A stretch of 64,000 nucleotides of DNA from a virus, in IMG/VR virus record IMGVR_UViG_3300042902_000064, positions 1-64,000 of that record. One strand, written 5' to 3'. Shown here in pieces: positions 1 to 64,000 of this stretch; positions within the stretch are counted from its first letter, which is position 1; each line of letters begins with the position of its first letter. The position numbers and the translations under genes were made by a program. A model generated the notes under the pieces. That model searched no databases, was not told where the DNA came from, and worked only from the letters and a program-made list of their open reading frames with translations.

Positions 1-282
1 GGCTTCACTTCTAAGTTCCCAAGAGGAGCATATGCAAGAAAGCAATCAGACGCTGTGGAGATTGAAGAAACTGAATTACTAGAGGTAGTTTGGCAAGTAG
101 GTCCAAGCGGTAAGGTTACTCCTGTTGCTATATTTGAGGAAGTAATTATAGATGATGCTAAGATTACACGTGCAAGCCTTCATAATGCTGGATTTATTGA
201 GGATATGGATTTAGATGTTGGAGATACAATATTGGTCACTAGGGCTGGTGGCGTAATACCAAGAATATTAGGGAAACTATGA
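1..282 (+). CDS. NAD+-dependent DNA ligase, N-terminal part (end of OB-fold domain); 5' end lies outside the window
   Basis: Frame 1 is open from nt 1. The translation KFPRG...[15 protein letters not shown]...[30 protein letters not shown] follows the LigA OB-fold pattern (KFP, QVGRTG..TPVA, ATLHN, GD.V..RAGDVIP). TGA at 280-282 falls just where LigA normally runs into its Zn finger. Confidence 0.85.
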
Positions 283-583
283 TTTGGGCAATATGGGCTA
301 AGGCACTAGGAGAAAAGGCGAGCCAGAATAAAAAGGAAGCAGATAGTGTGGCATTAGTTAGAACGCTGTTTATTCTACTAACGGTTATAACCGAGATACA
401 TATTATTGCCAACTTCTGGCTAAGCCACTTTTAGGTGTAGGAAAATTACCCTCGCGCCGAGTACCAAGATTTTAGACTGACTTTTTTAGCTTTACTTACG
501 GGTGCAGATAAATTAGCTTGATTTTATTAGCCGATCAAAGTATAATATACATAATGAAAAAATAAAATAGCGAGGGTAACAAA
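283..583 (+). other. 301-nt non-coding spacer that splits the ligase gene
   Basis: No ORF. It sits between the two ligase halves. Nested complementary segments are present: agccagaa 321-328 / ttctggct 414-421, tggca 347-351 / tgcca 405-409, accctcgc 454-461 / gcgagggt 569-576. Confidence 0.6.
518..546 (+). promoter_or_regulatory. sigma-70-like promoter TTGATT-17-TATAAT inside the ligase spacer
   Basis: TTGATT 518-523, 17-nt spacer, TATAAT 541-546. The same architecture and a similar sequence occur at 58592-58620. A GAGGG Shine-Dalgarno lies 8 nt before ATG 584. Confidence 0.5.
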
Positions 584-1327
584 ATGTTAAGCATTCCAAC
601 TCACTGCCCTTGTTGCGAAAGTTTACTTGAAAGGGTAACAGATCAGCTATTTTGTAGAAACTCAAGCTGTGAGGCTCAGAACTCGAAGCGCGTAGCTAGC
701 TTTACAAACAAAGCTAAAATTAAAGGCTTCGGGGATAAAACCTTAGAAAAGCTGGGAGTAACTAGTATCCCTGATTTATATGAGGTTACATTAAGTAATC
801 TGATAGAGATTATGGGGTTAAAAATGGGAGAAAAACTCTTTACCGAGTTGGAAACCTCTAAAACAATGACATTAGCCACATTCTTATCCGCACTAAGTAT
901 ACCGCTGATCGGGAGATCCGCATCGGATAAGTTAGTTACTGTCATTTCCTCTATTGAGGATATTAACCAAGAATCCTGTAAAAAAGCAGGCTTGGGAGAA
1001 AAAGCAACAGCAAGTCTCGTTAATTGGATAATAAGCGAGTACCCTAGCTATAGTGAGATTCCTTTTAGTTTTACGGTAGAAAAACCGAGCACTAGTATTA
1101 AACTAGATGCAAACATTACTGTTTGTTGTACTGGTAAGATAGAAGGACACACTCGTAACTCTTTAGCAGAGTTATTAAATAGTCTAGGTGTGAAAGTTGG
1201 AAGCTCTGTCACAGGAAGTACTAAGTACTTGATATGTGAAGAGTTAAAAGGTTCTAGCAAAGAGAAGAAAGCAGAAGCTCTTGGAATCGAAATTATATCA
1301 TTAACTAATTTTTTAAATAGGAAATAA
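584..1327 (+). CDS. NAD+-dependent DNA ligase, C-terminal part (Zn finger, HhH, BRCT)
   Basis: IPTHCPCCESLLERV...FCRNSSC is the LigA four-Cys Zn finger. A G(F/I)G HhH region follows. The C-terminal ITVCCTGKIEGHTRNSLAELLNSLGVKVGSSVTGSTKYLICEE...KAEALGIEIIS is BRCT-like. Confidence 0.85.
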   Translation: MLSIPTHCPCCESLLERVTDQLFCRNSSCEAQNSKRVASFTNKAKIKGFGDKTLEKLGVTSIPDLYEVTLSNLIEIMGLKMGEKLFTELETSKTMTLATFLSALSIPLIGRSASDKLVTVISSIEDINQESCKKAGLGEKATASLVNWIISEYPSYSEIPFSFTVEKPSTSIKLDANITVCCTGKIEGHTRNSLAELLNSLGVKVGSSVTGSTKYLICEELKGSSKEKKAEALGIEIISLTNFLNRK

Positions 1328-1330
1328 AAC

Positions 1331-2071
1331 ATGTCAACATTACCAAAATGGGATGAAGCTCGCGAAGCAACTTTAGTAGGTCTAGTAGGTGCAGTATCAG
1401 CGGCAGAAGTAACCAATCAAGCAGTAGAATCAGCAGCAACTGCGTTAGAAACATCTACTCGTTCAGTAGCATCTAAACTACGTCGTATGGGCTATCCAGT
1501 AGAATCATCTGTTAAAGAGCGTGTAAAAAGCTTTACAGATGCAGAAGAAGCAGAATTAGCGGCTTTCGTTGAAGACAACAGCGGCTCGTTTACTTATGCT
1601 GAAATTGCGGCATCAGCACTAGGCGGCAGTCATACTGCTAAATCAATTCAAGGTAAACTTTTAAGCATGGAATTAACTTCTCATGTTAAGGCTACTCCGA
1701 AGCAAGAAATTGCTAAAAAATATTCTGAAGCAGAAGAAGCTACGTTTATTTCAATGGCACAAAGTGGCGCTTTCATTGAAGATATTGCGGCTAAATTGAA
1801 TAAACCAATTCAATCAATTCGCGGTAAAGCTCTTAGCTTAAACCGTCAAAGTGGTTTAGATATCCCTAAACAGCGTGAGTCAACTGCTAAATCAGTAGTA
1901 GATCCTTTAGCTGGACTAGATAATATCTCTGAAATGACTGTAGAAGAAATCGCAGATACCATTGATAAATCAGAACGTGGCGTTAAAACAATGCTTACAC
2001 ATCGTGGTTTGACTGCTAAAAACTATGATGGTGCTAAAAAAGCAGCAAAAATTGCAGAACGTAAAGACTAG
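1331..2071 (+). CDS. hypothetical protein built from about four tandem ~50-55-aa helical repeats (DNA-binding-like)
   Basis: Internal repeats of the type W/Y-x-E-x-E..L..V.....IA..L.RS..SV..KL. The same domain occurs once each in the ORFs at 55780-56199 and 58767-59123. Confidence 0.6.
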   Translation: MSTLPKWDEAREATLVGLVGAVSAAEVTNQAVESAATALETSTRSVASKLRRMGYPVESSVKERVKSFTDAEEAELAAFVEDNSGSFTYAEIAASALGGSHTAKSIQGKLLSMELTSHVKATPKQEIAKKYSEAEEATFISMAQSGAFIEDIAAKLNKPIQSIRGKALSLNRQSGLDIPKQRESTAKSVVDPLAGLDNISEMTVEEIADTIDKSERGVKTMLTHRGLTAKNYDGAKKAAKIAERKD

Positions 2072-2113
2072 TAATAGTACTTAACCGACGCTATTTTAAA
2101 TAGCTAATTAACT

Positions 2114-2163
2114 AAGCGGAGGTAGGACTTAATTTATATTAAAAATCCTACTTCCGCTTTTTT
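2114..2163 (+). terminator. rho-independent terminator
   Basis: 14-bp stem aagcggaggtagga / tcctacttccgctt (one G-U pair) followed by a T-run. Confidence 0.7.
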
Positions 2164-2176
2164 GTCTGAGAAATAT

Positions 2177-2575
2177 ATGAAATTTAACCTAAATAAGCCC
2201 TTTGAGTTAAAGGGAGGATTGTTATATACAATCCATACAATGGATAATGGAAAAGACCCTGGATACCCTATAGTAGGGGAAGTTCAGTTAACTCCCAACA
2301 ACTGGGTAGTTACAAAGTGGAAAACTGACGGTACTTGTTATCTAGCCGATAAGCAGTTAAACTTATATAATCCACAACCTGTTGTTAAAGCTATTGTAGC
2401 TTTATTACAAGATTCCAAAACACAAGAAGTATACGCACTAGGTGCTTTCGCTAATTTGTATGACCTAAAAGACTATATAACATTTAACCACAGGGGCTCG
2501 ACTATTATAGGTACTTCTATGGTTGAGTTAAAGGAAGGAGAATTCGTCAAAAATGCAGGTAACTCTAGTATTTGA
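2177..2575 (+). CDS. hypothetical protein
   Basis: ORF in the track. I place the start at ATG 2177, because the TTG at 2162 lies inside the terminator T-run. Confidence 0.55.
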   Translation: MKFNLNKPFELKGGLLYTIHTMDNGKDPGYPIVGEVQLTPNNWVVTKWKTDGTCYLADKQLNLYNPQPVVKAIVALLQDSKTQEVYALGAFANLYDLKDYITFNHRGSTIIGTSMVELKEGEFVKNAGNSSI

Positions 2576-2861
2576 AGATCGTGAGTCCCTTACTGCAAAA
2601 GAAATAACTCAAAACTTAAAACACCTTTATGGCAGTAGTGCAGATGTTAGCGTTACTCCTTCTGGTAATAGTCCTGAAAGTCATATTTATTTTGGGCTTC
2701 AGGAACTGCTTACAACAACACAAGTTCACTCCTTTTTTGAGGATGGTCCAAACCTGTATCAGGAAAGACTAGCAGTAACACGTAGAGAGATTTTAAATAA
2801 AGTAGAGGGAATTTTAAACCAACTCATTGTAGATAATGAGTCTAAACTAGTAGAAGAGTAA
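2553..2861 (+). CDS. hypothetical protein
   Basis: ORF in the track, tightly packed with same-strand neighbours. No motif recognised. Confidence 0.5.
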   Translation: MQVTLVFEDRESLTAKEITQNLKHLYGSSADVSVTPSGNSPESHIYFGLQELLTTTQVHSFFEDGPNLYQERLAVTRREILNKVEGILNQLIVDNESKLVEE

Positions 2862-2863
2862 CT

Positions 2864-4279
2864 ATGGCAACAGACATTTCAGGAGTAGTGCTGCATAAGT
2901 TACTTTCTAGCCCAGAGGAAGCACTGGAAGTATTTCCAAAGCTTAAACCTTCTTTCTTTGGTGCTGGGTATATAAATATTTATACAGCAATAACTAAGTT
3001 TTACACAAAAAGAAATGCTCTACCCTCTTTCTACGATTTATTATTAGTTAGCAGGGATGGGCTAACAAAAAATAGTATAAAATCTTTACAGGAACTAGAA
3101 GTTCCAGAAGATATTGATTGGCTTCTTTTAATAGAAGCATTGATTGACCAGTATACTCAAGATGAAACATTAACAAAATTAGATAAGTTCCTAGACAATA
3201 TAACGTCTATGGATACTCAAGAGATAAAACAGAAGCTAACAGACATTGTCTTCTATCTAGAAGAGAAAACACACGTAGCAGAAGAAGTTTATACTGCCGC
3301 AGACTTAACATTGGCAGAAGATGAAGAGTTAGGGGCTAGAGTTCCTTTAGGGATTAATAATACGTTTGACGCTTTAACAGGTGGTATAGCGCTATCTGAG
3401 TTAATATTTATAGGTGGAGAGCGTGGCTCTGGTAAGTCTATTGTTGCTGTAAATATAGTAAACAATCAATACTTACAAGGTAACGTATCTGCTCTATTTA
3501 GTATTGAAATGAGAGCGCAAGAAGTTTACTGGCGTATGTTATCTTCTATGGCAGGTGTGAGATTTTCTGCTATTAGAAAGAATACATTAACAGATGTAGA
3601 AGTAGGAAGAGTGGCTAAAGTTGTTAGTGGTATGTATGTCGATAGTTCGGAACTGTATGAGAAATTTGTTTCTAACAGGGATTACAAAGAACTAGAGAAA
3701 GCGCTATCTTCAACTAAAAGACTGAAGCCAGAAAACCAGTTAGTAATTATTGATAACCAGCAATTAACTTTGGCTGATATTGATATGAACATTCAAAAGT
3801 TAAAGTCACAGGCTGGTGATAAGCTAAAAGTAGTAGTTGTAGACTATGTTAATCAAATTGAAATTGAAGACATATACAACTGGCAGTCTCAAATTACCTT
3901 GTCTAAGGGGCTAAAGAACTTAGCTAGGAAGCATAATATTGTTATAGTTGCTCCATACCAAATAGATAAAACTGGCGAGGCTAGGTTCGCCAAAGGACTG
4001 CTTGACGCAGTAGATATGGCGATTACGTTAAAAGCTGGAAAGGATTACATTGCTTTTGAAACTACGAAAGTTCGTAACATACCTGCAACTAAGTTCGCAA
4101 GTGGGATAGATTGGGAAACCTTGAATATATCCCCACAGGATGCGGTTATTGCATCAGATGATGCAGTTGAGCCTTCTGAGGACGAAGAGAAATCTAAGTT
4201 CAAGAAGAAACCTAAGAAAGATGCTGAGGGTTACATAGTTAAAGCCGGAGAGCAAAAACCAGACGATTTACCATTCTAA
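2864..4279 (+). CDS. DnaB-like replicative DNA helicase
   Basis: RecA-type core with Walker A GGERGSGKS and Walker B VVVVDYV, and a DnaB-like N-terminal helical region. It sits immediately upstream of the primase. Acidic/basic tail ends in PDDLPF. Confidence 0.8.
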   Translation: MATDISGVVLHKLLSSPEEALEVFPKLKPSFFGAGYINIYTAITKFYTKRNALPSFYDLLLVSRDGLTKNSIKSLQELEVPEDIDWLLLIEALIDQYTQDETLTKLDKFLDNITSMDTQEIKQKLTDIVFYLEEKTHVAEEVYTAADLTLAEDEELGARVPLGINNTFDALTGGIALSELIFIGGERGSGKSIVAVNIVNNQYLQGNVSALFSIEMRAQEVYWRMLSSMAGVRFSAIRKNTLTDVEVGRVAKVVSGMYVDSSELYEKFVSNRDYKELEKALSSTKRLKPENQLVIIDNQQLTLADIDMNIQKLKSQAGDKLKVVVVDYVNQIEIEDIYNWQSQITLSKGLKNLARKHNIVIVAPYQIDKTGEARFAKGLLDAVDMAITLKAGKDYIAFETTKVRNIPATKFASGIDWETLNISPQDAVIASDDAVEPSEDEEKSKFKKKPKKDAEGYIVKAGEQKPDDLPF

Positions 4280-4288
4280 GAGGCACTA

Positions 4289-5146
4289 ATGAACGTAGAA
4301 GAGTTACTAAATAAGAAAGATTTAAAATTCAGACCAAGCGGTAACGACTACTTGATTGAGTGCCTGAATCCAGATCACGATGATAGTAACCCTTCTATGC
4401 GTGTTGATAAGATTACAGGCGTATTTCATTGCTTAGCGTGCAGTTTTGCTGGTAGCATATACAAACATTTTAATATTAATGTGTCTATGCTAGATAACAG
4501 AGTTTTATTCCTAAAGAGTAAAATAAGGGCTATGTATGTAGATAACTTTATAGTGCCTAAAGGTGCGGAGCCTTTCGTAACTCCCTTCAGAGATATATCA
4601 GTAAAAACTCTTAATCATTTCCAAGCTTTTACTCATTCAGACTATGAAGATAGAATAGTATTTCCTATCAGGAATGATTCTGGAAATATTGCAGGATTTA
4701 ATGCTAGGCATATGTACTCTGATGTTAACCCTAAGTACATATTCGACCCACCTGGAATGTCTCTATCTCTGTATCCTTTTGATGCAAAACCTATAATGGA
4801 TTCTATAATTCTAGTGGAAGGCTTATTCGACATGCTAAACCTGCATGATAAAGGACTAACTAATGCAGTCTGTACTTTTGGTACTGCCTTTGGTGCTACT
4901 AAGAAGAAAGAAACTCAAAAGGCAAATATCAACAAGTTATTAAATTTTAAGTTGCGCGGCGTGTCAAAAATCTATATAATGTATGATGGAGATTTAGCTG
5001 GAAGGAACGCAACTTTGAATTTACTTGAATACTTAAAGGATGATTTCATTGTTGAGCCTGTAGACTTAGAAGATGATGTAGACCCTGGAAATTTAACACA
5101 CGAAGATGTAAAATCATTAAAGGAAATGCTATATGACAATGCCTAA
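4289..5146 (+). CDS. DnaG-type DNA primase (CHC2 Zn finger + TOPRIM)
   Basis: CLNPDHDDSNPSMRVDKITGVFHCLAC is a CHC2 zinc finger. TOPRIM motifs ILVEGLFD and YIMYDGDLAG are present. Confidence 0.85.
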   Translation: MNVEELLNKKDLKFRPSGNDYLIECLNPDHDDSNPSMRVDKITGVFHCLACSFAGSIYKHFNINVSMLDNRVLFLKSKIRAMYVDNFIVPKGAEPFVTPFRDISVKTLNHFQAFTHSDYEDRIVFPIRNDSGNIAGFNARHMYSDVNPKYIFDPPGMSLSLYPFDAKPIMDSIILVEGLFDMLNLHDKGLTNAVCTFGTAFGATKKKETQKANINKLLNFKLRGVSKIYIMYDGDLAGRNATLNLLEYLKDDFIVEPVDLEDDVDPGNLTHEDVKSLKEMLYDNA

Positions 5147-7409
5147 AGTGGCTATTATAGATAAATACCCTAGCAATACAAGATATAATCAGTTTTTTGA
5201 TTTTGACTTTGACTTGTTACACTTATCTGATGTACGAAAAGATAAAATACTAAAGAAAGATATAACTTTAGACTTAACCTTGCAAGAGGGTTATGACTTC
5301 GTAATCCTAGTAGGTGCTGAGCCTGCTAAGTTTGTGGCTAAGATTACTGGTATTACTACCTCTCAGGGTTTCTTAATTGAAGAAAAGTTTCTTCCCTTGA
5401 CTAACCCTGCTATGGCTAAGATTAAGCCGGAGAGTTTACCTGCCTTTACTAAAGCTGTAGACAGTATAAATGCTTATGTTAAAGGCGAGCATGCTGCAAT
5501 TGCTAATGTAGAAACTTATTTCATTCAAGATGAAAATGTAGCCATCAAGTACTTAACTAAACTACTAGCATCCGACTTTAAATACCTAGCAGTGGATACA
5601 GAAACAACCTCTTTATACGCTAGAGACGGATATGTTTTAGGTATTTCTCTATCTCATAAAGAGAAGTTTGGCGTATATATTGACTCAGACTATATTACTG
5701 ATACAGTACAAGCTTTACTTCAAAAGCTATTCTTAGCTAAGACTTGCGTATTTCATAATGCGAAGTTCGATATTAAAATGTTAGAGTACCATTTCGACTT
5801 TGTTTTTGATAAAGTTGAAGATACTATGATGATTCATTACTTACTAGATGAAAGTCCGGGGACACATGGACTTAAGCCTTTAAGTATTAAGTATACCGAC
5901 CTAGGTGACTATGATAAAGAGCTAGACGAGTTCAGAAATAACTATTGTAAAAATCACAAAATTAAGAGAGCAGATTTTACTTATGATTTAATCCCTGCTC
6001 CAATATTATCAACTTATGCCGCTATAGATACTGCGGCAACTATTGAGCTATTTAATAAGTTTTTCCCTTCTATTGAAGGAAGCGAAGGCTTAACAAACGT
6101 ATATAGAAATATCATGGTTCCGGCTATGAAGTTTCTATGCGAAATGGAAGAAAATGGTGTGCCTTTCAGTAGAGAAAGACTAAGAGAAGCACAAGTTATC
6201 TTTGCCGCTAGGTTGCATGACTTAAAAACTTCTTTCTATTCATTTGATGTGGTAAAGCATTTTGAGGCTACAACCAATAAGATATTCAACCCCAACTCAG
6301 TAATACACTTACGCACTGTATTCTTTGATATGCTAAGATTACCTGTTCCTGATAAGAGAACGGATACTGGTGCTATATCTACAGATAAAGAAGTTCTAGA
6401 AGAGCTTGGAAAAATTCATGCACTTCCAAAAGCTATATCTGAATATAAAAAGATGTACAAAATCAAGTCTACTTATTTAGACAAGATTTTGCTTGGGTTA
6501 GATAGTGATGATAGGTTGCGTACAGGTTTTAACCTAACGACTACGACCTCCGGTCGACTTTCGTCTAGCGGTAAGCTAAACATGCAACAGCTTCCTCGTG
6601 ATGATAAGACTGTGAAGCGCTGTATTAAAGCTAGAGAAGGGTATGAGATAGTTTCTCAGGATTTAAAAACCGCTGAAATGTATATTGCCGCAGTTCTATC
6701 TGGTGATGAGAAGTTGCGTTCTGTGTTTGTTGATGGCGGAGATTTCCATAGTTCAATGGCTAAGATTGCTTTCAATATTAATTGCCCTGTTGAAGATATA
6801 GCTGAGAAGCATAAAGAGCTTCGTCAAGCGGCTAAAGCCGTAACCTTCGGTATTCTGTTCGGTTCTGGTGCGGCTAAGGTTGGTGAGTCTATTGGTAAGT
6901 CTACAGAAGAAGCTCAAGAAATTATCAATGAATACTTTGGTAACTTCCCTAAACTTAAGAAGTGGCTTGATTTACAGAAACAGCTAATTAAACAGCATGG
7001 TGAGTTATATTCTGCCTTTGGTAGAAAACGTAGACTTAAAAATGCTTTCTCTAGTGATAGACAAGTATCTGGTCATGCTATACGTTCAGGTGTTAACTTC
7101 CAAATTCAATCAGTAAGTTCTGATTTGAACCTAATCGCAGCTTTCAATACTCAGCTTCGTATTAAACAAGAAAACCTAGATGTTAAAATATTCGCACTAG
7201 TACATGATAGTATTATTGCGGAAGTTAAGATAGAAGATAAAGCTAGATACCTACAAATAATGGCAGAAGAAACACAGAAAGATATGGGTGTTAGTATCCC
7301 TGGTTCTCCTGTTGGTCTTGATGTTGAAATAGGTGAAGATTACTCGTTTGTTAAAGCGTCTGCTCCTGTATTTGATGCAGAGAATGAATTTGCGCTATTA
7401 GATGAATAA
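5133..7409 (+). CDS. family-A DNA polymerase with 3'-5' exonuclease domain
   Basis: Exo motifs AVDTETTSL and NAKFDIKML. Pol motif A SQDLKTAEMY, motif B RQAAKAVTFGILFG, motif C LVHDSII. About 140 aa of unassigned N-terminal extension. Confidence 0.9.
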   Translation: MTMPKVAIIDKYPSNTRYNQFFDFDFDLLHLSDVRKDKILKKDITLDLTLQEGYDFVILVGAEPAKFVAKITGITTSQGFLIEEKFLPLTNPAMAKIKPESLPAFTKAVDSINAYVKGEHAAIANVETYFIQDENVAIKYLTKLLASDFKYLAVDTETTSLYARDGYVLGISLSHKEKFGVYIDSDYITDTVQALLQKLFLAKTCVFHNAKFDIKMLEYHFDFVFDKVEDTMMIHYLLDESPGTHGLKPLSIKYTDLGDYDKELDEFRNNYCKNHKIKRADFTYDLIPAPILSTYAAIDTAATIELFNKFFPSIEGSEGLTNVYRNIMVPAMKFLCEMEENGVPFSRERLREAQVIFAARLHDLKTSFYSFDVVKHFEATTNKIFNPNSVIHLRTVFFDMLRLPVPDKRTDTGAISTDKEVLEELGKIHALPKAISEYKKMYKIKSTYLDKILLGLDSDDRLRTGFNLTTTTSGRLSSSGKLNMQQLPRDDKTVKRCIKAREGYEIVSQDLKTAEMYIAAVLSGDEKLRSVFVDGGDFHSSMAKIAFNINCPVEDIAEKHKELRQAAKAVTFGILFGSGAAKVGESIGKSTEEAQEIINEYFGNFPKLKKWLDLQKQLIKQHGELYSAFGRKRRLKNAFSSDRQVSGHAIRSGVNFQIQSVSSDLNLIAAFNTQLRIKQENLDVKIFALVHDSIIAEVKIEDKARYLQIMAEETQKDMGVSIPGSPVGLDVEIGEDYSFVKASAPVFDAENEFALLDE

Positions 7410-7911
7410 TCTTACATTAGATAAAATAGTCTTTCCAGTATTTAAGTTAAGAAGCTACGATAAGATAGAAACTATAGACGGCATAACAACCGTCTATACT
7501 TACTGGGGAGTTTATATATTAGATAACAAGAACCTAGTAGGAGAAACTTTAGGGGCTAGAAGGGTTAAGATAACGTCTGATAATGTATATAAACTACAGA
7601 AAGTTATAAAGTCTCCAAGAGACTTAATAATGGGAGCAACTAGCAAAGATACTTACATAGATAATACAGGAAGATTATTCTCTTACAAGAAGATGAAAAA
7701 TTGCATAGTACGGTGCTACGAGATTAAAAGTACAGTGAAGTTTAATGCGAAGGTAATAATACATTTATATGACCACCCTACTCCTGTTGTTGTACCTAGC
7801 GCAGTTTATGATAGCGAATATAAATATGTAACTATTGTAAGATATGGGGAGTATTATTTAATGTACAGCTTAGAAAGAGAGTATATAAAAGAATTTAAGA
7901 AGAAACTATGA
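7402..7911 (+). CDS. hypothetical protein
   Basis: ORF in the track; overlaps both neighbours by a few nt, consistent with translational coupling. Confidence 0.55.
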   Translation: MNNLTLDKIVFPVFKLRSYDKIETIDGITTVYTYWGVYILDNKNLVGETLGARRVKITSDNVYKLQKVIKSPRDLIMGATSKDTYIDNTGRLFSYKKMKNCIVRCYEIKSTVKFNAKVIIHLYDHPTPVVVPSAVYDSEYKYVTIVRYGEYYLMYSLEREYIKEFKKKL

Positions 7912-9197
7912 AAGCAGTAATAAGTAATAGAATATATTTAAACTACGATGCAGACTTACTGGAAAAGCTTAAAGGTGTGTTAACCTATTCCTTTCAACCT
8001 AGCAATCCTGAGGCAATGCCAGAGATAGTATGTAATGCTACGTCTATAGGCAAGAGAGCAATAACTATCCCTTCTGGTAGAGTAGACTTAATTCCTAAAG
8101 GTTGGGAGATAGTTGATAAACGAGTTTATCCTAAATACAAGTTCCCTGAAATGGCGGCTAGTATTAAACTGAGACCAGACCAGCAAGAAATATACGATAA
8201 TATCGAAGGTGACTGCATTATCAATGCACAGCCTGGTTGGGGCAAGACCTTTACAGGTTTAGCTATAGCCGCAAAGTTTGGGCTTAAGACTTTGATAGTA
8301 GTCCACAATGTCGCTTTGCGACAACAATGGGAAGATGAATACTTTAAGATGTTTGGTGAACGTGCTGGTGTAATTGGTAGTGGTAGAAAGGATATTAATA
8401 GTCCTGTAGTTATTGCTAATGTACAAACATTATCTAAGATAGCTGGAGACGTTGCAGATAAGTTTGGTCTTATCATAATGGACGAAGTACACCACTGCCC
8501 CGCTTCTACCTTTAAGAATATTATAGATAAATCTAAGGCAAGTATTAAAGTGGGACTATCTGCTACATTAGTGCGAAGGGACAAGAAACATATCTTACTC
8601 TATGACTTCTTCGGTAAAAAGCTGTTTAAGCCTGAAGAACAAAATAGAATGAAACCTACTGTTACTATGGTATACACGGAGACTGAATTATCTAGTAATA
8701 GGATGATACCTTGGGCAACTAAAGTTAATTCCATAGCTAATAATATGCGACACAGGCATTTGATAATAGACCTAGCAAATAGTGCTATTGATGGGGGACA
8801 TAAAACTCTAGTATTAGGCGATAGGGTAGAGTTTCTAGATTATTGCGCGTCACTGACTAAAAGTGCGGTTGCTATAACTGGGCAAACTGAAGATAGGAAA
8901 GCATTACTTAAAAGAGTATTTACAGATATAGGGGCTATATATGGTACAACTTCTATATTTAAAGAAGGGATATCGGTAGATATCCTTAGTTGTGTAATAC
9001 TAGCGTTCCCTGTTAGTCATTTAAATTTAGGGATGTTAGAGCAGATAATCGGACGTATTACTAGAGAGTATAAAGGCAAGATGAATCCTCACATTATAGA
9101 CGTGTGTTACAAGGGTGCTACAGGTAAGAGGCAAGCAGCGGGAAGATTAAACTATTATATAAATATGGGGTACTCAGTTAAAGAAGTACATATATGA
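7908..9197 (+). CDS. SF2 (DEAH/DExH-box) DNA helicase
   Basis: Motif I AQPGWGKT, motif II IIMDEVHH, motif III SAT, C-terminal QIIGRITR (motif VI). Its position after the polymerase matches T5 D10-type helicases, as far as I recall. Confidence 0.8.
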   Translation: MKAVISNRIYLNYDADLLEKLKGVLTYSFQPSNPEAMPEIVCNATSIGKRAITIPSGRVDLIPKGWEIVDKRVYPKYKFPEMAASIKLRPDQQEIYDNIEGDCIINAQPGWGKTFTGLAIAAKFGLKTLIVVHNVALRQQWEDEYFKMFGERAGVIGSGRKDINSPVVIANVQTLSKIAGDVADKFGLIIMDEVHHCPASTFKNIIDKSKASIKVGLSATLVRRDKKHILLYDFFGKKLFKPEEQNRMKPTVTMVYTETELSSNRMIPWATKVNSIANNMRHRHLIIDLANSAIDGGHKTLVLGDRVEFLDYCASLTKSAVAITGQTEDRKALLKRVFTDIGAIYGTTSIFKEGISVDILSCVILAFPVSHLNLGMLEQIIGRITREYKGKMNPHIIDVCYKGATGKRQAAGRLNYYINMGYSVKEVHI

Positions 9198-9583
9198 TAC
9201 TAAGATACAACCTATTAAACTTACTTAAGACTATGAGTAAGTCAGAAATATTATTTCACTTAGAAAGACGTCTAACAGGCAGAATGATAACCGGAAAGGA
9301 TATAATTGCATCCGTCGAACCCCTCCCATCATTTTTACTTGCGGACGAAACCTATATTTGTTATAATAATAAACTGAATGAAAATTTCAGAAATCGCGCG
9401 ACTATCGAGGAGCGTATAGTATATCTTTACTTGGCGGGGAAGAGAGACTTCCTAGAGTATAAAATGCGAGGAATTACTACTATCCCAGTAGAGTTTTCTG
9501 ACCTCCCAGTAGAGAAGTTAAGGCTCAACAATCTCTTAGATATAAGAGACAATTTAATTCACTTTAAAAACGTACCCACATAG
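9194..9583 (+). CDS. hypothetical protein
   Basis: ORF in the track, ATGA-type overlap with the upstream gene. Confidence 0.5.
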   Translation: MILRYNLLNLLKTMSKSEILFHLERRLTGRMITGKDIIASVEPLPSFLLADETYICYNNKLNENFRNRATIEERIVYLYLAGKRDFLEYKMRGITTIPVEFSDLPVEKLRLNNLLDIRDNLIHFKNVPT

Positions 9584-9606
9584 TTGGGGAAATTCGGAGA
9601 AACAAA

Positions 9607-10269
9607 ATGGTAGCATTTGCAAAAGTTAATGGTTCAGCAAAAAAAGGCGAACTAGAGTATTTCAAATTCAAAGACGGTACTAACGTATTTCGTATGTTTG
9701 GTGATATTCTAGCACGCTATGTATATTGGGTACCTACTAGAGACGGTAGTGGTTCTGTTCCTATTGAGTGTTTATCATTCGATAGACAAGAAGAACGTTT
9801 CACCAATGTAGAGCGTGATGTAGTTGCTGAGAACTTCCCAGACATTAACTGTGGTTGGGCATACATGGCGTTATGTATTGACCCTGTAGATGGGAAAGTA
9901 AAAGCTTTAGGGCTTAAGAAAAAAATGTTCGAACAAATCCTATTAGCGGCAGAGGATTTAGGCGACCCAACTGATCTAGTAGACGGCTGGGCAGTAGCAG
10001 TTAACCGTAAGAAAACTGGACCAAAAGCGTTCAATGTTGAGTATACTGTAGAGGTTCTTAAATGCCAAAAGAATAAAGTACCTTTAACAGCGGACGAACT
10101 AGCACTAGTAGAAGCATCTAAAACTGTAGATGAGTACTTCCCTAGACCTACTCCAGAAGATCAGTTAGCCTTCTTAAAACGTTCTATTCTCCCAGAAGAA
10201 GAGGAAGAAAATGTAGATGAAGAAGCGGCAGATGAGTTAGCCTCTTTAGACGACGATATTCCTATGTAA
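9607..10269 (+). CDS. putative single-stranded DNA-binding protein
   Basis: Sits in the replication module. Its strongly acidic C-terminal tail EEEEENVDEEAADELASLDDDIPM ends like the bacterial SSB tip DDDIPF. A strong terminator follows the gene. Confidence 0.55.
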   Translation: MVAFAKVNGSAKKGELEYFKFKDGTNVFRMFGDILARYVYWVPTRDGSGSVPIECLSFDRQEERFTNVERDVVAENFPDINCGWAYMALCIDPVDGKVKALGLKKKMFEQILLAAEDLGDPTDLVDGWAVAVNRKKTGPKAFNVEYTVEVLKCQKNKVPLTADELALVEASKTVDEYFPRPTPEDQLAFLKRSILPEEEEENVDEEAADELASLDDDIPM

Positions 10270-10291
10270 GCCATAGTGAAGTGACCTTGAA

Positions 10292-10318
10292 AAGCCCTGC
10301 ACGTTGTGGGGCTTTTTT
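10292..10318 (+). terminator. rho-independent terminator
   Basis: aagccc ... gggctt hairpin followed by TTTTT. Confidence 0.7.
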
Positions 10319-10332
10319 ATTCTTGGAGAAAT

Positions 10333-11304
10333 ATGAAAATACTATTTACAGCTGACCTTCATATTAAGTTAGGTCAGAAAAACGTACCAAAGGATTGGCA
10401 GAAAAACCGTTTCCAGAAGTTCTTTGAAGAATTTTGTATCCTTGCCGAAGATGCTGATATTGTTATCATTGGGGGTGATATTTTCGACAAGGCGCCAAAC
10501 CTTGAAGAACTTCAACTATATTTTCAATTAGTTACACGCCTACCTACTAAGACGTATATTTATGATGGTAACCATGAAAGTACGCGAAGAGGCAAGACCT
10601 TCTTCGAAACACTTAAGCCTGTTACAGAGGCTTTGAATAAGAACGTAACAATATTACTAGGAGCACAGCAGCTTGTAGTAGATGGTCAGAAGATCGATTT
10701 CATACCATACACAGACTTGTATAAGTTAAAAACCGACCAGTTTTCTGACTTAACTTCTGATTTACTATGTACACACTGTAGAGGAGATATTCCACCACAT
10801 GTAACTGCAGAAGTTGACCTAACACTGTTCAATAGATGGAAAACTGTACTGGCTGGAGATTTACACAGCTATAGCAATAGTCAGCGTAATATACTATATC
10901 CAGGCAGCCCACTTACTACTTCATTTCATAGAAAGGAAGTAAAGACGGGTGTTATATTATTTGATACAAAAGACCATTCTCACGTGTGGGTTGAGTTAAA
11001 ACTTCCTCAACTTATACGCAGAACAGTTGATAGTATGGAAGATGCTGTAGCTACAGGATTTCACCATACGGTTTATGAGATTGAAGGCTCAAGCTTAGAA
11101 TTGGCAGATATAGATACTAAGAATGACCTTATAGATAAGAAGCTAGTTAAAAGAGAGTATTCCTCTACTTTAGACTTAAGCAATAAAACCTTGAGAGAAG
11201 AGGTGATTATATACCTACAAGATATACAACATCTATCAAGTACGGAAGTTTCTACAGTTATGGGAGTATTTGATGATATATATACAAAAACTGCAGTGGA
11301 GTAA
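10333..11304 (+). CDS. SbcD/Mre11-type nuclease (calcineurin-like metallophosphoesterase)
   Basis: MKILFTADLHI, GGDIFD, GNHES and GDLH motifs. I place the start at ATG 10333, because the GTG at 10306 lies inside the terminator. Confidence 0.85.
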   Translation: MKILFTADLHIKLGQKNVPKDWQKNRFQKFFEEFCILAEDADIVIIGGDIFDKAPNLEELQLYFQLVTRLPTKTYIYDGNHESTRRGKTFFETLKPVTEALNKNVTILLGAQQLVVDGQKIDFIPYTDLYKLKTDQFSDLTSDLLCTHCRGDIPPHVTAEVDLTLFNRWKTVLAGDLHSYSNSQRNILYPGSPLTTSFHRKEVKTGVILFDTKDHSHVWVELKLPQLIRRTVDSMEDAVATGFHHTVYEIEGSSLELADIDTKNDLIDKKLVKREYSSTLDLSNKTLREEVIIYLQDIQHLSSTEVSTVMGVFDDIYTKTAVE

Positions 11305-13096
11305 TTGGTTCAGTTACGGAGAAAACAACGAGCTAGAGTTTACCAATACCTCACTATTGCAGATTTGTGGCGCAAACGGCACAGGTAAAAGCTCAATACC
11401 AATTATACTAGAAGAAACGTTATTTGGTAAAAATAGTAAAGGTATAAAGAAAGCAGATATACCCAATAGAGCGATAGACTCGGCCGCTGTAGATAGTGTA
11501 GTCTACTTTTTAGCGAAGGGTGTTCAGTATGAGGTACATCTACACAGAAAAGGTGCAAGTACTAAACTGACGTTACTTCAAGATAAAGAAGATATTTCAA
11601 GTCATACAGCTACTGGAACATATGCTCAGATAGCAAATATTTTAGGATTAGATTATAAACTCTACTCCCAGCTAACATACCAAAGCAGTACAAGTAGCTT
11701 ACAGTTCTTGAAGGCTACAGATACTGAGCGTAAAAAGTTTCTTATATCTCTATTTAATCTTGATGATTATCTCGCACTTCATGAACAGTTCAAGAATGAG
11801 CATAAGACAGTAAGTAGTAAAACGACATATATTTCAGGTCAAGCTGATAGCTCTAGTAAGTGGTTGGCTGCTCATAAGGATATGGACTTAACTGAAAAAC
11901 CTCTTTACTCGCTGCCTATAGTTGAATCTAGTGACATAGATGAATTATCTGCTCTTTCTAACGCGTTAACTAATATTAAATCTAATAACGTAAAGATTAA
12001 TAAAAATAATGCGTATAAGGCTAAGCTAGAAGAGATTGATAAAAATCTTCTAATTTATAAAGATGAAGCCCCTGAGGTGTCTGCCGTATCTGATATAGAG
12101 TCAGATATTAAAGTAGAAAATGCTAACCTAAGCAGAGTTAATAGAGAGCTAAAACTACTAGAAGCTAAAAGTATAGATAAAACATGTAGTTCATGCGGAC
12201 AGACTATTCATGCCGAAAATGTAGCAGATATGATTGAAAAGTTGAAGAAAGAGGCAGAAGTTAGTAAGTGTAAAACCGATGGTTTTTCAGATGCGCTTAA
12301 GGAAGCTAAATCCAAGGCTGTAGCGTATAGTAAGCATAGGTCTGCTGTAGATGAGTTTGAGAAGTTATCTAATTATATTGATGAGTCCATTCCAGAGGAA
12401 ATAGACTCAGAAGAAGACCTAGAAGCAAATATATTAGTTATTAAAACTAAGATTAGAGATACAGAGTCAGAGGTTAAGAAAATATCTTTAAAAAATGCTG
12501 AAGCTACAGCACATAATGCTAAGATAGAAATACTTTCTGAAGAGTTGAAAACACATACTGAAAAATTGAGTAGTCTGTTTTCTGAGCAGACTAGTCTTCA
12601 AAATAAAATGGCTATTTTAGCCACACTTAAAGACGCTTTTGGAACAACAGGATTATTAACATATAAACTTGAGTTTGTTGTTAAAGCTTTAGAGGAAGAG
12701 ATAAACAACTATCTTATTGAGTTATCATCTGGAAGATTCCAGATACTATTTGTTCTAGTAAAAGATAAATTAAATATTGAGATCATAGATAATGGAACAA
12801 ATATTTCTATTAATGCTTTATCTACTGGTGAGCTTGCAAGAGTTAATACGAGTACCGTATTGGCTATCAGGAAGCTTATGTCAAATATCAGCAAGACTAA
12901 GCTTAATTTATTATTCCTTGATGAGATTATGGGAGTATTGGATGAAGAAGGCAAAGACACTTTAATTTCTCTACTAATTAAAGAAAACCTTAATACCCTT
13001 ATTGTTAGTCACGAATTTCAGCATCCGCTTGTCCCTCAAGTATTAGTCTCTAAAAATGAACACGATATTGCAAGTATAGAGAAGGTTAATGACTAA
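11270..13096 (+). CDS. SbcC/Rad50-type ATPase
   Basis: Walker A GANGTGKSS, long coiled coil with a central CSSCGQ zinc hook, signature LSTGE, Walker B LLFLDE. Confidence 0.85.
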   Translation: MMIYIQKLQWSNWFSYGENNELEFTNTSLLQICGANGTGKSSIPIILEETLFGKNSKGIKKADIPNRAIDSAAVDSVVYFLAKGVQYEVHLHRKGASTKLTLLQDKEDISSHTATGTYAQIANILGLDYKLYSQLTYQSSTSSLQFLKATDTERKKFLISLFNLDDYLALHEQFKNEHKTVSSKTTYISGQADSSSKWLAAHKDMDLTEKPLYSLPIVESSDIDELSALSNALTNIKSNNVKINKNNAYKAKLEEIDKNLLIYKDEAPEVSAVSDIESDIKVENANLSRVNRELKLLEAKSIDKTCSSCGQTIHAENVADMIEKLKKEAEVSKCKTDGFSDALKEAKSKAVAYSKHRSAVDEFEKLSNYIDESIPEEIDSEEDLEANILVIKTKIRDTESEVKKISLKNAEATAHNAKIEILSEELKTHTEKLSSLFSEQTSLQNKMAILATLKDAFGTTGLLTYKLEFVVKALEEEINNYLIELSSGRFQILFVLVKDKLNIEIIDNGTNISINALSTGELARVNTSTVLAIRKLMSNISKTKLNLLFLDEIMGVLDEEGKDTLISLLIKENLNTLIVSHEFQHPLVPQVLVSKNEHDIASIEKVND

Positions 13097-13551
13097 TGGT
13101 AGCTAAAGTAGATTCGAGAGCCAAAGGCGCTAGGATAGAGGCTCAAATAAAGAAAGTGCTTAAAGAGAGAACAGGATTAAACTGGGAAAGGATTCCCTCT
13201 TCTGGAGCCTTAGACGCAAAACACGGATTAAAAGGGGACTTATATGTTCCTGGAGAAGGTAATCTGTTCTGTGTAGAGGTTAAAGGATATAAAGAGGATC
13301 ATATTAATAGCGGATTGCTCACACATAAAACTCCACAAATAGAAGAGTGGGTTATCCAAGCCAGAAGACAGGGTGTGCAGGTAGGTAAGAAATGGCTATT
13401 AATATTTAAGTTCGATAGAAGTAAGATATTTGTATGTTTTGAGGAAGAACCTATAGAAGAATACAGATATATATATTATTCACATTTGAATGTATATATG
13501 GCTCTTTTAGATGATTGGCTAGAAGACAACCCAAAATTTATAAAGGTATAA
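13096..13551 (+). CDS. putative Holliday-junction resolvase (Hjc-like PD-(D/E)xK nuclease)
   Basis: KGARIE...SSGALDAKHGLKGDLYV...FCVEVKGYK resembles the archaeal Hjc G..E / S.GS..D / E.K pattern. Confidence 0.5.
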   Translation: MVAKVDSRAKGARIEAQIKKVLKERTGLNWERIPSSGALDAKHGLKGDLYVPGEGNLFCVEVKGYKEDHINSGLLTHKTPQIEEWVIQARRQGVQVGKKWLLIFKFDRSKIFVCFEEEPIEEYRYIYYSHLNVYMALLDDWLEDNPKFIKV

Positions 13552-13554
13552 TTA

Positions 13555-14385
13555 ATGGCAACATCATTTGCAAAAATGGGAGATAAATCTAGTTTTAATA
13601 ACTTACTAGTCCTAGACAGTCTTAACTTAGCCTTTAGATATAAGCATGCTAAAACTAAAAACTATGCAGCTAAGTATTTAGAGACTGTTAGATCTTTAGC
13701 TAACTCATACGAGTGTCGGGATATAATTATTACTGCTGATTTTAAAGGCTCAAGTTATAGAATAGGTATAGACCCTGAGTACAAAGGAAATAGGAAAGTA
13801 TTAAAAGAGAAACAGACTCCAGAGGAAACAGAAGAGTTCGAAGAGTTCTTTGAGGACTATATTAAAACACTAGAAATGCTAGAATTAGCAGGATTTGTAA
13901 TACTTAAGTATGAAGGTGTAGAAGCGGATGATATAGCCGCCTACATTACTAAATACTATAGTAAGAACTATGAACATACTTGGCTTATCTCAAGTGATCG
14001 AGATTGGGATCTATTAGTTTCACCTAAAGTATCTAGGTTCTCTTATGTAACTAGAAAAGAGGTAACATTAGATAACTGGGATCAGCATTATGATTGTACT
14101 CAAGAACAGTATATATCTCTAAAGGTTCTCCAAGGAGACTCAGGAGATAACGTACCAGGAGTTGCAGGTATTGGACCTAAACGTGCAGCTTCCTTGTTGA
14201 GAGAGTATGGCAGCGCGCTAGATATTTATGATATGCTACCTATAAATCAAAAATACAAGCATATACAGAACTTAAATGAGTTTGGTGACCGTATTCTAGT
14301 TAACTACGAACTCATGGATTTACTCACTTTCTGCGAGGCAGCAATCGGAGAAGATAACATTAAAGACATAGAAGGAAAACTATGA
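13555..14385 (+). CDS. 5'-3' exonuclease / flap endonuclease
   Basis: PIN-like LVLDSLNLAFRY, GVEADDIAAY, SSDRDWDLL, and H3TH LQGDSGDNVPGVAGIGPKRA. Confidence 0.85.
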   Translation: MATSFAKMGDKSSFNNLLVLDSLNLAFRYKHAKTKNYAAKYLETVRSLANSYECRDIIITADFKGSSYRIGIDPEYKGNRKVLKEKQTPEETEEFEEFFEDYIKTLEMLELAGFVILKYEGVEADDIAAYITKYYSKNYEHTWLISSDRDWDLLVSPKVSRFSYVTRKEVTLDNWDQHYDCTQEQYISLKVLQGDSGDNVPGVAGIGPKRAASLLREYGSALDIYDMLPINQKYKHIQNLNEFGDRILVNYELMDLLTFCEAAIGEDNIKDIEGKL

Positions 14386-14984
14386 GCCAACGCAATCAAG
14401 ATGATTTAAAATATTTATATCTTACAGAAGTAATATATACCTGCACACACCACTCACTTTACATATCTGATGGTATTGAACAAAACAGGGAGTTTGACCA
14501 AATGATTGCGGCTTTAAGAGCCGCAGGCGGAGACGATCTACTAGAGATTAGACTTAATTCTGGTGGTGGAGATGTTTCAATAGGGCAGAAGCTTATAGCT
14601 CTAATGCACGAAATATTCCGTGGCAGGTCTATAACAGTAATGGATGCTGAAGCTAGTTCTATGGCTGCTATGGTATTTTTAGCAGGAGATAAGCGTGTTG
14701 TGTATGAACACAGCATGTGTATGCTACACAACTACAGCATGGGAATGTATGGTAAAGGTGGAGAGGTTGGAGATAGATATGCTGCTACCAACGGCTCTAT
14801 GATTTCCTACCTTAAACTAGCTATAGAGCCCTTTGTTAAAAAGGGTGAGTTTAAAAGAATTTTAGATGGTAAAGATTTATATTTAGATGCTTACCAAATG
14901 TGTAAACGTGGAGCTGCTACCCACATCATTGTAGCTGGTAAAGAGATAGAAGCTGCGGAGTATGTAAAAAATGTTAAAAATTGA
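14382..14984 (+). CDS. ClpP-like serine protease
   Basis: LNSGGGDV, AEASSMAAMVFLAGD (Ser), MLHN (His) and GKDLYLDAYQ (Asp) line up with the E. coli ClpP motifs INSPGG, GQAASMG, MIHQP and RD..M.A.EA. Confidence 0.65.
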   Translation: MSQRNQDDLKYLYLTEVIYTCTHHSLYISDGIEQNREFDQMIAALRAAGGDDLLEIRLNSGGGDVSIGQKLIALMHEIFRGRSITVMDAEASSMAAMVFLAGDKRVVYEHSMCMLHNYSMGMYGKGGEVGDRYAATNGSMISYLKLAIEPFVKKGEFKRILDGKDLYLDAYQMCKRGAATHIIVAGKEIEAAEYVKNVKN

Positions 14985-15399
14985 TATGATTTTTGAAAAA
15001 GGTTGTTACCCAGAGAAAGCACACCCAACAGATGCTGGATTTGACCTAAAAAGTAATGAAGAAAGCTTCACCTTAGAGCCAGGCACTAAAAGAAAGGTCA
15101 GCTCTGGGATTAAGTTAGACATACCTTCTGGATATGTGGGAGTGGTTGCCCCTAGAAGTGGGCTAGGGACAAAGTTTGAAGTTGTACTTGCCAATACTGT
15201 AGGCATTATTGATGCTCACTATACAGGCGAAGTGTCTCTTACCTTAACTAATAAAGGTAAAGTACCTATAGATATTGCGCAGTTTGACAGGGTTGCTCAG
15301 TTATTAATTCTGCCAGTACCAGAAGTTCAGTTTCTATCTGTTCAAACATTAAAAGACTCTACAAGAGGAGCTAAAGGGCATGGCTCTACGGGGAAGTGA
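14971..15399 (+). CDS. dut: dUTP diphosphatase
   Basis: The five dUTPase motifs are present: DAGFDL, PRSGLG, GIIDAHYTGEV, RVAQL, RGAKGHGSTG. Confidence 0.9.
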   Translation: MLKIDMIFEKGCYPEKAHPTDAGFDLKSNEESFTLEPGTKRKVSSGIKLDIPSGYVGVVAPRSGLGTKFEVVLANTVGIIDAHYTGEVSLTLTNKGKVPIDIAQFDRVAQLLILPVPEVQFLSVQTLKDSTRGAKGHGSTGK

Positions 15400-15407
15400 G
15401 CAGGGTT

Positions 15408-15512
15408 ATGTGGGCTGAGTTCAAGTTTCCGCCTATTAACCTATGGAACGCTTGGAAAACAAACGAAATGCAAGAAATATTATATAACGTAGAACTAGAG
15501 GATATGTTTTAA
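15408..15512 (+). CDS. possible 34-aa ORF (MWAEFKFPPINLWNAWKTNEMQEILYNVELEDMF)
   Basis: Read by eye; it is below the track threshold. It fills the dut-RNR gap, and its TAA abuts the RNR ATG. Confidence 0.25.
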   Translation: MWAEFKFPPINLWNAWKTNEMQEILYNVELEDMF

Positions 15513-17474
15513 ATGGCAGGATTAAAAACAAGCTATGAAGAGTTTATAGCACTAAGTAGGTATGCTAGATGGATTGAAGAAGAAAATAGAAGAGAAACAT
15601 GGGCTGAAACAGTAAATAGGCTTATTACTTTCTGGGAAGGTAGATTTCCAGCGCATGCAGATGTTCTAAGAAATGAAATACAGCCTGCCATATTTAATAC
15701 TGAAATAATGCCTAGTATGCGTTCTTTAATGACAGCAGGCAAGGCGTTAGATAGAGATGAAGTAGCTGGATTTAATTGTAGTTATGTTGCTGTTGATAAG
15801 CCTCAAGTATTCGATGAGATTATGTATGTCCTTATGTGCGGTACTGGTTTAGGGTTTAGTGTTGAGCGCCAGTTCATAACTAAGTTACCAGAAATTGCTG
15901 AAGAGTTCCATAAGACAGATACTACTATTATAGTTCAGGATAGTAAGATTGGTTGGGCTAAGTCCTTTAGAGAGTTAATCTCTTTACTATTCCAAGGTCA
16001 GATACCTAAATGGGACGTATCTTTGGTAAGACCAGCAGGTGCTAAGCTTAAGACATTTGGTGGTAGAGCAAGTGGTCCGAGACCTTTAGAGGACTTATTT
16101 CACTTCTCTATTGACTTATTCCAAAAAGCTAGAGGTAGAAAACTTAACTCACTAGAAGTACATGATTTAGTTTGTAAAATTGCTGATATTGTAGTAGTTG
16201 GTGGCGTTAGACGCTCTGCATTAATAAGCTTATCTAACCTATCTGACCCACGTATGCGTGACGCAAAGAGTGGTCAGTGGTGGACTGATAACGCTCAACG
16301 AGCACTAGCTAATAATAGTGTTAGTTATACTGAAAAGCCAGATATTGGTATCTTCATGGAAGAGTGGAAAGCTCTTTATGATTCTAAGTCTGGAGAGCGC
16401 GGTATCTTTAATAGAGAAGCGGCTAATAGATTACTACCTGCTAGACGTAGGAACTTAGGCTACACTGAATGGGGTTGCAATCCTTGTTCTGAAATTGTAT
16501 TACGTAGTAAACAGTTCTGTAATCTTACAGAAATAGTTGCTAAGTCTGATGATACTTTCGCAATGCTGAAAGAGAAAGTAATACTGGCTACTATACTAGG
16601 TACTATGCAAGCATCTTTAACTAACTTTAGATACTTATCAAGTGAGTGGGCTAGAAATACTATTGAAGAAGCTTTACTTGGTGTTTCTATTACAGGTATT
16701 ATGGATCACCAAATCTTAAGTAATAGTATCAGGTCTCCATACCGTATGGGTAGCTCAGAAGAGAATGCTTGGAGAGCTTTTGATGAAAAGGGTGAAGTAA
16801 CTGACTTAGAAGATGCGCTAGAGCAGCTTAGAGAGTTAAGTGTTGCTACAAATGCTAAATGGGCTCCTTTATTAGGTGTTAAACCTGCTACTGCTGTAAC
16901 AGCAGTTAAACCAAGTGGAACAGTATCTCAGTTAGTAGATAGTGCTAGTGGTATACATCAAAGATACGCTGAGTTCTACATTAGAACAGTTAGGGCGGAC
17001 AATAAAGATCCTTTAGCTACTATGATGATGGCTCAAGGTTTCCCCTACGAAGAAGATGTGATGAAGCCTGGTACTGGGCTAGTATTCTCATTCCCTATAA
17101 AAGCCCCTAAAGGCTCAGTCATGCGTAATGATATGACTGCTATAGAGCAGTGTGACATTTGGAAGCTTTATCAACTACATTGGACTGAACATAAGCCTTC
17201 TATAACTGTATATGTTAGAGAGAATGAGTGGCTTCAGGTAGGCTCTTGGGTTTATGATAATTTTGATATTGTTTCTGGTATTAGTTTCCTACCTCATTCA
17301 GATCATTCTTACCAGCAAGCCCCATACCAAGAAATCACAGAAGAAGAGTATAATGAGTGGCTAACTAAAATGCCTAAAGCAAATTGGGCAGAGTTAGGAT
17401 TATATGAGCTAGAAGATACGACTACTTCTACTAAAGAATTAGCTTGTGTTTCTGGGGTTTGTGATATTATCTAG
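15513..17474 (+). CDS. nrdJ: class II (adenosylcobalamin-dependent) ribonucleotide reductase
   Basis: GGRASGP, GGVRRSA, NPCSEI...FCNL (active-site Cys region), VKPSGTVS, and a C-terminal Cys pair CVSGVC. Confidence 0.8.
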   Translation: MAGLKTSYEEFIALSRYARWIEEENRRETWAETVNRLITFWEGRFPAHADVLRNEIQPAIFNTEIMPSMRSLMTAGKALDRDEVAGFNCSYVAVDKPQVFDEIMYVLMCGTGLGFSVERQFITKLPEIAEEFHKTDTTIIVQDSKIGWAKSFRELISLLFQGQIPKWDVSLVRPAGAKLKTFGGRASGPRPLEDLFHFSIDLFQKARGRKLNSLEVHDLVCKIADIVVVGGVRRSALISLSNLSDPRMRDAKSGQWWTDNAQRALANNSVSYTEKPDIGIFMEEWKALYDSKSGERGIFNREAANRLLPARRRNLGYTEWGCNPCSEIVLRSKQFCNLTEIVAKSDDTFAMLKEKVILATILGTMQASLTNFRYLSSEWARNTIEEALLGVSITGIMDHQILSNSIRSPYRMGSSEENAWRAFDEKGEVTDLEDALEQLRELSVATNAKWAPLLGVKPATAVTAVKPSGTVSQLVDSASGIHQRYAEFYIRTVRADNKDPLATMMMAQGFPYEEDVMKPGTGLVFSFPIKAPKGSVMRNDMTAIEQCDIWKLYQLHWTEHKPSITVYVRENEWLQVGSWVYDNFDIVSGISFLPHSDHSYQQAPYQEITEEEYNEWLTKMPKANWAELGLYELEDTTTSTKELACVSGVCDII

Positions 17475-17483
17475 AGGTCTTAG

Positions 17484-17690
17484 ATGGAAAAAATTACAAA
17501 ATTAAACATACTAAAGCGGAACATAGTTAGAGCTAATAAAGATCTGGCAGAGTACCAAGAATCCTGTAAGCATAAAGAGGCTACCTTTAAGTATGGAAGT
17601 AACACAGGTAACTGGTGTCCTGCAGATGATGCATACTGGAAGACTTTTGACTGCCCAAGATGTGGAAAGCATTGGAGTGAGGATCAGTAA
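17484..17690 (+). CDS. small Cys-rich (zinc-ribbon-like) protein
   Basis: CKHKE ... C ... CPRCGKHW. Last gene of the + strand block. Confidence 0.45.
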   Translation: MEKITKLNILKRNIVRANKDLAEYQESCKHKEATFKYGSNTGNWCPADDAYWKTFDCPRCGKHWSEDQ

Positions 17691-17739
17691 ACGATATTCA
17701 CTTTTTCAAAACAAAAAATAAAATTTCAAAAACTTTACG

Positions 17740-17773
17740 GGAACGCAATGATTTATTCATTGTGTTCCTTTTT
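17740..17773 (+). terminator. rho-independent terminator
   Basis: 12-bp stem ggaacgcaatga / tcattgtgttcc (one G-U pair) plus TTTTT. Confidence 0.6.
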
Positions 17774-17825
17774 GCGTTTTAAGACCTAAATTAAATATGA
17801 AAAACTATTATTTTTGATAATTTGG

Positions 17826-17858
17826 AAGTAAGAGCCATAATGATAGCTCTTACTTTTT
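17826..17858 (+). terminator. rho-independent terminator
   Basis: aagtaagagc / gctcttactt stem plus T-run. Confidence 0.6.
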
Positions 17859-17876
17859 CAAAATAAATAACAGACA

Positions 17877-17916
17877 TAAAAAAGCCCCTTCAACGAGAGT
17901 TGTTGGGGCTTTTTTG
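17877..17916. terminator. bidirectional terminator at the convergence of the + and - strand blocks
   Basis: A-run, then aagcccc ... ggggctt hairpin, then T-run. Confidence 0.7.
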
Positions 17917-17963
17917 TACTTCAAAATTCAAAAAGTAAATTTTTGAAAACGCCTAGTCTGTTT

Positions 17964-18236
17964 TTAGGGGGCTACTGGTATTCTGCTAACTAAAGAATCT
18001 ATGGCTTTAAAGGCAGAATTTCCTACACCTTTACCGCTATCTAAGCTAGTAGTTAAACTACAGTCTTTATCTATAGAAATAGAGCCATCTGTTATATCTC
18101 TAGAAGATGATATCTCTAAAGTACAGCCTGTTTCAGTTCTTGCATACTTGTACGCTGCGCCTCCTCCTGAGGTACCAGGAGATAGCGCACATGCAGTAAG
18201 TATAAAACAAGTTAAAAATATAATTATATATTTCAT
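17964..18236 (-). CDS. small lipoprotein
   Basis: Signal peptide MKYIIIFLTCFILTAC with lipobox LTAC. Its ATG overlaps the patatin stop codon (ATGA). Confidence 0.7.
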   Translation of the reverse strand: MKYIIIFLTCFILTACALSPGTSGGGAAYKYARTETGCTLEISSSRDITDGSISIDKDCSLTTSLDSGKGVGNSAFKAIDSLVSRIPVAP

Positions 18237-19084
18237 TTAGTTAAAAACTCCAAAGTAGCTTTCCAACCACTTTGAATTAAAGCATCTTTATCTTTATCCT
18301 TTAACTTAAAATCCATAGCAGATATACTTCCACAATCTACGATGATTGTTTTAGCCCAGTCTCTTTTAGAGATGTGCTTAGTTTGTAAGCTATCGTAAAT
18401 TACATTAAATATATTTATAGAATACTGTAAAACATTATTATGTTTATAGATATGTTCGCCCTTAATTTCCTCTGAAGTTTCAAGTTTAATACCTATAGTA
18501 TCTCCGCCTTTTCTATCAAAGAAGTTAATTGGGTAGTTATTTAAAACTCCACCATCAATATATAAATGCCCCTCTAGCTCTACAGGGACAAAAACGAAAG
18601 GAATTGACATGCTAGCCCTACATGCCGTAACTATGGACATACTAGGGTGTGTTTCTTTTGAGAAAACTACCTGAGTTCCTAAGTCTAAACACGTAGCTGC
18701 TATATAAAGGTTCTTACTGTTTTCAGCATTTGCAAGCTCTGCAAATGTACAATGCCTGTTTCCAGTATAAGCCTCTACTATACCTGCTAGCCAATGCTCA
18801 AAGAAATCTCCTTTATGTTTTCCATATTTGGAAACAAAGCGATAGGTGTCTCTAAGGGCACCGAAGCTATCATCTTTGAACTCTGTGTAGTCTATAGACC
18901 TTAAGGCTTGCTCTATCTCATTAGATGTCATACCTAAAGCTAGGAACACAGCAGCGATTGCTCCGGCTGATACACCAAGAACGTTTTCTATCTGATTGAG
19001 CTGATTCTGTGAGGAGAGGGCTGAGAATACTCCAGCATATGCTATACCTTTAACTCCTCCGCCCTCTAATACTAAATTTTTCAT
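18233..19084 (-). CDS. patatin-like phospholipase
   Basis: Oxyanion-hole motif GGGVKG, nucleophile elbow GVSAG (GxSxG), catalytic Asp motif DGGVLNNYP. Confidence 0.85.
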   Translation of the reverse strand: MKNLVLEGGGVKGIAYAGVFSALSSQNQLNQIENVLGVSAGAIAAVFLALGMTSNEIEQALRSIDYTEFKDDSFGALRDTYRFVSKYGKHKGDFFEHWLAGIVEAYTGNRHCTFAELANAENSKNLYIAATCLDLGTQVVFSKETHPSMSIVTACRASMSIPFVFVPVELEGHLYIDGGVLNNYPINFFDRKGGDTIGIKLETSEEIKGEHIYKHNNVLQYSINIFNVIYDSLQTKHISKRDWAKTIIVDCGSISAMDFKLKDKDKDALIQSGWKATLEFLTK

Positions 19085-19087
19085 TTA

Positions 19088-19570
19088 TTATCCTATAGGC
19101 ATCCAAAGAGCTGTCTGTTCTAGCCCTGCCAACCTTAAAGCTTCTTTTATCTCTGCATATGTTACAGTAGCTACAGTATTATCTGCCAATAACCATTGAG
19201 TGGTCTCAGTAGAAGCCCCTGCAGCTACAGCTCTGGCCATTCTATTCTGAGCCTCTTCATTACCATCAAAAGTTTTACCAGACGTAGTTGTTACTACTAT
19301 TTGAGAAACAGCAAGTGTGCGTGAAGCCTTAAAGTCAGCCAAAGCCTGAGCATCAATCTCAGCTTGTGAAGGCACATATGGTACGTGCGCTGCTATCAAG
19401 CCAGCGTTATCAACTAACCACTGCTTAATTTGAATCATGTGGGGTTCTTGGTCATCATCAAGTGGATAAATCGTTGTAGGAATCCAACCGAACTCATCAG
19501 TTAAAATCTCTAAATCAACGGTTGAATCATCGTTATACTGCGCGTTTCTGTAGTTAGTTACTGTTGTCAT
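19088..19570 (-). CDS. tail-fibre-associated protein (possibly a DUF4376-like or assembly-factor protein)
   Basis: Lies directly downstream of the fibre gene. I place the start at ATG 19570: it forms a TAATG overlap with the fibre stop and has a GAGGA SD. The family assignment is from memory only. Confidence 0.4.
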   Translation of the reverse strand: MTTVTNYRNAQYNDDSTVDLEILTDEFGWIPTTIYPLDDDQEPHMIQIKQWLVDNAGLIAAHVPYVPSQAEIDAQALADFKASRTLAVSQIVVTTTSGKTFDGNEEAQNRMARAVAAGASTETTQWLLADNTVATVTYAEIKEALRLAGLEQTALWMPIG

Positions 19571-20592
19571 TATGAAATCCTCAACCATAGATTTATAGAG
19601 TTTCTAATACCATTACTACCAATGGTAGAAGTGCTGGAAGAGGCATCGGATAGTCCAGCCCCCATATTTCTCCAAGTACCGGATAAGGCAGTTTCGGTGC
19701 CTATTGAGGTCACAGTAAGACTTGTCCCCCCCACTGAGCCCAAAATTGATAGGGGCTCTCCAGCAACATAGCGTAATAAAGAACCCGCACTGGTTGCTCC
19801 CACCGCCACATTGGTTGTGCTTTTGGTTATTAGTAAAGCATATGTACCAACACCACCAAAAGCTAAAGCCGCTATAGCTGTAGCTACATTAGTTGTTGGC
19901 GCATAAGCCGTAATAGCCGCTCTCGTAAAAGCGGTAGAAGCAATCTGAGTATTATTAGTTGCAGTTGCCGCAGTGGGTGTTGTTGGTGTGCCCGTCAATG
20001 CAGGACTTGCCAAAGCGGCTTTAGCTGCCAGTGCCGTATCTAATCCTGTTACATTTGCTGTTGTGTGTGTATGGGTTGTAAGAGCGTAAGTGCTATGAGT
20101 ATGGCTATCATTAGCAACTGTAGCAACTATATTTACTGCAGCTGTACCATCAAAGTTAACTGTACCTGTAACGTCCCCTGAAAGAGATATAGCTCTAGTA
20201 GTTAATAACTTAGTAGCAGACACAGCGTTTGCTCCAGCTGCTAAAGCCCCTAAGTCTCCAACTGTCAACACTCTGGTAGTCATTGCTGAAATATGTCCTT
20301 CAGCAGTGGTTGTAATACTATCAATAATAGTAGCACCCGTAGTATCTATATTTGTAGTAGCATATGAGGGATGCGTGTACCCAGGAACTAAGTCCTGCCA
20401 AGCTGATATACCATCATATATGTATAGCTTATTTAAGTCCGTTCTCCAGCAAGGAGTCCCGTCGTATAGAAGAGTAGCAGGAAATGTTACGCCAGCATTA
20501 AGAGACCTAAAGGACTTATAATTATCTATTATTTTTGCATGAGACGCATTAAGCGTGTCTGTATTCGGAAATTCTGTATAATTTTGTGACAT
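19570..20592 (-). CDS. tail fibre protein
   Basis: SHTHS and THTHT His-x-His motifs. The collar-repeat-like ALASPALTGTPTTPTAATATNNTQIASTAF is typical of phage fibres. Confidence 0.75.
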   Translation of the reverse strand: MSQNYTEFPNTDTLNASHAKIIDNYKSFRSLNAGVTFPATLLYDGTPCWRTDLNKLYIYDGISAWQDLVPGYTHPSYATTNIDTTGATIIDSITTTAEGHISAMTTRVLTVGDLGALAAGANAVSATKLLTTRAISLSGDVTGTVNFDGTAAVNIVATVANDSHTHSTYALTTHTHTTANVTGLDTALAAKAALASPALTGTPTTPTAATATNNTQIASTAFTRAAITAYAPTTNVATAIAALAFGGVGTYALLITKSTTNVAVGATSAGSLLRYVAGEPLSILGSVGGTSLTVTSIGTETALSGTWRNMGAGLSDASSSTSTIGSNGIRNSINLWLRIS

Positions 20593-20596
20593 TTAT

Positions 20597-21463
20597 TTAA
20601 TACCCATCTGATGCCCAAGTGACGGAACCTGTTACATAGGTTCCAACGTTATTTATTAGTTTAACAGTAAATCCTGTTAGACTTTCATTGCTTATTTCTG
20701 GAGTAGCTACTCCACCTATCCCACCTTTAAAGGCTAATATAACATTTGGGTTCCCTGCATTATAAGGTCTATCAAATGTTACAGCTATGCCGGTAGCAGC
20801 AGTTACAATTACTGCTGTGCCTTTATTATGAATATCTGCCACGTCCACAATAACCTTAAGATTATCTAGAACAGGAGTATCATTTGAAAGTGTAGTAAGA
20901 ATGGCTTTAACTTTTGCGTATCTATAAGCATAATCTCCAGGAAGAAACTTCTTAAACTGCTCGAAACCTGCAGGGCTTCCAGAATCTACTAAATCTTGGA
21001 ACTGCGTTAAGGTTAGGGGCGTATTAAATATTGATATATCTGAAAAGGTTGCAGAAGGAAGCCTACTAATAAACTCTAAAAAGGAGAAGGCTTCTTCTAC
21101 TGGGATAATTATATTCTTAGACGTACCTTCAGTGAAGACCAAAGACTCATTGAATGTTTTAACTATGTTATAAACTCTATCAAATACTTCAGAGAAGCTA
21201 AGCGATACTGCCTGCTGCATTATATACTGCTTTGTTATCTGCTCCGTAAAAGTTAAAGACTCATTAAAAGAGCCTTTAACTATACTTTTAGCAGGTGCAG
21301 GGGCTTCTGCAATACCTAGCGCTACGGAAACCCCAGTAGTCCAACTAAATGGCGCTGCGCTTTCCCAAGTATCTACTGCGGAGGCACTTAACCAGGACGC
21401 AGTGTAGGTACTCCAAGTATATACAGTATTAGCTGTCTTGCTCGTGTTTACTGTATCTGCCAT
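20597..21463 (-). CDS. hypothetical tail/fibre-module protein
   Basis: ORF in the track, between the J-like gene and the fibre gene. Confidence 0.45.
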   Translation of the reverse strand: MADTVNTSKTANTVYTWSTYTASWLSASAVDTWESAAPFSWTTGVSVALGIAEAPAPAKSIVKGSFNESLTFTEQITKQYIMQQAVSLSFSEVFDRVYNIVKTFNESLVFTEGTSKNIIIPVEEAFSFLEFISRLPSATFSDISIFNTPLTLTQFQDLVDSGSPAGFEQFKKFLPGDYAYRYAKVKAILTTLSNDTPVLDNLKVIVDVADIHNKGTAVIVTAATGIAVTFDRPYNAGNPNVILAFKGGIGGVATPEISNESLTGFTVKLINNVGTYVTGSVTWASDGY

Positions 21464-21472
21464 AGTTTAATA

Positions 21473-21931
21473 CTAAGCTAACGTAAAGGTAAATGTAATA
21501 CCTAAAGTATCGCTCGCCCCTTTATTTATAACAGGAAACACTACCCTATCTAACATAGTTCCCGCAGATGCTGCATTAAATACCCCAGCTTCTGTAAGCG
21601 CCCCAGTACCTACACCCACACCGAAAGTACAGGACATTGTAAAAACTTTAGTACTGAGAGTGTGAGCATATGCTGCAGCTATCCTACTTAGCTCTATTTG
21701 TAGTCCTGTATTACCTGCCACTGCAGCTGTTGCACCCGTGCCTACAGCTATGTGACTTAAAAGTGCAGGCCTAGAGCCATTGCCTAAAGATGCGCATATA
21801 AGGTCAAAGCCGGCATTTACTATTAAGTTGTCTCTATTATACACTATGACAGAAGAATCTGCTTTTGTTAGTGTTGCTCTCATGCTGCCCTTAAAGGACA
21901 GCATTTGATTTTCTTTTTTATCTTCTACCAT
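21473..21931 (-). CDS. hypothetical small tail-module protein (paralogue of 29748-30191)
   Basis: Similar size, Gly/Ala/Thr-rich, and a shared C-terminal ending ...ITFTFTLA versus ...ITFNGSGLFTLA. Confidence 0.45.
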   Translation of the reverse strand: MVEDKKENQMLSFKGSMRATLTKADSSVIVYNRDNLIVNAGFDLICASLGNGSRPALLSHIAVGTGATAAVAGNTGLQIELSRIAAAYAHTLSTKVFTMSCTFGVGVGTGALTEAGVFNAASAGTMLDRVVFPVINKGASDTLGITFTFTLA

Positions 21932-21932
21932 T

Positions 21933-24900
21933 TTAGTAAAGTCTCAGTGAATTAAAAGCCCCGGAAGGGGAAATAGTTTGAATGTTTACGGTAGCATTAT
22001 CAGAATCATAAATATTAGATACCATTAGTTTTCTCTCTATTGTGCTTTGAGATACTACTAATGCAAATAATTTATCAGGTGCTAGCGCATATGTTAATAT
22101 TTGTAAGTTTCCTAACTCGTCTGCCATTAGCAGCTCTCCATCTTTGTAAGTAACTTTAAGAAAAGCGCTGGTGGTTGTGTTATACAGAGTAAACATAAAG
22201 TACTCAAACCCGTTTGTAAATACTTCTTCAGGGTTCACCCACACTAGTATTGAGAATACTTCGGGAATCGTAATACCCCAAGAAGCTACAGTACTAGGAA
22301 GCCTATTTAATCCATCTCCTGTTCTGCCTGCAGTTATAAATGTAGTAGCGTTAATACTTTCAGCTAAAGCAGTTCCTAGGTATGTGCTGCTAGTTCCATC
22401 TAATCTAATAGCATCTACAAGTCCGGCTTTTAAAGTTCCAGGATCTGTAGCTATCTCTAAGGTTGTATATACTGTAGAAATATCTACGTCTTGTAAAGGT
22501 AACCAAGCCCTTAATCCTGCAGTAGAAGAATTCCATGCGAATGTTGAAATATCCCAAGATAGTGTATCTATCTCAGCAACAGAAGAAGTATAAAATCCAG
22601 TAGACTGTGCTTCAGTGAAGTAGCCTAAGTCAATATCAAATATAAACTCACCTTGTTGGTCAGCAGCTGTAACTAATTGTACTGTGCCTGCAACATTTTG
22701 AGTATTTATATGCCTACCAGCATAGCTATCTAACTCCTTATCTACAGTAACAACTATGTTTCTATAAGGTATCTCAGCTATAGCAGTAGTAGTGCTAGAG
22801 GCTAAATAGCTATAAAGCCCGTTAGAGCTTATAGCTTTTAATAGAAAAGTTCTATCGCCTTGAGCAAACCCAGCAGCCAGATTAAAATAGGTAGTATTGG
22901 TTCTGGTTACAAAAACAGAAGTACTCCAAGAAGTGCCCTCTCTTACCTCATACAACGCAGCCCCTTCTAAAGGAGCCCAATCTAACTGTATATTGTTAGC
23001 CGTTTGTGTTGCTATAAATCTTCTTACAGAAGCAGGAGCTTCTAATGTTAAAGCGGTGGAAGTTATTAAGGTAGATAGGTTACCAGAGGTATCTTCAGCC
23101 CTTATTAAATAGAAGTTTTCACCTTCAATAGCTGTGGTATGCTCAAAGGTTGTACTGTTTATAAGCTCTGCTAATACTATAGCACTTTCCCAAGCTATAC
23201 CGTATTTAATTGTATAGCCTTTTAAATCTAAATCTGCTACAGGATTCCAGCTTAGTTTAACACCTGTTGAAGAGGATAAAGCTGTAAAACCAGTAACATT
23301 TGCTGGTGGTGCTGTTTTACCTAAAGCTATGAAGTTTTCTAAAAGTGCGGGCGTACTAGATCTTCTACCTAAAGAATCTATGCTATATACTTGGAAAGAA
23401 TATACCCCTACCTGTGTGTTGTATATTGTTACATTTGCTACTGTTGTGTTATTTCCATAAGGCACCCAATTTCCAGAATCTAACTTATACTCTATATAGT
23501 ATGAGGTACTGCTGGATATAAAGTCCCAAGAAAGATCTATTCTGTTTAATACCGTACCCGACCCCGAAATATATAAAATCTCAGATGCTTCTAGGTTAGT
23601 AGGAGCTAAAGGACTATCTAGTATTATAGATATAGAATCTGTTTGAAGTTGTTCATCTTTATCTATAAAGTCAAACTTAGTGGGATTATGTTCTATAGCA
23701 GTAATTTGGTATATATTAGGCGACTCTTCAGATATACCTAAAACCCTAAACTGCTGTGCTTCTACTTCTTGTTCCGAAAGCATCCACATAGCATTAGCTT
23801 CAGGTATCATAGAGAGCGGAGTATTTAATATTATCTCAGAAGAAGTACCGTACTTTATAAAATCATAAGTTTCTATAGCCCCTAGATTAGACTCTGAGTA
23901 CTCCCCATTAGGTAGTAACTTCTTAGCATTATAAGGCATAACCACAGAAACAGTATAATTTTTATCCGGAGAAAAGGTAACAGGACTATCTAATATTAGT
24001 TTATTAGCTTGTGAGCCTTTTAACAATCTTCCAGAATACCTAATACCTGCACGACTAACATCTGCTATTTGTATTATTTCTCCAGGTCTTATAACTGTAC
24101 CGTCTAAGCCAGCAGTAAATACTACTGTTTCTGTTTCTAGTTTTTCAGAATATAAAAGCCATTTACCTAGTCTATTAGCTTGGCCTCTAGAAGTACACCC
24201 GACAGCCATAACTTCTGCCTCTCTTATACCATACCTAAGTACTGAGTCTTTATCTTCTACATATTCTACTTTTGGTTTATATAAGTTTCCTGGGTCGTTC
24301 CATGTAACTAAAGCTATACTGTGTCTGGCTTTAATAGACGTACCTGAGTACGTGAACTGCCCGCCGACAACGTTAGCTTTAGAAAATATAGCTACAGGGT
24401 CTGCTGGAGAATCTTGGATAGTACTTAAGCTACCTGCAGCCCAATAGGTCATTCCTCTAAAGACAGATACTAAGCTTTGTATTACTTTTATAGCATCTTC
24501 TCTAGTCTGCATATAAATATTAAGGGTAAATCTACTTTCTTGTCCACCAAAACCATCAGGAACAAGTTCGTCACAGTATTTACCTATATTATATAAATCC
24601 CACTTATCTATTTGAGACTCTTGAATATAAGAACCAAGCCCATATCTAGTATTAGTTACTAAATCATAAAAGCACCAAGCAGGATTATTAGTCCAAGCTA
24701 CTTTAAATGTACCGTCCCAGAGGCCGGTATATATTTTAGTATTGGGGTCATAGTTTGTTGGTATTTTAACCTTAAGAAGTCTTACGTGGTAAGACCTACT
24801 AGGAACTCTATCAAACTGCTCTGAGTCTACAGATATAAAAGCATAGGCACTGTTTGGGTATGAAAGTCTTTCATCTATAATAGAAGTATAAGAGTCCCAA

Positions 24901-25994
24901 TATAAATTATTAACAAGTGCCGAAGATGTAGAATCAGCAGTTATTCTAGTAATTTTAATATCCCAAGGGGCACTGCCTGTTAAAGGTATTGTTATATTTC
25001 TTTGATACTTAGTATTGGTTTTGCCAGATATTGTAGCCGAACCAACATATAAATATTTTGCTGGAGATGTCATTGAGACACTACCAGACCCAGACACCTT
25101 CGTAACTCTAAAAGAGTAGTTAGCTGCAGGTAGATTACTGAAATCTACTGCTATTTCTGATGTACCTAGGGTAGTGCTTGTGGGATTTGTAAATGTATTA
25201 GTAGATAATAATACCCAACCACTACCAATATTATTATTATATTCAAGTGTTATTGTTGGAGGAGTTCCGCCATAGAGATTAACTGTTTGATAGGTATACG
25301 GGTTCCATACATTCCATGCAGGTGTCTCAGTATTTATAACACGTACTAAACTAGACCCTGTTACAGGTCTGCTCCATACTATAGACCCTGATATGCCTAC
25401 CGCAGAACTTCCCGTATTAAGGGTTATAAATGTTCCGTTTGTAGAAATAGGACTACCACTTACGGATACTGCAGATGCTTGGCTGGTTAGAGTAATAGGT
25501 ACATCTTGAAAACCGCCACCATTACTTTGTACTGCAATATTAAAAGTAACAGAAGACCCTGTAATATCGCCGTTAGTAGTATTTTGTTGGGTAAGTCTTG
25601 GAACCCCGAGAGTTAAGCGTAATCTATCTACATCGGGGTCTGTGACTGTTTTAGTAATAGGCAGTGCTTTAGTTATCTCTAAGCCTACGGAGCTTTCAAC
25701 TTCAGTGCCTTTAAAACCAGAAATAGGGGCTTGTTCTTGTGTTCCATTTCTAAACTCTAACGTAACGCCTGAAAAGTTAGTAGTACCGTCTGCATTTTGT
25801 ATTGGTGTATCGTTTAGAAGTACAGATTTTAAACCAGAGATTAAACCCCCTATTTCCCCTTCACCTAAAAGGTCTAATATTTTAGCATACTGCCTAGATT
25901 TAAGGCTATCAGGTGCTTCTACAGCTACACGAGCTGCTCCGCCTCCTCCGCCTTTTCCTCCACCCTTTGCACCAGATATATATGTTTCTGACAT
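21933..25994 (-). CDS. lambda J-like central tail fibre / host-specificity protein
   Basis: The N-terminus GGKGGGGG...PDSLKSRQYAKILDLLGEGEIGGL...LKSVLLNDTPI matches the lambda J N-terminus pattern. It is 1353 aa, has FN3-like repeats, and follows M-L-K-I homologues. Confidence 0.85.
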   Translation of the reverse strand: MSETYISGAKGGGKGGGGGAARVAVEAPDSLKSRQYAKILDLLGEGEIGGLISGLKSVLLNDTPIQNADGTTNFSGVTLEFRNGTQEQAPISGFKGTEVESSVGLEITKALPITKTVTDPDVDRLRLTLGVPRLTQQNTTNGDITGSSVTFNIAVQSNGGGFQDVPITLTSQASAVSVSGSPISTNGTFITLNTGSSAVGISGSIVWSRPVTGSSLVRVINTETPAWNVWNPYTYQTVNLYGGTPPTITLEYNNNIGSGWVLLSTNTFTNPTSTTLGTSEIAVDFSNLPAANYSFRVTKVSGSGSVSMTSPAKYLYVGSATISGKTNTKYQRNITIPLTGSAPWDIKITRITADSTSSALVNNLYWDSYTSIIDERLSYPNSAYAFISVDSEQFDRVPSRSYHVRLLKVKIPTNYDPNTKIYTGLWDGTFKVAWTNNPAWCFYDLVTNTRYGLGSYIQESQIDKWDLYNIGKYCDELVPDGFGGQESRFTLNIYMQTREDAIKVIQSLVSVFRGMTYWAAGSLSTIQDSPADPVAIFSKANVVGGQFTYSGTSIKARHSIALVTWNDPGNLYKPKVEYVEDKDSVLRYGIREAEVMAVGCTSRGQANRLGKWLLYSEKLETETVVFTAGLDGTVIRPGEIIQIADVSRAGIRYSGRLLKGSQANKLILDSPVTFSPDKNYTVSVVMPYNAKKLLPNGEYSESNLGAIETYDFIKYGTSSEIILNTPLSMIPEANAMWMLSEQEVEAQQFRVLGISEESPNIYQITAIEHNPTKFDFIDKDEQLQTDSISIILDSPLAPTNLEASEILYISGSGTVLNRIDLSWDFISSSTSYYIEYKLDSGNWVPYGNNTTVANVTIYNTQVGVYSFQVYSIDSLGRRSSTPALLENFIALGKTAPPANVTGFTALSSSTGVKLSWNPVADLDLKGYTIKYGIAWESAIVLAELINSTTFEHTTAIEGENFYLIRAEDTSGNLSTLITSTALTLEAPASVRRFIATQTANNIQLDWAPLEGAALYEVREGTSWSTSVFVTRTNTTYFNLAAGFAQGDRTFLLKAISSNGLYSYLASSTTTAIAEIPYRNIVVTVDKELDSYAGRHINTQNVAGTVQLVTAADQQGEFIFDIDLGYFTEAQSTGFYTSSVAEIDTLSWDISTFAWNSSTAGLRAWLPLQDVDISTVYTTLEIATDPGTLKAGLVDAIRLDGTSSTYLGTALAESINATTFITAGRTGDGLNRLPSTVASWGITIPEVFSILVWVNPEEVFTNGFEYFMFTLYNTTTSAFLKVTYKDGELLMADELGNLQILTYALAPDKLFALVVSQSTIERKLMVSNIYDSDNATVNIQTISPSGAFNSLRLY

Positions 25995-26606
25995 TTAAAT
26001 GTTTACCGTAGTTAAGCCAGCACCAATTACAGCACTACCTATTAATAATTCTCCGTAACCAACAGCAACAGGTTGTCCTTGTGCTGTGGTATTTACAGCA
26101 CCTCTAAAATAGAATGAAGGGGTGCTTTCTGGGGCTTCTGCTGGTTTAGGTGTTTCTGGCTGCGACATAAATAAAGAAGATATACCACCAAGCAATAGTG
26201 ACATACCTATAGAGCCCAATACAGTACCAAGACCTGCTGCAAAAGAACCAGCAGCAGCGCCAGTGAAGAAACTTAAACCTGTGCCCGCCCCAAAACCCCC
26301 AGTTGCCCAAATAAGTGCAACACCTAAAACTATCTTGAATACACCTCCTGCCCCGTCTACTACAGGTACTATCCTTATTATTTGTCTTTTAGAGTAGGGG
26401 TTAAACATTTCAGACTCTTCTATATCAGAGTCTCCAATTAGTATAGAGTATTTACTATCTGGTTTATCAAATTCTTTTTTTAATTCAGGAAAGTTACATA
26501 CTAAAGCCTTTATGACTTCAGCTATTGACTTTACCTCTAGTTTTAATTCTCTAAGCTCGCAGATTTCAGCAACGCTACCGTATAATCTTACTGTTGTAAG
26601 TTCCAT
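25995..26606 (-). CDS. lambda I-like tail assembly protein
   Basis: Position between the K-like and J-like genes; about 200 aa with a Gly-rich hydrophobic C-terminal half. Confidence 0.6.
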   Translation of the reverse strand: MELTTVRLYGSVAEICELRELKLEVKSIAEVIKALVCNFPELKKEFDKPDSKYSILIGDSDIEESEMFNPYSKRQIIRIVPVVDGAGGVFKIVLGVALIWATGGFGAGTGLSFFTGAAAGSFAAGLGTVLGSIGMSLLLGGISSLFMSQPETPKPAEAPESTPSFYFRGAVNTTAQGQPVAVGYGELLIGSAVIGAGLTTVNI

Positions 26607-26609
26607 AAA

Positions 26610-27020
26610 CTACACCTTATATCTTGCTATAGTACTAATATTCTTTAACCAAAAGCCTGTTAAAGGCACTATACTAGATAGTCTACCTGTTACATGATGT
26701 AGAATATTACCATCACCTAAATATACTGCCGCGTGGTTGGGCACAGAAGACATTAGTTTTATTAGTATAACATCGTGTACTTGAATGTCTACAACCTCTT
26801 CGAAACCGGCAGTTGCTATATTATCAATATATAGGTTTTCTCCTTCCTCCCACCAACCCTCTACATTAGAGACTTTAGGTATTATAATACCTAGCTCCCT
26901 TTCATAGAATTCCATAAGTAGAGAGTAACAGTCAGAAGTGCCGTATACAAAAGGTCTGCCTATATATTTTCTTGGCTCAATGTTCTGTGTCTCAAAAATG
27001 CCCAAGTGTTCTTCTCCCAA
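26610..27020 (-). CDS. stand-alone NlpC/P60 domain protein (second copy)
   Basis: SDCYSLLMEFY (Cys) ... PNHAAVYLGDGNILHH (His), paralogous to the C-terminal half of 26960-27682. The start is uncertain: the ORF overlaps the upstream gene by 61 nt. Confidence 0.65.
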   Translation of the reverse strand: MGEEHLGIFETQNIEPRKYIGRPFVYGTSDCYSLLMEFYERELGIIIPKVSNVEGWWEEGENLYIDNIATAGFEEVVDIQVHDVILIKLMSSVPNHAAVYLGDGNILHHVTGRLSSIVPLTGFWLKNISTIARYKV

Positions 27021-27682
27021 AATCCCCCATACACTGCCTTACAGGACTTCCTGTTGGCTAAGTGATGTAAAATTATATTATTTCCTAAATATATAGCTCC
27101 ATGGTTTGGTACAGGAGAGCCTACCTGCATGATAATTACGTCATGGACTTTTGGTTTTCCAGAGGTTATTATATCAAAATCAGCATCATCTGCCAAGTCT
27201 AAATACATGTTTAACCCTTTATCCCACCAATTATCTTGCCTATAGTAGTTATCTATAGGTATACCTAACTCACTGCTGTAGTAATCCCTGACTAGGCTTA
27301 GACAATCTATTACCCCATGAAAGAAAGCCCTACCCTCTAGCGGTAGAGCCTTGTCGTTTGGTGTTACTAGAGCTTCTGTTCGCTCTGGCAGGGATAATAT
27401 CAACCAAGGTATCTTACCTTGGTTGCATGATACTTTATCCGCTTCTGAAGGTTCACTGCTAGTCCAGCAGTGGCTGTGCACAATATACTCAATATCTCCA
27501 GAGTCTTCCGCTTTAGCATAGTCCCTAGGAGATATTGTAAAAGTATGTTCTGCATTACTAGAAATATTCTGGCAAGGCATATATTCTAGTATGCCTGCCT
27601 TTGATATTACTATACCACAAGACTCTAAAGGGAAGACCCTTTCTGCCTCTAAATATGCTGCTTCTAATATTTGTTTAAACAT
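26960..27682 (-). CDS. lambda K-like tail protein (JAB/MPN + NlpC/P60)
   Basis: JAMM motif LESCG ... HSHCWTSSEPSEAD, then NlpC/P60 IDCLSLVRDYY ... PNHGAIYLG..ILHH. I place the start at ATG 27682, which overlaps the L-like stop by 8 nt. Confidence 0.8.
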   Translation of the reverse strand: MFKQILEAAYLEAERVFPLESCGIVISKAGILEYMPCQNISSNAEHTFTISPRDYAKAEDSGDIEYIVHSHCWTSSEPSEADKVSCNQGKIPWLILSLPERTEALVTPNDKALPLEGRAFFHGVIDCLSLVRDYYSSELGIPIDNYYRQDNWWDKGLNMYLDLADDADFDIITSGKPKVHDVIIMQVGSPVPNHGAIYLGNNIILHHLANRKSCKAVYGGFWEKNTWAFLRHRTLSQENI

Positions 27683-29732
27683 TAAATAGCCCCGCACCGG
27701 GAAATCCGCCAAAAGGTAGAATACCGTTCTCTCCAAATCTTAAAGTACATCCATGTAAGGACTTACTGCAAGAATCTTCTAGTATATCCACAGTTGGATT
27801 ATCTGAAGCATCTGCCACAGCACCTCCAGCATAAGAACACTCAGAGCTTCTATACGACCAAGGACAAATATTCTGTATTATTTGTCTTTTAGGTACTTTA
27901 AGTCCTTCTACATCCCAGTTGGAAGATAGCTCAAACTCTATAAACGAAGCATTTTCAGATACTTTCCTATCTATATAGAATACATCGTCATCAAAGAATA
28001 CATTCGGATCTGCTAGCCTGTTCCCATCCGCAAAGTTAACTGCATCCAAGTACTTCATGAATGTTCTTTTACGATTAACCTTAGCACCAACTAAATCATC
28101 TAAGGTTCTGGCTAAAGAGCCAATAGTTCCAAGTATATTAGACACTGTTATTGTAGGTCTTGGTATTTCTCCATTACTACTAACATCAAAGCCTCTAGCC
28201 TCTATAGGGAATGGTAAGTATTCAATACCCTGCCATACTACGCTTGTGTGTAGCTCATTAGTACCAGCATGGAAGTAGTATATAGCATCTCCAAGCTCTG
28301 TTAAGTCTAAGCTGTATAAAGTTACCAAAGACCCCGCAGATAGTTCTTGAATATCTCTAGCAATATAAGGTGTTTCTTTATAGAAAACCTCTACCACTCT
28401 TTCTACAATATTAATAACTGCTGGAGGTATTGTTACTATTTGCGTTGCAGTATACACTATAGTGTCAAAGCTAGTTACAACTATATTCTCTACTGCGGCA
28501 ACAATACGTTCAATAGGTCTATGTACTGCAGAAGTAAGATTAGGCGTAATTAAGATAGAGTCTTGGGTTGTTACTATTTCTACGTTTTGTACTACTGTAG
28601 TTGCAAACTCGGTAACTACTAAACTACCTGTATCGGTAACTAGACCAGTATCTAAAGATAAACTTACCAGATTCTCTGTTAGTACTAAACTATCTGTTGT
28701 TACGGTTAAGTTAAGTAATATATTAATGCCAGCATCTAGCTCTGTTACTACTAGATTAGAGGTATTAAGGACAGTTAAATTTCTAGCTTCATTTACGTTA
28801 GTAGTATTTTCAGTTACAGTTAATGAATCGGTTGTTATATCTAACTGATTATTAAACTGAACAACAGCAGCATTCTCAACTATTGCTAGTACTTCAGTGT
28901 TTAAAGTAGTAAGATTCTGACTTACTTTAATATCAGATATATTAGTAGTAAGCGCTAAAGGTTGAGTGTTTACAGTTAATAAGTCTGTGCCAGCATTAAC
29001 ACTAGCTAAGTTTTCTGCTATAATCAAAGGATCCACGGCAGTAGCTACGCCCTGATTATCTTTAATACTAGTTACATTTTCAGATAATAGCAAACTAACA
29101 ATGTTAGGTACTACTATATTTATCTTGCCCTCATCAACAACTGCTGGAAACGTTGTTACTATAAAGCTGGGTGTATTAAGTGTTGACACGCCTAAGGCGT
29201 CATTAACATCGGATACTTGTTCTACTACTGCTAATCCTGGTGTATTTAAGGTAGTAAGTGCTAAATCTAAATCATCGGGCTTATTTACCCAATTTATAAA
29301 TTGGAACTCACCTGTAGTTCTACTAGTAGGTGACCCACCTGTAGCTGTGGCTACAATTTCAACCTCAACTAGTGAGCCGTTTGCTGTTCCAAGAAGCGAC
29401 GCGTTCCAAGCAATGGTACGAGAAGCTTCCGTAATACTAGCATGTGTCCAAGTATCAATAGCGGTTCCGCCATTAATTCTTGTTCCATTTTCTCTAAGAT
29501 AGGCATTAAAGGTAGTACTGGTTGCATTAACAGTAACCCTATACTTAACTGTAAAGCTTTGTAAGCCTGCCCCTGTAGTAGGGAGGTTTAAAGGAGTAGG
29601 AAAACTGACAGCAACTACGCTGTCAGTATTATTGCTTATTGCCGTTAACCATAAACCGTCGTCACTAGCTATATCAACTAGTGCGCCGGTTAGGTTGGTC
29701 TGTAGGAGTAATCCATCAGCTATTAAAGGCAT
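27675..29732 (-). CDS. lambda L-like minor tail protein with a ~440-aa N-terminal repeat extension
   Basis: The C-terminal ~240 aa aligns by eye along lambda L (WQGIEYLPFPIEARGFD, RPTITVSN, KYLDAVNF, CPWSYRSSECSYAG, CSKSLHGC). The N-terminus has no counterpart in lambda L. Confidence 0.85.
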   Translation of the reverse strand: MPLIADGLLLQTNLTGALVDIASDDGLWLTAISNNTDSVVAVSFPTPLNLPTTGAGLQSFTVKYRVTVNATSTTFNAYLRENGTRINGGTAIDTWTHASITEASRTIAWNASLLGTANGSLVEVEIVATATGGSPTSRTTGEFQFINWVNKPDDLDLALTTLNTPGLAVVEQVSDVNDALGVSTLNTPSFIVTTFPAVVDEGKINIVVPNIVSLLLSENVTSIKDNQGVATAVDPLIIAENLASVNAGTDLLTVNTQPLALTTNISDIKVSQNLTTLNTEVLAIVENAAVVQFNNQLDITTDSLTVTENTTNVNEARNLTVLNTSNLVVTELDAGINILLNLTVTTDSLVLTENLVSLSLDTGLVTDTGSLVVTEFATTVVQNVEIVTTQDSILITPNLTSAVHRPIERIVAAVENIVVTSFDTIVYTATQIVTIPPAVINIVERVVEVFYKETPYIARDIQELSAGSLVTLYSLDLTELGDAIYYFHAGTNELHTSVVWQGIEYLPFPIEARGFDVSSNGEIPRPTITVSNILGTIGSLARTLDDLVGAKVNRKRTFMKYLDAVNFADGNRLADPNVFFDDDVFYIDRKVSENASFIEFELSSNWDVEGLKVPKRQIIQNICPWSYRSSECSYAGGAVADASDNPTVDILEDSCSKSLHGCTLRFGENGILPFGGFPGAGLFNV

Positions 29733-29747
29733 TATTTACTCCTTATT

Positions 29748-30191
29748 TTATGCTAGGGTAAATAGTCCTGAACCGTTAAAAGTTATAGAAATATCACCTG
29801 TTTGTAGGCTAATAGGCGTTGCGCCTGCGTCTGTTGTCATATCAATAAAAGCTAAAGCATCTCCTGCCCCAACGCCAACCACAGTACTATATACTATAGC
29901 AGCCACAATATTTGTAGGACCAGACACATCCTTTACCCATGTGGGTACTGTAATGCTTCCACATGTTACTGTACCACCAGACTCTACCCATGTTAGCGCT
30001 ACTGAAATACCTCCAGCAACATAAGAGGTTCCGCCCGTTACTTCCGTAAAATCTCCAGTATCTGGGCTTGCTGTACCGACCGCAGGAAGAGTAGTAACCA
30101 GCATAACTTTAAAAGTATCTGCCTGTAGGTCTACTAAACCTGATATATTTTTCTTAGCTTCATTAAATACTGTTAAAGTACCTTGTGCCAT
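29748..30191 (-). CDS. hypothetical small tail-module protein inserted between the M-like and L-like genes
   Basis: ORF in the track; paralogue of 21473-21931. Confidence 0.45.
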   Translation of the reverse strand: MAQGTLTVFNEAKKNISGLVDLQADTFKVMLVTTLPAVGTASPDTGDFTEVTGGTSYVAGGISVALTWVESGGTVTCGSITVPTWVKDVSGPTNIVAAIVYSTVVGVGAGDALAFIDMTTDAGATPISLQTGDISITFNGSGLFTLA

Positions 30192-30206
30192 TTTATTTTC
30201 CTATTT

Positions 30207-30545
30207 TTAAGATTCATAGACTATATCAAAAGTAACCGATATAGTTCTAGTTATTGGGGATGAATAAACTTCTTTCCATGAGGATGCTACAACCTGTACT
30301 GCTGTTGCTTCGCCTGTAGGTGTCCAAGTAAAAGACTCTACACCTTTTCTAGCTTGAAAAAATGCTACAATTGCTGCAGAATCTTCTAAGCTTCTATTGT
30401 TGAAGCTTATGCTCCACTTTTTGCTGATAGTATTAATACCATCAGCCAATCTTTGAGAATACCCATCCCCAAACTGAGCAGACAGTACCCGAGGGGTACT
30501 ATCTGAAGAGAATGAAGTAGAAGGTATATATGTAAATGTTGCCAT
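30207..30545 (-). CDS. lambda M-like minor tail protein
   Basis: 112 aa. FGDGYSQR and W.P motifs as in lambda M. Directly downstream of the tape measure gene. Confidence 0.85.
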   Translation of the reverse strand: MATFTYIPSTSFSSDSTPRVLSAQFGDGYSQRLADGINTISKKWSISFNNRSLEDSAAIVAFFQARKGVESFTWTPTGEATAVQVVASSWKEVYSSPITRTISVTFDIVYES

Positions 30546-33500
30546 TATGCTAATAAGCCTCCTGGGCGTTTTTGTGTCATTATTTCAGCTTTAACCGTAT
30601 TAGAAATTAACTTAGCTAACTGTTTAGATTCTTCATAACTATTATTTCCGCTGCTACTAGAACTTTCATTGCCGTTAGCATCAATGCTTATATTAATTGT
30701 TATATCACCACCACCTGAGCCAGTCATATTAACTGGAATAGTTCTGCCGTCTGGTAGAGGCACAACAGCTTCGTTCATGCTTCCTTCACCCACTACACCT
30801 GGTTTAGTTGCTATACCACCTTTTGCGTGTGCTATTATATCAGTACCAACAAACATACTGTCGGCACCCAAACCGAAGCTTGTAGCTCCAGAAGCAGAAG
30901 TTATGCCTCCCGATAATGCCCCGGATACGCCACCTGTAAATACACCCAAAGCGGTAGATACTATAGTACCAAGTAAGCCGCCTGAAGAAGAAGAACCCCC
31001 TATAGAGTTAATAGCCCCGAAGATACCATTAAAAGCAGAGGTTAGGTTTTGCCATAAGCCTCCGAAAAGGTCTTTCATCCAATCCCACATACTACCAAAC
31101 ATGTCTTTTATCTTCTGAGTAACAGTAGTAAACATATTTGTAGTTTTCGTAGCATTCTCTACTGACTGCTTGCTGGGGTCTATACCTCTATTCCCTGCCA
31201 ATACCTCAACAGCATCTGCTGTTCTTTCTTGAGCACTGAGCATCTTTTCTTCATTAGTACTAAAGTCCTTATTAAACAAACTACTAGCTATCTGACGCAT
31301 ACCCAAGCTAACATCTTCTTTTAAGAACCCGGTAAGAGTATCATGCAGTGTTTCTGCTCCTGCTATAAACGCATCTTTTATAGACTGCATAACAGTAGAA
31401 TCACCAGAGAAACCCTCAACTAAAGCGTCTGTGAAAGCATCACTAGTTTTAGTGAAAGTTTGAACCATTCTATCAATATCATTAGTCATAGAATCAGTAA
31501 AAGTTTTAAGCTCTTTCTTTAATGCCTGACCAAATACGCCGATAGCAGCTTTATTATCTTCAAAGCTTCCAAATACACGGAAACTCTGAGTCTTTTTAAG
31601 TGCTTCGAACTCTTTTTCTTGTAAGGCTAAAGATTTGTTTTCATTATCAATTTTAAGCTTTTGGTAGTTTAAAGTATCTTGTTGAAGCTGCGCTTGTTGT
31701 TGTAGTAAAATTGTTGAGTATTCGGTTATTTCACCAGACTCTTTCATCTTATTTTGTTTTATTATTTCTAAATCTATCAACCTTTCCTGCTGTATAAGGT
31801 CAAAAGAAGCAGCCATTTCTTTTTGTCTATTTAACCCCTCTGTAGAGGTAACTATGTCACTAATATTCTGTAGTTGCTCTTCATAATTAGCTGTACCATA
31901 GCTCAACTGCTTATTCATAGCCTCAAGAGTAGAAACATTCAAGCTTAAGATAGCTGCCTCATTTTCAGAGTATTGCTGCCCAGACTTACGGGTAGCTGTA
32001 GCTCTTTCAATTGCTAAGTCTATACCTAATAGCTCACTTTTCTCTTTTTCAAGAAGACGTATAGACTCCGTCTGTGCAGCTACTTTAGCCTTCTGGGCAT
32101 TTATCTTATTAGTGTCATCGCCTAAAGCGTTTACTAACCTAGCTTGATAGTCTCTCTCGCTAGTAGCTACATCTATTTTAGTAGCCAGGATATCACGTTC
32201 TATAGTTCTTCTAGCATCAATTAAGTCTAAGTTTGTAGTTTCAAAATCCGATAATTTTTTAGATGCTGTAAGCTGTAAGCCTAGAGCGTTTAGTTTATCT
32301 TTATTTACAATATCAGATGTTTCTTTTATTTGTAAGCGTCTTTGCTCTGCTCTAACTTTAGCTATATCGCTTTCTACAGAAAACTCATCTAATTTAATAC
32401 CTAAGTATCTTTGAGTATTTGTGCTTAAAGAGGCTAAAAATGATATTTTTGCTTTGTCTCTAGTAAGGCTATTAGTTCCTGATATTTCATCAAGTACTGG
32501 AATACTGTCCAAAGCAGCAAGCCCAATATCAAATTCCCTCAACGTTTTAGAAACGGAAGAAACGTTAGATGCTGCTAGGGCTGCTTGAGATATGTTAGAA
32601 CTTATACCTTTTGAAGACTCCTCCATAGCATGAAAGTTACCTTGTAACATTCTAAGAGGTTTTGAAGCTTCTTCCATTGTGCTCTTTAAGACTAGTACCT
32701 GCTTAACTAGTGCTGTATAAATTTCTTCGTTTACTTTTGCTTCAGCTTCTACCCTAGTTTGGTCAAACCCCTGCTCCTTACTACCAAACTTTAGTTCGCC
32801 CGCATCCCTTCTAGCTCCAAAGGTTTTAAAACTTCCGGTACCTTCTTGTGCTGATTTTATATTTGCATCTAACTCTGGGTTCAGTGCTCTTACATCTACA
32901 TTAGTTACAGCTTTAGTTTGTGCTATTAACTTCTCTACCATCTCTAACTGACTAGTTATAAGTGAACTACCTCCTGTAACAGAGCTTAAAAACCTATCAA
33001 AGAATGTCATCTCTTTCATAGCGCCGGCTGCTTCTATTAGCTTATCCGCTGCCGTTTCCAAAGTACTAAAAGTATTTACTAACGCATCTATAAACTTTAC
33101 TTGACTAGTTAGGTCGTCTGGTGTATTATCTAAACCTCTGGCCAAAACTAGGCTTTTCTGTATACCTTCCTGCTCTTCTAAAAGTTTAGAACTTTCTTTA
33201 ATTGCAGTATTAAACTTATCATATGCAGGTGTTAATAATCCTACTGTTGTGGCTAGAAATTTGAAACCCTCAAAAGCTATAGTAAGGCCCGCTGCTATAG
33301 GTAGTAGCTTACTAAAAGCACTAAAGGCTACCTTACCAGCATAGGCTACAGAGCCTAGACCTGCAGCTAACTTAGAAGTTAAAGTGCCCGAAGAAAGGAC
33401 AGCAGACATATTCGCTCTAAAGGCTGTGAAAGAAACAGCGGCTAATCCTCCTTGTATCCCACGACTAAGTTCTTGTCCCATGCCTATAGCTGCAGCTTTG

Positions 33501-34897
33501 AATCTTGTAGTAAATATAGAGATATTAGTTGCAGCAGCACTAAGTCCGGTTTTTACACTTTCCTTTATCAGTGCCTGCCCTCTGACCGTTCCTGTCTCGT
33601 AGCCTTTTACTAATTCTCTAGCAAGATCAGTACTTATATTTTTTCCTCTAAACTCTACCGTATCTATACCATTCTCTACAGCAAACTTAGTTTTGTTTCT
33701 TAGACTGGCTATGTAAGGTTTTAAAGACTTATTAACTGCCGCTAAAAACTCAGAACCGCCAAGACCATCCTTAACAGCTTTAGCTATAGCAGAAGACCCG
33801 GTTCTAGAAAACTTAAGTATTTCTGGGTTACCTGCTAGTCTTGCTTTTAAGGCACTGCCAGACTTAGCTTTCTCCCCTTCTATGGAGGTGCCTAGAGAAT
33901 TTTTTAAGTCTATAGCTTTCTTTTTAAGAATATCAATTTGTGCAGCTGAATTAGCTATACTAGCAGATAGCTTATCTTGAAATGCATCTCCTAGGCTAGA
34001 GATAGCAGGTATTGCTAGTTGTAATAATGCAGAAGACATTGCAATAATAGCAATAGTAATTAAAGTGCTATTATCTGCTAAGAAACTAACTATACCAGTA
34101 ATTGGTCCAGATATGAAAGATAATATCTTTTGTCCTATATCTAGAAATTCTGCTGATAGTTTTTGGTAAGGTTTAGCAACGGCACCAATGTTAGCGTACT
34201 TATCTTCACCTTGTTCTAATACCTGATTAAGGATAGCTTGTGATTTTTCAAAGGTTGATAAGTCTTTAGCGGCTTTACCAATACTTTCACCATACTTCTC
34301 AGAAGCATCTGTAAGTCTTAGTATAATACCGAACTCATCTACTAACTCTGGCTCGCCTTTAACGACAGCCTGTACTAATCTATTTACAGCATCAGGAACA
34401 CTTCTACCTAAAACAGTAGCTGCCTTAACACCTATAGTAGTTAATCTCTCTAAACCGCCCTGAGAAATCCCAGCAGCAGTTGAAAGATTAGCTATACGCA
34501 TAGATTCAGCAAAGGTTAGTGCGCCATCACTTATTTCTTTTAAACTTCTAGCAACGCCAGCATAGTTTATACCTGTAGTTGCAGCTAATTGTCTTGCTGA
34601 CTCTTCCATTGCAGATAAATCAGCACTAACTTTTAATATATGAAAGGCAGCCGAAAGAGCAAACACATGTGCAGCAACGGTAGCATACGCTCTAACTATG
34701 CCCCCCATTCCTTGTGCCTGCTTAGAAAAATTCTTGGTATTGTTGGCCATGCCAGCAGTACCTTTATTCATTCTATCTATTTCACCGCTAGTATCTTTAG
34801 CAGATCTTTTTACTTTATCTAATCCGCCAGCTAGTTGTAAAACACCATCTGCGCGGACTTCAACTTTAAGCGTTTTAATTACTGTGCTATTTGCCAT
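30545..34897 (-). CDS. tail tape measure protein
   Basis: 1450 aa, long alpha-helical/coiled-coil sequence with hydrophobic Gly-rich segments. Sits after the chaperone pair and before the M-like gene. Confidence 0.85.
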   Translation of the reverse strand: MANSTVIKTLKVEVRADGVLQLAGGLDKVKRSAKDTSGEIDRMNKGTAGMANNTKNFSKQAQGMGGIVRAYATVAAHVFALSAAFHILKVSADLSAMEESARQLAATTGINYAGVARSLKEISDGALTFAESMRIANLSTAAGISQGGLERLTTIGVKAATVLGRSVPDAVNRLVQAVVKGEPELVDEFGIILRLTDASEKYGESIGKAAKDLSTFEKSQAILNQVLEQGEDKYANIGAVAKPYQKLSAEFLDIGQKILSFISGPITGIVSFLADNSTLITIAIIAMSSALLQLAIPAISSLGDAFQDKLSASIANSAAQIDILKKKAIDLKNSLGTSIEGEKAKSGSALKARLAGNPEILKFSRTGSSAIAKAVKDGLGGSEFLAAVNKSLKPYIASLRNKTKFAVENGIDTVEFRGKNISTDLARELVKGYETGTVRGQALIKESVKTGLSAAATNISIFTTRFKAAAIGMGQELSRGIQGGLAAVSFTAFRANMSAVLSSGTLTSKLAAGLGSVAYAGKVAFSAFSKLLPIAAGLTIAFEGFKFLATTVGLLTPAYDKFNTAIKESSKLLEEQEGIQKSLVLARGLDNTPDDLTSQVKFIDALVNTFSTLETAADKLIEAAGAMKEMTFFDRFLSSVTGGSSLITSQLEMVEKLIAQTKAVTNVDVRALNPELDANIKSAQEGTGSFKTFGARRDAGELKFGSKEQGFDQTRVEAEAKVNEEIYTALVKQVLVLKSTMEEASKPLRMLQGNFHAMEESSKGISSNISQAALAASNVSSVSKTLREFDIGLAALDSIPVLDEISGTNSLTRDKAKISFLASLSTNTQRYLGIKLDEFSVESDIAKVRAEQRRLQIKETSDIVNKDKLNALGLQLTASKKLSDFETTNLDLIDARRTIERDILATKIDVATSERDYQARLVNALGDDTNKINAQKAKVAAQTESIRLLEKEKSELLGIDLAIERATATRKSGQQYSENEAAILSLNVSTLEAMNKQLSYGTANYEEQLQNISDIVTSTEGLNRQKEMAASFDLIQQERLIDLEIIKQNKMKESGEITEYSTILLQQQAQLQQDTLNYQKLKIDNENKSLALQEKEFEALKKTQSFRVFGSFEDNKAAIGVFGQALKKELKTFTDSMTNDIDRMVQTFTKTSDAFTDALVEGFSGDSTVMQSIKDAFIAGAETLHDTLTGFLKEDVSLGMRQIASSLFNKDFSTNEEKMLSAQERTADAVEVLAGNRGIDPSKQSVENATKTTNMFTTVTQKIKDMFGSMWDWMKDLFGGLWQNLTSAFNGIFGAINSIGGSSSSGGLLGTIVSTALGVFTGGVSGALSGGITSASGATSFGLGADSMFVGTDIIAHAKGGIATKPGVVGEGSMNEAVVPLPDGRTIPVNMTGSGGGDITINISIDANGNESSSSSGNNSYEESKQLAKLISNTVKAEIMTQKRPGGLLA

Positions 34898-35282
34898 TTG
34901 TTTTATTAGCCTTTTTCTTAGCGTAATACGCTATGTTATCCTCGTCTATAAGCATTATATAGCCTAAATACACTGCTTGTAGATCTTGCGGTACTTCATA
35001 TAGTTTAAATAAATACTCAACCAAGGATAGATCTTTTCCCGTATAGAGACCAGAGAAACTATCTACAGTAGACTTTAGCAGTTTATATACTTGAAGAACC
35101 TGTAGAATATCAAAGGTTAGCTCTGAGTCCTCTACAGGCATTTCTTCTTCTATAGGCTCTGATCCTGTTATCTCACAGGATTCTAAATATCTAGCTTTAG
35201 TTAGCCCTTCTCTAGAGGCTGCGACAAATCTTGTTAATAAAGATATGTCTAATTCTATACGGTCTTGTTGAAAAGCGAAACA
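34887..35282 (-). CDS. T-like frame of the tail assembly chaperone (expressed as a G-T fusion by -1 frameshift)
   Basis: The frame of the 84-aa ORF stays open upstream to 35282. It overlaps the 3' end of 35255-35671 in the -1 frame. There is no start codon or SD in the extension. Confidence 0.6.
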   Translation of the reverse strand, partial: CFAFQQDRIELDISLLTRFVAASREGLTKARYLESCEITGSEPIEEEMPVEDSELTFDILQVLQVYKLLKSTVDSFSGLYTGKDLSLVEYLFKLYEVPQDLQAVYLGYIMLIDEDNIAYYAKKKANKTNGK

Positions 35283-35671
35283 TCATTGATAACAGCCATT
35301 AGCCAGTTATCAAAAGCTGTTGAGTTTTTTACAAGTGTAGTAGCCGCCTCTTCAGAGAAAGGAAACTCAGCTTCTGTATCTGTAACACTAGACAAGTCTA
35401 CAGGCATTAGTTCTGCTAAGTATTTGATTTTTAAACCTGTCCAGCCTTTTAAAGCTGCACCAACATATAACTTATAAAATAAGTCATCATCAATTGCTTC
35501 TTCTGGCAGACGGGTTGCTTTATTAAAGCCAATAGTTGTGGCTTGTTTTCTTAGTTTTTGTAGTAAATCTCTAGACATATATTGCAGACTGACTTCAAAC
35601 CCTTTAAGGTCTGGGTCTGGGTATGCGATTGTTATTAAAGAGCTTGCTGATAAAAGTGATTTTAATTCCAC
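35255..35671 (-). CDS. G-like tail assembly chaperone
   Basis: 138 aa, between the tube and tape measure genes. A downstream -1 frame ORF overlaps its end. Confidence 0.6.
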   Translation of the reverse strand: MELKSLLSASSLITIAYPDPDLKGFEVSLQYMSRDLLQKLRKQATTIGFNKATRLPEEAIDDDLFYKLYVGAALKGWTGLKIKYLAELMPVDLSSVTDTEAEFPFSEEAATTLVKNSTAFDNWLMAVINDVSLFNKTV

Positions 35672-35723
35672 GAATTTAATTCCATTATATATAAAGACCC
35701 TACCTCTACATACATTATATAAC

Positions 35724-35757
35724 TAAAAAAGCTAGCCGGGAGAGTAGGGCTCCCGGC
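35724..35757 (-). terminator. rho-independent terminator after the tube gene
   Basis: gccgggag / ctcccggc stem, with a T-run on the - strand. Confidence 0.7.
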
Positions 35758-35798
35758 AATACATGTCAACACGTACTTTCGCTCAAACTATTCGACTA

Positions 35799-37208
35799 CT
35801 ATGGAGTAGCGAAATATCTAACAAGTAATTCATCAGTAGTATCAATGTCCTGACCTAGAGCTGAGAAAGAAATATCTAACCCAAGAACGTCGGCAGTAGA
35901 TACTGCAGGAATTACCAAGTGTGTATGTTTCATATCAAACTCTACACGAGGAGTGGCGTTTCCACCAATTTTTAACAATAGCTCAAATTCTTGAGTAACT
36001 GTAGACGTATCTGAAACTAGGTCAGATAGTAAACCACCAGAGTTATTAGCGCCAGTGTTTAAGTAACAAGTTACACTTCCTGATACACTACGTGCGCCAG
36101 TGAAAGAACCAATAGGTGTGTTAACAACCCCAAGTTCTTCAGGAGTTAAGAATGTAACACCATTATCGATAGTTAAAGAACCACCAGTAATAGCGACTGT
36201 GTATGCTTTAAGAGTACCAGTTCCACCAGTTTGAGCACCAAGAGCAACAAACGAAGTAGTATCTAATGTAGTAAATAAATCATTTACTCCAGGCTCTGTT
36301 ACTGCAATACTTGAGCTAGCTCCTGAAGTTATAGAAGTAACAATTAAGTCTCCATCAACTAAAGCAATGTAAGCGTTATCTAGTTGTTGATTTATTTCAT
36401 TAATTACATCTGCTACTGTTCCTCCAGTAAGTACTGGAGATGTTGCTGCTGGGTCAATAGAAATAACTTGAGCTGCTCCACCGTCCACTGCAATCTCTGC
36501 TGTATAGATTGTAGCATCTACAAGAGTATGGAGGTTAGTAGTTAATAGAGTATTTCCAAAATCTACTGTCCAGTAAGCTGATGTGGTTCCTGTAGCTTTG
36601 CTTAAAGACATAACAGAAAGTTTATTAGTTATAAACTCTGCTGCTGTATCAATAGCTAGGAATTCTCCTGTTGTAGGGTAGGCTCCTGTTGCTTTCTCAG
36701 TTACTGCAGTTCCTTGACCAGACCATGCAATTGAAGCAATACCATCAATAGAGAAATCTACTTCAGCAGTATTAACAATTACATCTTCTACAAGATATGT
36801 AGTATTTTCTAAAACAAAGTAGAATTGTAGTTTTAATAGTTGATGAACGTTTGAATTTTCAAAGTCAGCCTCAAAATAGGTAGCACCAGATACTGTATTA
36901 GTATTTAAAGGCCCAGAACCTACTAAAGCTTCCCAAAGCACACGCTCTACAGCATTATGAGTAACATTATAAAAAGGTCTAGCATATGTGCTAATAGATA
37001 TAGCCGCTGGGTTTAACGCTGTATTAAAGATTTTCTTACCACGAACAGGTGCTTCACCTGCTTCTGATAAGGTAACTTCCTGCGTTGCTGCATCTTGTGA
37101 GAATGAGTATCCGTCTAATACAGGGATCTCAAACGTGTTGGCTGTTGACCAGCCAGTTTTAACAGTAGAAACATATAGTTTAGTACTGCGTGATAGGTTT
37201 AAAGACAT
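35799..37208 (-). CDS. major tail tube protein (T5 pb6-like)
   Basis: 469 aa. The N-terminus MSLNLSRSTKLYVSTVKTGWSTANTFEIPVLDGYSFSQDAATQEVTLSEAG closely resembles my memory of the T5 pb6 N-terminus. Its position upstream of the chaperones fits. A strong terminator follows. Confidence 0.75.
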   Translation of the reverse strand: MSLNLSRSTKLYVSTVKTGWSTANTFEIPVLDGYSFSQDAATQEVTLSEAGEAPVRGKKIFNTALNPAAISISTYARPFYNVTHNAVERVLWEALVGSGPLNTNTVSGATYFEADFENSNVHQLLKLQFYFVLENTTYLVEDVIVNTAEVDFSIDGIASIAWSGQGTAVTEKATGAYPTTGEFLAIDTAAEFITNKLSVMSLSKATGTTSAYWTVDFGNTLLTTNLHTLVDATIYTAEIAVDGGAAQVISIDPAATSPVLTGGTVADVINEINQQLDNAYIALVDGDLIVTSITSGASSSIAVTEPGVNDLFTTLDTTSFVALGAQTGGTGTLKAYTVAITGGSLTIDNGVTFLTPEELGVVNTPIGSFTGARSVSGSVTCYLNTGANNSGGLLSDLVSDTSTVTQEFELLLKIGGNATPRVEFDMKHTHLVIPAVSTADVLGLDISFSALGQDIDTTDELLVRYFATP

Positions 37209-37277
37209 TTAGATCTCCAATTTTTTAATTTAAACATATTAGTAGTTATCCGATAATTATCTTTATACGACTAATAC

Positions 37278-37718
37278 TTATTTGACTTGATATTGAACTA
37301 TCAAGTCTACTTCTGCTACGCCAAACGGAGCTAGAAGCCCCTGATCTGTTGTAATAGACCCTATTCGTAAATCTTCTATTTTATCACTAGTATCTGTATC
37401 AAAGATAAAGTGTATATTAGAATCTACTACGTATTCTATATCTTGTAGAATATTCTCTAATTGAATTAGCGGGTTTTCGTCTGAGTTAACATATATCTTT
37501 ATAGATACAGCTAAGTAACCCCATTTGAAGCTTCCAGGTAAATACTCACGCTGCTCGCTTCCCGGTATTACACATAAGTGAGGAAAGTCATTTACTTCGT
37601 CCCAAAAGATAAGCTTATTAGTAATATTATTATAAAGATTAGATGTATAAGGTGCACTCCCGTCTATTTCTTTTAATAGAGATATTAACTTCTCTGTAAT
37701 TTTAGACCTTGCTGACAT
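37278..37718 (-). CDS. putative tail terminator / tail completion protein
   Basis: Assigned from position and size only (146 aa, immediately upstream of the tube gene). Confidence 0.35.
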   Translation of the reverse strand: MSARSKITEKLISLLKEIDGSAPYTSNLYNNITNKLIFWDEVNDFPHLCVIPGSEQREYLPGSFKWGYLAVSIKIYVNSDENPLIQLENILQDIEYVVDSNIHFIFDTDTSDKIEDLRIGSITTDQGLLAPFGVAEVDLIVQYQVK

Positions 37719-38893
37719 TATAAATTCTCTCTAGTTCTGATTTGTTTTTTGTCCATAACACCTTTAGCTATTTCTTGGTTCAGCAGGTCTCTAATAGCCC
37801 TACCAACAAGAAGTCCAGGATCTCTTCCTCTAGATCTCCAAGGGTCTTTACCTCTCCCCCCTTGAGATACATCCTCAAAAACCTGGTAAGGACTTTCTTG
37901 AAAGTTATAGTATGCGGTTATACTTTTGGCACTTAAGGATAGTCCTGTAACTACTACACTATTTGCAAATCTCCCACTTTGAAACCTTAAATATCTACTA
38001 CTTGAAGGCTCTGATGAGTGGTGCATTCTATTAGCTACGGCATCTGATATATTATCATTTAAGGCAGCTAATATAATACCTAAACTAGCAGCACCTTCTT
38101 TCATTTCTCTAGGTTTAAAATCGCCTGACTTAGCTAACTCTCTTGATATGTGCACTTCTGATACTGTTGGGAATGTCTTAGAGATACTCTTAGCAGATTT
38201 AGAAGTAGCATTGGGGTACTTCTCAGACATAAAGTCTAACATATCAGAAAGGTCTTTGGCTATAGTGGCTGAGGGGCTGCCCTTATCGCTTGCTGCCATT
38301 TTCTTTAATAGGTTAGTTTCTAGGGTTTTAAAGCCTGCTTTATAAGCTTTACTATCTGGTATAACCACAGATACGTTAGTTGAAAACTTAGATAATTGTT
38401 TAGTTAAGGCTAATACATACCCAGTTGTTATTTGATATTTAGAAACTACCTCTAATGCAACCTTTCCTGCATCTACAACAGTATGCGGTTTAGCATCTTT
38501 TGCTGGTCTTCCTGGCCTACTTACTGCCTTAGCTTGTAAGCTGTCCAATACTCTAGACAGTCTTAAGGTTGCTTTAGCTTTGCTAGTTGCTACAATAACT
38601 ATATCATCATTTCGTTTGTGGTATAGATGCTCGCCAGGCCCTATACTGCCCAGTAGTTCAGCATTTATTCTCTGGATAGAGCCTAAAGGCCTGCCAACAG
38701 AGCCTCCTAAGTTTTTTAAAACTACATCGCTATGAAGCTTTCTAAATATTATGCTCCCTGCCGACTCTCCTAGACTGTGTATTAAATCCTTTTTAGATAA
38801 AGAAAGTACATACAGCCCTTTTACGGTCTCCGCTGCACTTAAGTCTAGGGCATTTTCTACCCCATCCTCTATACCTTTTATAAACTTACTCAT
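37718..38893 (-). CDS. putative neck / head-completion protein
   Basis: Assigned from position only (between the connector and tail terminator genes). Confidence 0.3.
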   Translation of the reverse strand: MSKFIKGIEDGVENALDLSAAETVKGLYVLSLSKKDLIHSLGESAGSIIFRKLHSDVVLKNLGGSVGRPLGSIQRINAELLGSIGPGEHLYHKRNDDIVIVATSKAKATLRLSRVLDSLQAKAVSRPGRPAKDAKPHTVVDAGKVALEVVSKYQITTGYVLALTKQLSKFSTNVSVVIPDSKAYKAGFKTLETNLLKKMAASDKGSPSATIAKDLSDMLDFMSEKYPNATSKSAKSISKTFPTVSEVHISRELAKSGDFKPREMKEGAASLGIILAALNDNISDAVANRMHHSSEPSSSRYLRFQSGRFANSVVVTGLSLSAKSITAYYNFQESPYQVFEDVSQGGRGKDPWRSRGRDPGLLVGRAIRDLLNQEIAKGVMDKKQIRTRENL

Positions 38894-39462
38894 TAGTATA
38901 TAATTCTATATAAGTCCATAACTCTTTTAATATGTGGTGGTAGTGTTTTAGCTGTTGAACCCACTATCTCACCAACCATTCTCATAGTCTTTTTAGGAGT
39001 GTATTCTTCATTCTTGTAATAGTCTACCAAGTCTAGGCAGGCTATCTTTAAATCTTCTGGGGCTACTTCATAGCCTCCGGCATATACTACTTTTAAACTA
39101 TGATGTGCATAGCCTGCAGAAAAGAATGAACCTGTTACTGTCTGAACAGTACCTTCCTCTAAATCTACAAAGTAATCTGTATTTTCTACTAAAGCAGTCT
39201 CTGTTACTCCTCCATCTGAGGATACAGATACAGAAACTATAGTTGTTATAGGTATTTCATCCAGGTATACTAAGTCAGTACTAGTGCCATCGAAGTATAC
39301 TGTTAAATCTGCTCCAGAGTAGTGGTCTACAAAGGATCTATTACAGTAGTTTTTTACTAAAGAATTTACAGCAGACACTATGTATCTTATTTGGTCATCT
39401 TTCTCTGTACTGTTTATGCCTTTATAAGTCTTATACTCATCTAGGGTTACTAATTCTGCCAT
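38893..39462 (-). CDS. head-tail connector (gp6-like adaptor)
   Basis: The N-terminus MAELVTLDEYKTYKGI....DDQIRYIVSAVNSLVKNYCNRSF is typical of head-tail connector proteins. The position fits. Confidence 0.55.
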   Translation of the reverse strand: MAELVTLDEYKTYKGINSTEKDDQIRYIVSAVNSLVKNYCNRSFVDHYSGADLTVYFDGTSTDLVYLDEIPITTIVSVSVSSDGGVTETALVENTDYFVDLEEGTVQTVTGSFFSAGYAHHSLKVVYAGGYEVAPEDLKIACLDLVDYYKNEEYTPKKTMRMVGEIVGSTAKTLPPHIKRVMDLYRIIY

Positions 39463-39465
39463 TTT

Positions 39466-40110
39466 TTAAGGCTCCCATTTATTGCTTTTACTTAAGTTTT
39501 CGGTAACAGTTATTACTTGCACATTGGCTGCACAATGTAGTCCAGAAACTAGCTTACCTTGCAAGGGGACTATATGATCTACGTGATGTTTGATGCCTGT
39601 TTGTTCTTCTAGGTATATTGCTTGAGCATATGATTCTGTTATTATAAAATCATCCCACCAACTAAACCAGCTAGGTATTGCTTGTATTTTTGCTGCTCTA
39701 TACTTTGAACTTATTGCGTTGCACTTGTCTCTGTTCTCTAGCCGCCACCGCTTATTCTGCTCAGCTATAGCTGCCTTATTATCTTCTCTGTACTGCTTTT
39801 GGTACTCAGCTACGGATTCTTTATTGTCCTCATTCCACTGCTTATTCCTTAAGTCTATGCTCTCTTTATTAGCTTGATAATGTTGGGCTTTATATGTTGC
39901 TATAGACTCTTTATTCTCTAGCCTAAATTGCTTTTGGTACTCTAGTTTAGTTTCCGGATTTTTTTGATACCTTTCCCTATCCTTAGCATTAATACATACT
40001 TTACACTTACCTGTTCGCCCATCTATATTCTTAGAAGCCTTTCTGAACTCTTCTAAAGATTTAGTCTCTTTACACTCTTTACATTCTTTCTTTTCAATAT
40101 GTTCAATCAT
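39466..40110 (-). CDS. HNH homing-type endonuclease (copy 1)
   Basis: N-terminal CxxC...CxxC, internal NKE(S/A)I repeats, C-terminal HHVDHIVPLQG..VSGLH...N....EN..K HNH core. Paralogue of 52202-52804. Confidence 0.8.
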   Translation of the reverse strand: MIEHIEKKECKECKETKSLEEFRKASKNIDGRTGKCKVCINAKDRERYQKNPETKLEYQKQFRLENKESIATYKAQHYQANKESIDLRNKQWNEDNKESVAEYQKQYREDNKAAIAEQNKRWRLENRDKCNAISSKYRAAKIQAIPSWFSWWDDFIITESYAQAIYLEEQTGIKHHVDHIVPLQGKLVSGLHCAANVQVITVTENLSKSNKWEP

Positions 40111-40137
40111 TTGTTTTCCCTACCTTTAAAAATATTG

Positions 40138-40165
40138 AAAAAAAAGGGGGACCTTACAGCCCCCC
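40138..40165 (-). terminator. rho-independent terminator after the capsid gene
   Basis: On the - strand: GGGGGG-loop-CCCCC followed by T8. Confidence 0.7.
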
Positions 40166-40190
40166 ATTCTCTTATCTTACTAAATACTAA

Positions 40191-42125
40191 CTACACTGCG
40201 TAGTTTAACACTGAAGCACCAACACTACCGATGATAGGTATGAACCCCATTCTACGAGAAGCAACTAATACATTTCTCTGAAATTCAATATTTTTATCGC
40301 GTTCCATCATTAAACCACGTAATTCACCTTTGATGAAGTTTGCAGTATTAACCGCCACAGCTGCTGCATTACCTGAAGCAATTGCAGCGAACTCACCAGA
40401 AACAATAACGGCAGAACCATTAATTGAACCAACTTGACCAGTTAAGATAGTAGCATTAGGCATACCAACTTTATCTACAGTACGGAAATCCGCATCTTCG
40501 ATTAAGTCGTAGTATACTTCAGCACTAACAACATACATAACGTCTGAAGGATTAAGACCACGAATACCTAAACCACGACGAACTGTTTGCATGATTGCTG
40601 CAGTTGCTTTATCACCGCCACCAATAGATAGTGTAGTAACAGCATCACCACCAGCATCTGTTGCTAGTTTGCAGATACCTTTGATTGGGTCTGATGCGCC
40701 AGACCCTAAACCACGAAGAATCGCTTGGTCAGATGATTTAGCCATTCTGCGAGTAACTGCATCTTGGATAATAGGAAGTAAAGGAATGATTGAATCTTCT
40801 TCTTCTTCATAACCTAAGTACTCTTTAGCAGCTAGTTTATAAGCTGTTAATGTAGTATCAGTGATGTCATGTTCAGCAGCAGTACCAGTAGAAGCAGCAG
40901 TTTCGTTATATGCTGCTGAACCAATCCATTGACCGTAGCCAGCTTCAGGGTTAATTGGTAAGTGCATTTTGTTGCTTGACATTGCGATGTTACGGAACAA
41001 AGGCTCAACAACTAACTGTCTACGGATATCCGCTAACAATGTTGTAGAGAATTGTTGTTCCCAATCTTGTGTTAATGCTGAGTGATGGTCTGAAGGTGCT
41101 TTTTCTAAAAGTCTGCCTGCATAGGCTGTAGCCATTGCAGATTTACCTAGAATTTTACCTAATAGAACAGCGCTATTAGCGTCAACGCGTGCAATTTCTA
41201 CGCTTGATTTTTCTTCAAACTGCATTTTGCTTTTTTGCATAGCAATAACTTCGTTTGATTTTTCTTTTAATTCAGCACGTAAACCTGTAAGGGTTTCGTC
41301 TAAACCTTTTTCATTGTCTTCGAAACGTTTTGTTAAGTCAGCAATTAACTTCTCTACGCCCGAATCTCCAACAACAATTGTTGCTGCTGCTTTATCTGCT
41401 GCTGCTTTTTCTGTAACTTCTAAAGCTTTAGCAGCGATAGTAGCATCAGCGATGCCTTTTGCGATTGCTGCTTGAATTTCTTCTGGTGTCATTTGTATCT
41501 CCGATATTTTTGTTTTTGTGGATTTCGTATTTTCTGTTTCTGATACAATTGTACCTTTTTCAGCAGCTACGTTTTCCGGTTTAGTTAGGTTATCAGACTG
41601 CTCCTCTTTAGGAGAGAAGTCCTTTTTGAACTCGCTGCATTCTGCCGCCGAATCAAACTGTTTTGAAACACTAAAAGTACTATGTTGGTTAGCAGGTACG
41701 CTTACAACAGACACTTCCATTAGTTCCAAATCTTTAATTACGAAAATATCAGTCATACTATCGTAATCAGCATCTTTAACCATAAAGCCTACACTGAAGC
41801 TTTTTAAGATACCTTCTTTAATCAAACTATACATATCACCAGCAGCTTTACTAATTTCCGCTGTAATAAATAATCCCTTAGAGCTAACTGTATGGCTAAC
41901 CATTTTACCAATAGGTTTATCATGTTTGTGATAGCCTAGGATAATTGGGTTGTTTAAGTAGTCTGAAAGTCCGCCTTTAGACCAAGCTTCTTCTAATATT
42001 ACGTCGCCACTTCTATCTTTATCAGTAGTATTAGCCCAACCTGAGATAGTTAATGTTTCGTTATCTCCCTCAGCTTTTTCAGTAATGGCGAAGTTAGACG
42101 TTAGCTTTAATAGCTTTTTTGTCAT
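40191..42125 (-). CDS. prohead protease - scaffold (delta) - HK97-fold major capsid protein in one ORF
   Basis: The N-terminal ~170 aa looks like an HK97-type prohead protease (DRSGDVI, GYHKHD.PIG, FSVGF, EVSVVSVPAN). An Ala/Glu/Lys-rich coiled middle follows. The C-terminal ~300 aa is HK97-like capsid sequence. Confidence 0.75.
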   Translation of the reverse strand: MTKKLLKLTSNFAITEKAEGDNETLTISGWANTTDKDRSGDVILEEAWSKGGLSDYLNNPIILGYHKHDKPIGKMVSHTVSSKGLFITAEISKAAGDMYSLIKEGILKSFSVGFMVKDADYDSMTDIFVIKDLELMEVSVVSVPANQHSTFSVSKQFDSAAECSEFKKDFSPKEEQSDNLTKPENVAAEKGTIVSETENTKSTKTKISEIQMTPEEIQAAIAKGIADATIAAKALEVTEKAAADKAAATIVVGDSGVEKLIADLTKRFEDNEKGLDETLTGLRAELKEKSNEVIAMQKSKMQFEEKSSVEIARVDANSAVLLGKILGKSAMATAYAGRLLEKAPSDHHSALTQDWEQQFSTTLLADIRRQLVVEPLFRNIAMSSNKMHLPINPEAGYGQWIGSAAYNETAASTGTAAEHDITDTTLTAYKLAAKEYLGYEEEEDSIIPLLPIIQDAVTRRMAKSSDQAILRGLGSGASDPIKGICKLATDAGGDAVTTLSIGGGDKATAAIMQTVRRGLGIRGLNPSDVMYVVSAEVYYDLIEDADFRTVDKVGMPNATILTGQVGSINGSAVIVSGEFAAIASGNAAAVAVNTANFIKGELRGLMMERDKNIEFQRNVLVASRRMGFIPIIGSVGASVLNYAV

Positions 42126-42128
42126 ATT

Positions 42129-43319
42129 TTAATTCTCCGGTTTATGTGTTGGCGCTCCACCTTGTGTTGGATCTACCGCACTTCCGGCTATATTAGCTGG
42201 CAGTACTAGTTCGTCCGCAAAAGGTTGATCGCTTGCTTCTAGTCTTAGCTTTTCTCTGGCTTCGTTTCTTGTGATAATTCCAGCATTTACTAAAGAAGTA
42301 TAGTATGCTGATTCATCTCGAAGGTCAGGTCTTAGCGCTAGAATATTCTGGTATACAGGTTTTAAGTCATAACCGAAGAAACTTTCCAATGCCTGTGTTA
42401 GCTTTATTACTAAAGGTATTACAGTGTTTGTGTAGAATAGTTTTTGGTTTGGGCTTATGTTAGCATTATTACCAGCATCTAAAAGGATTGGCGGAACGCC
42501 GATAGCCTTTAAAATCTTTCGCTCTTGTGTATCTATCGAGTCTTGGAAGTCTAGTTCCTGGAAGTTACTAGTACCTAGATTTTGTATATCGAACTCACCG
42601 TCTAGTATAATAGGTCTACGTCCACCACTAGTTGGGTTATACAGTCTTGACCAGTCTGCTCTAACTCTGTCTTTTATTTTCTTTGATAAAACATTAGGGG
42701 TTTTAAGTACTAAACCTGGCACAGTTCCGTTCCTGAAGAAGTTTTCTTGAAAGGTACTCATGTTTTGGAGAATTCTTAAGCTAGAGTTAGCAGAGATTAA
42801 TCTAGAGGTTCCTCTATATATAGAGGTAGAACTATTATCTCTTATGTGTATTATTTCATTAGCATTATATGTAATGCTTCCAAACTTGTAGCCCTTTATA
42901 AAGCTTATCTTATCGGTTAAGATCTCCATCTTGTTAGCCGATATATTATAAAGGTGCGCGCCATCCCAGTATATAAACGCATTTCCTTCAAGTAAGATAT
43001 CTATGTAGATATTGCGCTTGAACACGTCTGCGTTAGTATAAGGGTTTGGTTTAAAGTTTAGTAGTTTTTCTAGTTTGGCAGGTCTTACATTGCTATCTGT
43101 AGTAGCTATACCGTGCACCTTACTAGCATTTAAATCCATTGTTATTTCAGCTGCTGCATCTACTGTTAAGTTAATGCCCCTATTTACAACTTCAATTTGC
43201 TGATATGCGGTTTGGTATGTGATAGGGTTAATAGTAGATTGTACTACATCCCCTTCCATCAGTGCCACTTCAGCCTGCGCAGGATTTAACTTTTCACGTA
43301 GGTTATCAATCCAGCCCAT
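42129..43319 (-). CDS. portal protein (HK97-type)
   Basis: 396 aa, immediately upstream of the protease/capsid gene. The sequence has a typical portal character (NAFIYWDG, ILLDAGN). Confidence 0.7.
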   Translation of the reverse strand: MGWIDNLREKLNPAQAEVALMEGDVVQSTINPITYQTAYQQIEVVNRGINLTVDAAAEITMDLNASKVHGIATTDSNVRPAKLEKLLNFKPNPYTNADVFKRNIYIDILLEGNAFIYWDGAHLYNISANKMEILTDKISFIKGYKFGSITYNANEIIHIRDNSSTSIYRGTSRLISANSSLRILQNMSTFQENFFRNGTVPGLVLKTPNVLSKKIKDRVRADWSRLYNPTSGGRRPIILDGEFDIQNLGTSNFQELDFQDSIDTQERKILKAIGVPPILLDAGNNANISPNQKLFYTNTVIPLVIKLTQALESFFGYDLKPVYQNILALRPDLRDESAYYTSLVNAGIITRNEAREKLRLEASDQPFADELVLPANIAGSAVDPTQGGAPTHKPEN

Positions 43320-43713
43320 ATTGTTTATCTCTCTGTTTCCGCACCCAGCGTTTTTGTTTAGGTGCAGTTATTAATGCAGGTGCTTTACCATATATTTTAT
43401 GCAAGCCCTTACCAGTGCCTTCGCCTATGCCTGTATGGTGAAACTTACACAAGGTGCAGGTTTCTTCTGGAGACACTAGGATATCTTTATGTTCTTCTAT
43501 AAAGATATCTCTTACATGTTCAATCTGCTCCACTGTATCTACTGCAAGGCCGTTAGCTTTGAGCCACTTAACCAGCAGTAGAGAAAGCGTGTGAAAATGA
43601 TGAAATTCAAGATTTTCCAAGCTACCACATATGAAGCACTCAGTACCTTTAGGGTACTGGCTTTTGATTTTGTCTCTGATATACTTTATAGGGAACCGCT
43701 TCAAGCTAGTCAT
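43306..43713 (-). CDS. small Cys/His-rich HNH-like protein
   Basis: CFICGSLENLEFHHFH and CTLCKFHH motifs. I place the start at ATG 43713, with an AAGGAG SD, downstream of the promoter at 43751-43779. Confidence 0.45.
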   Translation of the reverse strand: MTSLKRFPIKYIRDKIKSQYPKGTECFICGSLENLEFHHFHTLSLLLVKWLKANGLAVDTVEQIEHVRDIFIEEHKDILVSPEETCTLCKFHHTGIGEGTGKGLHKIYGKAPALITAPKQKRWVRKQRDKQYGLD

Positions 43714-43750
43714 ACAGGTACTCCTTGAAAATTTTTCCACTCTTCAGAAT

Positions 43751-43779
43751 ATTATACTCAATATTATCAGACTTGTCAA
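43751..43779 (-). promoter_or_regulatory. perfect sigma-70 consensus promoter (TTGACA-17-TATAAT)
   Basis: On the - strand: TTGACA (43779-43774), 17-nt spacer, TATAAT (43756-43751). Confidence 0.75.
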
Positions 43780-43817
43780 CTCTGAATTTATAATTTAAGC
43801 AGGCACATAGAGTATAT

Positions 43818-44198
43818 TTAACCTCTTGGCCCATGTAGAAAAAATTGCTGTGCCGCGTACCATAAAGCAGTCCCTAATAGTCCGAGAGTCCCCATTATAC
43901 CTGTAGTAGCTATTTTTTCCTTCATACTCCTCCAAAAATCTATAGAGTTCTGTCTCTCCTCTAGTAGTATTGTTTGCTTAGAGTGTACTTCGTGTATTAA
44001 AGCTGCTAGACTTCTTATCTCCTTCAAAGTGGCTTTATCTTCTATAGTATGCTTTTGGTAGTTTACTATATGCTTAGCCATTCTAGTGCCCCTTAAGGTA
44101 GCTTCTGTTTCGACTGCCGCTACCTTCTCTAGTATGTTTTCCTGTGTTTGTATGAGGCAGCTAAGTTTAGCCTCTACGCTCTCTGCTTCTAAACTCAC
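43818..44198 (-). CDS. hypothetical protein with coiled N-terminus and C-terminal transmembrane segment
   Basis: C-terminal TTGIMGTLGLLGTALWYAAQQFF is hydrophobic. Confidence 0.45.
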   Translation of the reverse strand: MSLEAESVEAKLSCLIQTQENILEKVAAVETEATLRGTRMAKHIVNYQKHTIEDKATLKEIRSLAALIHEVHSKQTILLEERQNSIDFWRSMKEKIATTGIMGTLGLLGTALWYAAQQFFLHGPRG

Positions 44199-44839
44199 TA
44201 TTTAAGTCCTATAAATTTTGATACGGTTAGCATTTTTTTCTTAATAAACTCGCCAAAGGATCCTACTACTGGAGTGGCGGGCATTGGTTCTGCTAACATA
44301 GCTGCCGCTATTTCTTGTTCTGTAGGGATAGACATTAGCTTAGCTACTTGTTCCGGTGTTAAGGAAGCAGATTCTGTAAGTGTTCTAGCTACTGCGGTCC
44401 ATACGGCAGCTGCCGTTTCCTCTGGTGTTGCTGCAGTACCTGTTACTATATTCTGAACAGTAGTTGCACTATTAACTAGCGCAGACACTGTAGCAGGAAA
44501 TAAAGGCTTACCTTCTGATGACCAATAAGGAGTAGCGTAATCATCTGAATACAGTACACCACTGACCGCTACTACTGCTGGATCGTATACAAGTTTCCAT
44601 CCATTCGATGTGAAGAAGGTTAAGCCCGTTTCACCTCCCGGTATTAAGTCAGCACCTGATACACGCATAGCTTGTACTGCCCAAGGTGAACGCTGTACCC
44701 AACGTACCCACGCCGAATACACATCACTTCGTATATCCAACGAGGCTACATCTGGGTGAACAATGATGCGTTTATTAATCCCATCAAACTCTACTTTCTC
44801 ATAGAGTAACCACTCTGTTTGCCAGTAGTTGTGAATCAC
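44198..44839 (-). CDS. hypothetical protein
   Basis: ORF in the track; start/stop overlaps with both neighbours. Confidence 0.5.
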   Translation of the reverse strand: MIHNYWQTEWLLYEKVEFDGINKRIIVHPDVASLDIRSDVYSAWVRWVQRSPWAVQAMRVSGADLIPGGETGLTFFTSNGWKLVYDPAVVAVSGVLYSDDYATPYWSSEGKPLFPATVSALVNSATTVQNIVTGTAATPEETAAAVWTAVARTLTESASLTPEQVAKLMSIPTEQEIAAAMLAEPMPATPVVGSFGEFIKKKMLTVSKFIGLK

Positions 44840-46443
44840 TATCTCACCTCTTTCCAGTATTTGGTGTAGAACAAACTTGCTGAAGGGGTACCTACATCAT
44901 CAGGCTCTTTAAGAACCCTGGCAGCAAATATAAACTCAGCTTGAGTTACACCATCAGCAGGTAAACCAAATGATTTTTCAACTCTATCACCTAAATTAAA
45001 TCGATCAGCACTATTAGGACCAACAATAAATGATTCAATTGGTTTATCTGTTTTCGGTATCGTAATAGAACCAGTTCTATCTACCTGAAGCATTGAACCA
45101 GCAACGATAGTGTCTGACCATACAGCATCAGTCATAAATCCGGGACTCTTAACAAAGATACATATATGCAAATGAGCATTACCTATAGAAGCCCAATCAA
45201 ACGTTTCATGAAAACCAATAATGCGATTAGGTTTACCGTTAATTAACAACTTAGGTCTAAATGATAAGAATGGTACGTATTGTGTGCTATCAGTAAACTT
45301 AATAGGGTCTTCAGGTGATGTATGAAGTAAAACACCAGTGTACTCTACGTCAGCACTTTCAGTAAATACGACACCACAAGATGCTCTCATTTCAGAGGTT
45401 GATCCGGCTACACCAAAGTTTTCTTGATTCCATCGTAGAGGTAAGTTAGCAGACCTCATATAAGTTACGTTTAAAGCATTAGCATTTTGTTGTTCATGAC
45501 ATACGATTCTGCGTCTATCAGGAGTGATAACACCAAACCTAACGCCACCAACACCTAACCATTCTAAATCTATCCAGAATAGGTTAGCCTTGCTCACGTT
45601 TAGTAAGAAATCAGATGATACAGCGTTATCCAGTGTATTCTTATTCCAGTCTGATTGATTAATAACAGTATCAACAACAGAACCAGATGTGTCGGAACGC
45701 TGAACAGCCTGTAGCTGAGTTCCTTCAAGTCTAAAGAAAACACCATTTAACTGATCGTTATAACCCCATTCACGTCTTACGTTATCCTTACCTTCATCAC
45801 TAAGCACAATACTGAATATAGCAAGCTGTGATGTTCCAGGTTTATATGGATGGTATTGGTTTGTTGTTCTGGCTACTCTAGCGCCTGAATCTGTACCAGT
45901 AGAGTAAACCATCATTGAGATATTAGCATCGTGAACAATAGCACCACTGCCAGCAGTATCAGTCCAGAATCTACTAGGTTGATCTTCACCGATATGGTAA
46001 TACTCACCAACAGCAATCATTTGTGACATCTGCATACGACCAAATGCATCAAACTGTGGCGTACCTTCTGGGAATGTAGCGAAAGCTGCTCCATTCTTAT
46101 CTACCTTCTGAATATACTGAGGTTGATCAGGGTCAGTTACATGAACAGCTGGTGTATAAATTTCACCACTACTTTCAACAACTGTTGCAAAGTCTGTTAC
46201 ACCATCCCAAAGTATTTCACCAACAGTAAACGCACCAGTAGTTAAGTGAATATAGTAGATAATGTTACTTGAACGAATATCAGCGCGAAACTCGCCTGAC
46301 GCACCGGAGGTTTTACCGAGGATAGGGTCACCTACCGAAGGTTGGCTTGTTTCTGACGTTACGACAACATCAGTCAAACGCTCATGACGTAGTTTCTTAC
46401 CTGTGCTATCTGGTGGTATTTGTATTGAGTGTGTTGTTGACAT
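44839..46443 (-). CDS. hypothetical large protein (beta-rich, possibly structural)
   Basis: 534-aa ORF. No motif I can name. Confidence 0.5.
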   Translation of the reverse strand: MSTTHSIQIPPDSTGKKLRHERLTDVVVTSETSQPSVGDPILGKTSGASGEFRADIRSSNIIYYIHLTTGAFTVGEILWDGVTDFATVVESSGEIYTPAVHVTDPDQPQYIQKVDKNGAAFATFPEGTPQFDAFGRMQMSQMIAVGEYYHIGEDQPSRFWTDTAGSGAIVHDANISMMVYSTGTDSGARVARTTNQYHPYKPGTSQLAIFSIVLSDEGKDNVRREWGYNDQLNGVFFRLEGTQLQAVQRSDTSGSVVDTVINQSDWNKNTLDNAVSSDFLLNVSKANLFWIDLEWLGVGGVRFGVITPDRRRIVCHEQQNANALNVTYMRSANLPLRWNQENFGVAGSTSEMRASCGVVFTESADVEYTGVLLHTSPEDPIKFTDSTQYVPFLSFRPKLLINGKPNRIIGFHETFDWASIGNAHLHICIFVKSPGFMTDAVWSDTIVAGSMLQVDRTGSITIPKTDKPIESFIVGPNSADRFNLGDRVEKSFGLPADGVTQAEFIFAARVLKEPDDVGTPSASLFYTKYWKEVR

Positions 46444-46492
46444 TTATTTCCCCATAGAGATAAGGGGTTTGCACCCCTTATCACAATTATTA

Positions 46493-48169
46493 TTAAGCGT
46501 AAGCGCGGTCTGTTTCAGCAGTAGCTGTGATACTGATTGCCTTACTATCAATCAAGCCGCCTAGTGCAGTCGTAGCCACCACTACTGGTTTAGCTGAACC
46601 TGAATAACCAGCCACTAATGTCACTGCTGTATTTGTTCCACCAGTACGTTTACCACCTTCTGTTTGGTTCGTGAAATCGTAGTTAAATGGTACGGTAGTT
46701 GAACCAATAACTCCAGCAATATCAGCATTAGTTTTATCGCGTACAATCACCGCTGTTGCAGTACCCCAATCATTTGTAGAAGTAAGGTCTGAGTAATACA
46801 GCACAAACCAACCACCAACTAGATTAGACGAGAAGTTGAGTGAACCTGCCGATACAACACCATATTCACGTAAAGTAGCTGAGTTATCATAAAGCTGAAC
46901 CGTATTGATGTCCGCATCGGCCACACCTTCAATACTAACACCTGTACCACCACCTGCTAAGTTGATAGGAGCAAATACACCAGCTACCAATTTGGCTGTC
47001 CAGTTGAGCAATAGTGAAGCTGTTTTACCAACAACAGCAGTACCACCTGATACATCATTGATTGACGTAGCTTGGATTAACTTAGCTTGTACGAAAGAAT
47101 AAATCTCTTTCAGCGTTGCTGTTGATGCTACAGCTGGTTTGATAGTGAATGATAGGTTACTAAGTGTTCCAGTAATTGTTTCGTTAACAGTAATAACCGT
47201 AGCTGTAGGAGTACCTGAAATTGTATAAACACCTTTAGCTGTACCGCTGTCGTGAATCTCTACAGTACCACCAATGAAGTCTGCGCCTACAATACCACCA
47301 GTTGCTGATGTAATTGTTGTTCCACCAGCTACTGAACCATCAACACCAGAGTGAGTACCGTTATCAATGACGATACCAAATGCACGCTGTGTGCCTGCTA
47401 AATCTACATCACGATTAAATGCTGTGGCAAAGTAGTTAATACGCATCTTGTCGTATGGAGCGATAGGCGTAGTAATAATATCAGCATAAACACCACTAGA
47501 ATCTAAATCGTCTGAGTTTTGTAATAGTAAGTTTACAAGGTATGAACCAGTACCAGACTTACCTGTATCGGCTAATACTGAGCTTGAGTACTTTTTACCG
47601 TATACACGACAAAAACCCTGCATATAAGTGTTTTCAGTGAAGTTACCATTAGCAGCATCTCCGAATACTTGAACACCTAAGTTAGCGGCGTCAGTGTATT
47701 CAAAGTCTACTGGTGCGCCACCTGAAGTACGTTGGTAGTAAAGCTGAGCACCTGCAGATACTGTACCTAGAGATACTGTACCAGCGAAAGTAGCACCGAT
47801 TGTTCCTGCAACTGCCGTTCCATCTGCGCTTGGTGTTGTTGCTACATATTCATTCCAACCACCATCACGTAAGTACAAACGTGTACCAGTTGATAATGTG
47901 TCCCCAAACTTCCAAGTGTTATATCTAGTACCATCAAAGCCGATGTTGAACTGACCAGATAGAGCATCGATTGCGTATACAGGGAATGGAAATTCGTTGT
48001 ATGTTCCAGTTTCCCATAACTGGATTAGCTTTGAGTAGAGTGCTTGCCAAGTCACGCCATCTTTAGCAACTAAGTTACCTGCTACATTAAGTGTAATTGT
48101 ACGTGTGGTTGTATCTACAGTTAATTCTGTACCTACGTTTAAACCTGCCTTACTTGTAATTTTTGCCAT
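46493..48169 (-). CDS. hypothetical large protein (Gly/Thr/Ala/Val-rich, fibre- or spike-like)
   Basis: 558-aa ORF. The composition is typical of beta-structured virion proteins. Confidence 0.5.
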   Translation of the reverse strand: MAKITSKAGLNVGTELTVDTTTRTITLNVAGNLVAKDGVTWQALYSKLIQLWETGTYNEFPFPVYAIDALSGQFNIGFDGTRYNTWKFGDTLSTGTRLYLRDGGWNEYVATTPSADGTAVAGTIGATFAGTVSLGTVSAGAQLYYQRTSGGAPVDFEYTDAANLGVQVFGDAANGNFTENTYMQGFCRVYGKKYSSSVLADTGKSGTGSYLVNLLLQNSDDLDSSGVYADIITTPIAPYDKMRINYFATAFNRDVDLAGTQRAFGIVIDNGTHSGVDGSVAGGTTITSATGGIVGADFIGGTVEIHDSGTAKGVYTISGTPTATVITVNETITGTLSNLSFTIKPAVASTATLKEIYSFVQAKLIQATSINDVSGGTAVVGKTASLLLNWTAKLVAGVFAPINLAGGGTGVSIEGVADADINTVQLYDNSATLREYGVVSAGSLNFSSNLVGGWFVLYYSDLTSTNDWGTATAVIVRDKTNADIAGVIGSTTVPFNYDFTNQTEGGKRTGGTNTAVTLVAGYSGSAKPVVVATTALGGLIDSKAISITATAETDRAYA

Positions 48170-48173
48170 GTTG

Positions 48174-48356
48174 TTATACCTTTATAGTATCGATAATATA
48201 ATTGCTACTGATGAATCGCATACCACCATCGGGTAACGACATTGTTCTTTCTACTGGTACTACTACGCCATCATTAAACTTGACGGTTTTTACTAGGCTG
48301 TCAAACGTAAAACCTAAATGCTGTCTATCGGTTGTAGCTGTAATGCGCATCTTCAT
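48174..48356 (-). CDS. hypothetical small protein
   Basis: ORF in the track, overlapping the upstream stop. Confidence 0.4.
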   Translation of the reverse strand: MKMRITATTDRQHLGFTFDSLVKTVKFNDGVVVPVERTMSLPDGGMRFISSNYIIDTIKV

Positions 48357-49945
48357 ACATAAGTCCTGTCAACTGATTGGGCAATCGGTAACTCTGCTGT
48401 AGCACTACTAGTTAGAAGTAAGTTATATACTTGATAAGGTAGATAACCTGCTTTCATAATCTTAATATCAACATAAGTGCCGGGTGAGAATGTAAAGGAG
48501 TATCCGTATGAACTACCTGCATTTTGGTCAATATCAACTAACGGTGTATTAGTACCTGTTGTATTAATGATAATGTCTGAGCCAGTGAGCAAGCCTGTCA
48601 GTGTGAGCGTTGCTAATCCAGCTACTACGTTGATAGTTGCACCTGCACTTCTAATGCTTGGTACTGTCGCACCTGTAGCAACATTGACTGTTAATGTACC
48701 ACTCCCCACATTGACGAATAACGCTTCATTACCTGTGCTTGTTGGCGTTACGGGTGAGCCTGTTACACCAGCTACATAACTTGTAGCTGTACCGTCCCAT
48801 GTCATTGAGCCTCCACCAATACTGGTAAGCTCCACCGCATGGCTAGAACCGTCTGATACGAAGTCGCATGTTACTAAGTTAGATAATGCAGAAGTAACAA
48901 CTGCACTTGCCGCTGTAGTATTGCTAAATACTGACGATGTAATAACTGCACTATTTAACGTGACTACATCTGATTGTCTCCATGCACAACCAACAGCAGT
49001 AACCCCAGCTTGTAAGGTGCTTGTACCAAACTTAACGAAACTGCAACCATCTAAAGCAGATACCGTACTTGCATTGTTATAGACCAACTTGCCCTTGTTG
49101 TTTGTACCAACAGCTTCGATAGTGATGTTAGTTAGATTTACAATAGTTGAAGCATGGTCAATGATAATTTGAGTAAAATCAGTTTGACTATGTGGTGTAT
49201 CAACCAGTGTTATATTTTTATTTGAATCCGCAAAGTAAGCGAGAGTAGGCGTACCAGCACTGGATTGACCAATGACATAACGACCTTGCAGCTCATACGA
49301 TGAACCGGCGATGAGCGTTAATACACCCCAACGATTAGCAATGGCATTATCTATTGCTGCTGTACCTGAGAATGTAGCAGGTGAGCCAACATCACCAGCG
49401 GTGATATAAATACCAGTACCATAACGAATAGCAGATATACCTAAGTTAGCCCCCTTAACCGTACCTGTCTGGTTAGTCAGTGCACCGAAATAAACAGGTG
49501 TAGCTGTTGGTGTGCCTACTTTAGTTGAATAGGGAATTGAGCCTGTATTAGCTGTTGTATGGTATCTAACAGGATAACAACGACCTACACGACCTACCGC
49601 ACCGTATGTATCGTTACCTTCAACATGGAACTTCATGTATGCAGTCGTACTAGAACCGATAGCTACGGTTAAACCCCGTAATGCTAAAGTATCAGATAGT
49701 CCCGCTGTCGCTAGGTAAAGCCATGTAAAGATATGGTCATTAGCACCTAGTGTTGCAGAGCCGTTATACATCATGCCCTTTTCTGCTGCTGTAACCTGCT
49801 TATCTACGGCATTACTACCTTGCATAGCATAATCAGCACCTACGCCCAAACCAGACGCACCACCACCAAGAGCAGACCAGCCAGTTGTGGCAGTGATATT
49901 CTCAATGATTGCTGTTAAGTCTGTTGTATAACTAGCTACTGCCAT
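48353..49945 (-). CDS. hypothetical large protein with beta-helix-like short repeats
   Basis: 530 aa. It has repetitive V/I-x-N/T-x-T/S-I/V stretches in the style of a right-handed beta-helix. No catalytic motif recognised. Confidence 0.5.
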   Translation of the reverse strand: MAVASYTTDLTAIIENITATTGWSALGGGASGLGVGADYAMQGSNAVDKQVTAAEKGMMYNGSATLGANDHIFTWLYLATAGLSDTLALRGLTVAIGSSTTAYMKFHVEGNDTYGAVGRVGRCYPVRYHTTANTGSIPYSTKVGTPTATPVYFGALTNQTGTVKGANLGISAIRYGTGIYITAGDVGSPATFSGTAAIDNAIANRWGVLTLIAGSSYELQGRYVIGQSSAGTPTLAYFADSNKNITLVDTPHSQTDFTQIIIDHASTIVNLTNITIEAVGTNNKGKLVYNNASTVSALDGCSFVKFGTSTLQAGVTAVGCAWRQSDVVTLNSAVITSSVFSNTTAASAVVTSALSNLVTCDFVSDGSSHAVELTSIGGGSMTWDGTATSYVAGVTGSPVTPTSTGNEALFVNVGSGTLTVNVATGATVPSIRSAGATINVVAGLATLTLTGLLTGSDIIINTTGTNTPLVDIDQNAGSSYGYSFTFSPGTYVDIKIMKAGYLPYQVYNLLLTSSATAELPIAQSVDRTYV

Positions 49946-49962
49946 TAGTATTCCTTAGTAAG

Positions 49963-50538
49963 TTATCCATAGTTTAGGGTTGCTCTGTCATCCCATATAT
50001 TAAGGAATCCATCAGTGCCATTTACAAAATCTTCCGCAATATCATCGTTAGAGTTAGGATCAAATGTAATTCTAGATATACGCCAAACTGCTGCTGTTTC
50101 TAAAGCCCCAGGTGCTGCTACACCCTTATATATAAGAGTGTCTGAAACGAAATCTGTTCTTTTCTTATACATTACTTCTGCCTCATCAACATCTGTATTA
50201 GGTGGATCGTTATTTATTTCAATTATTAATTGTTGTGTAGTAAGCTGTACTTCCCCTAGGAAAGTACTTATAACTTCTAATGTGTTTGTTTCGTCTGTTA
50301 CTTCTATGATAGATGCAGCAGCCTGTGTAACTTCTAGGAAGGTACCTATGTTTTGCACTACTAGTTCAGTGTTGTTAGTTAGGAATTCTAAGTAGTTTCT
50401 TACATTAGCAACATCCACGCTTTGAGTAATATTTACTACCTCTAGCATGTTTTGTTCTAGTAGAACTACTAAATCGTTTATTGAAACAGTAGTGTCTATA
50501 TTATTAGGAGAAACTACTAAGTCAATAAGCTCTGCCAT
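49963..50538 (-). CDS. hypothetical protein
   Basis: ORF in the track. Confidence 0.5.
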   Translation of the reverse strand: MAELIDLVVSPNNIDTTVSINDLVVLLEQNMLEVVNITQSVDVANVRNYLEFLTNNTELVVQNIGTFLEVTQAAASIIEVTDETNTLEVISTFLGEVQLTTQQLIIEINNDPPNTDVDEAEVMYKKRTDFVSDTLIYKGVAAPGALETAAVWRISRITFDPNSNDDIAEDFVNGTDGFLNIWDDRATLNYG

Positions 50539-50539
50539 T

Positions 50540-50902
50540 TTAAGTACCTAAGTCTATAGTTATTATACCTGTAAGCTCTCTAGAGGCTTGTTCTCCTGCG
50601 GGAGTAAGGTAGAAGTTATATATACCTCTAGTCCATGTAAAAGCATTTATTGCTGCTTCTGTTATGGTAAAGGTTATATTATTAGCCCCTATTCCTAAAG
50701 ATATACCACCATTCTCAGTAGTTAACTCCATTAGTGCTGTTGTAGCGCTATTCTTTGATTTGACTGTTAATCTACCTGTATAACCAGATAAATCCATAGC
50801 TACCTTAGAAGAGTCTTTCTTTGTCATTACTTGAGTAAAGCCAGCACCCTGTTCTAGAATTATGTCTAGGGATGCGGCTTTAGCCGATATCGTCTTTGCC
50901 AT
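50540..50902 (-). CDS. hypothetical protein
   Basis: ORF in the track. Confidence 0.5.
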   Translation of the reverse strand: MAKTISAKAASLDIILEQGAGFTQVMTKKDSSKVAMDLSGYTGRLTVKSKNSATTALMELTTENGGISLGIGANNITFTITEAAINAFTWTRGIYNFYLTPAGEQASRELTGIITIDLGT

Positions 50903-51243
50903 TAAGCGTTCCTTTCGAAGTGGTTGCCATCAGGTCTAGAGAAGTCTCCTCCCCACCTGTTGTTAGGGCTTAAACCTTTCCAGAACTCTCCTAGCTCTCT
51001 ATATGCTTTAGTATCAGTACGATACTCACCATCTATAAATAAGTTTAAATCTATAGCTAGTCTTTGTGTATGTAGGCTGTTCTTTATACCGGAACCTTTC
51101 TTAGCGTTTAATGCTGCTTGCTCTGGTGTTCTATAAAGTTCTGCGCCAGTTAGCTTATAATCTTTAGCAGGTCTGTGATCTGCATAGTATATAAGTGCCG
51201 CTACGTCTTTTAAGAATTCCCACTGTTCATTTGATAAGCTCAT
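50902..51243 (-). CDS. peptidase M15 (VanY / L-alanyl-D-glutamate peptidase-like) endolysin
   Basis: SLHTQRLAIDL (H...D) and GGDF...DGNHFE (His) are the Zn-ligand motifs of M15 cell-wall peptidases. The T5 endolysin belongs to this family. Confidence 0.7.
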   Translation of the reverse strand: MSLSNEQWEFLKDVAALIYYADHRPAKDYKLTGAELYRTPEQAALNAKKGSGIKNSLHTQRLAIDLNLFIDGEYRTDTKAYRELGEFWKGLSPNNRWGGDFSRPDGNHFERNA

Positions 51244-51256
51244 TTTTAAGCTCCAG

Positions 51257-51505
51257 TTATTCGTCCATTACTTCTACTATAGTACTTGCTTGAAATAGGA
51301 AAGTATTAATCCCTGGAGCAATTACTGTCATAGAACCTGCTACTAGTGTCGCAATGGGCCCTGCACCATCAATTTGGTAAGTTGCTATTGTACCTACTCT
51401 AATAGCTAGTACCGTAGATACGTCTAAGCTATTAGCCGCCGTTACTATTCTATTTGGAGCAAATCCTTGAAAGACTTCTCCATGATTTTTAACTGCGCCA
51501 GTCAT
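51257..51505 (-). CDS. hypothetical small protein
   Basis: ORF in the track. Confidence 0.45.
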   Translation of the reverse strand: MTGAVKNHGEVFQGFAPNRIVTAANSLDVSTVLAIRVGTIATYQIDGAGPIATLVAGSMTVIAPGINTFLFQASTIVEVMDE

Positions 51506-51861
51506 TACTCAACTTCGCCCATGATTTCAATAGTTACAATCTCGTCTGCTGCTGTAACTGTTGTAGCTGTAATTCTTACTGCTGTAACTGGTGCTGTTAG
51601 TGCTGCTAGAGATGCTGTGTTAGACGCTGTTCCACCACTAATCCAACTTGCTGTGTCTGCACCAATAAGTGCTATATCAGAGATACTGTATTTTACCTCG
51701 CTAGTAGAGGCGCCAGCCATAACTAGTGCTATCTTAGCATTTTTAATATCATTAGGGAGCACAATTACGTTACCTACTACAGTGTTTGCATTTACCGTAA
51801 TTGTTTCTTTGTAAGTATAGACCTTATTAGATCCTGATTTATTCATTTTTACTATTGCCAT
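51505..51861 (-). CDS. hypothetical small protein, first gene after a consensus promoter
   Basis: ORF in the track, with the strong promoter at 51918-51946 upstream. Confidence 0.5.
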   Translation of the reverse strand: MAIVKMNKSGSNKVYTYKETITVNANTVVGNVIVLPNDIKNAKIALVMAGASTSEVKYSISDIALIGADTASWISGGTASNTASLAALTAPVTAVRITATTVTAADEIVTIEIMGEVE

Positions 51862-51917
51862 GTCTATCTTCCTTTGTGGATTGAAAAATTATGGTGTGAA
51901 TACACCTAATTACCTTT

Positions 51918-51946
51918 ATTATACTTATATTTGTTACAAATGTCAA
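51918..51946 (-). promoter_or_regulatory. perfect sigma-70 consensus promoter (TTGACA-17-TATAAT)
   Basis: On the - strand: TTGACA (51946-51941), 17-nt spacer, TATAAT (51923-51918). Confidence 0.75.
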
Positions 51947-51979
51947 GCGTCAAATAAGAATTTTACTTCCTACACAAAC

Positions 51980-52003
51980 AAAAAAGCCTACAATTAAGTA
52001 GGC
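51980..52003 (-). terminator. rho-independent terminator
   Basis: On the - strand: GCCTAC-ttaatt-GTAGGC followed by T6. It overlaps the stop codon of 51994-52200. Confidence 0.65.
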
Positions 52004-52200
52004 CTAGTTTTGCTCTTCTTGCTGAAAGTTCCATTCCCCATCGGTAGCCCTTTAAAAAGCTTGGGAGCAGAAACTTGCTGGATTTGGTCTTCTTCAGTAG
52101 CCCCGCAGTGTGGGCACAGTGGAACATCTATAGCAATACTTCGTATTAAAGCTTCATACACTGTATCACATTTCTTACATTTAAAGTCGAACATTGGCAT
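51994..52200 (-). CDS. FmdB-like zinc-ribbon protein
   Basis: MPMFDFKCKKCDTVYE ... CPHCGA matches the pattern MP.YEY.C..CG..FE...CP.CG. Confidence 0.55.
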   Translation of the reverse strand: MPMFDFKCKKCDTVYEALIRSIAIDVPLCPHCGATEEDQIQQVSAPKLFKGLPMGNGTFSKKSKTRPT

Positions 52201-52201
52201 A

Positions 52202-52804
52202 TTATATCTCCCACTTATTAGACTTGGTTAAGTTTTCAGTTGCAGTAATTACTTGAATGTTGTCTGCACAGTGTAGCCCAGAAACTAGGTTGCCTTGTAG
52301 CGGAACTATATGGTCTACATGGTACTTAACGCCAGTTAATTCTTCTAAGTGTTTAGCGTGACTGTAGGCTTCTGATAGTACAAAGTCGTCGAGCTCTGAG
52401 AACCAGCATGGGATCGCCTGTAGTTTTGCTGCTCTTCTTTTTGCCTGCAGTGCATTAATCTTATCTTTATTATTATTCCTATATTCGGAATGTACTAAGC
52501 TTATCGCTTCTTTATTTTCCTGATAGTAATTATGTTTCCTAATAGATATGATTTTCTTGTTCTCTTCCTCGTAGCGAACAGCATTAGCACGAACAGCTTC
52601 CTTGTTTTCTGCCTTATATTTTACTTGGTATTTAGCTGCCTGTACTTTATTTCTCTGGTAGCTTTCTTTCCTGTTATCTAAGTGACACACTCGACAGTTA
52701 GCTGTTACTCCGGATTTAGTTGTAGAACTTTTAGTAAATAAATCAAAGGTCTTAACTTCCCCACACTTCTTACAGGCTTTACTTTTACTTATATCTATTT
52801 CCAT
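52202..52804 (-). CDS. HNH homing-type endonuclease (copy 2)
   Basis: Same architecture as 39466-40110. The C-terminus YHVDHIVPLQGNLVSGLHCADNIQVITATENLTKSNKWE is nearly identical to copy 1. Confidence 0.8.
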   Translation of the reverse strand: MEIDISKSKACKKCGEVKTFDLFTKSSTTKSGVTANCRVCHLDNRKESYQRNKVQAAKYQVKYKAENKEAVRANAVRYEEENKKIISIRKHNYYQENKEAISLVHSEYRNNNKDKINALQAKRRAAKLQAIPCWFSELDDFVLSEAYSHAKHLEELTGVKYHVDHIVPLQGNLVSGLHCADNIQVITATENLTKSNKWEI

Positions 52805-52821
52805 CTTATTACCTTTAAAGT

Positions 52822-54114
52822 TTATTCAGTTAAGTTAGGTGCATAGGAGTAAATCATATACCTTATCGCATCCGCCATGTGACTGTATTCGTTGTGTTTC
52901 GGCTTTTCCCTTTCAAGACCTGTTTTAGACTCCCAGCTATAGTTATTCAATGCAGCAATACATTTAACACATCTAGGGTCTACCTTAAGTCTATCATTAT
53001 CTATAAGCGAAGCTACGAAACCAATACCGTCTAGAACAGACTTATTACTTTTAATAGTTGTAATATCGTATGTCATTGCCAAGTCCGCACGCGTCTGGGC
53101 TGCTGCGGAGTCTATGTAGAAGAGATCGATATCCCACTTCTCCATCAACACATGTATTCTCTCAGCATGTGCTTCAGTAGATTTTTGCACCATTTCATAC
53201 TCATCTACAATATAGATATTATACCCGTCTGTAACGGCGACACAAACAGCTGTAGGATCCTTGTACCCCATATCTATCCCGCCAATTACGTCCGAAACGC
53301 CTAACATGCTAAGGTCTATATTAGTAACCATAGTTTCTGTATTAAACGCCCATATTTTTCCTTGTAAAACACTGAAGTCAGCATAGTACTCCTGCCTCCA
53401 TTCCGCATCGCTCATCGACTTCTGAGCTGCTAGAATGTCTGCTTCTAATGCTCTAGGGTTTTCATGCCAATCTGCATGTATAGTAACCCAGTCCGAAAAC
53501 TCCTCGGAAAAGCCTCTATCAAAAACAGTACTAAACCAGTTTTTACCACGAGGCGTACTAATAAAGATACACTTGCTGTTTAGCTTATCTAGTGTTGGAC
53601 GTAGTTGTATATTGAAAGCATCGCCTCCCTTATCGGCGAGGGCAGCTTCATCAAATATAATAAGATCATACGATCTACCAACAACGGAATCAGGCTGACT
53701 AACAGACCCGACACGAATTGTACTACCATTAGTAAGTTCGATAATCTTGTCTTTAGCATTTGATTTGTCCAGCTCTATGTCGAACCTACGAAGTAGTCCC
53801 TTCTGTAGATCCCAAGAAATTGTTGATAGTGAGTAGTTCGGTGCCATTATAAGTACGTTAGCCCCAGGAACTAATGATACTAGGTTCCCTACTACGTTGG
53901 ATATAAATGTCTTACCCACACGTCTACTAAGACATGCAGTTATAAAACGATACTTTGGGTCATTTACAGCGTTTATAACAGCTATCTGAGGAGCATTAGG
54001 TTTAATATCTAACATTGGTAGATAGTTTTCTATTGGGAGCTTTAAGAACCTATCGTTAATATCACGAAGGACAATCTCATCACTTCTTACGTCTGGTCTA
54101 CTTATCGTTAGCAT
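52822..54114 (-). CDS. terminase large subunit
   Basis: Walker A-like CLSRRVGKTF, Walker B LIIFDEAA, and a C-terminal RNase H-like nuclease (GGIDMGYKDPTA, YIDSAA). Confidence 0.85.
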   Translation of the reverse strand: MLTISRPDVRSDEIVLRDINDRFLKLPIENYLPMLDIKPNAPQIAVINAVNDPKYRFITACLSRRVGKTFISNVVGNLVSLVPGANVLIMAPNYSLSTISWDLQKGLLRRFDIELDKSNAKDKIIELTNGSTIRVGSVSQPDSVVGRSYDLIIFDEAALADKGGDAFNIQLRPTLDKLNSKCIFISTPRGKNWFSTVFDRGFSEEFSDWVTIHADWHENPRALEADILAAQKSMSDAEWRQEYYADFSVLQGKIWAFNTETMVTNIDLSMLGVSDVIGGIDMGYKDPTAVCVAVTDGYNIYIVDEYEMVQKSTEAHAERIHVLMEKWDIDLFYIDSAAAQTRADLAMTYDITTIKSNKSVLDGIGFVASLIDNDRLKVDPRCVKCIAALNNYSWESKTGLEREKPKHNEYSHMADAIRYMIYSYAPNLTE

Positions 54115-54146
54115 GTGTAGCCCTCATATATAAGTCGGATTTCATG

Positions 54147-54365
54147 CTATTCATCTTCTACCCCAAAATCAGGTTCGTCTATCCCACCATACGCTAGCAT
54201 TAAATAATACTCTTCTTCATTTCCATCAAATAGACTAAGTTCAAAACTACTATTTAATACTGCTAGCTCTTCTGCTACTTCTAATATAGTAAACATTATA
54301 CGGTCGCCAATATATAAGCTAAACCAAATATCCCTATATAAGCGGAATAAGGCACCGCTATACAC
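54147..54365 (-). CDS. hypothetical small acidic protein
   Basis: ORF in the track. The start is uncertain: either GTG 54365 or ATG 54296. Confidence 0.35.
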   Translation of the reverse strand: MYSGALFRLYRDIWFSLYIGDRIMFTILEVAEELAVLNSSFELSLFDGNEEEYYLMLAYGGIDEPDFGVEDE

Positions 54366-54392
54366 CCTAAGCTTATTAAGATTATTATATAC

Positions 54393-54941
54393 CTATCCAT
54401 TGTTCTTCCCACCTATAATTTGCTGTAGTAAAGAACCGTAGTTTGATGATACAGAGTCCCCAACATTGGTAATTTGTACTGCCGTTCCAACCTTAGTTCT
54501 GCCTAAAGCTTCAACTTCTAGTATTTTAAGTTGCATTTTCATTTCTTCCATTCTCATTTTATGCGCAGCTAGGAGAAGTTCTGAAATATCTTTACTACTG
54601 ACTAGTTCTGTTTCCTCCATCTCCGCCAGCTTAGCGTCGATGACGCTAGACATGGCGTTACTTATGCGACTTCTATTCATATATCCTTGGTCTAGGAAGG
54701 CTTGGTCTACTACCGTGCGTACAGATTTATGACGCATCATTTTTGTGACTTCTTCTAGAGACATACGCATTAGTTTACCTGTCTCTTTTAAATCTAGGCA
54801 TGATAAATAACACTTAGCAAATTCTAAGTGTTCAGGTGATATATTGAACTCTTCGTCTAAGACTGTTGGTTCAGGGCGACTAGAGGGCATTATCTCTAGT
54901 GAGGAATTTTGAGGTTGTGTATCGTAGTTGTCTTCTAACAT
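54393..54941 (-). CDS. putative terminase small subunit
   Basis: Sits upstream of TerL, is helical, and is the first gene after the consensus promoter. I place the start at ATG 54941, because the track start at 55001 is a TTG inside the -35 box. Confidence 0.45.
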   Translation of the reverse strand: MLEDNYDTQPQNSSLEIMPSSRPEPTVLDEEFNISPEHLEFAKCYLSCLDLKETGKLMRMSLEEVTKMMRHKSVRTVVDQAFLDQGYMNRSRISNAMSSVIDAKLAEMEETELVSSKDISELLLAAHKMRMEEMKMQLKILEVEALGRTKVGTAVQITNVGDSVSSNYGSLLQQIIGGKNNG

Positions 54942-54972
54942 GTTTTTTCCAGTATATTTAATTAATACGACC

Positions 54973-55001
54973 ATTATACAACAAGTGTGTGCGAATGTCA
55001 A
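54973..55001 (-). promoter_or_regulatory. perfect sigma-70 consensus promoter (TTGACA-17-TATAAT)
   Basis: On the - strand: TTGACA (55001-54996), 17-nt spacer, TATAAT (54978-54973). Confidence 0.75.
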
Positions 55002-55329
55002 GAAAAATATTTTTGTACCACATAAGTGTATCGATATTTTATTACTTTTTGAAATTGTGGGAGGTATGGTAGGGAGGGGAAGGATTAACGAAGTTGTAAA
55101 TCTCGGGAAACTTTGATAATTTTTTGAGGATTGGGGTGTTTGGTGTTGTGGAAGACAAGTCTCGGTAGCTTTCGCTTATTGGTGGCGGTTGTTGGAAACA
55201 AGGGAAGATTAGGGCATTTGTATTGATGTGTATAGATAGACCTTTCTTATAAAACGAAAAAATCCAAATGGTTTACGCGCGGGTGGGCTCTCCTGCAAGA
55301 ACTGTGCCATGTCTGATAACCGCCCCCAT

Positions 55330-55457
55330 TGGCACGGATCTTGCTAGGGATTCCAGATGGCACGGATCTTGCTAGGGATTCCAGATGGCATGGATCTTGC
55401 TAGGGATTCCAGATGGCATGGATCTTGCTAGGGATTCCAGATGGCATGGATCTTGCC
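55330..55457 (+). repeat. tandem array of 4.5 x 28 bp, each unit carrying a sigma-54 -24/-12-like core
   Basis: Unit: ggca(c/t)ggatcttgctagggattccagat. Cores TGGCA(C/T)GGATCTTGC(T/C) lie at 55330, 55358, 55386, 55414 and 55442. Every unit contains a GATC. Confidence 0.9.
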
Positions 55458-55533
55458 CACGGCATGAGAATTTACACTAACAAAGCTAGGTTGTAACACC
55501 TTGATTTATAAGGAGTTTTTAAGATTTGCGCTG

Positions 55534-55565
55534 ATTTGCGCAAATTTTCGGCTGGTCGAAAATTT
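55534..55565. promoter_or_regulatory. palindrome ATTTGCGCAAAT plus an adjacent 9-bp-stem hairpin, flanked by 19-bp direct repeats
   Basis: atttgcgcaaat at 55534-55545. aaattttcg-gctggt-cgaaaattt at 55542-55565. Direct repeats ttgatttataagga(g/c)tttt at 55501 and 55572. Confidence 0.5.
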
Positions 55566-55660
55566 AAGTCATTGATTTATAAGGACTTTTTATTTTAATG
55601 CGATCTGAAAAATTTTATTTCTGTATAATAAACTCATAGGCAAAGACAAGGAACATTAAA

Positions 55661-55750
55661 ATGATAAAAACAATTTTTTTACTTATTATATCATACGCGG
55701 GTTTTCTCGCGTATAATGTAGGACTGGCAATTTTGCCATTATTGGGATAA
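55661..55750 (+). CDS. possible 29-aa hydrophobic mini-protein (MIKTIFLLIISYAGFLAYNVGLAILPLLG)
   Basis: Read by eye; below the track threshold. AAGGAA SD lies 7 nt upstream of the ATG. Confidence 0.35.
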   Translation: MIKTIFLLIISYAGFLAYNVGLAILPLLG

Positions 55751-55779
55751 CTCCCGCTTTTCAATCTGAGGATCTAAAA

Positions 55780-56199
55780 ATGACAACTTCAACAACTGCA
55801 ACAAAATCAGCGGTCGCCAACTATGACGCGGATACAACTAGCCAAGTGATCAAGGCGATGCAAGGCGTAAAAAACCACGCCGATCAAGTCGCCGCGATCA
55901 TTGGCTTAATGCTATCAACTGGAAAAAATAAAAGGTCTTTAACTGCTAAAATCAGCAACCTGAGCCGCGATGCAGAAAACAAGATCACGTTTTACGGGGT
56001 AGAAAAAAACACCACGAAAACAGGATCAAAGGTAGAAAGCAAAGCGATCAAGGTTCAACAGATCGAAAAATTGATCGGTGGTGGTGTTCAACTTGATAGC
56101 ATGGAGAAATGTACCAAACATGATCTAGATATTATCTTAGGTGCGCTGTCAATGACTGAGGAAGAAATCGCCGACCTTAATGACGATCAAGCAATCTAA
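55780..56199 (+). CDS. DNA-binding-like protein, paralogue of 58767-59123
   Basis: The two proteins align along their length: Y.(D/E)D.T, S(L/V)(T/R)AK(I/L), K(N/T)TK(T/S)G, (L/I)..I..L(I/M)G.....(M/L)EK.TK..L..I. Confidence 0.65.
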   Translation: MTTSTTATKSAVANYDADTTSQVIKAMQGVKNHADQVAAIIGLMLSTGKNKRSLTAKISNLSRDAENKITFYGVEKNTTKTGSKVESKAIKVQQIEKLIGGGVQLDSMEKCTKHDLDIILGALSMTEEEIADLNDDQAI

Positions 56200-56216
56200 A
56201 AACCGTTAAACCTTGC

Positions 56217-56240
56217 AAGGTCGCCGCCTTTGGCGACCTT
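56217..56240 (+). promoter_or_regulatory. intergenic 9-bp-stem hairpin (attenuator or processing site candidate)
   Basis: aaggtcgcc-gccttt-ggcgacctt. Only a weak T-run follows. Confidence 0.4.
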
Positions 56241-56259
56241 CACTTTAGGATCTAAAATT

Positions 56260-56508
56260 ATGAATAACGAAATATACGATGACTCGATAGAAAACTATAA
56301 TCAAACGATTATAACAGGACTCGAAATGGTTGCGGCGATCTTAACGGTGGCTGGCTTATACTTACTTACTATAGGCGTCGCGCTTGGGTTTATTTTAGGC
56401 GCGTTGGGTTGCGTGGCTTGGCTGATTGTTGCGTTAAGCAATAAGTTATACTATTTAGCCGCCTTAAACGTTGCCCTTTTTATTATCAACGTATCAGGTG
56501 CGATATAA
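56260..56508 (+). CDS. small integral membrane protein (about 3 TM segments)
   Basis: I place the start at ATG 56260. It is preceded by AGGATCTAAAA, the same RBS context as gene 55780. The sequence has hydrophobic stretches. Confidence 0.6.
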   Translation: MNNEIYDDSIENYNQTIITGLEMVAAILTVAGLYLLTIGVALGFILGALGCVAWLIVALSNKLYYLAALNVALFIINVSGAI

Positions 56509-57206
56509 TGAAAAAGCAATTTTATATTATAGTAGACACTGAAACGACAGAGGAAGATACGGTCGCGGACTTTGGCGCGGTGGTATGTGATCGGCACGGT
56601 GTGATCTTCCACGAGATCGGCGTACTTGTCGCGGGTGAATTTGGCGAGAAAAAACTGTTCCACGATCAGAACAGTAAATTAGAGATCTGGAACATGAGAG
56701 GCTTACAAAGAAGAACCGAAAATTATAATAGTATGCTTAACAGCGGATCGCGGGTACTGGCAAGCGTTAATGCGATCAACCGCTGGTTAGACAAAGCGAT
56801 CAGCTTATACAATCCTGAGCTGACAGCGTATAATCTAGCCTTTGATCTTGGAAAATGTGCGAATACTGGAATTGATCTCACTCGCTTTGATCGTCGTTTT
56901 TGCCTTTGGCAAGCGAGCGTGGGTAATATCTGTAACACGAAAAAATACAAAAAATTTGTTTTAGATAATCACTACTTCAACAACAGAACCGAAAAAGGCA
57001 ATATGACGATCCAAACTAGCGCGGAGCGCGTCACTCACTTTGTGACGGGCGCGGATCTTACTGAGCCGCATACAGCCTTAGAAGATGCGCGAGACTTTGA
57101 GCTAAAAATATTAAAGCACATACTAAAGAAGCGGGCTTGGCGTGAAAATATGAGACCGTATAGCTGGCACGACCATCAACTAAATAACCATTTTTCCGCT
57201 AATTAA
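56508..57206 (+). CDS. DEDDh (DnaQ-like) 3'-5' exonuclease
   Basis: Exo I IIVDTETT, Exo II AYNLAFD, Exo III HTALEDARD. Confidence 0.8.
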   Translation: MKKQFYIIVDTETTEEDTVADFGAVVCDRHGVIFHEIGVLVAGEFGEKKLFHDQNSKLEIWNMRGLQRRTENYNSMLNSGSRVLASVNAINRWLDKAISLYNPELTAYNLAFDLGKCANTGIDLTRFDRRFCLWQASVGNICNTKKYKKFVLDNHYFNNRTEKGNMTIQTSAERVTHFVTGADLTEPHTALEDARDFELKILKHILKKRAWRENMRPYSWHDHQLNNHFSAN

Positions 57207-57257
57207 ATAATCAACTAGCGCGATCCCGAAAGGGATCGCCACTTGGGGCAAAATAAA

Positions 57258-57743
57258 ATGAAAAATAAAATTATAACTTTTGATTTCGATGGCGTGCTTG
57301 CTGATAGCTCGAATCGTTACCAACTAGCAAAAACCGAACCGCACGAAAAACCACGGATCGATCTTCAACACTGGCGCGATAATTCTCATAAAGTAGCGGA
57401 GGATCTTCCTATAGCGGAAAATATCGCGCTTTATAACGCGGCGATCAAAGATCCGACCGTGGTGGTCGTTATCGCGACCGCTAGGGTATGGTGTGAACTT
57501 TCGGATCGGTGGGTCTTTGATCATCTTGATGCCTTTCCAGATTACCTGAGCCATAGGATCAACGAGGAAGATCAACGACCTGCCAACGATATAAAAGGCG
57601 TTTTTGTTGCTTCACTTTTGCAGATATACAAATCAATAAAAACGGTCGTATTTTATGATGATAATCTAGAATACTTAAAACAATTTAAGCAAGCGATACC
57701 ACACGCTGAAACGATTCATATATTGAGCAATCAAGGGTACTAG
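57258..57743 (+). CDS. HAD-superfamily 5'(3')-deoxyribonucleotidase-like phosphatase
   Basis: ITFDFDGVLADS (DxDGV motif I, as in the NT5C family DMDGVLADF). VIATAR and YDDN resemble motifs II-IV. I place the start at ATG 57258. Confidence 0.65.
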   Translation: MKNKIITFDFDGVLADSSNRYQLAKTEPHEKPRIDLQHWRDNSHKVAEDLPIAENIALYNAAIKDPTVVVVIATARVWCELSDRWVFDHLDAFPDYLSHRINEEDQRPANDIKGVFVASLLQIYKSIKTVVFYDDNLEYLKQFKQAIPHAETIHILSNQGY

Positions 57744-57746
57744 ACT

Positions 57747-57833
57747 ATGAAAATTTTCTTTTCTGGCATGGCTAAATTGATATTTTTTATTATTATCTTG
57801 TTTTTACTTGTTACTTTTACCTTACCGATCTAG
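57747..57833 (+). CDS. possible 28-aa hydrophobic mini-protein (MKIFFSGMAKLIFFIIILFLLVTFTLPI)
   Basis: Read by eye; below the track threshold. It lies 3 nt after the stop of the phosphatase gene and just before the terminator. Confidence 0.35.
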   Translation: MKIFFSGMAKLIFFIIILFLLVTFTLPI

Positions 57834-57844
57834 CACCTGAGGAC

Positions 57845-57879
57845 AAAAAAACCCGTTATTATATAGCGGGTTTTTTTTT
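57845..57879. terminator. bidirectional rho-independent terminator
   Basis: A7-acccg ... cgggt-T9. Confidence 0.7.
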
Positions 57880-57895
57880 GCCAAAAATAAAAACT

Positions 57896-57911
57896 TGGCA
57901 CGAATTTTGCG
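57896..57911 (+). promoter_or_regulatory. solitary sigma-54 -24/-12-like element TGGCACGAATTTTGCG
   Basis: Matches TGGCACG-N4-TTGC with exact GG/GC spacing. A weaker copy, TGGCATGGCGTTAGCC, lies at 57918-57933. Confidence 0.45.
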
Positions 57912-57944
57912 CCAAAATGGCATGGCGTTAGCCATTCATTATAT

Positions 57945-58033
57945 CGCGCCGTAAATGCGAATCATTCTCATTTAGATTTGCACTTAGGTTTACGCCCGCA
58001 AATGTAAATAAGAATGATTCGCATTTGGGCGCG
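57945..58033. repeat. 89-nt inverted repeat (about 33 bp of potential stem)
   Basis: Perfect 16-bp arms aaatgcgaatcattct (57953-57968) / agaatgattcgcattt (58011-58026). Extended outward by cgcgcc/ggcgcg and inward by attta/taaat and atttgc/gcaaat. Confidence 0.85.
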
Positions 58034-58104
58034 CCGAAAAATGCACGGACTCCCACGATACCATGATATCAGGTTACTTGTCCACATGCAAATTTATTTT
58101 ACCA

Positions 58105-58233
58105 TGCAAGAATCATGCCATGAAAAAACAAGCAAGAATCATGCCATGAAAAAACAAGCAAGAATCATGCCATGAAAAAACAAGCAAGAATCATGCCATG
58201 AAAAAACAAGCAAGAATCATGCCATGAAAAAAC
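58105..58233 (-). repeat. tandem array of 5 x 26 bp carrying sigma-54 -24/-12-like cores on the - strand
   Basis: + strand unit: gcaagaatcatgccatgaaaaaacaa. Its reverse complement contains TGGCATGATTCTTGC(T/A). The core is the same as in the 55.3-kb array but in inverted orientation. Confidence 0.9.
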
Positions 58234-58461
58234 GTCAATTTTTTGACGCGTCAATTTTTTGACTGTCAATTTTTTGACGCGTCATTTTTTTGACGTCAAT
58301 TTTTTGACTGTCAATTTTTTGACGCGGCATTTTTTTGACGTCAATTTTTTGACTGTCAATTTTTTGACTGTCAATTTTTTGACGCGGCATTTTTTTGACG
58401 CGTCAATTTTTTGACGCGTCATTTTTTTGACGTCAATTTTTTGACGCGTCAATTTTTTGAC
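58234..58461. repeat. 15 tandem copies of a 14-nt unit GTCAA-TTTT-TTGAC (spacers 0-2 nt)
   Basis: 11 x GTCAATTTTTTGAC, 2 x GTCATTTTTTTGAC, 2 x GGCATTTTTTTGAC. The 5-nt arms are reverse complements of each other. Confidence 0.9.
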
Positions 58462-58591
58462 GGTAGCACAAAAAGCGCAAGCTTTTTGCGCCAGTGCGCA
58501 ACTGCAATTTTTTTCAAGTGCATGAGTGCCGTGGGGGCAGGTGCGTGCAGACAGTGCCAGAGCGACATATGTCAAGTAAATATTTTTAAAC

Positions 58592-58620
58592 TTGATTATA
58601 GTTCCTGATCGGCGTATAAT
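58592..58620 (+). promoter_or_regulatory. sigma-70-like promoter TTGATT-17-TATAAT
   Basis: Hexamers at 58592-58597 and 58615-58620. Confidence 0.6.
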
Positions 58621-58680
58621 AGTATTTATCAGATGAGGAAAGTTTCAAGAAGTAAGTACCACCCAACGAAAAAATAGTTC

Positions 58681-58709
58681 TTGACTTCTGACCTCATCAA
58701 GCGTATAAT
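58681..58709 (+). promoter_or_regulatory. sigma-70-like promoter TTGACT-17-TATAAT
   Basis: Hexamers at 58681-58686 and 58704-58709, about 58 nt upstream of ATG 58767. Confidence 0.7.
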
Positions 58710-58766
58710 ATATATATTGAATTGGGAAATGGTTCCCAATCATCGAATTCCTTGGAGGAACGTACC

Positions 58767-59123
58767 ATGACTGACAAAGCTAAAGTAACAGGTGCTCGTT
58801 ATACTGAAGATCAAACACTAGAGTTGGTAGAAGCATATACAGCCGTTGAAACACAAGAAGCACGCGACGCAGTGGTATCTACTTATGCCGCTAAGTTCGA
58901 ACGCCCAGTAGCCTCCGTTAGAGCGAAGCTCGCATCTGAGCGGGTTTATGTACCTAAAGCTAAGACTACTAAATCTGGCGATCCTATCGTTCGTAAAGAC
59001 CAGCTAGTAGCTCAAATTGCCCACCTAATGGGTGAGTCAGAAGAAGCGGTTGAGTGCCTAGAAAAGGTTACTAAACCTGTACTACAAAAAATCATCACTC
59101 AACTAACTTCCCCTTGGGAGTAA
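58767..59123 (+). CDS. DNA-binding-like protein, paralogue of 55780-56199
   Basis: I place the start at ATG 58767, with a GGAGGA SD. See the alignment motifs listed for 55780-56199. The N-terminal domain also resembles the repeats of 1331-2071. Confidence 0.7.
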   Translation: MTDKAKVTGARYTEDQTLELVEAYTAVETQEARDAVVSTYAAKFERPVASVRAKLASERVYVPKAKTTKSGDPIVRKDQLVAQIAHLMGESEEAVECLEKVTKPVLQKIITQLTSPWE

Positions 59124-59141
59124 AGTTCTCTTGAACAATTA

Positions 59142-59166
59142 AGCCTGCCTTGTGCAGGTTTTTTTG
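59142..59166 (+). terminator. rho-independent terminator
   Basis: cctgc-cttgt-gcagg followed by T7. Confidence 0.7.
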
Positions 59167-59200
59167 TGCCCAAAATAAATGACCTCTCCCAGCCTGCGCC

Positions 59201-59230
59201 ATTATACGCCTCCCAAATACTTTTTGTCAA
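59201..59230 (-). promoter_or_regulatory. sigma-70 consensus hexamers TTGACA-18-TATAAT on the - strand, facing the 3' end of gene 58767-59123
   Basis: TTGACA (59230-59225), 18-nt spacer, TATAAT (59206-59201). Confidence 0.55.
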
Positions 59231-59500
59231 GTCAATTTCAAACTCAGTTTTTCAAAAGTGCATAGTCTGTTTTTGTGTAGTCTATTTATACCGCCCCCTC
59301 GGCGCCAGTGCTCAACTGTAAATTTTCAGGGCGCCCATTATAACACACAGACATACATAGTTGTCAACTGTGTTTTCCGGCAGTGGGTTGCCCAGATTTT
59401 AAGAAGAGGGAAGTCTGTCCCGTGTCCCAGGACTAGGGACACCAAGCAATTACTTTTTTGTAAATGTCAAGTATTATTTCTCCCCAATTGTATATAACTG

Positions 59501-59532
59501 CCCCTATCCGCCGCTTCGCGGCTAGACGGGGG
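59501..59532 (+). repeat. conserved ~33-nt hairpin element, copy 1
   Basis: CCCCTATCC-GCCGCTTCGCGGC-TAGAC-GGGGG: an inner GCCGC/GCGGC stem and an outer CCCC/GGGG stem. Confidence 0.6.
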
Positions 59533-59557
59533 AGATAGGTTAATATAAAGTTGGATA

Positions 59558-59595
59558 ATCCCCAATTTGGGGATCATCGTACCCAATTTGGGGAT
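59558..59595 (+). repeat. two tandem copies of (C)CCCAATTTGGGGAT
   Basis: atccccaatttggggat at 59558-59574 and tacccaatttggggat at 59580-59595. A related ccccaattg lies at 59482. Confidence 0.6.
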
Positions 59596-59858
59596 GATGT
59601 GATGAGAGCCATAGGTATACCTCTTACTTTCTGAGTTGTGAAGATTCAGGCAAAAGTGGTGTTCCCCAAACTAAGAAAACCTACAACAATTACACAATCG
59701 AGGAAGATCATATGGTGAATTATTTTTTTACAATGAGGAATTCTGAAACTTTCAAAATTTTGTGCAGGAACCGAACAAATAGGGGAAATATCGCTATTTT
59801 ACACATATCAACAATAAAACCCGTATTTAGGAAATAAGTGCCCTTTTTGAGCAGTAAT

Positions 59859-59893
59859 CCCCCTATTTGCCGCTTCGCGGCAGGTTGGGGAGG
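59859..59893 (+). repeat. conserved ~33-nt hairpin element, copy 2
   Basis: CCCCCTATTT-GCCGCTTCGCGGC-AGGTT-GGGGAGG, in the same orientation as copy 1. Confidence 0.6.
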
Positions 59894-60133
59894 TTATAGA
59901 GGTATTCTGCATATTTGGGCAGGTTATAACACTTATCTACCGTAATTCACTTGATTGGGGAATTATATGCGGTAATTTACAAAATAGCGCCGAAATTGAT
60001 CTGGCAGCGCCGATTTTCAGACTTGAAATCTTGAGCCGCTGCTTTCTAATGATTTCAGGGTAATATTCAGGGCAGATATACAGAGCTATCTAGTAGTAAG
60101 TGTGAAATCGTGCAGTACAAAACATACAGACAT

Positions 60134-60156
60134 AAAAAAGCCCCAATTAAGGGGCT
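60134..60156 (-). terminator. rho-independent terminator ending the - strand operon
   Basis: On the - strand: AGCCCC-ttaatt-GGGGCT followed by T6. Confidence 0.7.
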
Positions 60157-60162
60157 GATTGT

Positions 60163-60336
60163 TTATCTGTAGCTAGAGTCTATATACTTTTTGAGTTTTA
60201 CAACTTCACCAGCTAGCTTAGTGTTTAGTGCGGCACTTCTAGCCAGCTGGTCACTTAGTGTATCAAGGTATCCTATTGCCTTATCTAATTCAGTCTCTAG
60301 TATCTCTACACGTCCTTCAAGTGTTATGTTTGACAT
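60163..60336 (-). CDS. possible 57-aa coiled-coil protein (MSNITLEGRVEILETELDKAIGYLDTLSDQLARSAALNTKLAGEVVKLKKYIDSSYR)
   Basis: Read by eye; below the track threshold. AGGAGAA SD upstream. The terminator follows directly. Confidence 0.5.
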   Translation of the reverse strand: MSNITLEGRVEILETELDKAIGYLDTLSDQLARSAALNTKLAGEVVKLKKYIDSSYR

Positions 60337-60344
60337 ATGTTCTC

Positions 60345-60494
60345 CTAAATTATATGGTAAGGTAAAGGCTTACCTTCTAAGCATGCTATTCGTCGCTCTA
60401 AAGCAGCCTGTGCTCTTTTTGTCCTCTGTAGCTTAAACTTCAGCTCTTGTATAAGTTCTAGTGCTTCTTTTTCATTTAGTTGTCTAATACTCAT
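60345..60494 (-). CDS. possible 49-aa helical protein (MSIRQLNEKEALELIQELKFKLQRTKRAQAALERRIACLEGKPLPYHII)
   Basis: Read by eye; below the track threshold. Confidence 0.4.
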   Translation of the reverse strand: MSIRQLNEKEALELIQELKFKLQRTKRAQAALERRIACLEGKPLPYHII

Positions 60495-60663
60495 TAGTAT
60501 GTCCTTTTATAACTAAGTGAAATGGAGTTCTTGGTGGTTGCTCCCATTCAAAGGGACCCCGGTGTGTAGCTCTATCTATCTCTATGTTAAGCAGGCGTCT
60601 TTCTAAATCTGCTATAGCTTTTGACTGCTGCTCTATTAATAGTAGCATATCTTTCTTTTTCAT
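60484..60663 (-). CDS. possible 59-aa protein (MKKKDMLLLIEQQSKAIADLERRLLNIEIDRATHRGPFEWEQPPRTPFHLVIKGHTNEY)
   Basis: Read by eye; below the track threshold. GGAGGAG SD upstream. Confidence 0.45.
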   Translation of the reverse strand: MKKKDMLLLIEQQSKAIADLERRLLNIEIDRATHRGPFEWEQPPRTPFHLVIKGHTNEY

Positions 60664-60736
60664 GTATTCTCCTCCCCATCCACGCTGCTACGCAGCAAAC
60701 AAGGGCAGCAAATAGGTTAAGTAATTAGTTAATATT

Positions 60737-61627
60737 CTAGAATGGTAGGTTATCTGTAATAGGCTTAGTTTTAGAGCCGCGCATAACCTCATGAATCTCA
60801 TCAGAGTCAACATCTATACTCTCTGGCATATTGTCCCAGTTATGAATATCTAGTATCATATTAGGAGAACGTTTAACGCTGTTAGCCATATATGTTTGTA
60901 GTAGTATTCTAAAGGTATTAGTTACTAGTGCTCTATTTTTGAGCAGGTTAGCAACTAAGTTCTCTGCTTCTTCATCATCTTCAACTACTATAGAACTTAC
61001 TAGAGCATCTATTGCGGCAGTAAGCATCCCGTAAGTGCTTGCTCCTTTAGTGACGCCTTCTTTATTAGTTAATCCCGCATCCCGTAGCTTCGCTACGTTT
61101 GGCGCTATGTATTTCTCTATAACCTCTGGAGTAAATATATCCCTAGCAGGCAGTATAAACTCTAAACCTTTACCAAGTGCTAAAGCCATACGACTATCTT
61201 CCTTATCCCACGCCTCATAAGGTATATCATTATATAGTTTATGAGCGTATAGAAACTTAGGAACAAAGCCGCTTGTCTTATCTGTCATAGATCCCTTTCC
61301 TGCTATCTCCCCAGGATTAGCTTTACCCATGAAATTTACTAAGTGTGCTAGAAATACAGGATCTAAGGTCTCCCCCTGCTTAGTCACTAGGCTTTTCATC
61401 TGCCACAAAGCCTCTAAAGTTTTGCTAACACTATATAACTGCCCAGTCTCCTCTCTTACGAGAGGTATATGGGCAAATAGGCTCAAACACCCAGTCGCTA
61501 TACCATAACTATCACACAGTACTTTAAGCTGAGGGGCACGTACTTTACTGTCTCTATTTTGTACTAGATTCATAGCCTTTTCAATAGGGAATCTAGTAGC
61601 TAGTAAGTTTACTTGTTTTGTTTTCAT
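60737..61627 (-). CDS. hypothetical 296-aa protein ending in an SSB-tip-like ...DNLPF
   Basis: ORF in the track. No enzymatic motif recognised. The C-terminus TKPITDNLPF resembles the tails of the helicase (PDDLPF) and the SSB-like protein (DDDIPM). Confidence 0.65.
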   Translation of the reverse strand: MKTKQVNLLATRFPIEKAMNLVQNRDSKVRAPQLKVLCDSYGIATGCLSLFAHIPLVREETGQLYSVSKTLEALWQMKSLVTKQGETLDPVFLAHLVNFMGKANPGEIAGKGSMTDKTSGFVPKFLYAHKLYNDIPYEAWDKEDSRMALALGKGLEFILPARDIFTPEVIEKYIAPNVAKLRDAGLTNKEGVTKGASTYGMLTAAIDALVSSIVVEDDEEAENLVANLLKNRALVTNTFRILLQTYMANSVKRSPNMILDIHNWDNMPESIDVDSDEIHEVMRGSKTKPITDNLPF

Positions 61628-61640
61628 TAATCTTCTCTAT

Positions 61641-61700
61641 ATCTAGAATAGGTTATTGTATCTAGAATTTTTATATCTAGAATAGTGTGTTATCTAGAAT
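61641..61700. promoter_or_regulatory. four spaced copies of ATCTAGAAT (TCTAGA palindrome core) upstream of gene 60737-61627
   Basis: Copies at 61641, 61660, 61675 and 61692. A fifth, TTCTAGAAT, lies at 60735-60743 and overlaps the stop codon of the same gene. Confidence 0.5.
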
Positions 61701-61790
61701 GGTACTTCATTGATTAGCGTAGAAAGTTTAAATACGCAAGAAAGCCTAAACAGCAAAGTATAGGCGTAAATTTAATTGTATAAATAATGT

Positions 61791-61836
61791 GGGAAGTCTT
61801 ATTAGCTCCATTTAAGTTAATAAGACTTCCCTTTTT
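61791..61836 (+). terminator. perfect 14-bp-stem hairpin with T5 on the + strand
   Basis: gggaagtcttatta (61791-61804) / taataagacttccc (61818-61831), then ttttt. Confidence 0.6.
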
Positions 61837-61916
61837 AGTATCTTTAGTAGTATGGTTAGGTTTTAATTTTTATTACCGATCATTTTACGTAGTTATGGCT
61901 TTGGGCTTGTAATCTA

Positions 61917-62049
61917 ACAAACTAGAGCAACCTGCCCCTAATGAAAGAAGTAGGGAAGAAAGAACATAGTAAAAATCTCTCCTTCCTTTGAGTTCCATGC
62001 AAGATTTTTTAGTTCTTCCCCTCCGTCTTTAGGAGGTTTGCTCGTTTGT
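61917..62049. other. 133-nt nested imperfect hairpin (structured RNA or processing-site candidate)
   Basis: Nested helices: 61917-61922/62044-62049, 61925-61930/62038-62043, 61944-61948/62026-62030, 61953-61958/62015-62020, 61971-61978/62002-62009. Confidence 0.5.
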
Positions 62050-62076
62050 GATTATTGTTTTTCAAATTATATAAAT

Positions 62077-62105
62077 ATTATACCATATTAATTTACAAAA
62101 GTCAA
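62077..62105 (-). promoter_or_regulatory. sigma-70-like promoter TTGACT-17-TATAAT on the - strand
   Basis: TTGACT (62105-62100), 17-nt spacer, TATAAT (62082-62077). It fires into the structured region at 61917-62049. Confidence 0.65.
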
Positions 62106-62200
62106 TACTTTACCTAAATATCTTAGCTAAATCTTTAATTCTGAGTCTGGATACTTTGTTTTGGTTAGCTTCTTAGATTGATCGAGTACTCGAAAATTTA

Positions 62201-62572
62201 CTAAATTAGTGTTAGCTTAGAGTTAGGAAGGTGCTTCACAAACCAAGAGCCTGCGGTTATTTGACTTAGCTCACTCTCTGATACTCCTAGCGTATTTACC
62301 TGCCCATGATAAATACTACCCGTTCTAATATTAACTAGCGTAGCTCCTCTTTCACTGCGTGCTAGAATGTAGATATTTCCAGTCTGCTCATTTTCAAACA
62401 AACTACCAAACTCATAAGACTTAGTTGCTTGAGGTAGTACAACTCCTACTGGTAAGAGTATAAGGTTTGCCCCTATTTGCTCAAACTTGCTGGTTAATGT
62501 ATTAGATGCAGCATTCGAGAGGTGTTGGTGCACCTCCACAACGTAAGTTTTTCCTGGTACTATTTCTTGCAT
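62201..62572 (-). CDS. hypothetical protein
   Basis: ORF in the track, in a tightly overlapping - strand operon. Confidence 0.5.
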   Translation of the reverse strand: MQEIVPGKTYVVEVHQHLSNAASNTLTSKFEQIGANLILLPVGVVLPQATKSYEFGSLFENEQTGNIYILARSERGATLVNIRTGSIYHGQVNTLGVSESELSQITAGSWFVKHLPNSKLTLI

Positions 62573-62868
62573 AGTAGTTTTACTCCTTCTGGTGGTAATG
62601 CTTCGATTGCTGCTAGAACTTCGTTCGCTTCATCTTCTGTTAGATAACCAAGTACATCATCTGTGATTGGTGTATCATACGTGATTTCATTATTGCTGTC
62701 TATTACTGCGATTTCATACGGACTATCTGCTGTAGAATAGAACATATCTCCAGTAACAACACTAGCTGAGTAACCATTAGCGAACTTAACTTTTGCTTTA
62801 GAGCCCCCTAAACCTCCAGGATGAGAGTCAAAATCTAGTTCATTAATTTTCATCTTTATTATCCTCAT
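62560..62868 (-). CDS. hypothetical protein
   Basis: ORF in the track, overlapping its neighbours. Confidence 0.5.
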   Translation of the reverse strand: MRIIKMKINELDFDSHPGGLGGSKAKVKFANGYSASVVTGDMFYSTADSPYEIAVIDSNNEITYDTPITDDVLGYLTEDEANEVLAAIEALPPEGVKLLCKK

Positions 62869-63241
62869 AGAGTAGGTTTAGTTGCAAGAGTACTTCAACC
62901 TGGGCTGACGTATAGTTAGGAACTTCTTCCCACCCGTATAATGTAACTCCATAGTATGCATCTTCGTAAGGGGTGTATTGATCATTTTCAGCGTCATTCA
63001 TATCACCCCTAGTTCTAGTAATTCTTTGCATTACAGTTTCTGTAGAGTAAGAATCATCCTCAGTGCTGAAATCTATTAAATCCTCTAGGTCTTCGTAAAG
63101 TCCATGGGTTATCTTATTTATTAGCTTAGCCATTTCTTCATCGCTGTCTGCTAATGTGAAGAATAGTAACCCATCCTTTGAGCCTCTAGGTGCGAAATGC
63201 TCGAAGTTTACTCTATATAGTTTCATTTTCTGAGTCCTCAA
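62843..63241 (-). CDS. hypothetical acidic protein
   Basis: ORF in the track. Confidence 0.5.
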   Translation of the reverse strand: MRTQKMKLYRVNFEHFAPRGSKDGLLFFTLADSDEEMAKLINKITHGLYEDLEDLIDFSTEDDSYSTETVMQRITRTRGDMNDAENDQYTPYEDAYYGVTLYGWEEVPNYTSAQVEVLLQLNLLYEDNKDEN

Positions 63242-63419
63242 CTATTAAATCTAGTATTTCTACTATTTCTCTAACTACTTTATTAGTGTCCTCAGCCCCA
63301 CAGAGACACGGCTCATTATACTTCAACATTTGAGGGGTACAGTAGCTATCATGTTCTACCATTAAACCAATTGCTAACTGGGAAACGTGTCCTAGTAAAT
63401 ATACTTGTGGTGCGTTCAT
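63213..63419 (-). CDS. hypothetical small protein
   Basis: ORF in the track. Confidence 0.45.
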   Translation of the reverse strand: MNAPQVYLLGHVSQLAIGLMVEHDSYCTPQMLKYNEPCLCGAEDTNKVVREIVEILDLIVEDSENETI

Positions 63420-63616
63420 GTTATGTTTCCTTGTCTAATTAGTTGTTCAAATGTTGCGAATAGTCTATTGAATTTAATCTCATAAATACTTTCCACACCA
63501 ATCAAAGCATTAAGTAGTTTATCACTATCTTCTGCTAAGTCTTGTAGGTAGTTAAGGTCTTTAGTAACTTCCCAACAGTCTTGAATTTGTTGTTCTAAAT
63601 CGAATCTATCTATCAT
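63416..63616 (-). CDS. hypothetical small protein
   Basis: ORF in the track, with an AAGGGGAAG SD. Confidence 0.45.
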   Translation of the reverse strand: MIDRFDLEQQIQDCWEVTKDLNYLQDLAEDSDKLLNALIGVESIYEIKFNRLFATFEQLIRQGNIT

Positions 63617-63742
63617 TTTGCTTCCCCTTGCAAACTCAATATACTTGCATACTCAATGCTGTAGTTCTTCTTGTGTTAAATTAAGCATATTATTACTCAT
63701 TTACTTAGCCTCCATTTTGTTACGTGCTCTACGAATAATCGG

Positions 63743-63979
63743 TCAGTCCTGCTCATTTATCTTCTCCTTACCACTAAGTATTAACTTGCTGTTAGATGGG
63801 TAACATAAGACATATCCATCCCCAACTCTGGGGGTATGCTCGATTCTTTGCTTGAACATAAGACCTCTAGCTTCATGTATAAAGTGAGCATAAACCCTTC
63901 TAAATCCTTCCATATCACTCACCTTCCTTATTGATGCTGTTTCATAATTGCTCGCAAAACTCAAGTGCTGAGATAGCAA
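63743..63979 (-). CDS. hypothetical small protein
   Basis: ORF in the track. Confidence 0.4.
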   Translation of the reverse strand: MLSQHLSFASNYETASIRKVSDMEGFRRVYAHFIHEARGLMFKQRIEHTPRVGDGYVLCYPSNSKLILSGKEKINEQD

Positions 63980-64000
63980 CTGATTTTAATGAACCACCAT

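Follow-up and report, generated by a model that had tools for sequence, protein, structure and literature searches.

The locus at positions 55040-59170, a dense succession of repeats just outside the late genes of an uncultivated phage, raises the question of whether it corresponds to the first-entering end of the T5 genome and, if so, what its repeats would bind. It was analysed within a window of 64 kb (the whole stretch of viral DNA considered here, bases 1 to 64,000 of IMG/VR record IMGVR_UViG_3300042902_000064). The original prediction had read it as the counterpart of the pre-early, injection-stop region of T5. The analysis suggests that the flagged interval is most likely a terminal, first-entering “takeover” module of a T5 relative. 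The features of the locus and its surroundings are the following.

52822-54114, terL, in the late block
54393..54941, minus strand, terS (terminase small subunit), final gene of the late block (PHROG 3802, E 5e-30)
55001-54973, consensus sigma-70 promoter near terS (score 12/12)
55040..55220, plus strand, G-rich, C-poor tract between terS and the predicted terminus, outside the repeat
55270-55326, plus strand, conserved T5-family terminus element of ~60 nt (GTTTACGCGCGGGTGGG, ~30 nt gap, GTCTGATAACCGCCCC)
55295..55309, minus strand, single sigma-54-like core TGGCACAGTTCTTGC within the terminus element
55330..55456, plus strand, array 1, 28 nt x 4.5 copies (five units), each with TGGCAYGGATCTTGCT (GG-N10-GC), first unit ~42 nt from the predicted end
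55494..55592, palindromic module, two 28-nt direct repeats around TTTGCGCAAA and TTTTCG..CGAAAA palindromes
55661..55750, plus strand, putative hydrophobic mini-ORF, 29 aa
55780..56199, plus strand, A2-like paralogue a, 139 aa (BLASTP E 2e-5 against the gene at 58767)
56260..56508, plus strand, small PnuC/PQ-loop-like membrane protein, 82 aa (PHROG 1880)
56508..57206, plus strand, DEDDh (DnaQ-fold) 3'-5' exonuclease, 232 aa
57258..57743, plus strand, T5-family deoxynucleoside-5'-monophosphatase (dmp, dNMPase), HAD fold
57747..57833, plus strand, second putative hydrophobic mini-ORF, 28 aa
57836..57882, bidirectional intrinsic terminator (A7, stem, T9; z -4.8)
57896..57932, plus strand, two solitary sigma-54-like cores (57896 exact, 57918 with one mismatch)
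57945..58033, 89-nt palindrome with a perfect stem, arm GCGCCGTAAATGCGAATCATTCTCATTT
58106..58233, minus strand, array 2, 26 nt x 4.9 copies (five units), TGGCATGATTCTTGCT
58233..58462, 15 tandem GTCAA-T4-TTGAC dimer-type operators, spacing 14-16 nt
58592-58620 (10/12) and 58681-58709 (11/12), plus strand, tandem near-consensus sigma-70 promoters for A2-like b
58767..59123, plus strand, A2-like paralogue b, 118 aa, T5 A2 family (PHROG 1725, E 3e-8)
59141..59168, plus strand, terminator past A2-like b
59280-59297, plus strand, second copy of the 3' half of the terminus element (GTCTATTTATACCGCCCC), just past the last gene

All the sequence features listed in the original prediction were recovered apart from the DnaA box, including both sigma-54-like arrays, the solitary cores, the bidirectional terminator, the two strong promoters and the second copy of the DNA-binding-like gene; the two mini-ORFs are putative coding sequences, the first of them not being conserved in the relative L008 on inspection of the sequences. 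The G-rich tract holds the richest 170-nt window for G in the 64 kb (55051-55220; 36% G, 8% C), is also found in L007 and L008, and contains AAATCTCGGGAAACTTTGATAA, which resembles the T5 sequence directly before the right terminal repeat of T5. The palindromic module folds with a z of -3.1 (55515-55570) and the hairpin with a dG of -31.6 kcal/mol and a z of -8.9 (57940-58036), while 11 of the operators are exact and 4 carry 1-2 mismatches (0.7 expected). The proposed DnaA box, TTGTCCACA, falls outside the TTWTNCACA consensus. Consensus boxes are not enriched either (3 in the whole window against 7.3 expected) and none lies inside 55040-59170, the nearest being at 59797, outside it; this absence counts against the T5 reading of the locus.

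The position of the locus immediately outside the late block is borne out by the adjoining terS and terL. TerL is 48% identical to that of Vibrio T5-like phages, terS belongs to a PHROG small-terminase family and relatives carry PF26823 (T5_Terminase_small); judged from these genes, the source is a distant T5-like phage. The locus was recovered from independent metagenome assemblies at 99.4-100% identity, and these assemblies break or collapse repeat copies at the arrays. In alignments, the terminus element coincides with the position at which the terminal repeat is annotated to start in T5 and phi3, and it also aligns with pVp-1, Ceto and the contigs L007, L008, L057, L084, L108 and L111. Furthermore, its profile matches four sequences from outside the training set (L060, L137, L139 and AhSzq-1), each time next to terS and, in all of them, between terS and the pre-early genes. 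The element is not a hairpin (folding z +1.6 at 55270-55326). The left end of a terminal repeat is predicted at about 55275-55290, which places the locus at a predicted genome terminus.

The motif GTCT-N3-7-ACCGCCC has exactly two occurrences in the 64 kb (0.04 expected), which share a strand and are separated by 3969 nt; L139 also has a similar second motif, 9.9 kb downstream. Because half of the terminus element recurs at 59280-59297, this copy is a candidate marker of the right boundary and suggests a terminal repeat of ~4 kb ending near 59.2 kb, roughly the flagged interval; the 18-nt motif, the sole support for this boundary, escapes the full terminus-element profile. The repeat, adjoining terS, would be present in the assembly as a single collapsed copy. 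If the boundary holds, the flagged interval would be the whole repeat and thus not a region ending in an injection-stop signal; array 1, ~40 nt inside the predicted leading end, is no stop point.

The locus encodes functions of the T5 pre-early type, namely two A2-like proteins, a dNMPase, an exonuclease and a membrane protein. PF26822 is precomputed for A2-like b and for 9 of its 9 homologues, and BLASTP matches this protein to the A2 of T5 (1e-3) and of pVp-1 (5e-4); two A2-like genes are also found in each of L036 and L123. The dmp product is 36% identical (E 1e-23) to an L137 protein with PF26880 (Phage_T5_dNMPase), direct matches to the dmp of T5 and pVp-1 being weak. Together with the terminus element, these A2-family and dNMPase-family genes support the pre-early reading. 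The exonuclease has residues D10, E12, D113, H188 and D193 invariant across 28 homologues, an AF2 model with a pLDDT of 92.8 and Foldseek matches to the DinG exonuclease domain, TREX2, ExoI and Orn; its homologues number 2576 in metagenomes and none in cultured phages. The membrane protein matches PF04973 below the Pfam cut-off (E 2e-4), and L140 carries an 82-aa PF04193 PQ-loop gene at the equivalent place after the exonuclease gene, a resemblance of position and size. No A1 homologue was found in the window, which counts against the pre-early reading. The cassette is GATC-rich as had been noticed, with 18.3 GATC per kb compared with 1.07 per kb for bases 1-55000, a 17-fold difference.

The sites that resemble sigma-54 promoters are confined to the locus: the 13 exact TGGCAY-N5-TTGC sites of the 64 kb all lie within 55295-58224, and the stricter TGGCAYG-N4-TTGC is found 11 times (0.05 expected). 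They share with sigma-54 promoters the exact -24 GG / -12 GC spacing, the full TGGCAYG-N4-TTGCW core and the flank preferences. However, they stand in tandem arrays at 26-28-nt spacing at a phage genome end, without enhancer sites or an activator gene found, and one array lacks a downstream gene. Array 1 points into the locus, the solitary cores point right, at the hairpin, and array 2, 2.8 kb in, points back to the left and converges on the same hairpin.

It should be emphasized that such arrays are not peculiar to this phage, since tandem pairs or clusters occur in at least 120 IMG/VR contigs. Among 418 distinct sites from 120 viral contigs, the unconstrained flanks show Y before TGGCA in 88%, R after G in 82% and W after TTGC in 90%, with T-T in the spacer. 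The E. coli RpoN-holoenzyme SELEX motif is TGGCACnnTTnTTGC (PMC8743547), and the viral flanks agree with it. L007 holds a site at the position matching the 55295..55309 core, and same-strand sites lie 2-198 nt inside the terminus element in L057, L108 and L111. In the equivalent region of L084, 10 dispersed GTCAA-N4-TTGAC sites are found, 4 of them next to sigma-54-like sites. Each hairpin arm is similar to an inner portion of the L108/L111 terminus element and to motifs in L036, L007, pVp-1 and AhSzq-1. L137 and L139, close relatives that also encode this exonuclease and dNMPase, carry no more than one sigma-54-like site each and have other arrays instead; the motif is therefore not essential to the architecture.

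In Vibrio and Aeromonas T5-like phages, 10 exact sites (~0.3 expected) were found in 78 kb of pVp-1, phi3, Ceto and AhSzq-1, all of them inside untranslated parts of the repeat or at their edges. They lie directly beside DnaA boxes in pVp-1 and AhSzq-1 and within the same untranslated regions as these boxes in phi3, which supports the parallel drawn between the inverted arrays and T5; in AhSzq-1, a site forms the core of an inverted-repeat pair. T5 itself has no sigma-54-like sites. The terminal repeats of these four phages share the terminus element with the window, and Vibrio/Aeromonas T5-like phages also have a GCGAATGATTCTCATT-type palindrome. However, the four keep dmp-A1-A2 and DnaA boxes, their sites are single (in inverted pairs in AhSzq-1) instead of five-fold, and pVp-1 has LexA-type boxes as well.

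Like the left terminal repeat of T5, the first-step-transfer DNA, the locus adjoins the terminase genes that close the late block, starts with the same terminus element, and carries dmp-family and A2-family genes and very strong sigma-70 promoters; in both, the untranslated regions abound in palindromes and in direct and inverted repeats, with an inverted pair of host-factor modules. It differs by its length (~4 kb against 10 kb, if the right boundary is correct), by genes all on one strand, by the lack of A1, a DEDDh exonuclease and a duplicated A2, by sigma-54-type sites instead of DnaA boxes, and by the 15-unit operator array in place of the DRD repeats. T7 offers another comparison. Its left-end promoters A1-A3 serve transcription-coupled genome entry and are likewise clustered host-polymerase sites just inside the leading end, facing inward, whereas they are sigma-70 promoters that fire unaided and lie ~100 nt apart. 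The operators recall plasmid partition centromeres and iteron or operator arrays, which are bound by dimeric RHH/HTH proteins: at least 10 short tandem palindromes at sub-20-nt spacing adjoin the gene of a small DNA-binding protein. In contrast with partition systems, the window has no partition ATPase and the context is the terminal repeat of a lytic phage.

Sigma-54 holoenzyme forms a stable closed complex and starts transcription only with an activator ATPase. The 13 sites may be docking sites for this host polymerase, set in two inverted blocks, one ~40 nt inside the leading end facing inward and the other 2.8 kb in facing back, the solitary sites and array 2 converging on the 89-nt palindrome. 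These blocks would fill the place of the paired DnaA-box inverted repeats of T5, which Davison tied to the injection-stop signal (10.1101/866236). We infer that they are the same kind of host-factor module, which would keep the first-entering DNA in place, pause it or insulate it. The 15 operators would be targets of a dimeric phage protein, for which an A2 paralogue is the most plausible candidate (a link given by adjacency alone), and would either regulate the strong promoter pair ahead of A2-like b or lift the host-factor block. Acting together, the exonuclease, the dNMPase and the membrane protein would break host DNA down to nucleosides, as occurs in T5. Taken as a whole, a T5-like terminal-repeat pre-early module with predicted sigma-54 host-factor blocks and phage-bound operators has somewhat better than an even chance of being the right explanation.

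The same sites could instead be activator-dependent promoters, the leading-end copies firing immediate-early into the pre-early cassette, perhaps triggered by a host enhancer-binding protein that reacts to the stress of infection, and perhaps with transcription helping to pull the DNA in, as with the left-end promoters of T7. Sites and flanks fit the consensus, array 1 aims at the cassette with no sigma-70 promoter of ≥10/12 in between, and L061 and L069, with 13-14 dispersed sites each, resemble a promoter set. Furthermore, 173 of 176 sites in 45 other viral contigs lie upstream of terL, ~1.3 kb away, and 148 of these 173 (86%) point away from it, toward early genes, an orientation that suits real promoters better than passive clamps. 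However, this reading is doubtful: there is no activator gene signature in the window, an enhancer would not fit into the ~40 nt upstream of the first site, and initiation complexes could not form independently at a spacing of 26-28 nt. Moreover, the palindrome toward which array 2 and the solitary sites both point is non-coding, so that they would have no gene to drive. It is unlikely that the repeats are bound by a phage protein (small terminase, A2 or a nicking/cutting enzyme) that serves to package the DNA, to form its ends or to duplicate the terminal repeat, the sigma-54 resemblance being incidental. This would agree with arrays 4-200 nt from the terminus element, ~300 nt from terS and, in many contigs, ~1.3 kb upstream of terL, with their variation among related lineages, as expected of co-evolving protein/site pairs, and with hairpin arms resembling the terminus elements of sister phages. 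Yet the same 11-position motif and flanks recur in phages whose terL is only 23-33% identical, and in pVp-1, phi3 and AhSzq-1 the motif is also found at a distance of 4-7 kb from the terminus; this is easier to explain by a conserved host protein than by phage proteins that diverge.

Titration of sigma-54, or of RNA polymerase generally, off host promoters by arrays acting as decoys during phage replication appears very improbable. Thirteen high-quality sites per repeat copy would become thousands per cell once replicated, and the operator array adds 30 TTGAC half-sites resembling -35 elements. Nevertheless, a phage equipped with an exonuclease and a dNMPase for host DNA destruction would hardly need to silence sigma-54 genes, a decoy would not need conserved position and orientation by the terminus, and relatives manage without the sites. 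Least probable of all is that the four-gene cassette, set off by its GATC density and flanked by inverted arrays, is a recently acquired mobile or moron element unrelated to DNA entry, since the order A2, membrane protein, exonuclease is kept in L008 and L108 (terS identity 39-68%), the genes are of T5 pre-early type and the L008 cassette is likewise GATC-rich.

Under the favoured explanation, a T5-like terminal repeat with host-factor blocks, the sigma-54-like arrays would provide a new experimental handle on the control of DNA entry in T5-type phages.

At the edge of the late block, the locus occupies the position expected of a T5-type pre-early region, next to terS and terL genes of T5 type. 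The terL product shares 48% identity with the terminases of the Vibrio T5-like phages pVp-1, phi3, JSF10 and Ceto and also matches those of hundreds of Salmonella and Escherichia T5-like phages. The nearest terS homologues are found in Aeromonas T5-like phages (about 36%), and the terS proteins of relatives carry PF26823. No DNA-level match of the locus was found among GenBank phages, in either near or distant search modes. Joined to the kinship of terL and terS, this argues that the window comes from an uncultivated, distant T5-like phage. Exact-protein look-ups returned short contigs of the same phage alone, IMG/VR searches with the A2-like b protein and with a 296-aa protein encoded after the locus gave zero relatives, and Rfam yielded sub-threshold hairpin matches only. 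An HNH/endonuclease VII-like gene adjoins terL (52202-52804, minus strand); its equivalent in the related contig L137 carries PF26848 (Phage_T5_Nicking_endo). The main features are as follows.

52822-54114, minus strand: terL (Pfam Terminase_6N/6C, PHROG 2)
54393-54941, minus strand: terS (PHROG 3802), at the end of the minus-strand block that reaches 55,001
55330-55456, plus strand: array 1, tandem sigma-54-like cores (Tandem Repeats Finder, 28 nt x 4.5)
55780-56199, plus strand: A2-like a, paralogue of A2-like b (2e-5)
56260-56508, plus strand: small membrane protein, PnuC/PQ-loop-like (weak matches)
56508-57206, plus strand: DEDDh exonuclease, 232 aa, with invariant D-x-E, D and H-x4-D
57258-57743, plus strand: dNMPase (dmp), 36% identical (1e-23) to an L137 protein carrying PF26880 (Phage_T5_dNMPase)
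58106-58233, minus strand: array 2, tandem sigma-54-like cores (Tandem Repeats Finder, 26 nt x 4.9)
58233-58462: operator array, 15-16-nt unit x 15 (Tandem Repeats Finder)
58767-59123, plus strand: A2-like b, T5 A2 family (PHROG 1725, 3e-8)

The genes of this locus belong to the T5 pre-early repertoire. PF26822 is precomputed for A2-like b and for all nine of its nine homologues, and BLASTP relates this protein to the A2 proteins of T5 (1e-3), pVp-1 (5e-4) and phi3. The A2 duplication is common to the window and to the related contigs L036 and L123. Direct Pfam scans for A2 and dNMPase, made with models that did not include those of T5 A2 and dNMPase, were empty or weak. The structural model of the exonuclease (pLDDT 92.8) retrieves DnaQ-fold exonucleases in Foldseek. 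No Pfam model covers this protein, and cultured phages have no homologue of it; its family comprises 2576 metagenomic homologues, many of them about 60% identical and exactly 232 aa long. A very abundant family of pre-early exonucleases, not seen in cultured phages, is thus brought out. PDB sequence searches with the exonuclease and the HAD protein were uninformative. In the related contig L140, an 82-aa gene at the position of the small membrane protein encodes a PQ-loop protein. By analogy with the known T5 pathway, the exonuclease, the dNMPase and the membrane protein would together turn host DNA into nucleosides. The long relatives L137 and L139 follow the same plan, i.e., terS, a terminus element, a plus-strand block with the dNMPase and the exonuclease, an untranslated region and minus-strand genes including A2.

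This terminus element is a non-coding block of about 60 nt, located at 55270-55326 in the window and shared with L007 and L008, two relatives found through terS. Its consensus consists of two blocks, GTTTTACGYGnGGGTGGG and GTCTsATWACCGCCC in this order, separated by 25-30 nt. The last phi3 copy of the element coincides exactly with the position where the right terminal repeat is annotated to begin; the T5 genome has its first base inside the element; in pVp-1 and Ceto, it is found between dmp and the genes adjoining terS. A profile built from these sequences detected the element, at the same place and in the same orientation relative to terS, in four non-training sequences: contigs L060 (E 2e-3), L137 (E 1e-4) and L139 (E 2e-4) and the Aeromonas phage AhSzq-1 (E 3e-9). 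Since it is devoid of secondary structure (z +1.6), the element has the appearance of a site recognised by a protein. These comparisons place the predicted physical left end of the phage at about 55,275-55,290. The G-rich tract, which is the richest 170 nt for G in the window, lies outside this predicted end, toward terS, and array 1 begins about 42 nt inside it. In the same way, three other relatives (L057, L108 and L111) have same-strand sigma-54-like sites at 2-198 nt inside the element. Array 1 marks the predicted leading end, not a point at which DNA transfer stops. More generally, the terminus signature can be used to predict genome ends of the T5 family in metagenomic contigs.

The right boundary of the terminal repeat is less clearly drawn. 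The 64 kb contain exactly two copies of the motif GTCT-N3-7-ACCGCCC, versus 0.04 expected. They lie on the same strand at 55311 and 59280, 3969 nt apart, and these are also the only two places with ACCGCCCC. The copy at 59280 comes directly after the terminator that closes the last gene on the plus strand. T5 carries ATAACCGCCC twice, about 170-200 nt past the boundary of its left repeat, and in L139 a comparable second motif is found 9.9 kb downstream. The full terminus profile detected no second copy at the right boundary, either in the window or in T5. On the basis of the recurrence at 59280 and of the parallels in T5 and L139, a position around 59.2 kb is taken, with weak to moderate confidence, as a candidate boundary. 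If it is correct, the interval 55040-59170 would correspond approximately to the entire terminal repeat, about 4 kb, and the arrays at 58106-58462 would lie 0.7-1.1 kb ahead of the boundary, with the A2-like b gene between. Next comes a 1-kb untranslated region with GC hairpins (59124-60160), which could still be part of the repeat.

Several other features were observed in and beyond this region. A CCCC..GCCGC-TTCG-GCGGC..GGGG hairpin occurs three times within 59124-60720 (at 59501, 59860 and 60675), which also contains CCCAATTTGGGGAT as a direct repeat. Two consensus-like promoters that point left, at 59230-59201 and about 59370-59338, have in common a GCGCCAGTG..GGGCGCCCATTATA module that recurs at 58488-58512 and in L036. 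The minus strand of 60163-60663 carries three small ORFs in a row (57, 49 and 59 aa), all coiled-coil-like. The 296-aa ORF found after the locus, also on the minus strand, has no family match; in L014 its place is taken by a 278-aa gene, and L123 has a weak homologue. A 34-nt tandem repeat (1.9 copies, 61638-61700) lies in a 570-nt untranslated gap (61628-62200).

The original prediction described sigma-54-like arrays, operators, an 89-nt hairpin, a terminator, promoters, a G-rich tract and a GATC bias, and this description largely holds. The locus is reproduced at 99.4-100% identity in contigs from two other samples, with a break or a loss of copies at the arrays; the arrays are therefore real and their copy numbers uncertain. 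With up to 2 mismatches, the operator GTCAATTTTTTGAC is found 15 times in the window versus 0.7 expected. The 89-nt palindrome (57945-58033) folds at -31.6 kcal/mol (z -8.9), and significant folding was likewise obtained for the A-run/T-run terminator and for the palindromic module. The palindrome is flanked by GCGC motifs. Scores of 10/12 and 11/12 were obtained for the promoters at 58592 and 58681, respectively. GATC is strongly depleted in bases 1-55000 (59 observed versus about 191 expected) and, by comparison with them, 17-fold denser in the four-gene cassette (55780-57743). Within the cassette, it is enriched 2.5-fold over base composition; it is also present in the spacer of every array 1 unit, and the L008 cassette seems GATC-rich too.

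Some of these repeats have counterparts in relatives. The arms of the palindrome (GCGCCGTAAATGCGAATCATTCTCATTT) match the inner part of the L108/L111 terminus element at 24 of 28 positions and also resemble motifs in L036, L007, pVp-1 and AhSzq-1. From this resemblance, a phage protein acting at the terminus may also bind the palindrome. The motif GTCAA-N4-TTGAC is common to the window and to L084 only, the latter carrying ten exact dispersed copies in the equivalent region, four of which directly follow sigma-54-like sites. The conserved unit is the one with a fixed 4-nt spacer, which points to a dimeric binder. Judging by adjacency, the nearest candidate for this role would be the A2 paralogue whose gene, preceded by the two strong promoters, lies 300 nt downstream.

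The sigma-54-like sites are the most distinctive component of the locus. TGGCAYG-N4-TTGC is found 11 times in the window (0.05 expected) and TGGCAY-N5-TTGC 13 times exactly. Every exact site lies within 55295-58224, and none in the other 61 kb. In these putative sites, the GG-N10-GC spacing is exact, as in the consensus -24/-12 elements. Clusters of this kind are widespread, as at least 120 IMG/VR contigs contain two cores 5-30 nt apart whereas about one is estimated by chance. Among the matches listed, 418 distinct sites show preferences in positions outside the search pattern: a pyrimidine precedes TGGCA in 88%, a purine follows the G in 82%, TTGC is followed by A or T in 90%, and the spacer favours T-T. 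These preferences fit the extended sigma-54 consensus. They also agree with the motif of the RpoN holoenzyme of E. coli, TGGCACnnTTnTTGC (PMC8743547). Same-strand spacings peak at 26-28, 36-37 and 47 nt in L015-L134, many of which are related contigs; these peaks, uncorrected for kinship, are near half-integral numbers of helical turns (about 2.5, 3.5 and 4.5).

The location of these sites is also constrained. Among the matches listed, 45 contigs have a terL homologue (23-58% identity), and of their 176 sites, 173 are upstream of terL (median distance 1286 nt); 148 of these 173 point away from terL. Array 1 of the window, 1216-1340 nt upstream of terL and pointing away from it, has the same arrangement. 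About 35 contigs among the matches listed form an uncultivated group, whose terL is 27-33% identical to that of the window and whose cluster, about 1.3 kb upstream of terL, is directed at small early genes. Contigs L061 and L069 carry 13-14 dispersed sites. For the second group of contigs, the nearest cultured terL relatives are Nickievirus and Stenotrophomonas phages, with a different layout. Literature searches, which had incomplete coverage, retrieved no paper on sigma-54 sites in T5-like phages or at phage termini. Sigma-54-type clusters upstream of terminase genes are a feature of more than 100 viral contigs, and the searchable literature provided no description of such clusters.

How the transfer of T5 DNA stops and restarts, and how its leading end survives before any expression, have been unresolved for decades (10.1101/866236). 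Davison's comparison of 25 T5-like phages identified paired DnaA boxes in two inverted repeats as the conserved heart of the injection-stop region and led to the proposal that host DnaA holds the DNA (10.1101/866236). The window likewise contains paired inverted repeats with putative host-factor sites, array 1 on the plus strand and array 2 on the minus strand. However, unlike in T5, these two five-fold arrays, although in analogous positions, carry sigma-54-type sites only, and paired DnaA boxes are lacking. The DnaA box initially proposed at 58078-58086 did not withstand analysis: TTGTCCACA is off-consensus, and consensus boxes in the window are fewer than expected by chance, with no enrichment. 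The proposal that the locus is the counterpart of the T5 pre-early region is partly borne out: a T5-type pre-early module does lie at a predicted genome end, but the DnaA element is wrong and A1 is missing from the window. For A1, tblastn searches of the 64 kb with the T5, pVp-1 and phi3 proteins gave no match; the gene may be encoded beyond the limits of this stretch. The strongest support for the counterpart remains the position of the two inverted arrays and, for this reason, the reading ranked first is that, by analogy, they would be a host-factor module equivalent to the DnaA-box repeats of T5-like phages.

Among cultured phages, T5 has no sigma-54-like site. Exact sites are present in pVp-1 (3), phi3 (2), Ceto (2) and AhSzq-1 (3), i.e., 10 in 78 kb versus about 0.3 expected; they lie in untranslated regions of the terminal repeats, one Ceto site (735) overlapping the end of gp2. 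Those of pVp-1 and AhSzq-1 adjoin perfect DnaA boxes. AhSzq-1 also has a pair of 25-nt inverted repeats 1.7 kb apart, which have the site as their core and are analogous to the paired arrays of the window. In untranslated pre-early regions of pVp-1 (3930-4030 and 6790-6815), perfect LexA-type boxes, CTGTATATTTATACAG and CTGTATAAATATACAG, also adjoin DnaA boxes and sigma-54-like sites; no LexA box was found in the window. L137 and L139 share the same genes and have none or one sigma-54-like site and other arrays. For example, L137 lacks any such site and carries ATGCGCGGGTTTACGGGG x 14.8 at 12843-13109, with a shorter copy at 7740-7808. The sigma-54-like motif is therefore one of several lineage-specific solutions.

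The sites could be true promoters, which is favoured by their conserved inward orientation and by the lack of a good sigma-70 promoter between array 1 and the cassette. Array 1 has the cassette downstream in the right orientation. However, the tandem spacing is tight, array 1 has no more than about 42 nt of DNA on its upstream side, and no signature of an enhancer-binding activator (GAFTGA/Walker) was detected within the window, although a host activator could act instead. Furthermore, array 2 and the solitary sites (57896-57932) have no downstream gene and converge on the gene-less palindrome. The sole GSFTGA of the window lies in a structural gene without a Walker motif and was rejected as an activator. 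A further possibility, considered rather unlikely, is that in a broad range of T5-related, mostly uncultivated phages, clusters of sigma-54 holoenzyme sites just inside the leading end and in inverted modules of the first-entering DNA serve as a host clamp. A long-lived closed complex lacking its activator would be a ready-made clamp; it could capture, stall or protect the DNA as it enters, at a stage when no phage protein has yet been made, in a role interchangeable with that of the DnaA boxes of enterobacterial T5-like phages. The pausing and sequestration mechanisms originally put forward stand as hypotheses.

The most interesting result is the comparative pattern, in which sigma-54-type sites replace or join DnaA boxes and form clusters upstream of terminase genes. 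Thus, a vague “repeat-rich region” gives way to specific tests, feasible in cultured Vibrio and Aeromonas phages. The untranslated modules of T5 type swap their host-factor sites: DnaA in enterobacterial phages, DnaA and sigma-54-type sites in Aeromonas and Vibrio phages, and sigma-54-type sites only in this phage.

Follow-up and report, generated by a model that had tools for sequence, protein, structure and literature searches.

Two facing banks of sigma-54-type promoter cores bracket a dmp/A2 cassette in an uncultured phage most likely related to T5

Genes and repeats beside the terminase operon

The window analyzed here is a 64,000-nucleotide stretch of viral DNA (positions 1 to 64,000 of the IMG/VR record IMGVR_UViG_3300042902_000064). 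Past its minus-strand terminase operon, which encodes TerL and TerS, lie a four-gene plus-strand cassette, three repeat arrays and a homologue of the T5 DNA-binding protein A2 (Table 1). The last cassette gene encodes a phosphatase of the PHROG family that includes T5 dmp; the A2 homologue, which probably starts at the ATG at 58767, matches phrog_1725, the profile that T5 A2 itself matches with an E value of 4.3e-52. Homologues of the 232-aa cassette protein, 55-62% identical, adjoin A2-like genes in four other loci (L034, L128, L087, L111), and the gene order TerL-TerS-terminal repeat of T5 and of VF16, a cultured T5-like Vibrio phage, is matched in the window. Because the dmp and A2 homologues are located just past TerS and TerL, the cassette most likely belongs to the pre-early part of the genome of an uncultured T5-like phage, a distant relative of T5, and, by analogy of gene content and position, the region most likely represents terminal-repeat DNA that would enter the cell first, in first-step transfer. 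The link to A2 is made by PHROG profiles only, and tblastn of both A2-type proteins against phages yielded no match. Megablast and blastn detected no DNA similarity to known phages and no annotated homologue of the arrays; no A1 homologue and no tRNA were found in the 64-kb window, and no Rfam family reached its gathering score in 54900-60300. The contigs of relatives break at tandem arrays, so that their break points are uninformative on the limits of the terminal repeat.

Table 1. Features of the terminase-proximal region of the window
Feature	Position	Strand	Description
TerL	52822-54114	-	Terminase operon
TerS (small terminase subunit)	54393-55001	-	phrog_3802, E 4.6e-30; transcribed away from array 1
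Single inverted sigma-54-type core	55295-55309	-	TGGCACAGTTCTTGC(A); 20 bp upstream of array 1
Array 1	55330-55456	+	4.5 x 28 bp; five cores TGGCAYG-GATC-TTGC(T/C)
GATC island	55337-57827		44 GATC in 2.5 kb, bounded by both arrays
Leader, array 1 to first gene	55494-55730	+	Two 28-nt direct repeats with TTGATT (55494-55521, 55565-55592)
139-aa protein	55780-56199	+	Weak paralogue of A2-like protein (BLASTP E 4e-5); homologue in L002
92-aa membrane protein	56230-56508	+	Weak PnuC-like similarity
232-aa phrog_20187 protein	56508-57206	+	Weak match to DNA polymerase exonuclease subunit; N-terminal DTET motif
166-aa HAD-type phosphatase	57243-57743	+	phrog_415, PHROG family of T5 dmp (deoxynucleoside-5'-monophosphatase)
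Hairpin and T-run	57894-57916		Terminator-like on the minus strand; encloses core TGGCACGAATTTTGC (57896-57910, +)
Palindrome	57953-58026		29-nt arms, 93% complementary; includes GAATCATTC, then GGCGCGCC
Array 2	58106-58233	-	4.9 x 26 bp, 100% identity; five cores TGGCATG-ATTC-TTGCT
Array 3	58233-58462		About 15 copies of the palindromic 14-16-mer CGTCAATTTTTTGACG; abuts array 2 directly
Two sigma-70-type promoter-like sites	58592-58709	+	TTGATT-17-TATAAT and TTGACT-17-TATAAT; upstream of the A2 homologue
A2 homologue	58722-59123	+	phrog_1725 match, E 4.7e-8

Tandem Repeats Finder assigned array 1 a period of 28, 4.5 copies, 98% matches and a score of 240, with the consensus TGGCATGGATCTTGCTAGGGATTCCAGA, confirming the array described in the initial annotation with an end at 55456 instead of 55457. 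The unit sequences given there were reproduced by direct reading: units 1 and 2 are TGGCACG-GATC-TTGCT, a C-to-T change turns units 3 and 4 into TGGCATG-GATC-TTGCT, the partial fifth unit additionally ends in C (TGGCATG-GATC-TTGCC), and TGGCAYG-N4-TTGC is present in every unit. The array is oriented on the plus strand, away from TerS and, as had been annotated, into the cassette, whose genes begin at 55780. In L253, a second, independent assembly of the same phage (99.96-100% identical), array 1 has four cores, not five; its exact copy number is thus either variable or not reliably assembled.

The initial annotation covered only a part of the element: array 1 is real, but it is one arm of an inverted pair, and the T5-like terminal-repeat context had been missed. 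Arrays 1 and 2, 2.65 kb apart, converge on each other across the four-gene cassette. Array 2 is antisense to the cassette and lacks a same-strand downstream gene, facing instead the 3' end of the dmp homologue, with a hairpin and T-run about 200 nt downstream of it on the minus strand; the core within this hairpin is ambiguous because the copy may exist owing to the hairpin. The palindrome module at 57953-58026 also precedes a sigma-54-type core in the Vibrio phages VF16 and PVo5, and similar short palindromes (GAGAATGATTCTC) were found in L001 and L111. Between the two banks, GATC reaches a density of 17.6 per kb, versus 1.09 per kb in the remaining window. A role of Dam methylation between the two recognition elements, raised in the initial annotation as a feature of the motif, is unsupported, since the spacer GATC belongs to this region-wide island and is particular to array 1, the equivalent spacer being ATTC in array 2 and GTTC, ATTC or ATAA in relatives.

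Recurrence of the core in T5-like phages and other viral contigs

The sequence TGGCAY-N5-TTGC occurs 12 times in the 64-kb window, compared to 0.17 expected, with all copies confined to 55295-58224; none of 100 dinucleotide-preserving shuffles reached 12 copies, tandem copies being non-independent events in this comparison, and the clustering is far beyond chance. Four independent versions of the core are present, at 55295 on the minus strand (TGGCACAGTTCTTGC), in array 1 (TGGCAYGGATCTTGC), at 57896 on the plus strand (TGGCACGAATTTTGC) and in array 2 on the minus strand (TGGCATGATTCTTGC). They differ in the spacer (GATC, ATTC, GTTC, AATT) and at the C/T and G/A positions where natural sigma-54 promoters vary, with TGG, CA and TTGC constant. 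GG and GC are exactly ten bases apart in all 12 copies, within the TGGCAC-N5-TTGC criterion. Units 1 and 2 of array 1 match the full TGGCACG-N4-TTGCW consensus as well as all specified positions of the extended consensus YTGGCACGr-N3-TTGCW, which is said to originate from Barrios et al. in 1999.

The same core is found at the homologous spot in the relatives L001 and L002, whose TerS proteins are 91% and 68% identical to that of the window. The single core at 55295 is kept in place in L001 as TGGCATGGTTCTTGC; at the spot of array 1, L001 has no array. Eight further T5-like metagenomic loci contain the core, always in intergenic positions adjoining A2-like genes: in L111 the cores precede the A2-like ORF as called by about 35 bp (this ORF probably starts near 3480, downstream of a sigma-70 promoter of its own), in L056 they are 120 bp upstream, and in L087 and L128 they fall between two A2-like genes. 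Orientation relative to the neighbouring genes is antisense in the window and L087 and sense in L128 and L034. In variant copies from relatives, TGGCAYG is kept and TTGC is replaced by TTGAC or TCGTC.

Cultured relatives with the core are phages of Vibrio, a genus that has rpoN. In VF16, three cores are located in an 11.8-kb locus (L009) spanning the right terminal repeat; the repeat itself contains all three (0.05 expected), and the 50 kb of unique DNA contain no core. One of these shares a 16-nt identity with the nifH promoter DNA used in structures of RNAP-sigma-54 (PMC6028918, PMC9770992), and the identical stretch is conserved in 60 Vibrio phage records. VF16 has DnaA boxes in addition to its cores. 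The number of sigma-54-type cores in the T5 terminal repeat does not exceed chance. The DnaA box TTWTNCACA occurs 3 times in the window versus 7.3 expected, with none in or between the repeat arrays, the nearest being at 59797, about 1.3 kb beyond array 3.

Beyond the T5-like phages, tandem cores with the N4 spacer were identified in at least 120 viral contigs (at least 107 non-redundant groups), compared to 2 contigs for the N5 control, in which the spacer is one base longer. Conservation of the core positions in this set is partly imposed by the search pattern; at the positions that the pattern left free, 406 related viral sites have Y before TGG in 89%, R after TGGCAYG in 81% and W after TTGC in 90%. 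A comparison of this kind had been proposed in the initial annotation, and its outcome is the one named there for sigma-54 sites: independent copies, relatives and more than 100 contigs agree in the -24 element, the -12 element and the distance between them, and the spacer varies. The spacing of same-orientation sites peaks at 26-28 bp, which suggests close packing.

In an uncultured podophage-like clade, 130 of 159 sites, at 32 of 33 loci, are oriented away from the terminase-side operon and towards the early genes, and the arrays abut a gene in the TerS position. The c1 gene product of this clade shows no relation to A2 or to T5-like TerS (hhalign probabilities of 0.2% and 3.3%, respectively), on which basis A2 and TerS are rejected as a DNA-binding protein shared across the array-bearing clades. 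That no phage DNA-binding protein is common to both clades favours a host factor with universal specificity. The scan of bacterial genomes yielded, among the matches listed, mostly simple pairs and at least one coding repeat, and gave no clue to the host.

Could array 1 be a recent, functionless slippage duplication of a single 28-bp unit that resembles a sigma-54 promoter by chance? The expansions are recent, given that the units are 98-100% identical; the two assemblies differ in copy number; the close relative L001 lacks the array; lineage-specific tandem arrays abound in the neighbouring regions of this clade; and a coding tandem repeat in a bacterial genome (L172) mimics the motif 77 times. 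Against such an origin, it is the core, and not the rest of the unit, that array 1 has in common with array 2 (which differs in unit length, flanks and strand) and with the copies at 55295 and 57896, and the same core recurs in relatives, Vibrio phages and more than 100 viral contigs, dropping to 2 contigs with the N5 spacer. We regard a slippage origin without function as highly improbable.

Predicted binders of the two banks

The explanation that we prefer, and hold with roughly even confidence, is that array 1 is a high-affinity bank of sigma-54-type sites that, together with an inverted second bank, brackets a T5-like pre-early dmp/A2 cassette and would be bound by the host sigma-54 holoenzyme, the binder predicted from the motif. 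The cores share with natural sigma-54 promoters, such as S. meliloti nifH and E. coli glnAp2, the ten-base spacing of GG and GC, the full TGGCAYG-N4-TTGCW core and the flanking preferences (Y before, R after, W after GC), and array 1 likewise lies upstream of same-strand genes, at a distance known for sigma-54 mRNAs. They differ from such promoters in the five to six head-to-tail copies at 26-28 bp, in the inverted second bank, in that one bank is antisense to the nearest genes, and in that sigma-70-type sequences lie between array and gene and no enhancer-binding protein gene or activator sequence was found here. Phage YuA reportedly has experimentally demonstrated sigma-54-dependent late promoters (the work of Ceyssens et al. 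in J Bacteriol, 2008), which, unlike the arrays described here, are said to be single sites for late genes. In the literature searched, neither T5-like phages nor comparable arrays are linked to sigma-54; rpoN affects the Salmonella T5-like phage Aji_GE indirectly, by way of RpoS and glutamine (PMC8744999).

The cores could instead be sites for a phage protein, either an A2-like DNA-binding protein or the small terminase, in which case the likeness to sigma-54 promoters would be coincidental and the arrays would serve second-step DNA transfer, A2 autoregulation or recognition of the genome end for packaging. The sites adjoin A2-like genes in every T5-like locus examined (L111, L056, L087, L128), an arrangement that fits A2 binding and counts against sigma-54, and the window itself has two A2-type paralogues and two arrays, with A2-like genes beside both. 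Packaging sites are often near TerS and directional, as in lambda cosB and SPP1 pac; 330 bp separate array 1 from the start of TerS, and the podophage-like arrays adjoin a gene in the same position. The TTGAC variants that recur in L001, L002, L083 and VF16, and an orientation that is not fixed relative to the genes, are also in line with a phage protein; variable orientation and the TTGAC and TCGTC variants weigh against sigma-54. Against a phage protein, the core of 15-16 nt stays constant between phages whose A2 proteins can hardly be aligned: array 2, L002 and VF16 share TGGCATGATTCTTGC(A) without a difference, and A2 there is matched only at a tblastn E of 0.57 and a BLASTP E of 0.002. 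The core is, furthermore, present in a clade without an A2 homologue, where the protein in the TerS position is not detectably related. T5 has both A2 and TerS and yet lacks the motif (an absence that counts against the sigma-54 reading as well), and the distance from TerS is 6-9 kb for the VF16 sites and 3.1 kb for array 2. If a phage protein were the binder, nothing would account for the agreement of the unconstrained positions with the extended sigma-54 consensus, or for the spacing control, in which one added base leaves 2 contigs where there had been at least 120. Taking both sides together, we consider this explanation unlikely.

If the host holoenzyme is the binder, array 1 may act as a promoter. 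Its geometry is that of stacked early promoters, as the initial annotation had suggested, and this part of the proposal fits array 1, with the same geometry at 32 of 33 loci of the unrelated podophage-like clade; array 2, with the opposite orientation, is left unexplained by a simple cassette promoter. The first gene begins 324 bp downstream of array 1 on the same strand, with sigma-70-like promoters in between, and 5' UTRs of 360-760 nt have been published for some sigma-54 mRNAs (PMC4591121); this distance and the directionality of array 1, which matches the podophage-like geometry, are in favour of sigma-54. That array 2 aims at the 3' end of the cassette counts against a promoter. In the leader, putative TATAAT-type -10 elements, read by eye in a region where the promoter scan gave weak matches only, are located near 55625 (TGTATAAT) and near 55712 (CGTATAAT). 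T5 is reported to use the sigma-70 holoenzyme only (PMC7472727), which likewise counts against the sigma-54 reading.

A search of the window and of 1.1 Mb of related loci for the GAFTGA motif detected no enhancer-binding protein of this type, and Pfam detected no Sigma54_activat domain among the 20 largest ORFs outside the cassette region and 8 ORFs in and around the cassette. The sole GSFTGA in the window, in the minus-strand ORF at 35799-37208, was judged a chance match: the ORF has no Pfam match, and its homologue in L059 is beside structural genes. No upstream activator sequence was recognised. An activator encoded by the host is possible. The lack of an activator among these sequences and the presence of sigma-70-type sequences at the cassette are counted against the sigma-54 reading.

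The sigma-54 holoenzyme forms stable closed complexes without a cofactor and is silent until an ATPase fires it. The arrays might be bound and never fire, acting only as a platform for docking, anchoring or decoy: either as the equivalent of the injection-stop DnaA boxes of T5, which would hold or mark the ends of the first-entering segment, or, as in the decoy raised by the initial annotation, as a sink that would drain sigma-54, present at about a hundred molecules per cell, as the genome replicates. The left terminal repeat regions of T5 and the injection stop signal (iss) are reportedly treated in the studies of Heusterspreute (1987) and Wang (2005). The T5 left terminal repeat (10.1101/866236) likewise has untranslated repeats in the pre-early segment by dmp and A2, beyond TerL and TerS, and an inverted repeat pair about 3 kb apart that flanks the pre-early genes (IRC-spacer-IRD/IRD'-spacer-IRC', with paired DnaA boxes), an arrangement that the inverted banks resemble in bracketing their segment. 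At the distal edge, T5 has a direct-repeat array (DRD x 9) and palindromes, where the window has 15 palindromic 16-mers and the palindrome at 57953-58026. Both sets of repeats hold binding motifs of a host protein, as predicted here for the window: T5 has DnaA boxes and no sigma-54-type cores, in this region of the window there are 12 cores and DnaA boxes are absent, and in VF16 a convergent core pair brackets DnaA boxes. T5 and the window differ also in sharing no DNA similarity and in the A1 gene, of which the window has no homologue; a terminal repeat and two-step injection are predictions for this phage.

Further points in favour of docking are the lack of an activator gene, the sigma-70-type promoter-like sequences that already serve the cassette, the spacing peak at 26-28 bp, and the capacity of sigma-54 to bind its sites stably in a transcriptionally inactive state (PMC4591121). 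Consensus-like sites that are bound and inactive, often far from gene starts, have been mapped in E. coli, where decoy or other non-canonical roles are discussed (Bonocora et al. 2015, PMC4591121); those sites are single, dispersed and chromosomal, in contrast to the clustered arrays on the early region of a virulent phage. A sink or an anchor, however, need not be directional, and yet most sites at 32 of the 33 loci of the other clade are oriented to the early genes; the DnaA model of the T5 injection stop is itself a proposal, and two-step injection of the present phage would be by analogy. Single intragenic sigma-54 sites do not repress or form a roadblock in E. coli (PMC4591121), an observation that also weakens the roadblock or insulator considered in the initial annotation. 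Binding without firing appears to us a doubtful, though tenable, alternative.

Possible functions and significance

Under the preferred explanation, in which the host holoenzyme is the binder, the holoenzyme would pre-exist in the cell and, forming closed complexes without a cofactor, would dock as soon as the DNA enters. Array 1 would then constitute stacked early promoters that fire only with an active host enhancer-binding ATPase, and early expression would be tied to the state of the host, in addition to the sigma-70 promoters of the cassette. Array 2 would mirror it from the far end of the cassette; it adjoins the palindrome array of 15 copies and corresponds in place to the injection-stop repeats and DnaA boxes of T5. 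Judged from the footprint sizes of the holoenzyme, a spacing of 26-28 bp probably leaves too little room for every unit to be occupied simultaneously.

Several co-oriented polymerase sites that head the first-expressed genes and diverge from the late and packaging genes are familiar from the leading genome ends of T7 (A1, A2, A3) and N4 (early promoters). Those promoters differ from the present banks in depending on sigma-70 or the virion RNA polymerase, in being activator-free and at least 100 bp apart, and in having no inverted bank. Phage expression is likewise coupled to host state through a conserved factor by the CtrA boxes of alphaproteobacterial phage promoters; there the factor is another one, and the boxes are single and promoter-proximal, not arrays (PMC9437464).

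More speculatively, and with considerable doubt, many tailed phages, ranging from T5-like siphophages of marine gammaproteobacteria to the uncultured podophage-like clade, might place close-packed banks of consensus sigma-54 sites on the DNA that is first expressed or first to enter, on which the holoenzyme would load as non-firing complexes, and use them as an activator-gated switch or a T5-like clamp. As a switch, such a bank would let the phage sense the state of the host, in terms of membrane stress, nitrogen status or motility, ahead of commitment. As a clamp in T5-like phages, the bound protein would define the first-step-transfer segment, replacing the DnaA boxes proposed for T5. The GATC island, lying between the banks, may belong to the same entry-stage device.

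Among bacterial sigma factors, only sigma-54 holds RNA polymerase on DNA as a stable complex that stays silent until fired. To our knowledge, its use by phages is almost unexplored, the late promoters of YuA being the single known case. Similar banks are present in cultured Vibrio T5-like phages and in more than 100 uncultured phage contigs, and sigma-54-type banks hence look like a widespread, undescribed way for phages to engage the host RNA polymerase. If real, they would constitute a general, overlooked interface between phages and the host transcription machinery, extending from Vibrio T5-like phages to at least 107 non-redundant groups. The cause of the stop in first-step transfer has been a standing question for decades, and for T5 biology the banks would provide a testable candidate host factor at the injection-stop and terminal-repeat elements of relatives without DnaA boxes. 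VF16, pVp-1 and the Ceto group are cultured Vibrio phages with tractable rpoN hosts, which makes the idea directly testable.

Repeats and genes around the cassette

Direct reading of array 1, the repeat bank singled out in the initial annotation, agrees exactly with the units described there: TGGCACG-GATC-TTGCT in units 1-2, TGGCATG-GATC-TTGCT in units 3-4 and TGGCATG-GATC-TTGCC in the truncated unit 5 (period 28, 4.5 copies, 98% matches, score 240 by Tandem Repeats Finder). The repeat itself stands, but the description was incomplete, having missed further cores, an inverted bank (array 2) and the adjoining palindrome repeats (array 3). The window has 12 copies of the sigma-54-type core, TGGCAY-N5-TTGC, where 0.17 would be expected and none of 100 shuffles gives as many, and all 12 fall inside 55295-58224; TGGCAYG on its own occurs 16 times against 7.2 expected. 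Arrays 1 and 2 differ in unit length and in non-core sequence, and face each other in inverted orientation, 2.65 kb apart, across a cassette of four genes. A separate assembly of the same phage (L253, 99.96-100% identical) carries array 1 at 485-583 with four cores rather than five, reflecting either copy-number variation or assembly collapse.

Genes, cores and repeats of the terminase-proximal region of the window
Feature	Position	Strand	Remarks
TerL	52822-54114	-	48% identical to TerL of Vibrio T5-like phages
TerS	54393-55001	-	phrog_3802 match
Single inverted core TGGCACAGTTCTTGC	55295	-	
Array 1, five cores	55330-55456	+	
139-aa protein	55780-56199	+	weak paralogue of A2 homologue
Small membrane protein	56230-56508	+	
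232-aa protein, phrog_20187	56508-57206	+	weak exonuclease-subunit similarity
166-aa HAD phosphatase	57243-57743	+	phrog_415, family of T5 dmp
Core TGGCACGAATTTTGC	57896	+	within hairpin with T-run, hence ambiguous
Palindrome, 29-nt arms	57953-58026		
Array 2, five cores TGGCATGATTCTTGC	58106-58233	-	26 bp x 4.9, 100% identity
Array 3, ~15 tandem copies of palindrome CGTCAATTTTTTGACG, period 14-16	58233-58462		abuts array 2 directly

Just past array 3 comes a gene whose product is homologous to T5 A2, a DNA-binding protein (phrog_1725, E = 4.7e-8; T5 A2 itself, 4.3e-52), and the remainder of the window holds a T5-like replication set consisting of a DnaB-like helicase, primase, family A polymerase, SbcCD-like pair, flap endonuclease and ribonucleotide reductase. 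In T5 and in the Vibrio phages VF16 and PVo5, TerL, TerS and a receptor-binding gene are followed by the terminal repeat, which carries dmp, A1 and A2; given this gene order and the dmp and A2 homologues, 55.1-59 kb most likely represents the pre-early (first-step-transfer) region of a T5-like phage not yet cultured, with its terminal repeat collapsed. No A1 homologue was found in the window. Contigs break at tandem arrays, both in relatives and in other assemblies of this phage, so that their ends do not mark the repeat boundaries; another assembly of this phage (L254) extends exactly from array 1 to array 2.

The ~1 kb after the A2 homologue (59124-60162) lacks a convincing ORF and includes a GC-rich, hairpin-like 31-nt repeat beginning CCCCTATCCGCCGCTTCGCGGC, present at 59501-59531 and again at 59860-59890, and a short direct repeat, CCCAATTTGGGGAT, twice at 59561-59598. 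Elsewhere in the window, a 246-aa ORF (1331-2071, +) adjoining a BRCT-domain protein (584-1327) has a sub-threshold Sigma-70 region 4 match (PF08281, E = 8e-5, 22.6 bits against a cut-off of 25.7) and may encode a phage transcription factor. The window also encodes a patatin-like phospholipase (18233-19084, -; PF01734, E = 1.8e-35) and a 644-aa protein in which a prohead serine protease is fused to a major capsid domain (40191-42125, -).

Dam methylation within the spacer, as initially suggested, finds no echo beyond array 1, to which the spacer GATC is peculiar: the spacer reads ATTC in array 2 and GTTC, ATTC or ATAA in relatives. The array 1 spacers are part of a GATC island (55337-57827) exactly between the arrays, where 44 of the 114 GATC sites of the window are packed into 2.5 kb (17.6 per kb, versus 1.09 elsewhere and ~3.5 expected from base composition). 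CGCG (6.3 versus 0.41 per kb) and GCGC (4.8 versus 1.1 per kb) are likewise richer in the island. The same cassette is GATC-enriched in the relative L002 (15 GATC in the first kb of L002); the enrichment is absent from the loci L087, L128 and L034, from VF16 and PVo5, and from the T5 repeat.

Recurrence of the core in phages

Comparison with related phages, put forward in the initial annotation as a check, shows the core recurring in close relatives, other T5-like loci and Vibrio phages. At the homologous position, L002 (TerS 68% identical) carries TGGCATG four times, with TTGC in two copies and TTGAC or TCGTC in the others, and L001 (TerS 91% identical) keeps the inverted single core and has one variant site, but no array. 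Eight more T5-like metagenomic loci (TerL 50-58%, 232-aa protein 55-62% identical) contain two to six cores each, always intergenic and beside A2-like genes, in varying orientation: in L087, as in the window, they follow the cassette and are antisense to it, and in L128 and L034 they are sense. In the cultured phage VF16, all three cores of an 11.8-kb locus across the PhageTerm-defined right terminal repeat lie inside the repeat (0.05 expected), and none occurs in 50 kb of unique DNA; two form a convergent pair around DnaA boxes. One terminal-repeat core, TGGCACGACTTTTGCA, shares 16 identical nt with the nifH promoter DNA of RNAP-sigma-54 cryo-EM studies, a stretch kept across 60 records of Vibrio phages. 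This nifH-like core and the convergent pair lie within 8885-8940 and 11060-11380 of the VF16 locus (L009). Array 2, L002 and VF16 have the core TGGCATGATTCTTGC(A) in identical form, while the A2 proteins are barely alignable. A palindrome-GGCGCGCC-core module is common to VF16 and PVo5, with a rearranged version in the window (57953-58036), and half of the array 3 palindrome, TTTTTGAC, also ends the variant cores TGGCAYGRTTTTTGAC (L001, L002, VF16) and TGGCATGCTTTTTGAC (L083).

TerS-proximal noncoding DNA of this phage clade is full of other lineage-specific tandem arrays, such as 30-bp and 36-37-bp units, four copies each, in L111 (2920-3290) and TAGACTTCGT x 4 in L002 (1585-1640). In contrast to the sigma-54-type core, none of these is kept between lineages. 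That array 1 is functionless slippage is, in our estimate, very improbable. Tandem repeats can mimic the sigma-54 pattern by chance: L172 3168-7834, from a Leptonemataceae MAG, matches the core 77 times, all on one strand and with a strict period of 21 bp, and is probably a coding repeat of 7 residues.

Pairs of cores separated by 5-35 bp occur in at least 120 IMG/VR contigs (L011-L130; at least 107 non-redundant groups), versus 2 contigs when the spacer is one base longer (N5) in the same scan; a bacterial genome collection likewise yields many tandem-core matches, those listed being mostly simple pairs. Among 406 distinct sites in the matches listed, a set whose conservation at core positions is imposed by the search pattern itself, the base before TGG is T or C in 89%, that after TGGCAYG a purine in 81%, and that after TTGC A or T in 90%. 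These pattern-free positions agree with the extended sigma-54 consensus, reportedly that of Barrios et al. 1999. Same-orientation neighbours among the matches listed peak at 26-28 bp, as in arrays 1 and 2. Many listed viral contigs have 3-9 cores within 300 bp; orientation alternates every 19-25 bp in L025, L031, L040, L051, L063, L069 and L102, and regions of L068, L060 and L072 have 14-21 dispersed cores.

An uncultured podophage-like clade, marked by an SU10-type portal (at most 25% identical to those of cultured phages) and a T7-type primase-helicase, accounts for approximately half of the listed loci. Its arrays are always placed where the structural/terminase operon, led by the TerS-position gene, and the early operon diverge (for example, L043 7131-7200, L031 8237-8447, L045 9491-9733 and L090 5312-5497), and 130 of 159 sites, in 32 of 33 listed loci, are oriented to the early genes. 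Array 1 has the same geometry relative to TerS.

Candidate binding factors and roles

The cores are most economically read as predicted binding sites for host sigma-54 holoenzyme. The -24/-12 specificity of sigma-54 is essentially universal among bacteria with rpoN, which would explain why the core outlasts both the surrounding sequence and the candidate phage partners. Binding by a phage protein, A2-like or terminase, appears rather unlikely: the TerS-position protein of the podophage-like clade shows no relationship to A2 or to T5-like TerS (hhalign probabilities of 0.2% and 3.3%, respectively), and of the two proteins examined, A2 and TerS, neither is common to all array-bearing phages. Sigma-54 holoenzyme is the fairly probable binder, with promoter use and a silent platform about equally likely.

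Phage YuA is said to have sigma-54-dependent promoters, and a promoter role would also suit the direction of array 1 and the strong directional bias in the podophage-like clade. Also in its favour, some sigma-54 mRNAs have long leaders (PMC4591121). Against promoter use, no enhancer-binding ATPase gene was found by a GAFTGA search of the window and 1.1 Mb of related loci or by Pfam scans of the larger window ORFs, no activator site was recognised, and array 2 points the wrong way. Moreover, the stretch from array 1 to the first gene contains sigma-70-type promoter-like sequences, as does the DNA before A2 (in L111, a consensus sigma-70 promoter separates its two cores from the A2-like gene), and units of 26-28 bp are probably too close for simultaneous holoenzyme occupancy of all of them.

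The T5 left terminal repeat contains untranslated repeat regions, including an inverted pair, IRC-spacer-IRD / IRD'-spacer-IRC', ~3 kb apart with paired DnaA boxes, alongside palindromes and nine DRD repeats, which together are candidate injection stop signals (Davison preprint, 10.1101/866236). The window is strikingly parallel in its inverted pair, palindromes and multi-copy repeats, array 3 lying where T5 has its DRD repeats and VF16 its TAGGTGCAAAATCTA repeats, but the host-factor motif differs, being DnaA boxes in T5 and sigma-54-type cores here. No DnaA box was found in or between the arrays of the window, and the core is not above chance in T5. With DnaA boxes only in T5, both motifs in VF16 and cores only in the phage of the window, the three form an apparent replacement series. 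By analogy with the role proposed by Davison for the T5 DnaA boxes, the cores might act, at either edge of the segment that enters first, as a docking platform that does not fire. This would fit the inverted layout and the replacement series, but leaves the directionality elsewhere unexplained and builds on a T5 model that is itself only a proposal.

Sigma-54 promoters, the repeats of the T5 terminal repeat and stacked early promoters are each already known; in the literature searched, we found no account of phage pre-early or early DNA carrying banks of consensus sigma-54 cores that are close-packed and partly inverted. The Vibrio T5-like phages are cultured, tractable carriers in which binding, rpoN dependence and DNA-entry phenotypes are directly testable.

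Follow-up and report, generated by a model that had tools for sequence, protein, structure and literature searches.

The analysed stretch of DNA (the window, 64 kb of a 91.6-kb JGI metagenome contig) comes from a marine phage that is a distant relative of T5, and carries two tandem arrays of sigma-54-type cores that flank a cassette of pre-early-type genes, the second array being directly preceded by 15 boxes of FleQ type (Table 1). Judged by their sequence, the cores would be of a known kind, sigma-54 promoter cores, and what appears to be new is their tiling into arrays in phages. The sigma-54 holoenzyme is probably the ligand of these arrays. The reading that we favour, and to which we give an even chance, is that they are genuine host sigma-54 sites serving as tiled, activator-gated early promoters.

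Table 1 Features of the two arrays and their surroundings (positions in the window)
Feature	Position	Strand	Description
Solitary core TGGCACAGTTCTTGCAGG	55292-55309	minus	Aims at terS; 16.3 bits; kept with its flanks in L123
Junction motif CTGATAACCGCCCCCA	55313-55328		Adjoins array 1
Array 1	55330-55456	plus	4.5 units of 28 bp, cores TGGCA(C/T)GGATCTTGC; Tandem Repeats Finder: period 28, 4.5 copies, 98% matches
Cassette	55780-57743	plus	Pre-early-type genes, bracketed by the arrays
Cassette terminator	57850-57879	plus
Putative untranslated unit read from array 2	57884-58094	minus	About 210 nt, long hairpin, intrinsic terminator at end
Solitary core TGGCACGAATTTTGC	57896-57910, within 57894-57916	plus	15.7 bits
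Inverted repeat	57953-58026		29-nt arms, 93% complementary, 16-nt gap
Motif GGGCGCGCC	58027-58035		After the inverted repeat; common to L043 and Vibrio phages Ceto and PVo5
Sigma-70-like promoter	58063-58092	minus	TTTGCA, 18 nt, TATCAT, with TG; 9/12, weak consensus match
Array 2	58106-58233	minus	Five 26-bp units, one sigma-54-type core TGGCATGATTCTTGC per unit; Tandem Repeats Finder: period 26, 4.9 copies, 100% matches, score 256, unit GCAAGAATCATGCCATGAAAAAACAA
Array 2 cores TGGCATGATTCTTGC	58106-58120, 58132-58146, 58158-58172, 58184-58198, 58210-58224	minus
FleQ-type boxes GTCAAAAAATTGAC	58234-58461	minus	15 back-to-back 14-bp boxes, start-to-start 14-16 bp; directly upstream of array 2 cores
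Sigma-70-type promoters	58592-58620, 58681-58709		5' of the A2-like gene
A2-like DNA-binding protein gene (phrog_1725)	58767-59123	plus

Array 2 consists of five exact units, in agreement with the first-pass annotation, which had reported five sigma-54-like cores with a 26-bp period on the minus strand. As in sigma-54 (RpoN) promoters, the GG and GC dinucleotides lie exactly 10 bp apart within TGGCAC-N5-TTGC, and the cores also follow the extended consensus, with Y before TGG, G-R after TGGCAC and W after TTGC. The claimed likeness to sigma-54 is borne out by the scores. With a weight matrix built from 29 ChIP-supported Salmonella sigma-54 sites (own scores 15.9-23.2 bits, median 19) the five cores reach 21.4-21.5 bits, the level of real sites, and their free-position score is at the 98.8th percentile of the null. 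A blastn search with positions 58095-58470 found no DNA relatives among 50,697 phage records.

The cores of array 1 score 16.0-21.5 bits with the same matrix. This array diverges from terS and reads into the four co-oriented genes of the cassette. Since array 1 lies on the plus strand and array 2 on the minus strand, the arrays point inward, as had been noted at first pass. The accompanying claim that the same element flanks the cassette has to be given up: the common part is the 15-nt core alone, and the arrays differ in unit size (28 and 26 bp) and linker, and are therefore not copies of one element. Transposon-like terminal inverted repeats are ruled out by this limited identity as well. 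The pattern TGGCAYNNNNNTTGC (TGGCAY-N5-TTGC) has 12 matches in the 64-kb window, all 12 within 55295-58224, whereas dinucleotide shuffles contain 0.17 on average and never more than 2. This reproduces the earlier count of about 12 cores in 3 kb and none in the other 61 kb, and no comparable core density occurs elsewhere in the window, where the weight matrix finds a single further site of at least 15 bits, at 35504 (15.9 bits). Read on the minus strand, the bases of the plus-strand solitary core form a hairpin of terminator type with a T run (57893-57884) behind it.

Both arrays are confirmed in independent assemblies. In L194, from another sample and 99.96% identical, array 1 has 4 cores instead of 5, and the Logan contig L195 equals window positions 55427-58106 exactly, so that one of its ends falls within array 1 and the other on the first base of array 2. 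The junction motif is kept in the close relative L123 and in L071 (a related phage, TerL 54% identical) and is degenerate in L124, and sequence divergence starts directly past it. The search for a bracket of facing cores in relatives, suggested at first pass, gave a mixed result, as cultured Vibrio T5-like phages have single cores face to face, while array 1 is absent from L123, a contig that ends 240 bp beyond the solitary core. L124 keeps the order of cores followed by cassette, and its contig ends there.

Sigma-54 promoters require an enhancer-binding ATPase, with enhancer sites typically 80-150 bp upstream, and FleQ is a sigma-54 activator. The 15 boxes, which had been missed at first pass, sit 10-355 bp upstream of the minus-strand cores of array 2. 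Eleven of them match the P. putida FleQ consensus GTCAaAAAAtTGAC (PMC6120874) exactly and the other four have 1-2 mismatches, with 0.03-0.67 matches expected by chance. A box of the form GTCaNTAAAtTGAC or GTCAaAAAAtTGAC near a sigma-54 core is therefore present here beside five cores, and the boxes make the sigma-54 reading of array 2 much more coherent. Their use by a FleQ/FlrA-type activator is plausible from the match, if somewhat doubtful. The L071 phage also interleaves cores with GTCAA..TTGAC boxes, and box-bearing loci outside the L071 family contain 5 cores within 500 bp, versus about 0.2 by chance (hand estimate). Against an activator role, tandem GTCAA-W4-TTGAC boxes are mostly core-free (no core within 500 bp in 34 of 43 viral loci), and the FleQ consensus is contested within the ChIP-seq study itself (PMC6120874). 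No universal protein was found beside the tandem GTCAA..TTGAC boxes. No flagellar or biofilm gene lies near the 15 boxes, the setting being that of a phage, and most arrays other than array 2 have no recognisable enhancer. A phage-encoded sigma-54 activator is ruled out for the window, which encodes no GAFTGA-motif protein; the sole GAFTGA-type activator among the retrieved loci belongs to a bacterial MAG locus (L131).

The putative untranslated unit read from array 2 would start roughly 12 nt downstream of the GC in the core nearest to it. Its RNA folds with -81.4 kcal/mol (z = -6.3), a stability reached by none of 200 shuffles. No credible ORF was found in this unit, leaving array 2 without a protein gene downstream, and Rfam and tRNA scans of the window gave no match. 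The weak sigma-70-like promoter is located directly downstream of array 2. The order of array 2, hairpin and cassette end is repeated in L043, where a triple array is followed by a AAATGCGA..TCGCATTT hairpin and then by the 3' end of a convergent gene. The arrangement at array 2 resembles sigma-54-dependent sRNA genes (Qrr/LuxO, GlmY-GlmZ/GlrR, CrcZ/CbrB), in which a core and activator sites precede a short, structured, terminator-ended non-coding unit, and glmY and glmZ are present among the Salmonella sigma-54 sites. In contrast to those genes, the unit of array 2 has no Rfam match or sequence relation to them, its promoter is multi-copy, and its RNA is putative.

Four proteins are encoded in the cassette: a 139-aa paralogue of the A2-like protein, a PnuC-like membrane fragment of 82 aa, the phrog_20187 protein of 232 aa, in which DEDDh-exonuclease-like motifs can be made out by eye, and a HAD phosphatase of 161 aa that weakly resembles T5 dmp. 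Compared pairwise, the A2-like proteins of phrog_1725 match T5 A2 and Ceto gp13 weakly. No A1 gene was seen in the 64-kb window. The best TerL identity to cultured phages is 48%, and a megablast search with positions 55000-58600 against the 50,697 phage records revealed no close cultured relative at the DNA level.

Tandem cores at a 26-28 bp phase were found in at least 120 IMG/VR contigs, versus a chance expectation of about 6 (hand estimate, with the size of IMG/VR assumed to be about 60 Gb). Among the matches listed, the positions left unfixed by the search pattern follow the sigma-54 consensus (506 unique core contexts, 120 IMG/VR loci), with T/C before TGG, G and then R after TGGCAY, and A/T after TTGC, and the mean partial score of these free positions is +0.89 bits versus -4.08 for the null (407 unique 18-mers). 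In the same set of matches listed the spacer is strictly 5 nt, with 539 cores versus 2-17 for each other length from 0 to 12, and same-strand core spacing peaks at 26-28 bp within the allowed range of 23-35. The core motif recurs across phages whose TerL proteins are just 23-58% identical, and the genes that follow the arrays show no relationship to one another, 47 of the 72 proteins being singletons. Given this spread of TerL proteins and of neighbouring genes, a host factor is the more economical choice of ligand. Nine metagenome contigs with the identical tandem core come from unrelated phages, without boxes and without similarity to window positions 52-64 kb. Bacterial genomes have almost no such tiling: a scan of 185,579 species genomes for three tiled cores gave 15 matches, of which only about 4-5 look sigma-54-like, while about 10 are repeats within coding sequence whose position 7 is occupied by a base atypical of sigma-54 sites.

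The arrays also have a preferred direction. Among the matches listed, the downstream 1.5 kb is mostly co-oriented coding sequence in 80 of 130 arrays and mostly opposite in 22 (the rest being unclassifiable), and the upstream side is divergent in 85 and co-oriented in 18. At the listed loci with a TerL homologue, all 52 arrays lie 5' of TerL, at a median distance of 1.28 kb, and 43 of them point away from it, so that the usual setting among the matches listed is a divergent gap 5' of the terminase, aimed into co-oriented genes. Array 1 fits this general pattern, and array 2 is of a minority type, reading into a short untranslated unit. Overall, the comparative data lean toward a directional, promoter-like use of the arrays.

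In the reading as tiled promoters, host RNA polymerase-sigma-54 (RpoN) holoenzyme would bind the repeats as -24/-12 cores tiled head to tail, where the 26-bp period means that each core starts about where the transcript of the preceding core would begin. Array 2 and the boxes upstream would form an activator-gated promoter cluster that reads leftward into the structured untranslated unit, with transcription halting at terminators by the 3' end of the cassette. Array 1 would represent the usual form, placed in the divergent gap beside the terminase genes and reading into the cassette from the A2-like to the dmp-like gene. A likely benefit of multiple copies would be that incoming phage DNA could catch scarce sigma-54 holoenzyme, and expression of the region would hinge on a host enhancer-binding ATPase active in motile cells. 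Whether the arrays fire as promoters is, from what their sequence and setting suggest, evenly balanced. Against firing stand the position of array 2, opposite the 3' end of the cassette and without a protein gene in front of it, the lack of a GAFTGA activator in the window and of enhancers at most other arrays, and the sigma-70-type promoters that precede the same units. Tiling is also an odd design for a strong promoter, because stable closed complexes downstream should block polymerases started upstream. In addition, the L053/L120 family has tandem cores antisense to plausible genes, and in the L026/L034-type family core orientation alternates every 22-25 bp.

Several of these observations would suit landing pads without transcription, where sigma-54 holoenzyme is loaded along with a FleQ-type protein and stays in closed complexes that are stable but silent, the bound complexes serving as a sink or as a nucleoprotein block or anchor; we consider this unlikely. 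On the same footing, and also rather unlikely, arrays and boxes may form a sponge or roadblock bracketing the pre-early cassette, which silently catches sigma-54 holoenzyme and the master activator with no promoter role, and which could pause DNA entry in the manner of a T5 stop signal, act as an insulator of the cassette or shut down the sigma-54 regulon of the host. The landing-pad idea is close to the one put forward at first pass, where insulation, a stall of DNA translocation or replication and a sigma-54 sink had been named as possible effects. A block or anchor placed where the DNA that enters first begins and ends would be the counterpart of the T5 injection stop. Dense tiling at about 2.5 helical turns (cores at 26-28 bp, boxes at 14-16 bp) would place neighbouring sites on roughly opposite helix faces, which suits multiple occupancy better than firing, and the gene-free downstream side of array 2, the alternating arrays and the family with antisense cores point the same way. 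Twelve sites per incoming genome, however, cannot titrate the sigma-54 of a cell, which amounts to roughly 100 molecules in E. coli, and an orientation-blind sink or block would not be expected to show the strong preference of the arrays for reading into co-oriented genes and pointing away from the terminase. The A2-like and dmp-like genes of the cassette are of pre-early type, and T5-like coliphages have DnaA-box arrays in first-step-transfer inverted repeats, paired boxes that were proposed to act as an injection stop signal (Davison, bioRxiv 10.1101/866236). The Vibrio phages Ceto and PVo5 have a plus and a minus core facing each other across three DnaA boxes. The T5 injection-stop model is itself a proposal, however, a terminal repeat and two-step injection are putative for the window phage, and no DnaA boxes occur near its arrays (TTWTNCACA is found 3 times in 64 kb versus 7.3 expected, and nowhere in 55-59 kb).

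The cores could instead be sites for a phage-encoded protein, such as the A2-like protein, the small terminase or another regulator, with the likeness to sigma-54 sites due to coincidence or mimicry. A2-like genes adjoin arrays in the window, L124, L096, L039, L027 and L108, and the constant position 5' of terminase genes at the listed TerL-homologue loci would agree with this. L124 contains degenerate TGGCATG repeats that lack TTGC and are spaced 17 bp apart, L043 has TGGCAT-N11-CTTGCA repeats plus CTTGCA-only repeats, and L053 has CTGCCATTTTGGCAG palindromes next to the cores, variants which suggest that TGGCA or CTTGCA half-sites may matter alone. We nevertheless regard a phage ligand as improbable: the 15-nt motif, its strict spacer and the sigma-54 bases at the free positions recur across 23-58% TerL identity, a range over which the specificity of one protein is not expected to be fixed, nor to equal that of sigma-54, and no common phage protein accompanies the arrays among the 72 neighbouring proteins. 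A role in replication or packaging (origin iterons, pac or terminal-repeat boundary repeats, a partition site) is less probable still. The region is non-coding and repeat-rich, lies beside terS/terL and contains the conserved junction motif, and 29 of 130 arrays among the matches listed are within 300 bp of a locus end, many IMG/VR contigs starting or stopping in an array. Assemblers break contigs at tandem repeats anyway, however, and neither the sigma-54 consensus at the free positions nor the orientation bias would be explained. Pfam and PHROG scans of the flanking genes found no Rep, Par or initiator gene near the arrays, and the replication module is 40-55 kb away. Origin iterons and a partition site were rejected for want of an adjacent Rep or ParB/ParR-type gene, and a TerS pac site was rejected because the repeats do not co-vary with TerS, the same core being found at 23-58% TerL identity and in unrelated contigs. 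Finally, an array may be a recent neutral slippage expansion of one core, functional or not, with a meaningless copy number, which we think very improbable. The units of array 2 are 100% identical, array 1 has 4 cores in L194 and is missing in L123, and copy number is thus labile and perhaps not finely selected. On the other hand, among the matches listed 29 of 30 arrays of at least three cores have preserved the core and a phase of 26-28 bp although their cores and linkers have diverged, which indicates selection for multiplicity, and the window combines the box array with two core arrays that are independent of each other.

Compared with bacterial sigma-54 promoters (glnAp2/NtrC, pspA/PspF and FleQ/FlrA flagellar class II), array 2 has the same extended-consensus core, strict spacer and upstream activator-type dyad boxes, but a cellular promoter has a single core with one to three activator sites, where array 2 has 5 cores at 26 bp and 15 boxes at 14-16 bp. 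FleQ/FlrA-dependent promoter regions likewise contain one to a few boxes beside flagellar or biofilm genes, whereas those of the window are contiguous. T7 has tandem strong early promoters, A1/A2/A3, at the leading end of its genome. These, the T5 pre-early promoters and the arrays of the window share the stacking of host-polymerase promoters, putative ones in the case of the arrays, at the head of an early module, near the genome end and packaging genes, and aimed into early genes. The T7 and T5 promoters are of sigma-70 type, about 100 bp apart and activator-free, whereas the tiled sites of the window are of sigma-54 type, at 26-28 bp, and presumably enhancer-dependent. Like the first-step-transfer region of T5, the array region is non-coding, rich in repeats and palindromes and located beside A2-like and dmp-like genes, and inverted copies of host-factor sites, putative ones in the window, bracket pre-early genes. 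The T5 repeat regions differ in having DnaA boxes and no sigma-54-like site of at least 13 bits, while the window has cores and no DnaA boxes there; the window also differs from T5 in that no A1 gene was seen in it and its terminal repeat and two-step injection are putative. Cultured Vibrio T5-like phages have cores of 20-23 bits in the corresponding untranslated region, and Ceto and PVo5 combine both kinds of site; Vibrio has RpoN. No account of phage arrays of sigma-54 cores turned up in a full-text literature search, and the only sigma-54 report in the phage literature found was the single sigma-54-like promoter of Pseudomonas phage YuA. That phage is a temperate-like siphovirus, and unlike the window it has a single site, no array and no adjacent activator-box array. 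Mutants in rpoN and IHF were reported to resist a T5-like Salmonella phage, which the authors explained indirectly, via RpoS and glutamine. Arrays of host-factor sites (DnaA boxes, sigma-54 cores, FleQ boxes) seem to be a common theme of the untranslated regions of T5-like phages.

Early transcription of phages is taken to use sigma-70 or phage polymerases. Should the arrays be in use, the first genes of a large group of uncultured and mostly marine phages would be tied to a host sigma factor that needs an enhancer, and infection would depend on the signalling state of the host, here possibly on motility via FleQ/FlrA. Tiling at 26-28 bp would be a promoter architecture without a cellular counterpart, and it raises the question of how many closed complexes fit side by side. 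In phage contigs from metagenomes, the motif offers an easy way to mark where the early module starts, and the arrays give a handle on the function of the untranslated repeat regions of T5-like phages.

The exact five-unit, 26-bp repeat reported in the first-pass annotation was recovered by Tandem Repeats Finder (array 2, 4.9 copies, 100% identity) and, as also reported, it points inward on the minus strand towards a plus-strand array about 2.65 kb away (array 1). That both sides carry the same element holds for the 15-nt core, a sigma-54 (RpoN) -24/-12-like motif (TGGCAY-N5-TTGC), and not for units and linkers, which are unlike. The earlier count of about 12 cores in 3 kb, with none elsewhere, was reproduced: TGGCAYNNNNNTTGC has 12 matches in the window, all inside 55295-58224, where 0.17 are expected. 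On a sigma-54 weight matrix derived from 29 intergenic Salmonella sites enriched by sigma-54 pull-down (published table; 15.9-23.2 bits, median 19), the cores score 21.4-21.5 bits in array 2 and 16.0-21.5 bits in array 1. The same matrix found a single further site of at least 15 bits elsewhere in the 64 kb. Independent assemblies confirm the repeats. A 99.96% identical contig from another sample (L194) has four array 1 cores against five in the window (485-583 vs 55330-55456), through either copy-number variation or assembly collapse, and a Logan contig matches window 55427-58106 exactly, its two ends falling within array 1 and on the first base of array 2.

Features of the array region and of the A2-like genes (window positions unless stated)
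Feature	Position	Strand	Details
Large terminase (TerL)	52822-54114	minus	48% identity to large terminases of Vibrio T5-like phages
Small terminase (terS)	54393-55001		next after large terminase
Perfect sigma-70 promoter	54973-55001	minus	directly upstream of terS; conserved in L123
Solitary core	55292-55309	minus	16.3 bits
Array 1	55330-55456	plus	period 28, 98% identity, motif TGGCA(C/T)GGATCTTGC
Bracketed cassette	55780-57743	plus	four encoded proteins
Cassette protein			139-aa paralogue of A2-like DNA-binding protein
Cassette protein			PnuC-like membrane fragment
Cassette protein	56508-57206		232 aa, PHROG 20187
Cassette protein			HAD phosphatase, faint likeness to T5 dmp
Solitary core	57896-57913	plus	15.7 bits
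Array 2	58106-58233	minus	five units of TGGCATGATTCTTGC
Weak sigma-70-like promoter			first element downstream of array 2
GGGCGCGCC			second element, after the promoter
Inverted repeat	57953-58026		29-nt arms; after GGGCGCGCC
Terminator hairpin and T run	57916-57894	minus	last element
15 back-to-back 14-bp boxes	58234-58461	minus	immediately upstream of array 2 cores
Second A2-like gene	58767-59123		
Perfect sigma-70 promoter	59201-59230	minus	reads into terminator behind A2-like gene
Third A2 paralogue	L196 59-415		Pfam Phage_T5_A2 match; ~2.4 kb before window position 1

Judged by sequence, the phage is a distant relative of T5, and the cassette resembles a T5 pre-early module, because A2-like genes lie in and around it and one of its proteins is faintly dmp-like. 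The 232-aa protein has no Pfam match; motifs of a DEDDh 3'-5' exonuclease (IVDTETT, YNLAFD, HTALEDARD) can be seen by eye, and two other samples have copies identical to it. The third A2 paralogue heads the replication module, and the Logan contig that carries it (L196) begins within the -10 region of its promoter. GATC and CGCG palindromes, avoided by the rest of the phage, reach 18.2 and 9.1 per kb in 55780-57760, versus 1.1 and 0.45 in the remaining window sequence. In L124 the homologous cassette (1-1500) shares the GATC richness, which homologues of the 232-aa gene from L027 and L108 do not show. GATC is present in array 1 cores and absent from those of array 2. Both perfect sigma-70 promoters match the consensus at 12/12 positions (TTGACA, 17 or 18 nt, TATAAT). 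About 1 kb after the second A2-like gene (59130-60160) is without credible ORFs, and 61638-61700 holds 1.9 tandem copies of a 34-bp repeat.

Downstream of array 2 we found no ORF, and the inferred RNA (57884-58094) folds far better than shuffled sequences (z = -6.3). GGGCGCGCC stands beside an AAATG...CATTT inverted repeat (57953-58035), and the pair recurs in the related phage L043 just after sigma-70-type early promoters (1828-1860, 3025-3055, 3738-3775) and in the cultured Vibrio phages Ceto (L001, 760-805) and PVo5 (L002, about 3525-3565); it may be a lineage-conserved operator or 5' stem-loop. The boxes on the other side of array 2 share a single orientation and a spacing of 14-16 bp. Eleven of the 15 have the minus-strand sequence GTCAAAAAATTGAC, which equals the P. 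putida FleQ consensus GTCAaAAAAtTGAC; that consensus is published but disputed (PMC6120874). FleQ, which depends on sigma-54, is the master activator of flagellar genes. In IMG/VR, 44 viral contigs drawn from several phage groups not related to each other have tandem boxes of the same type, in most cases with no sigma-54 cores. Because cores lie within 500 bp of the boxes in few such contigs (9 of 43 examined, L071 not counted) and the consensus is disputed, we treat the FleQ assignment as a lead rather than a result.

Scanning IMG/VR for pairs of cores separated by 8-20 nt matched at least 120 contigs, against a rough chance estimate of about 6. Among the matches listed, the spacer holds strictly to 5 nt (539 cores, versus 2-17 at any other length), core-to-core distances peak sharply at 26-28 bp, and in 29 of 30 arrays of at least three cores both cores and linkers have diverged with core and phase kept. 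Positions left free by the pattern follow the published sigma-54 consensus in the listed loci (T/C preceding TGG, G and next a purine following TGGCAY, A/T following TTGC), with a mean partial matrix score for the listed cores of +0.89 bits vs -4.08 for the null. A triple-core pattern gave only 15 matches in 185,579 bacterial species genomes, about 10 being coding repeats (period a multiple of three, or C/T at position 7) and about 4-5 looking sigma-54-like, one of these latter with a match in a viral contig. The tiling of sigma-54-type cores thus characterises viral contigs, and the bacterial species genomes that were scanned show almost none of it. Since the motif is common to such diverse phages and equals the universal sigma-54 consensus, host sigma-54 holoenzyme is the most economical candidate, and probably the actual ligand.

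Relatives carry the elements in varying combinations. In L124 (TerS 68% identical) cores read into a homologous cassette; L096, L039, L027 and L108 have A2-like genes directly downstream of tandem cores; and L071 (TerL 54% identical) has GTCAA..TTGAC boxes interleaved with cores. In L043 (TerL 53% identical) a triple array is followed by a AAATGCGA..TCGCATTT hairpin and the 3' end of a convergent gene, much like array 2. Upstream of that array (2440-2900) are other repeat families with partial cores: five copies of CTGGCATTGAAATTTCACTTGCA (TGGCAT-N11-CTTGC), three to four of TTTCTAACTTGCA at 17 bp and three of GGGCAGGTAGCTTGCAGG. L123 (TerS 96% identical) keeps the solitary core and is missing array 1. 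An arrangement comparable to the bracket, made of single cores, is seen in Ceto (487-749) and PVo5 (about 3240-3513), where a plus-strand 23-bit core faces a minus-strand 20-bit core (23.3 and 20.2 in Ceto) across about 230 bp with three DnaA boxes (TTATCCACA) and palindromes. In the left terminal repeat of T5 the matrix finds no sigma-54-like site that reaches 13 bits. About 300 bp upstream of terS, four related phages conserve CTGATAACCGCCCCCA (window 55313-55328; L123 about 221-240; L071 9843-9858; L124 about 1440-1455); immediately beyond it the sequences diverge into sigma-54 cores, FleQ-like boxes or a hairpin motif, which suggests a module junction or terminal-repeat boundary.

Among the matches listed, where a locus has a TerL homologue its arrays (52 in total) are all on the 5' side of that gene, at a median distance of 1.28 kb, and 43 point away from it. 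Downstream coding sequence is mostly co-oriented for 80 of 130 listed arrays and mostly opposite for 22, the upstream side is divergent for 85 and co-oriented for 18, and the downstream genes bear no relation to each other. Exceptions are the L053/L120 family, with tandem cores antisense to plausible genes, and the L034 type, with alternating orientation. L053 (1970-5560) and L120 (750-4650) carry 6-7 dispersed copies of a roughly 200-bp module, made up of two tandem cores with CTGCCATTTTGGCAG palindromes, in the gaps between their small early genes.

These orientation statistics favour promoter use. The arrays would be promoters at the head of an early module, read by host sigma-54 holoenzyme, with array 1 as the typical case; array 2 and its boxes are arranged like a cluster of activator-dependent promoters that would serve a short structured RNA, and may equally form an enhancer-promoter block in which occupancy outweighs product. 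For the arrays overall, we hold the promoter reading to be evenly balanced between right and wrong. A non-transcribing sink, roadblock or stop signal draws support from the spacing of the tiles (about 2.5 helical turns), from array 2 pointing inward, from arrays in other phages that alternate or run antisense, and from the precedent of DnaA-box arrays in inverted repeats of T5 first-step-transfer DNA (Davison, bioRxiv 10.1101/866236); we consider it rather unlikely. The consensus, spacer and orientation data are explained neither by a phage protein as ligand, which is thus improbable, nor by an origin or packaging role, which is very improbable, nor by neutral expansion of the cores, which is scarcely credible.

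Our literature search on sigma-54 in phages found a single sigma-54-like promoter (phage YuA) and no arrays. The element occupies a place corresponding to the enigmatic untranslated repeat regions of T5-like phages, but lacks their DnaA boxes. It is alike in sequence to a known sigma-54 promoter with enhancer, yet, as far as sequence can tell, it is new relative to every described sigma-54 promoter in its copy number, its tiling and its phage early-region setting.
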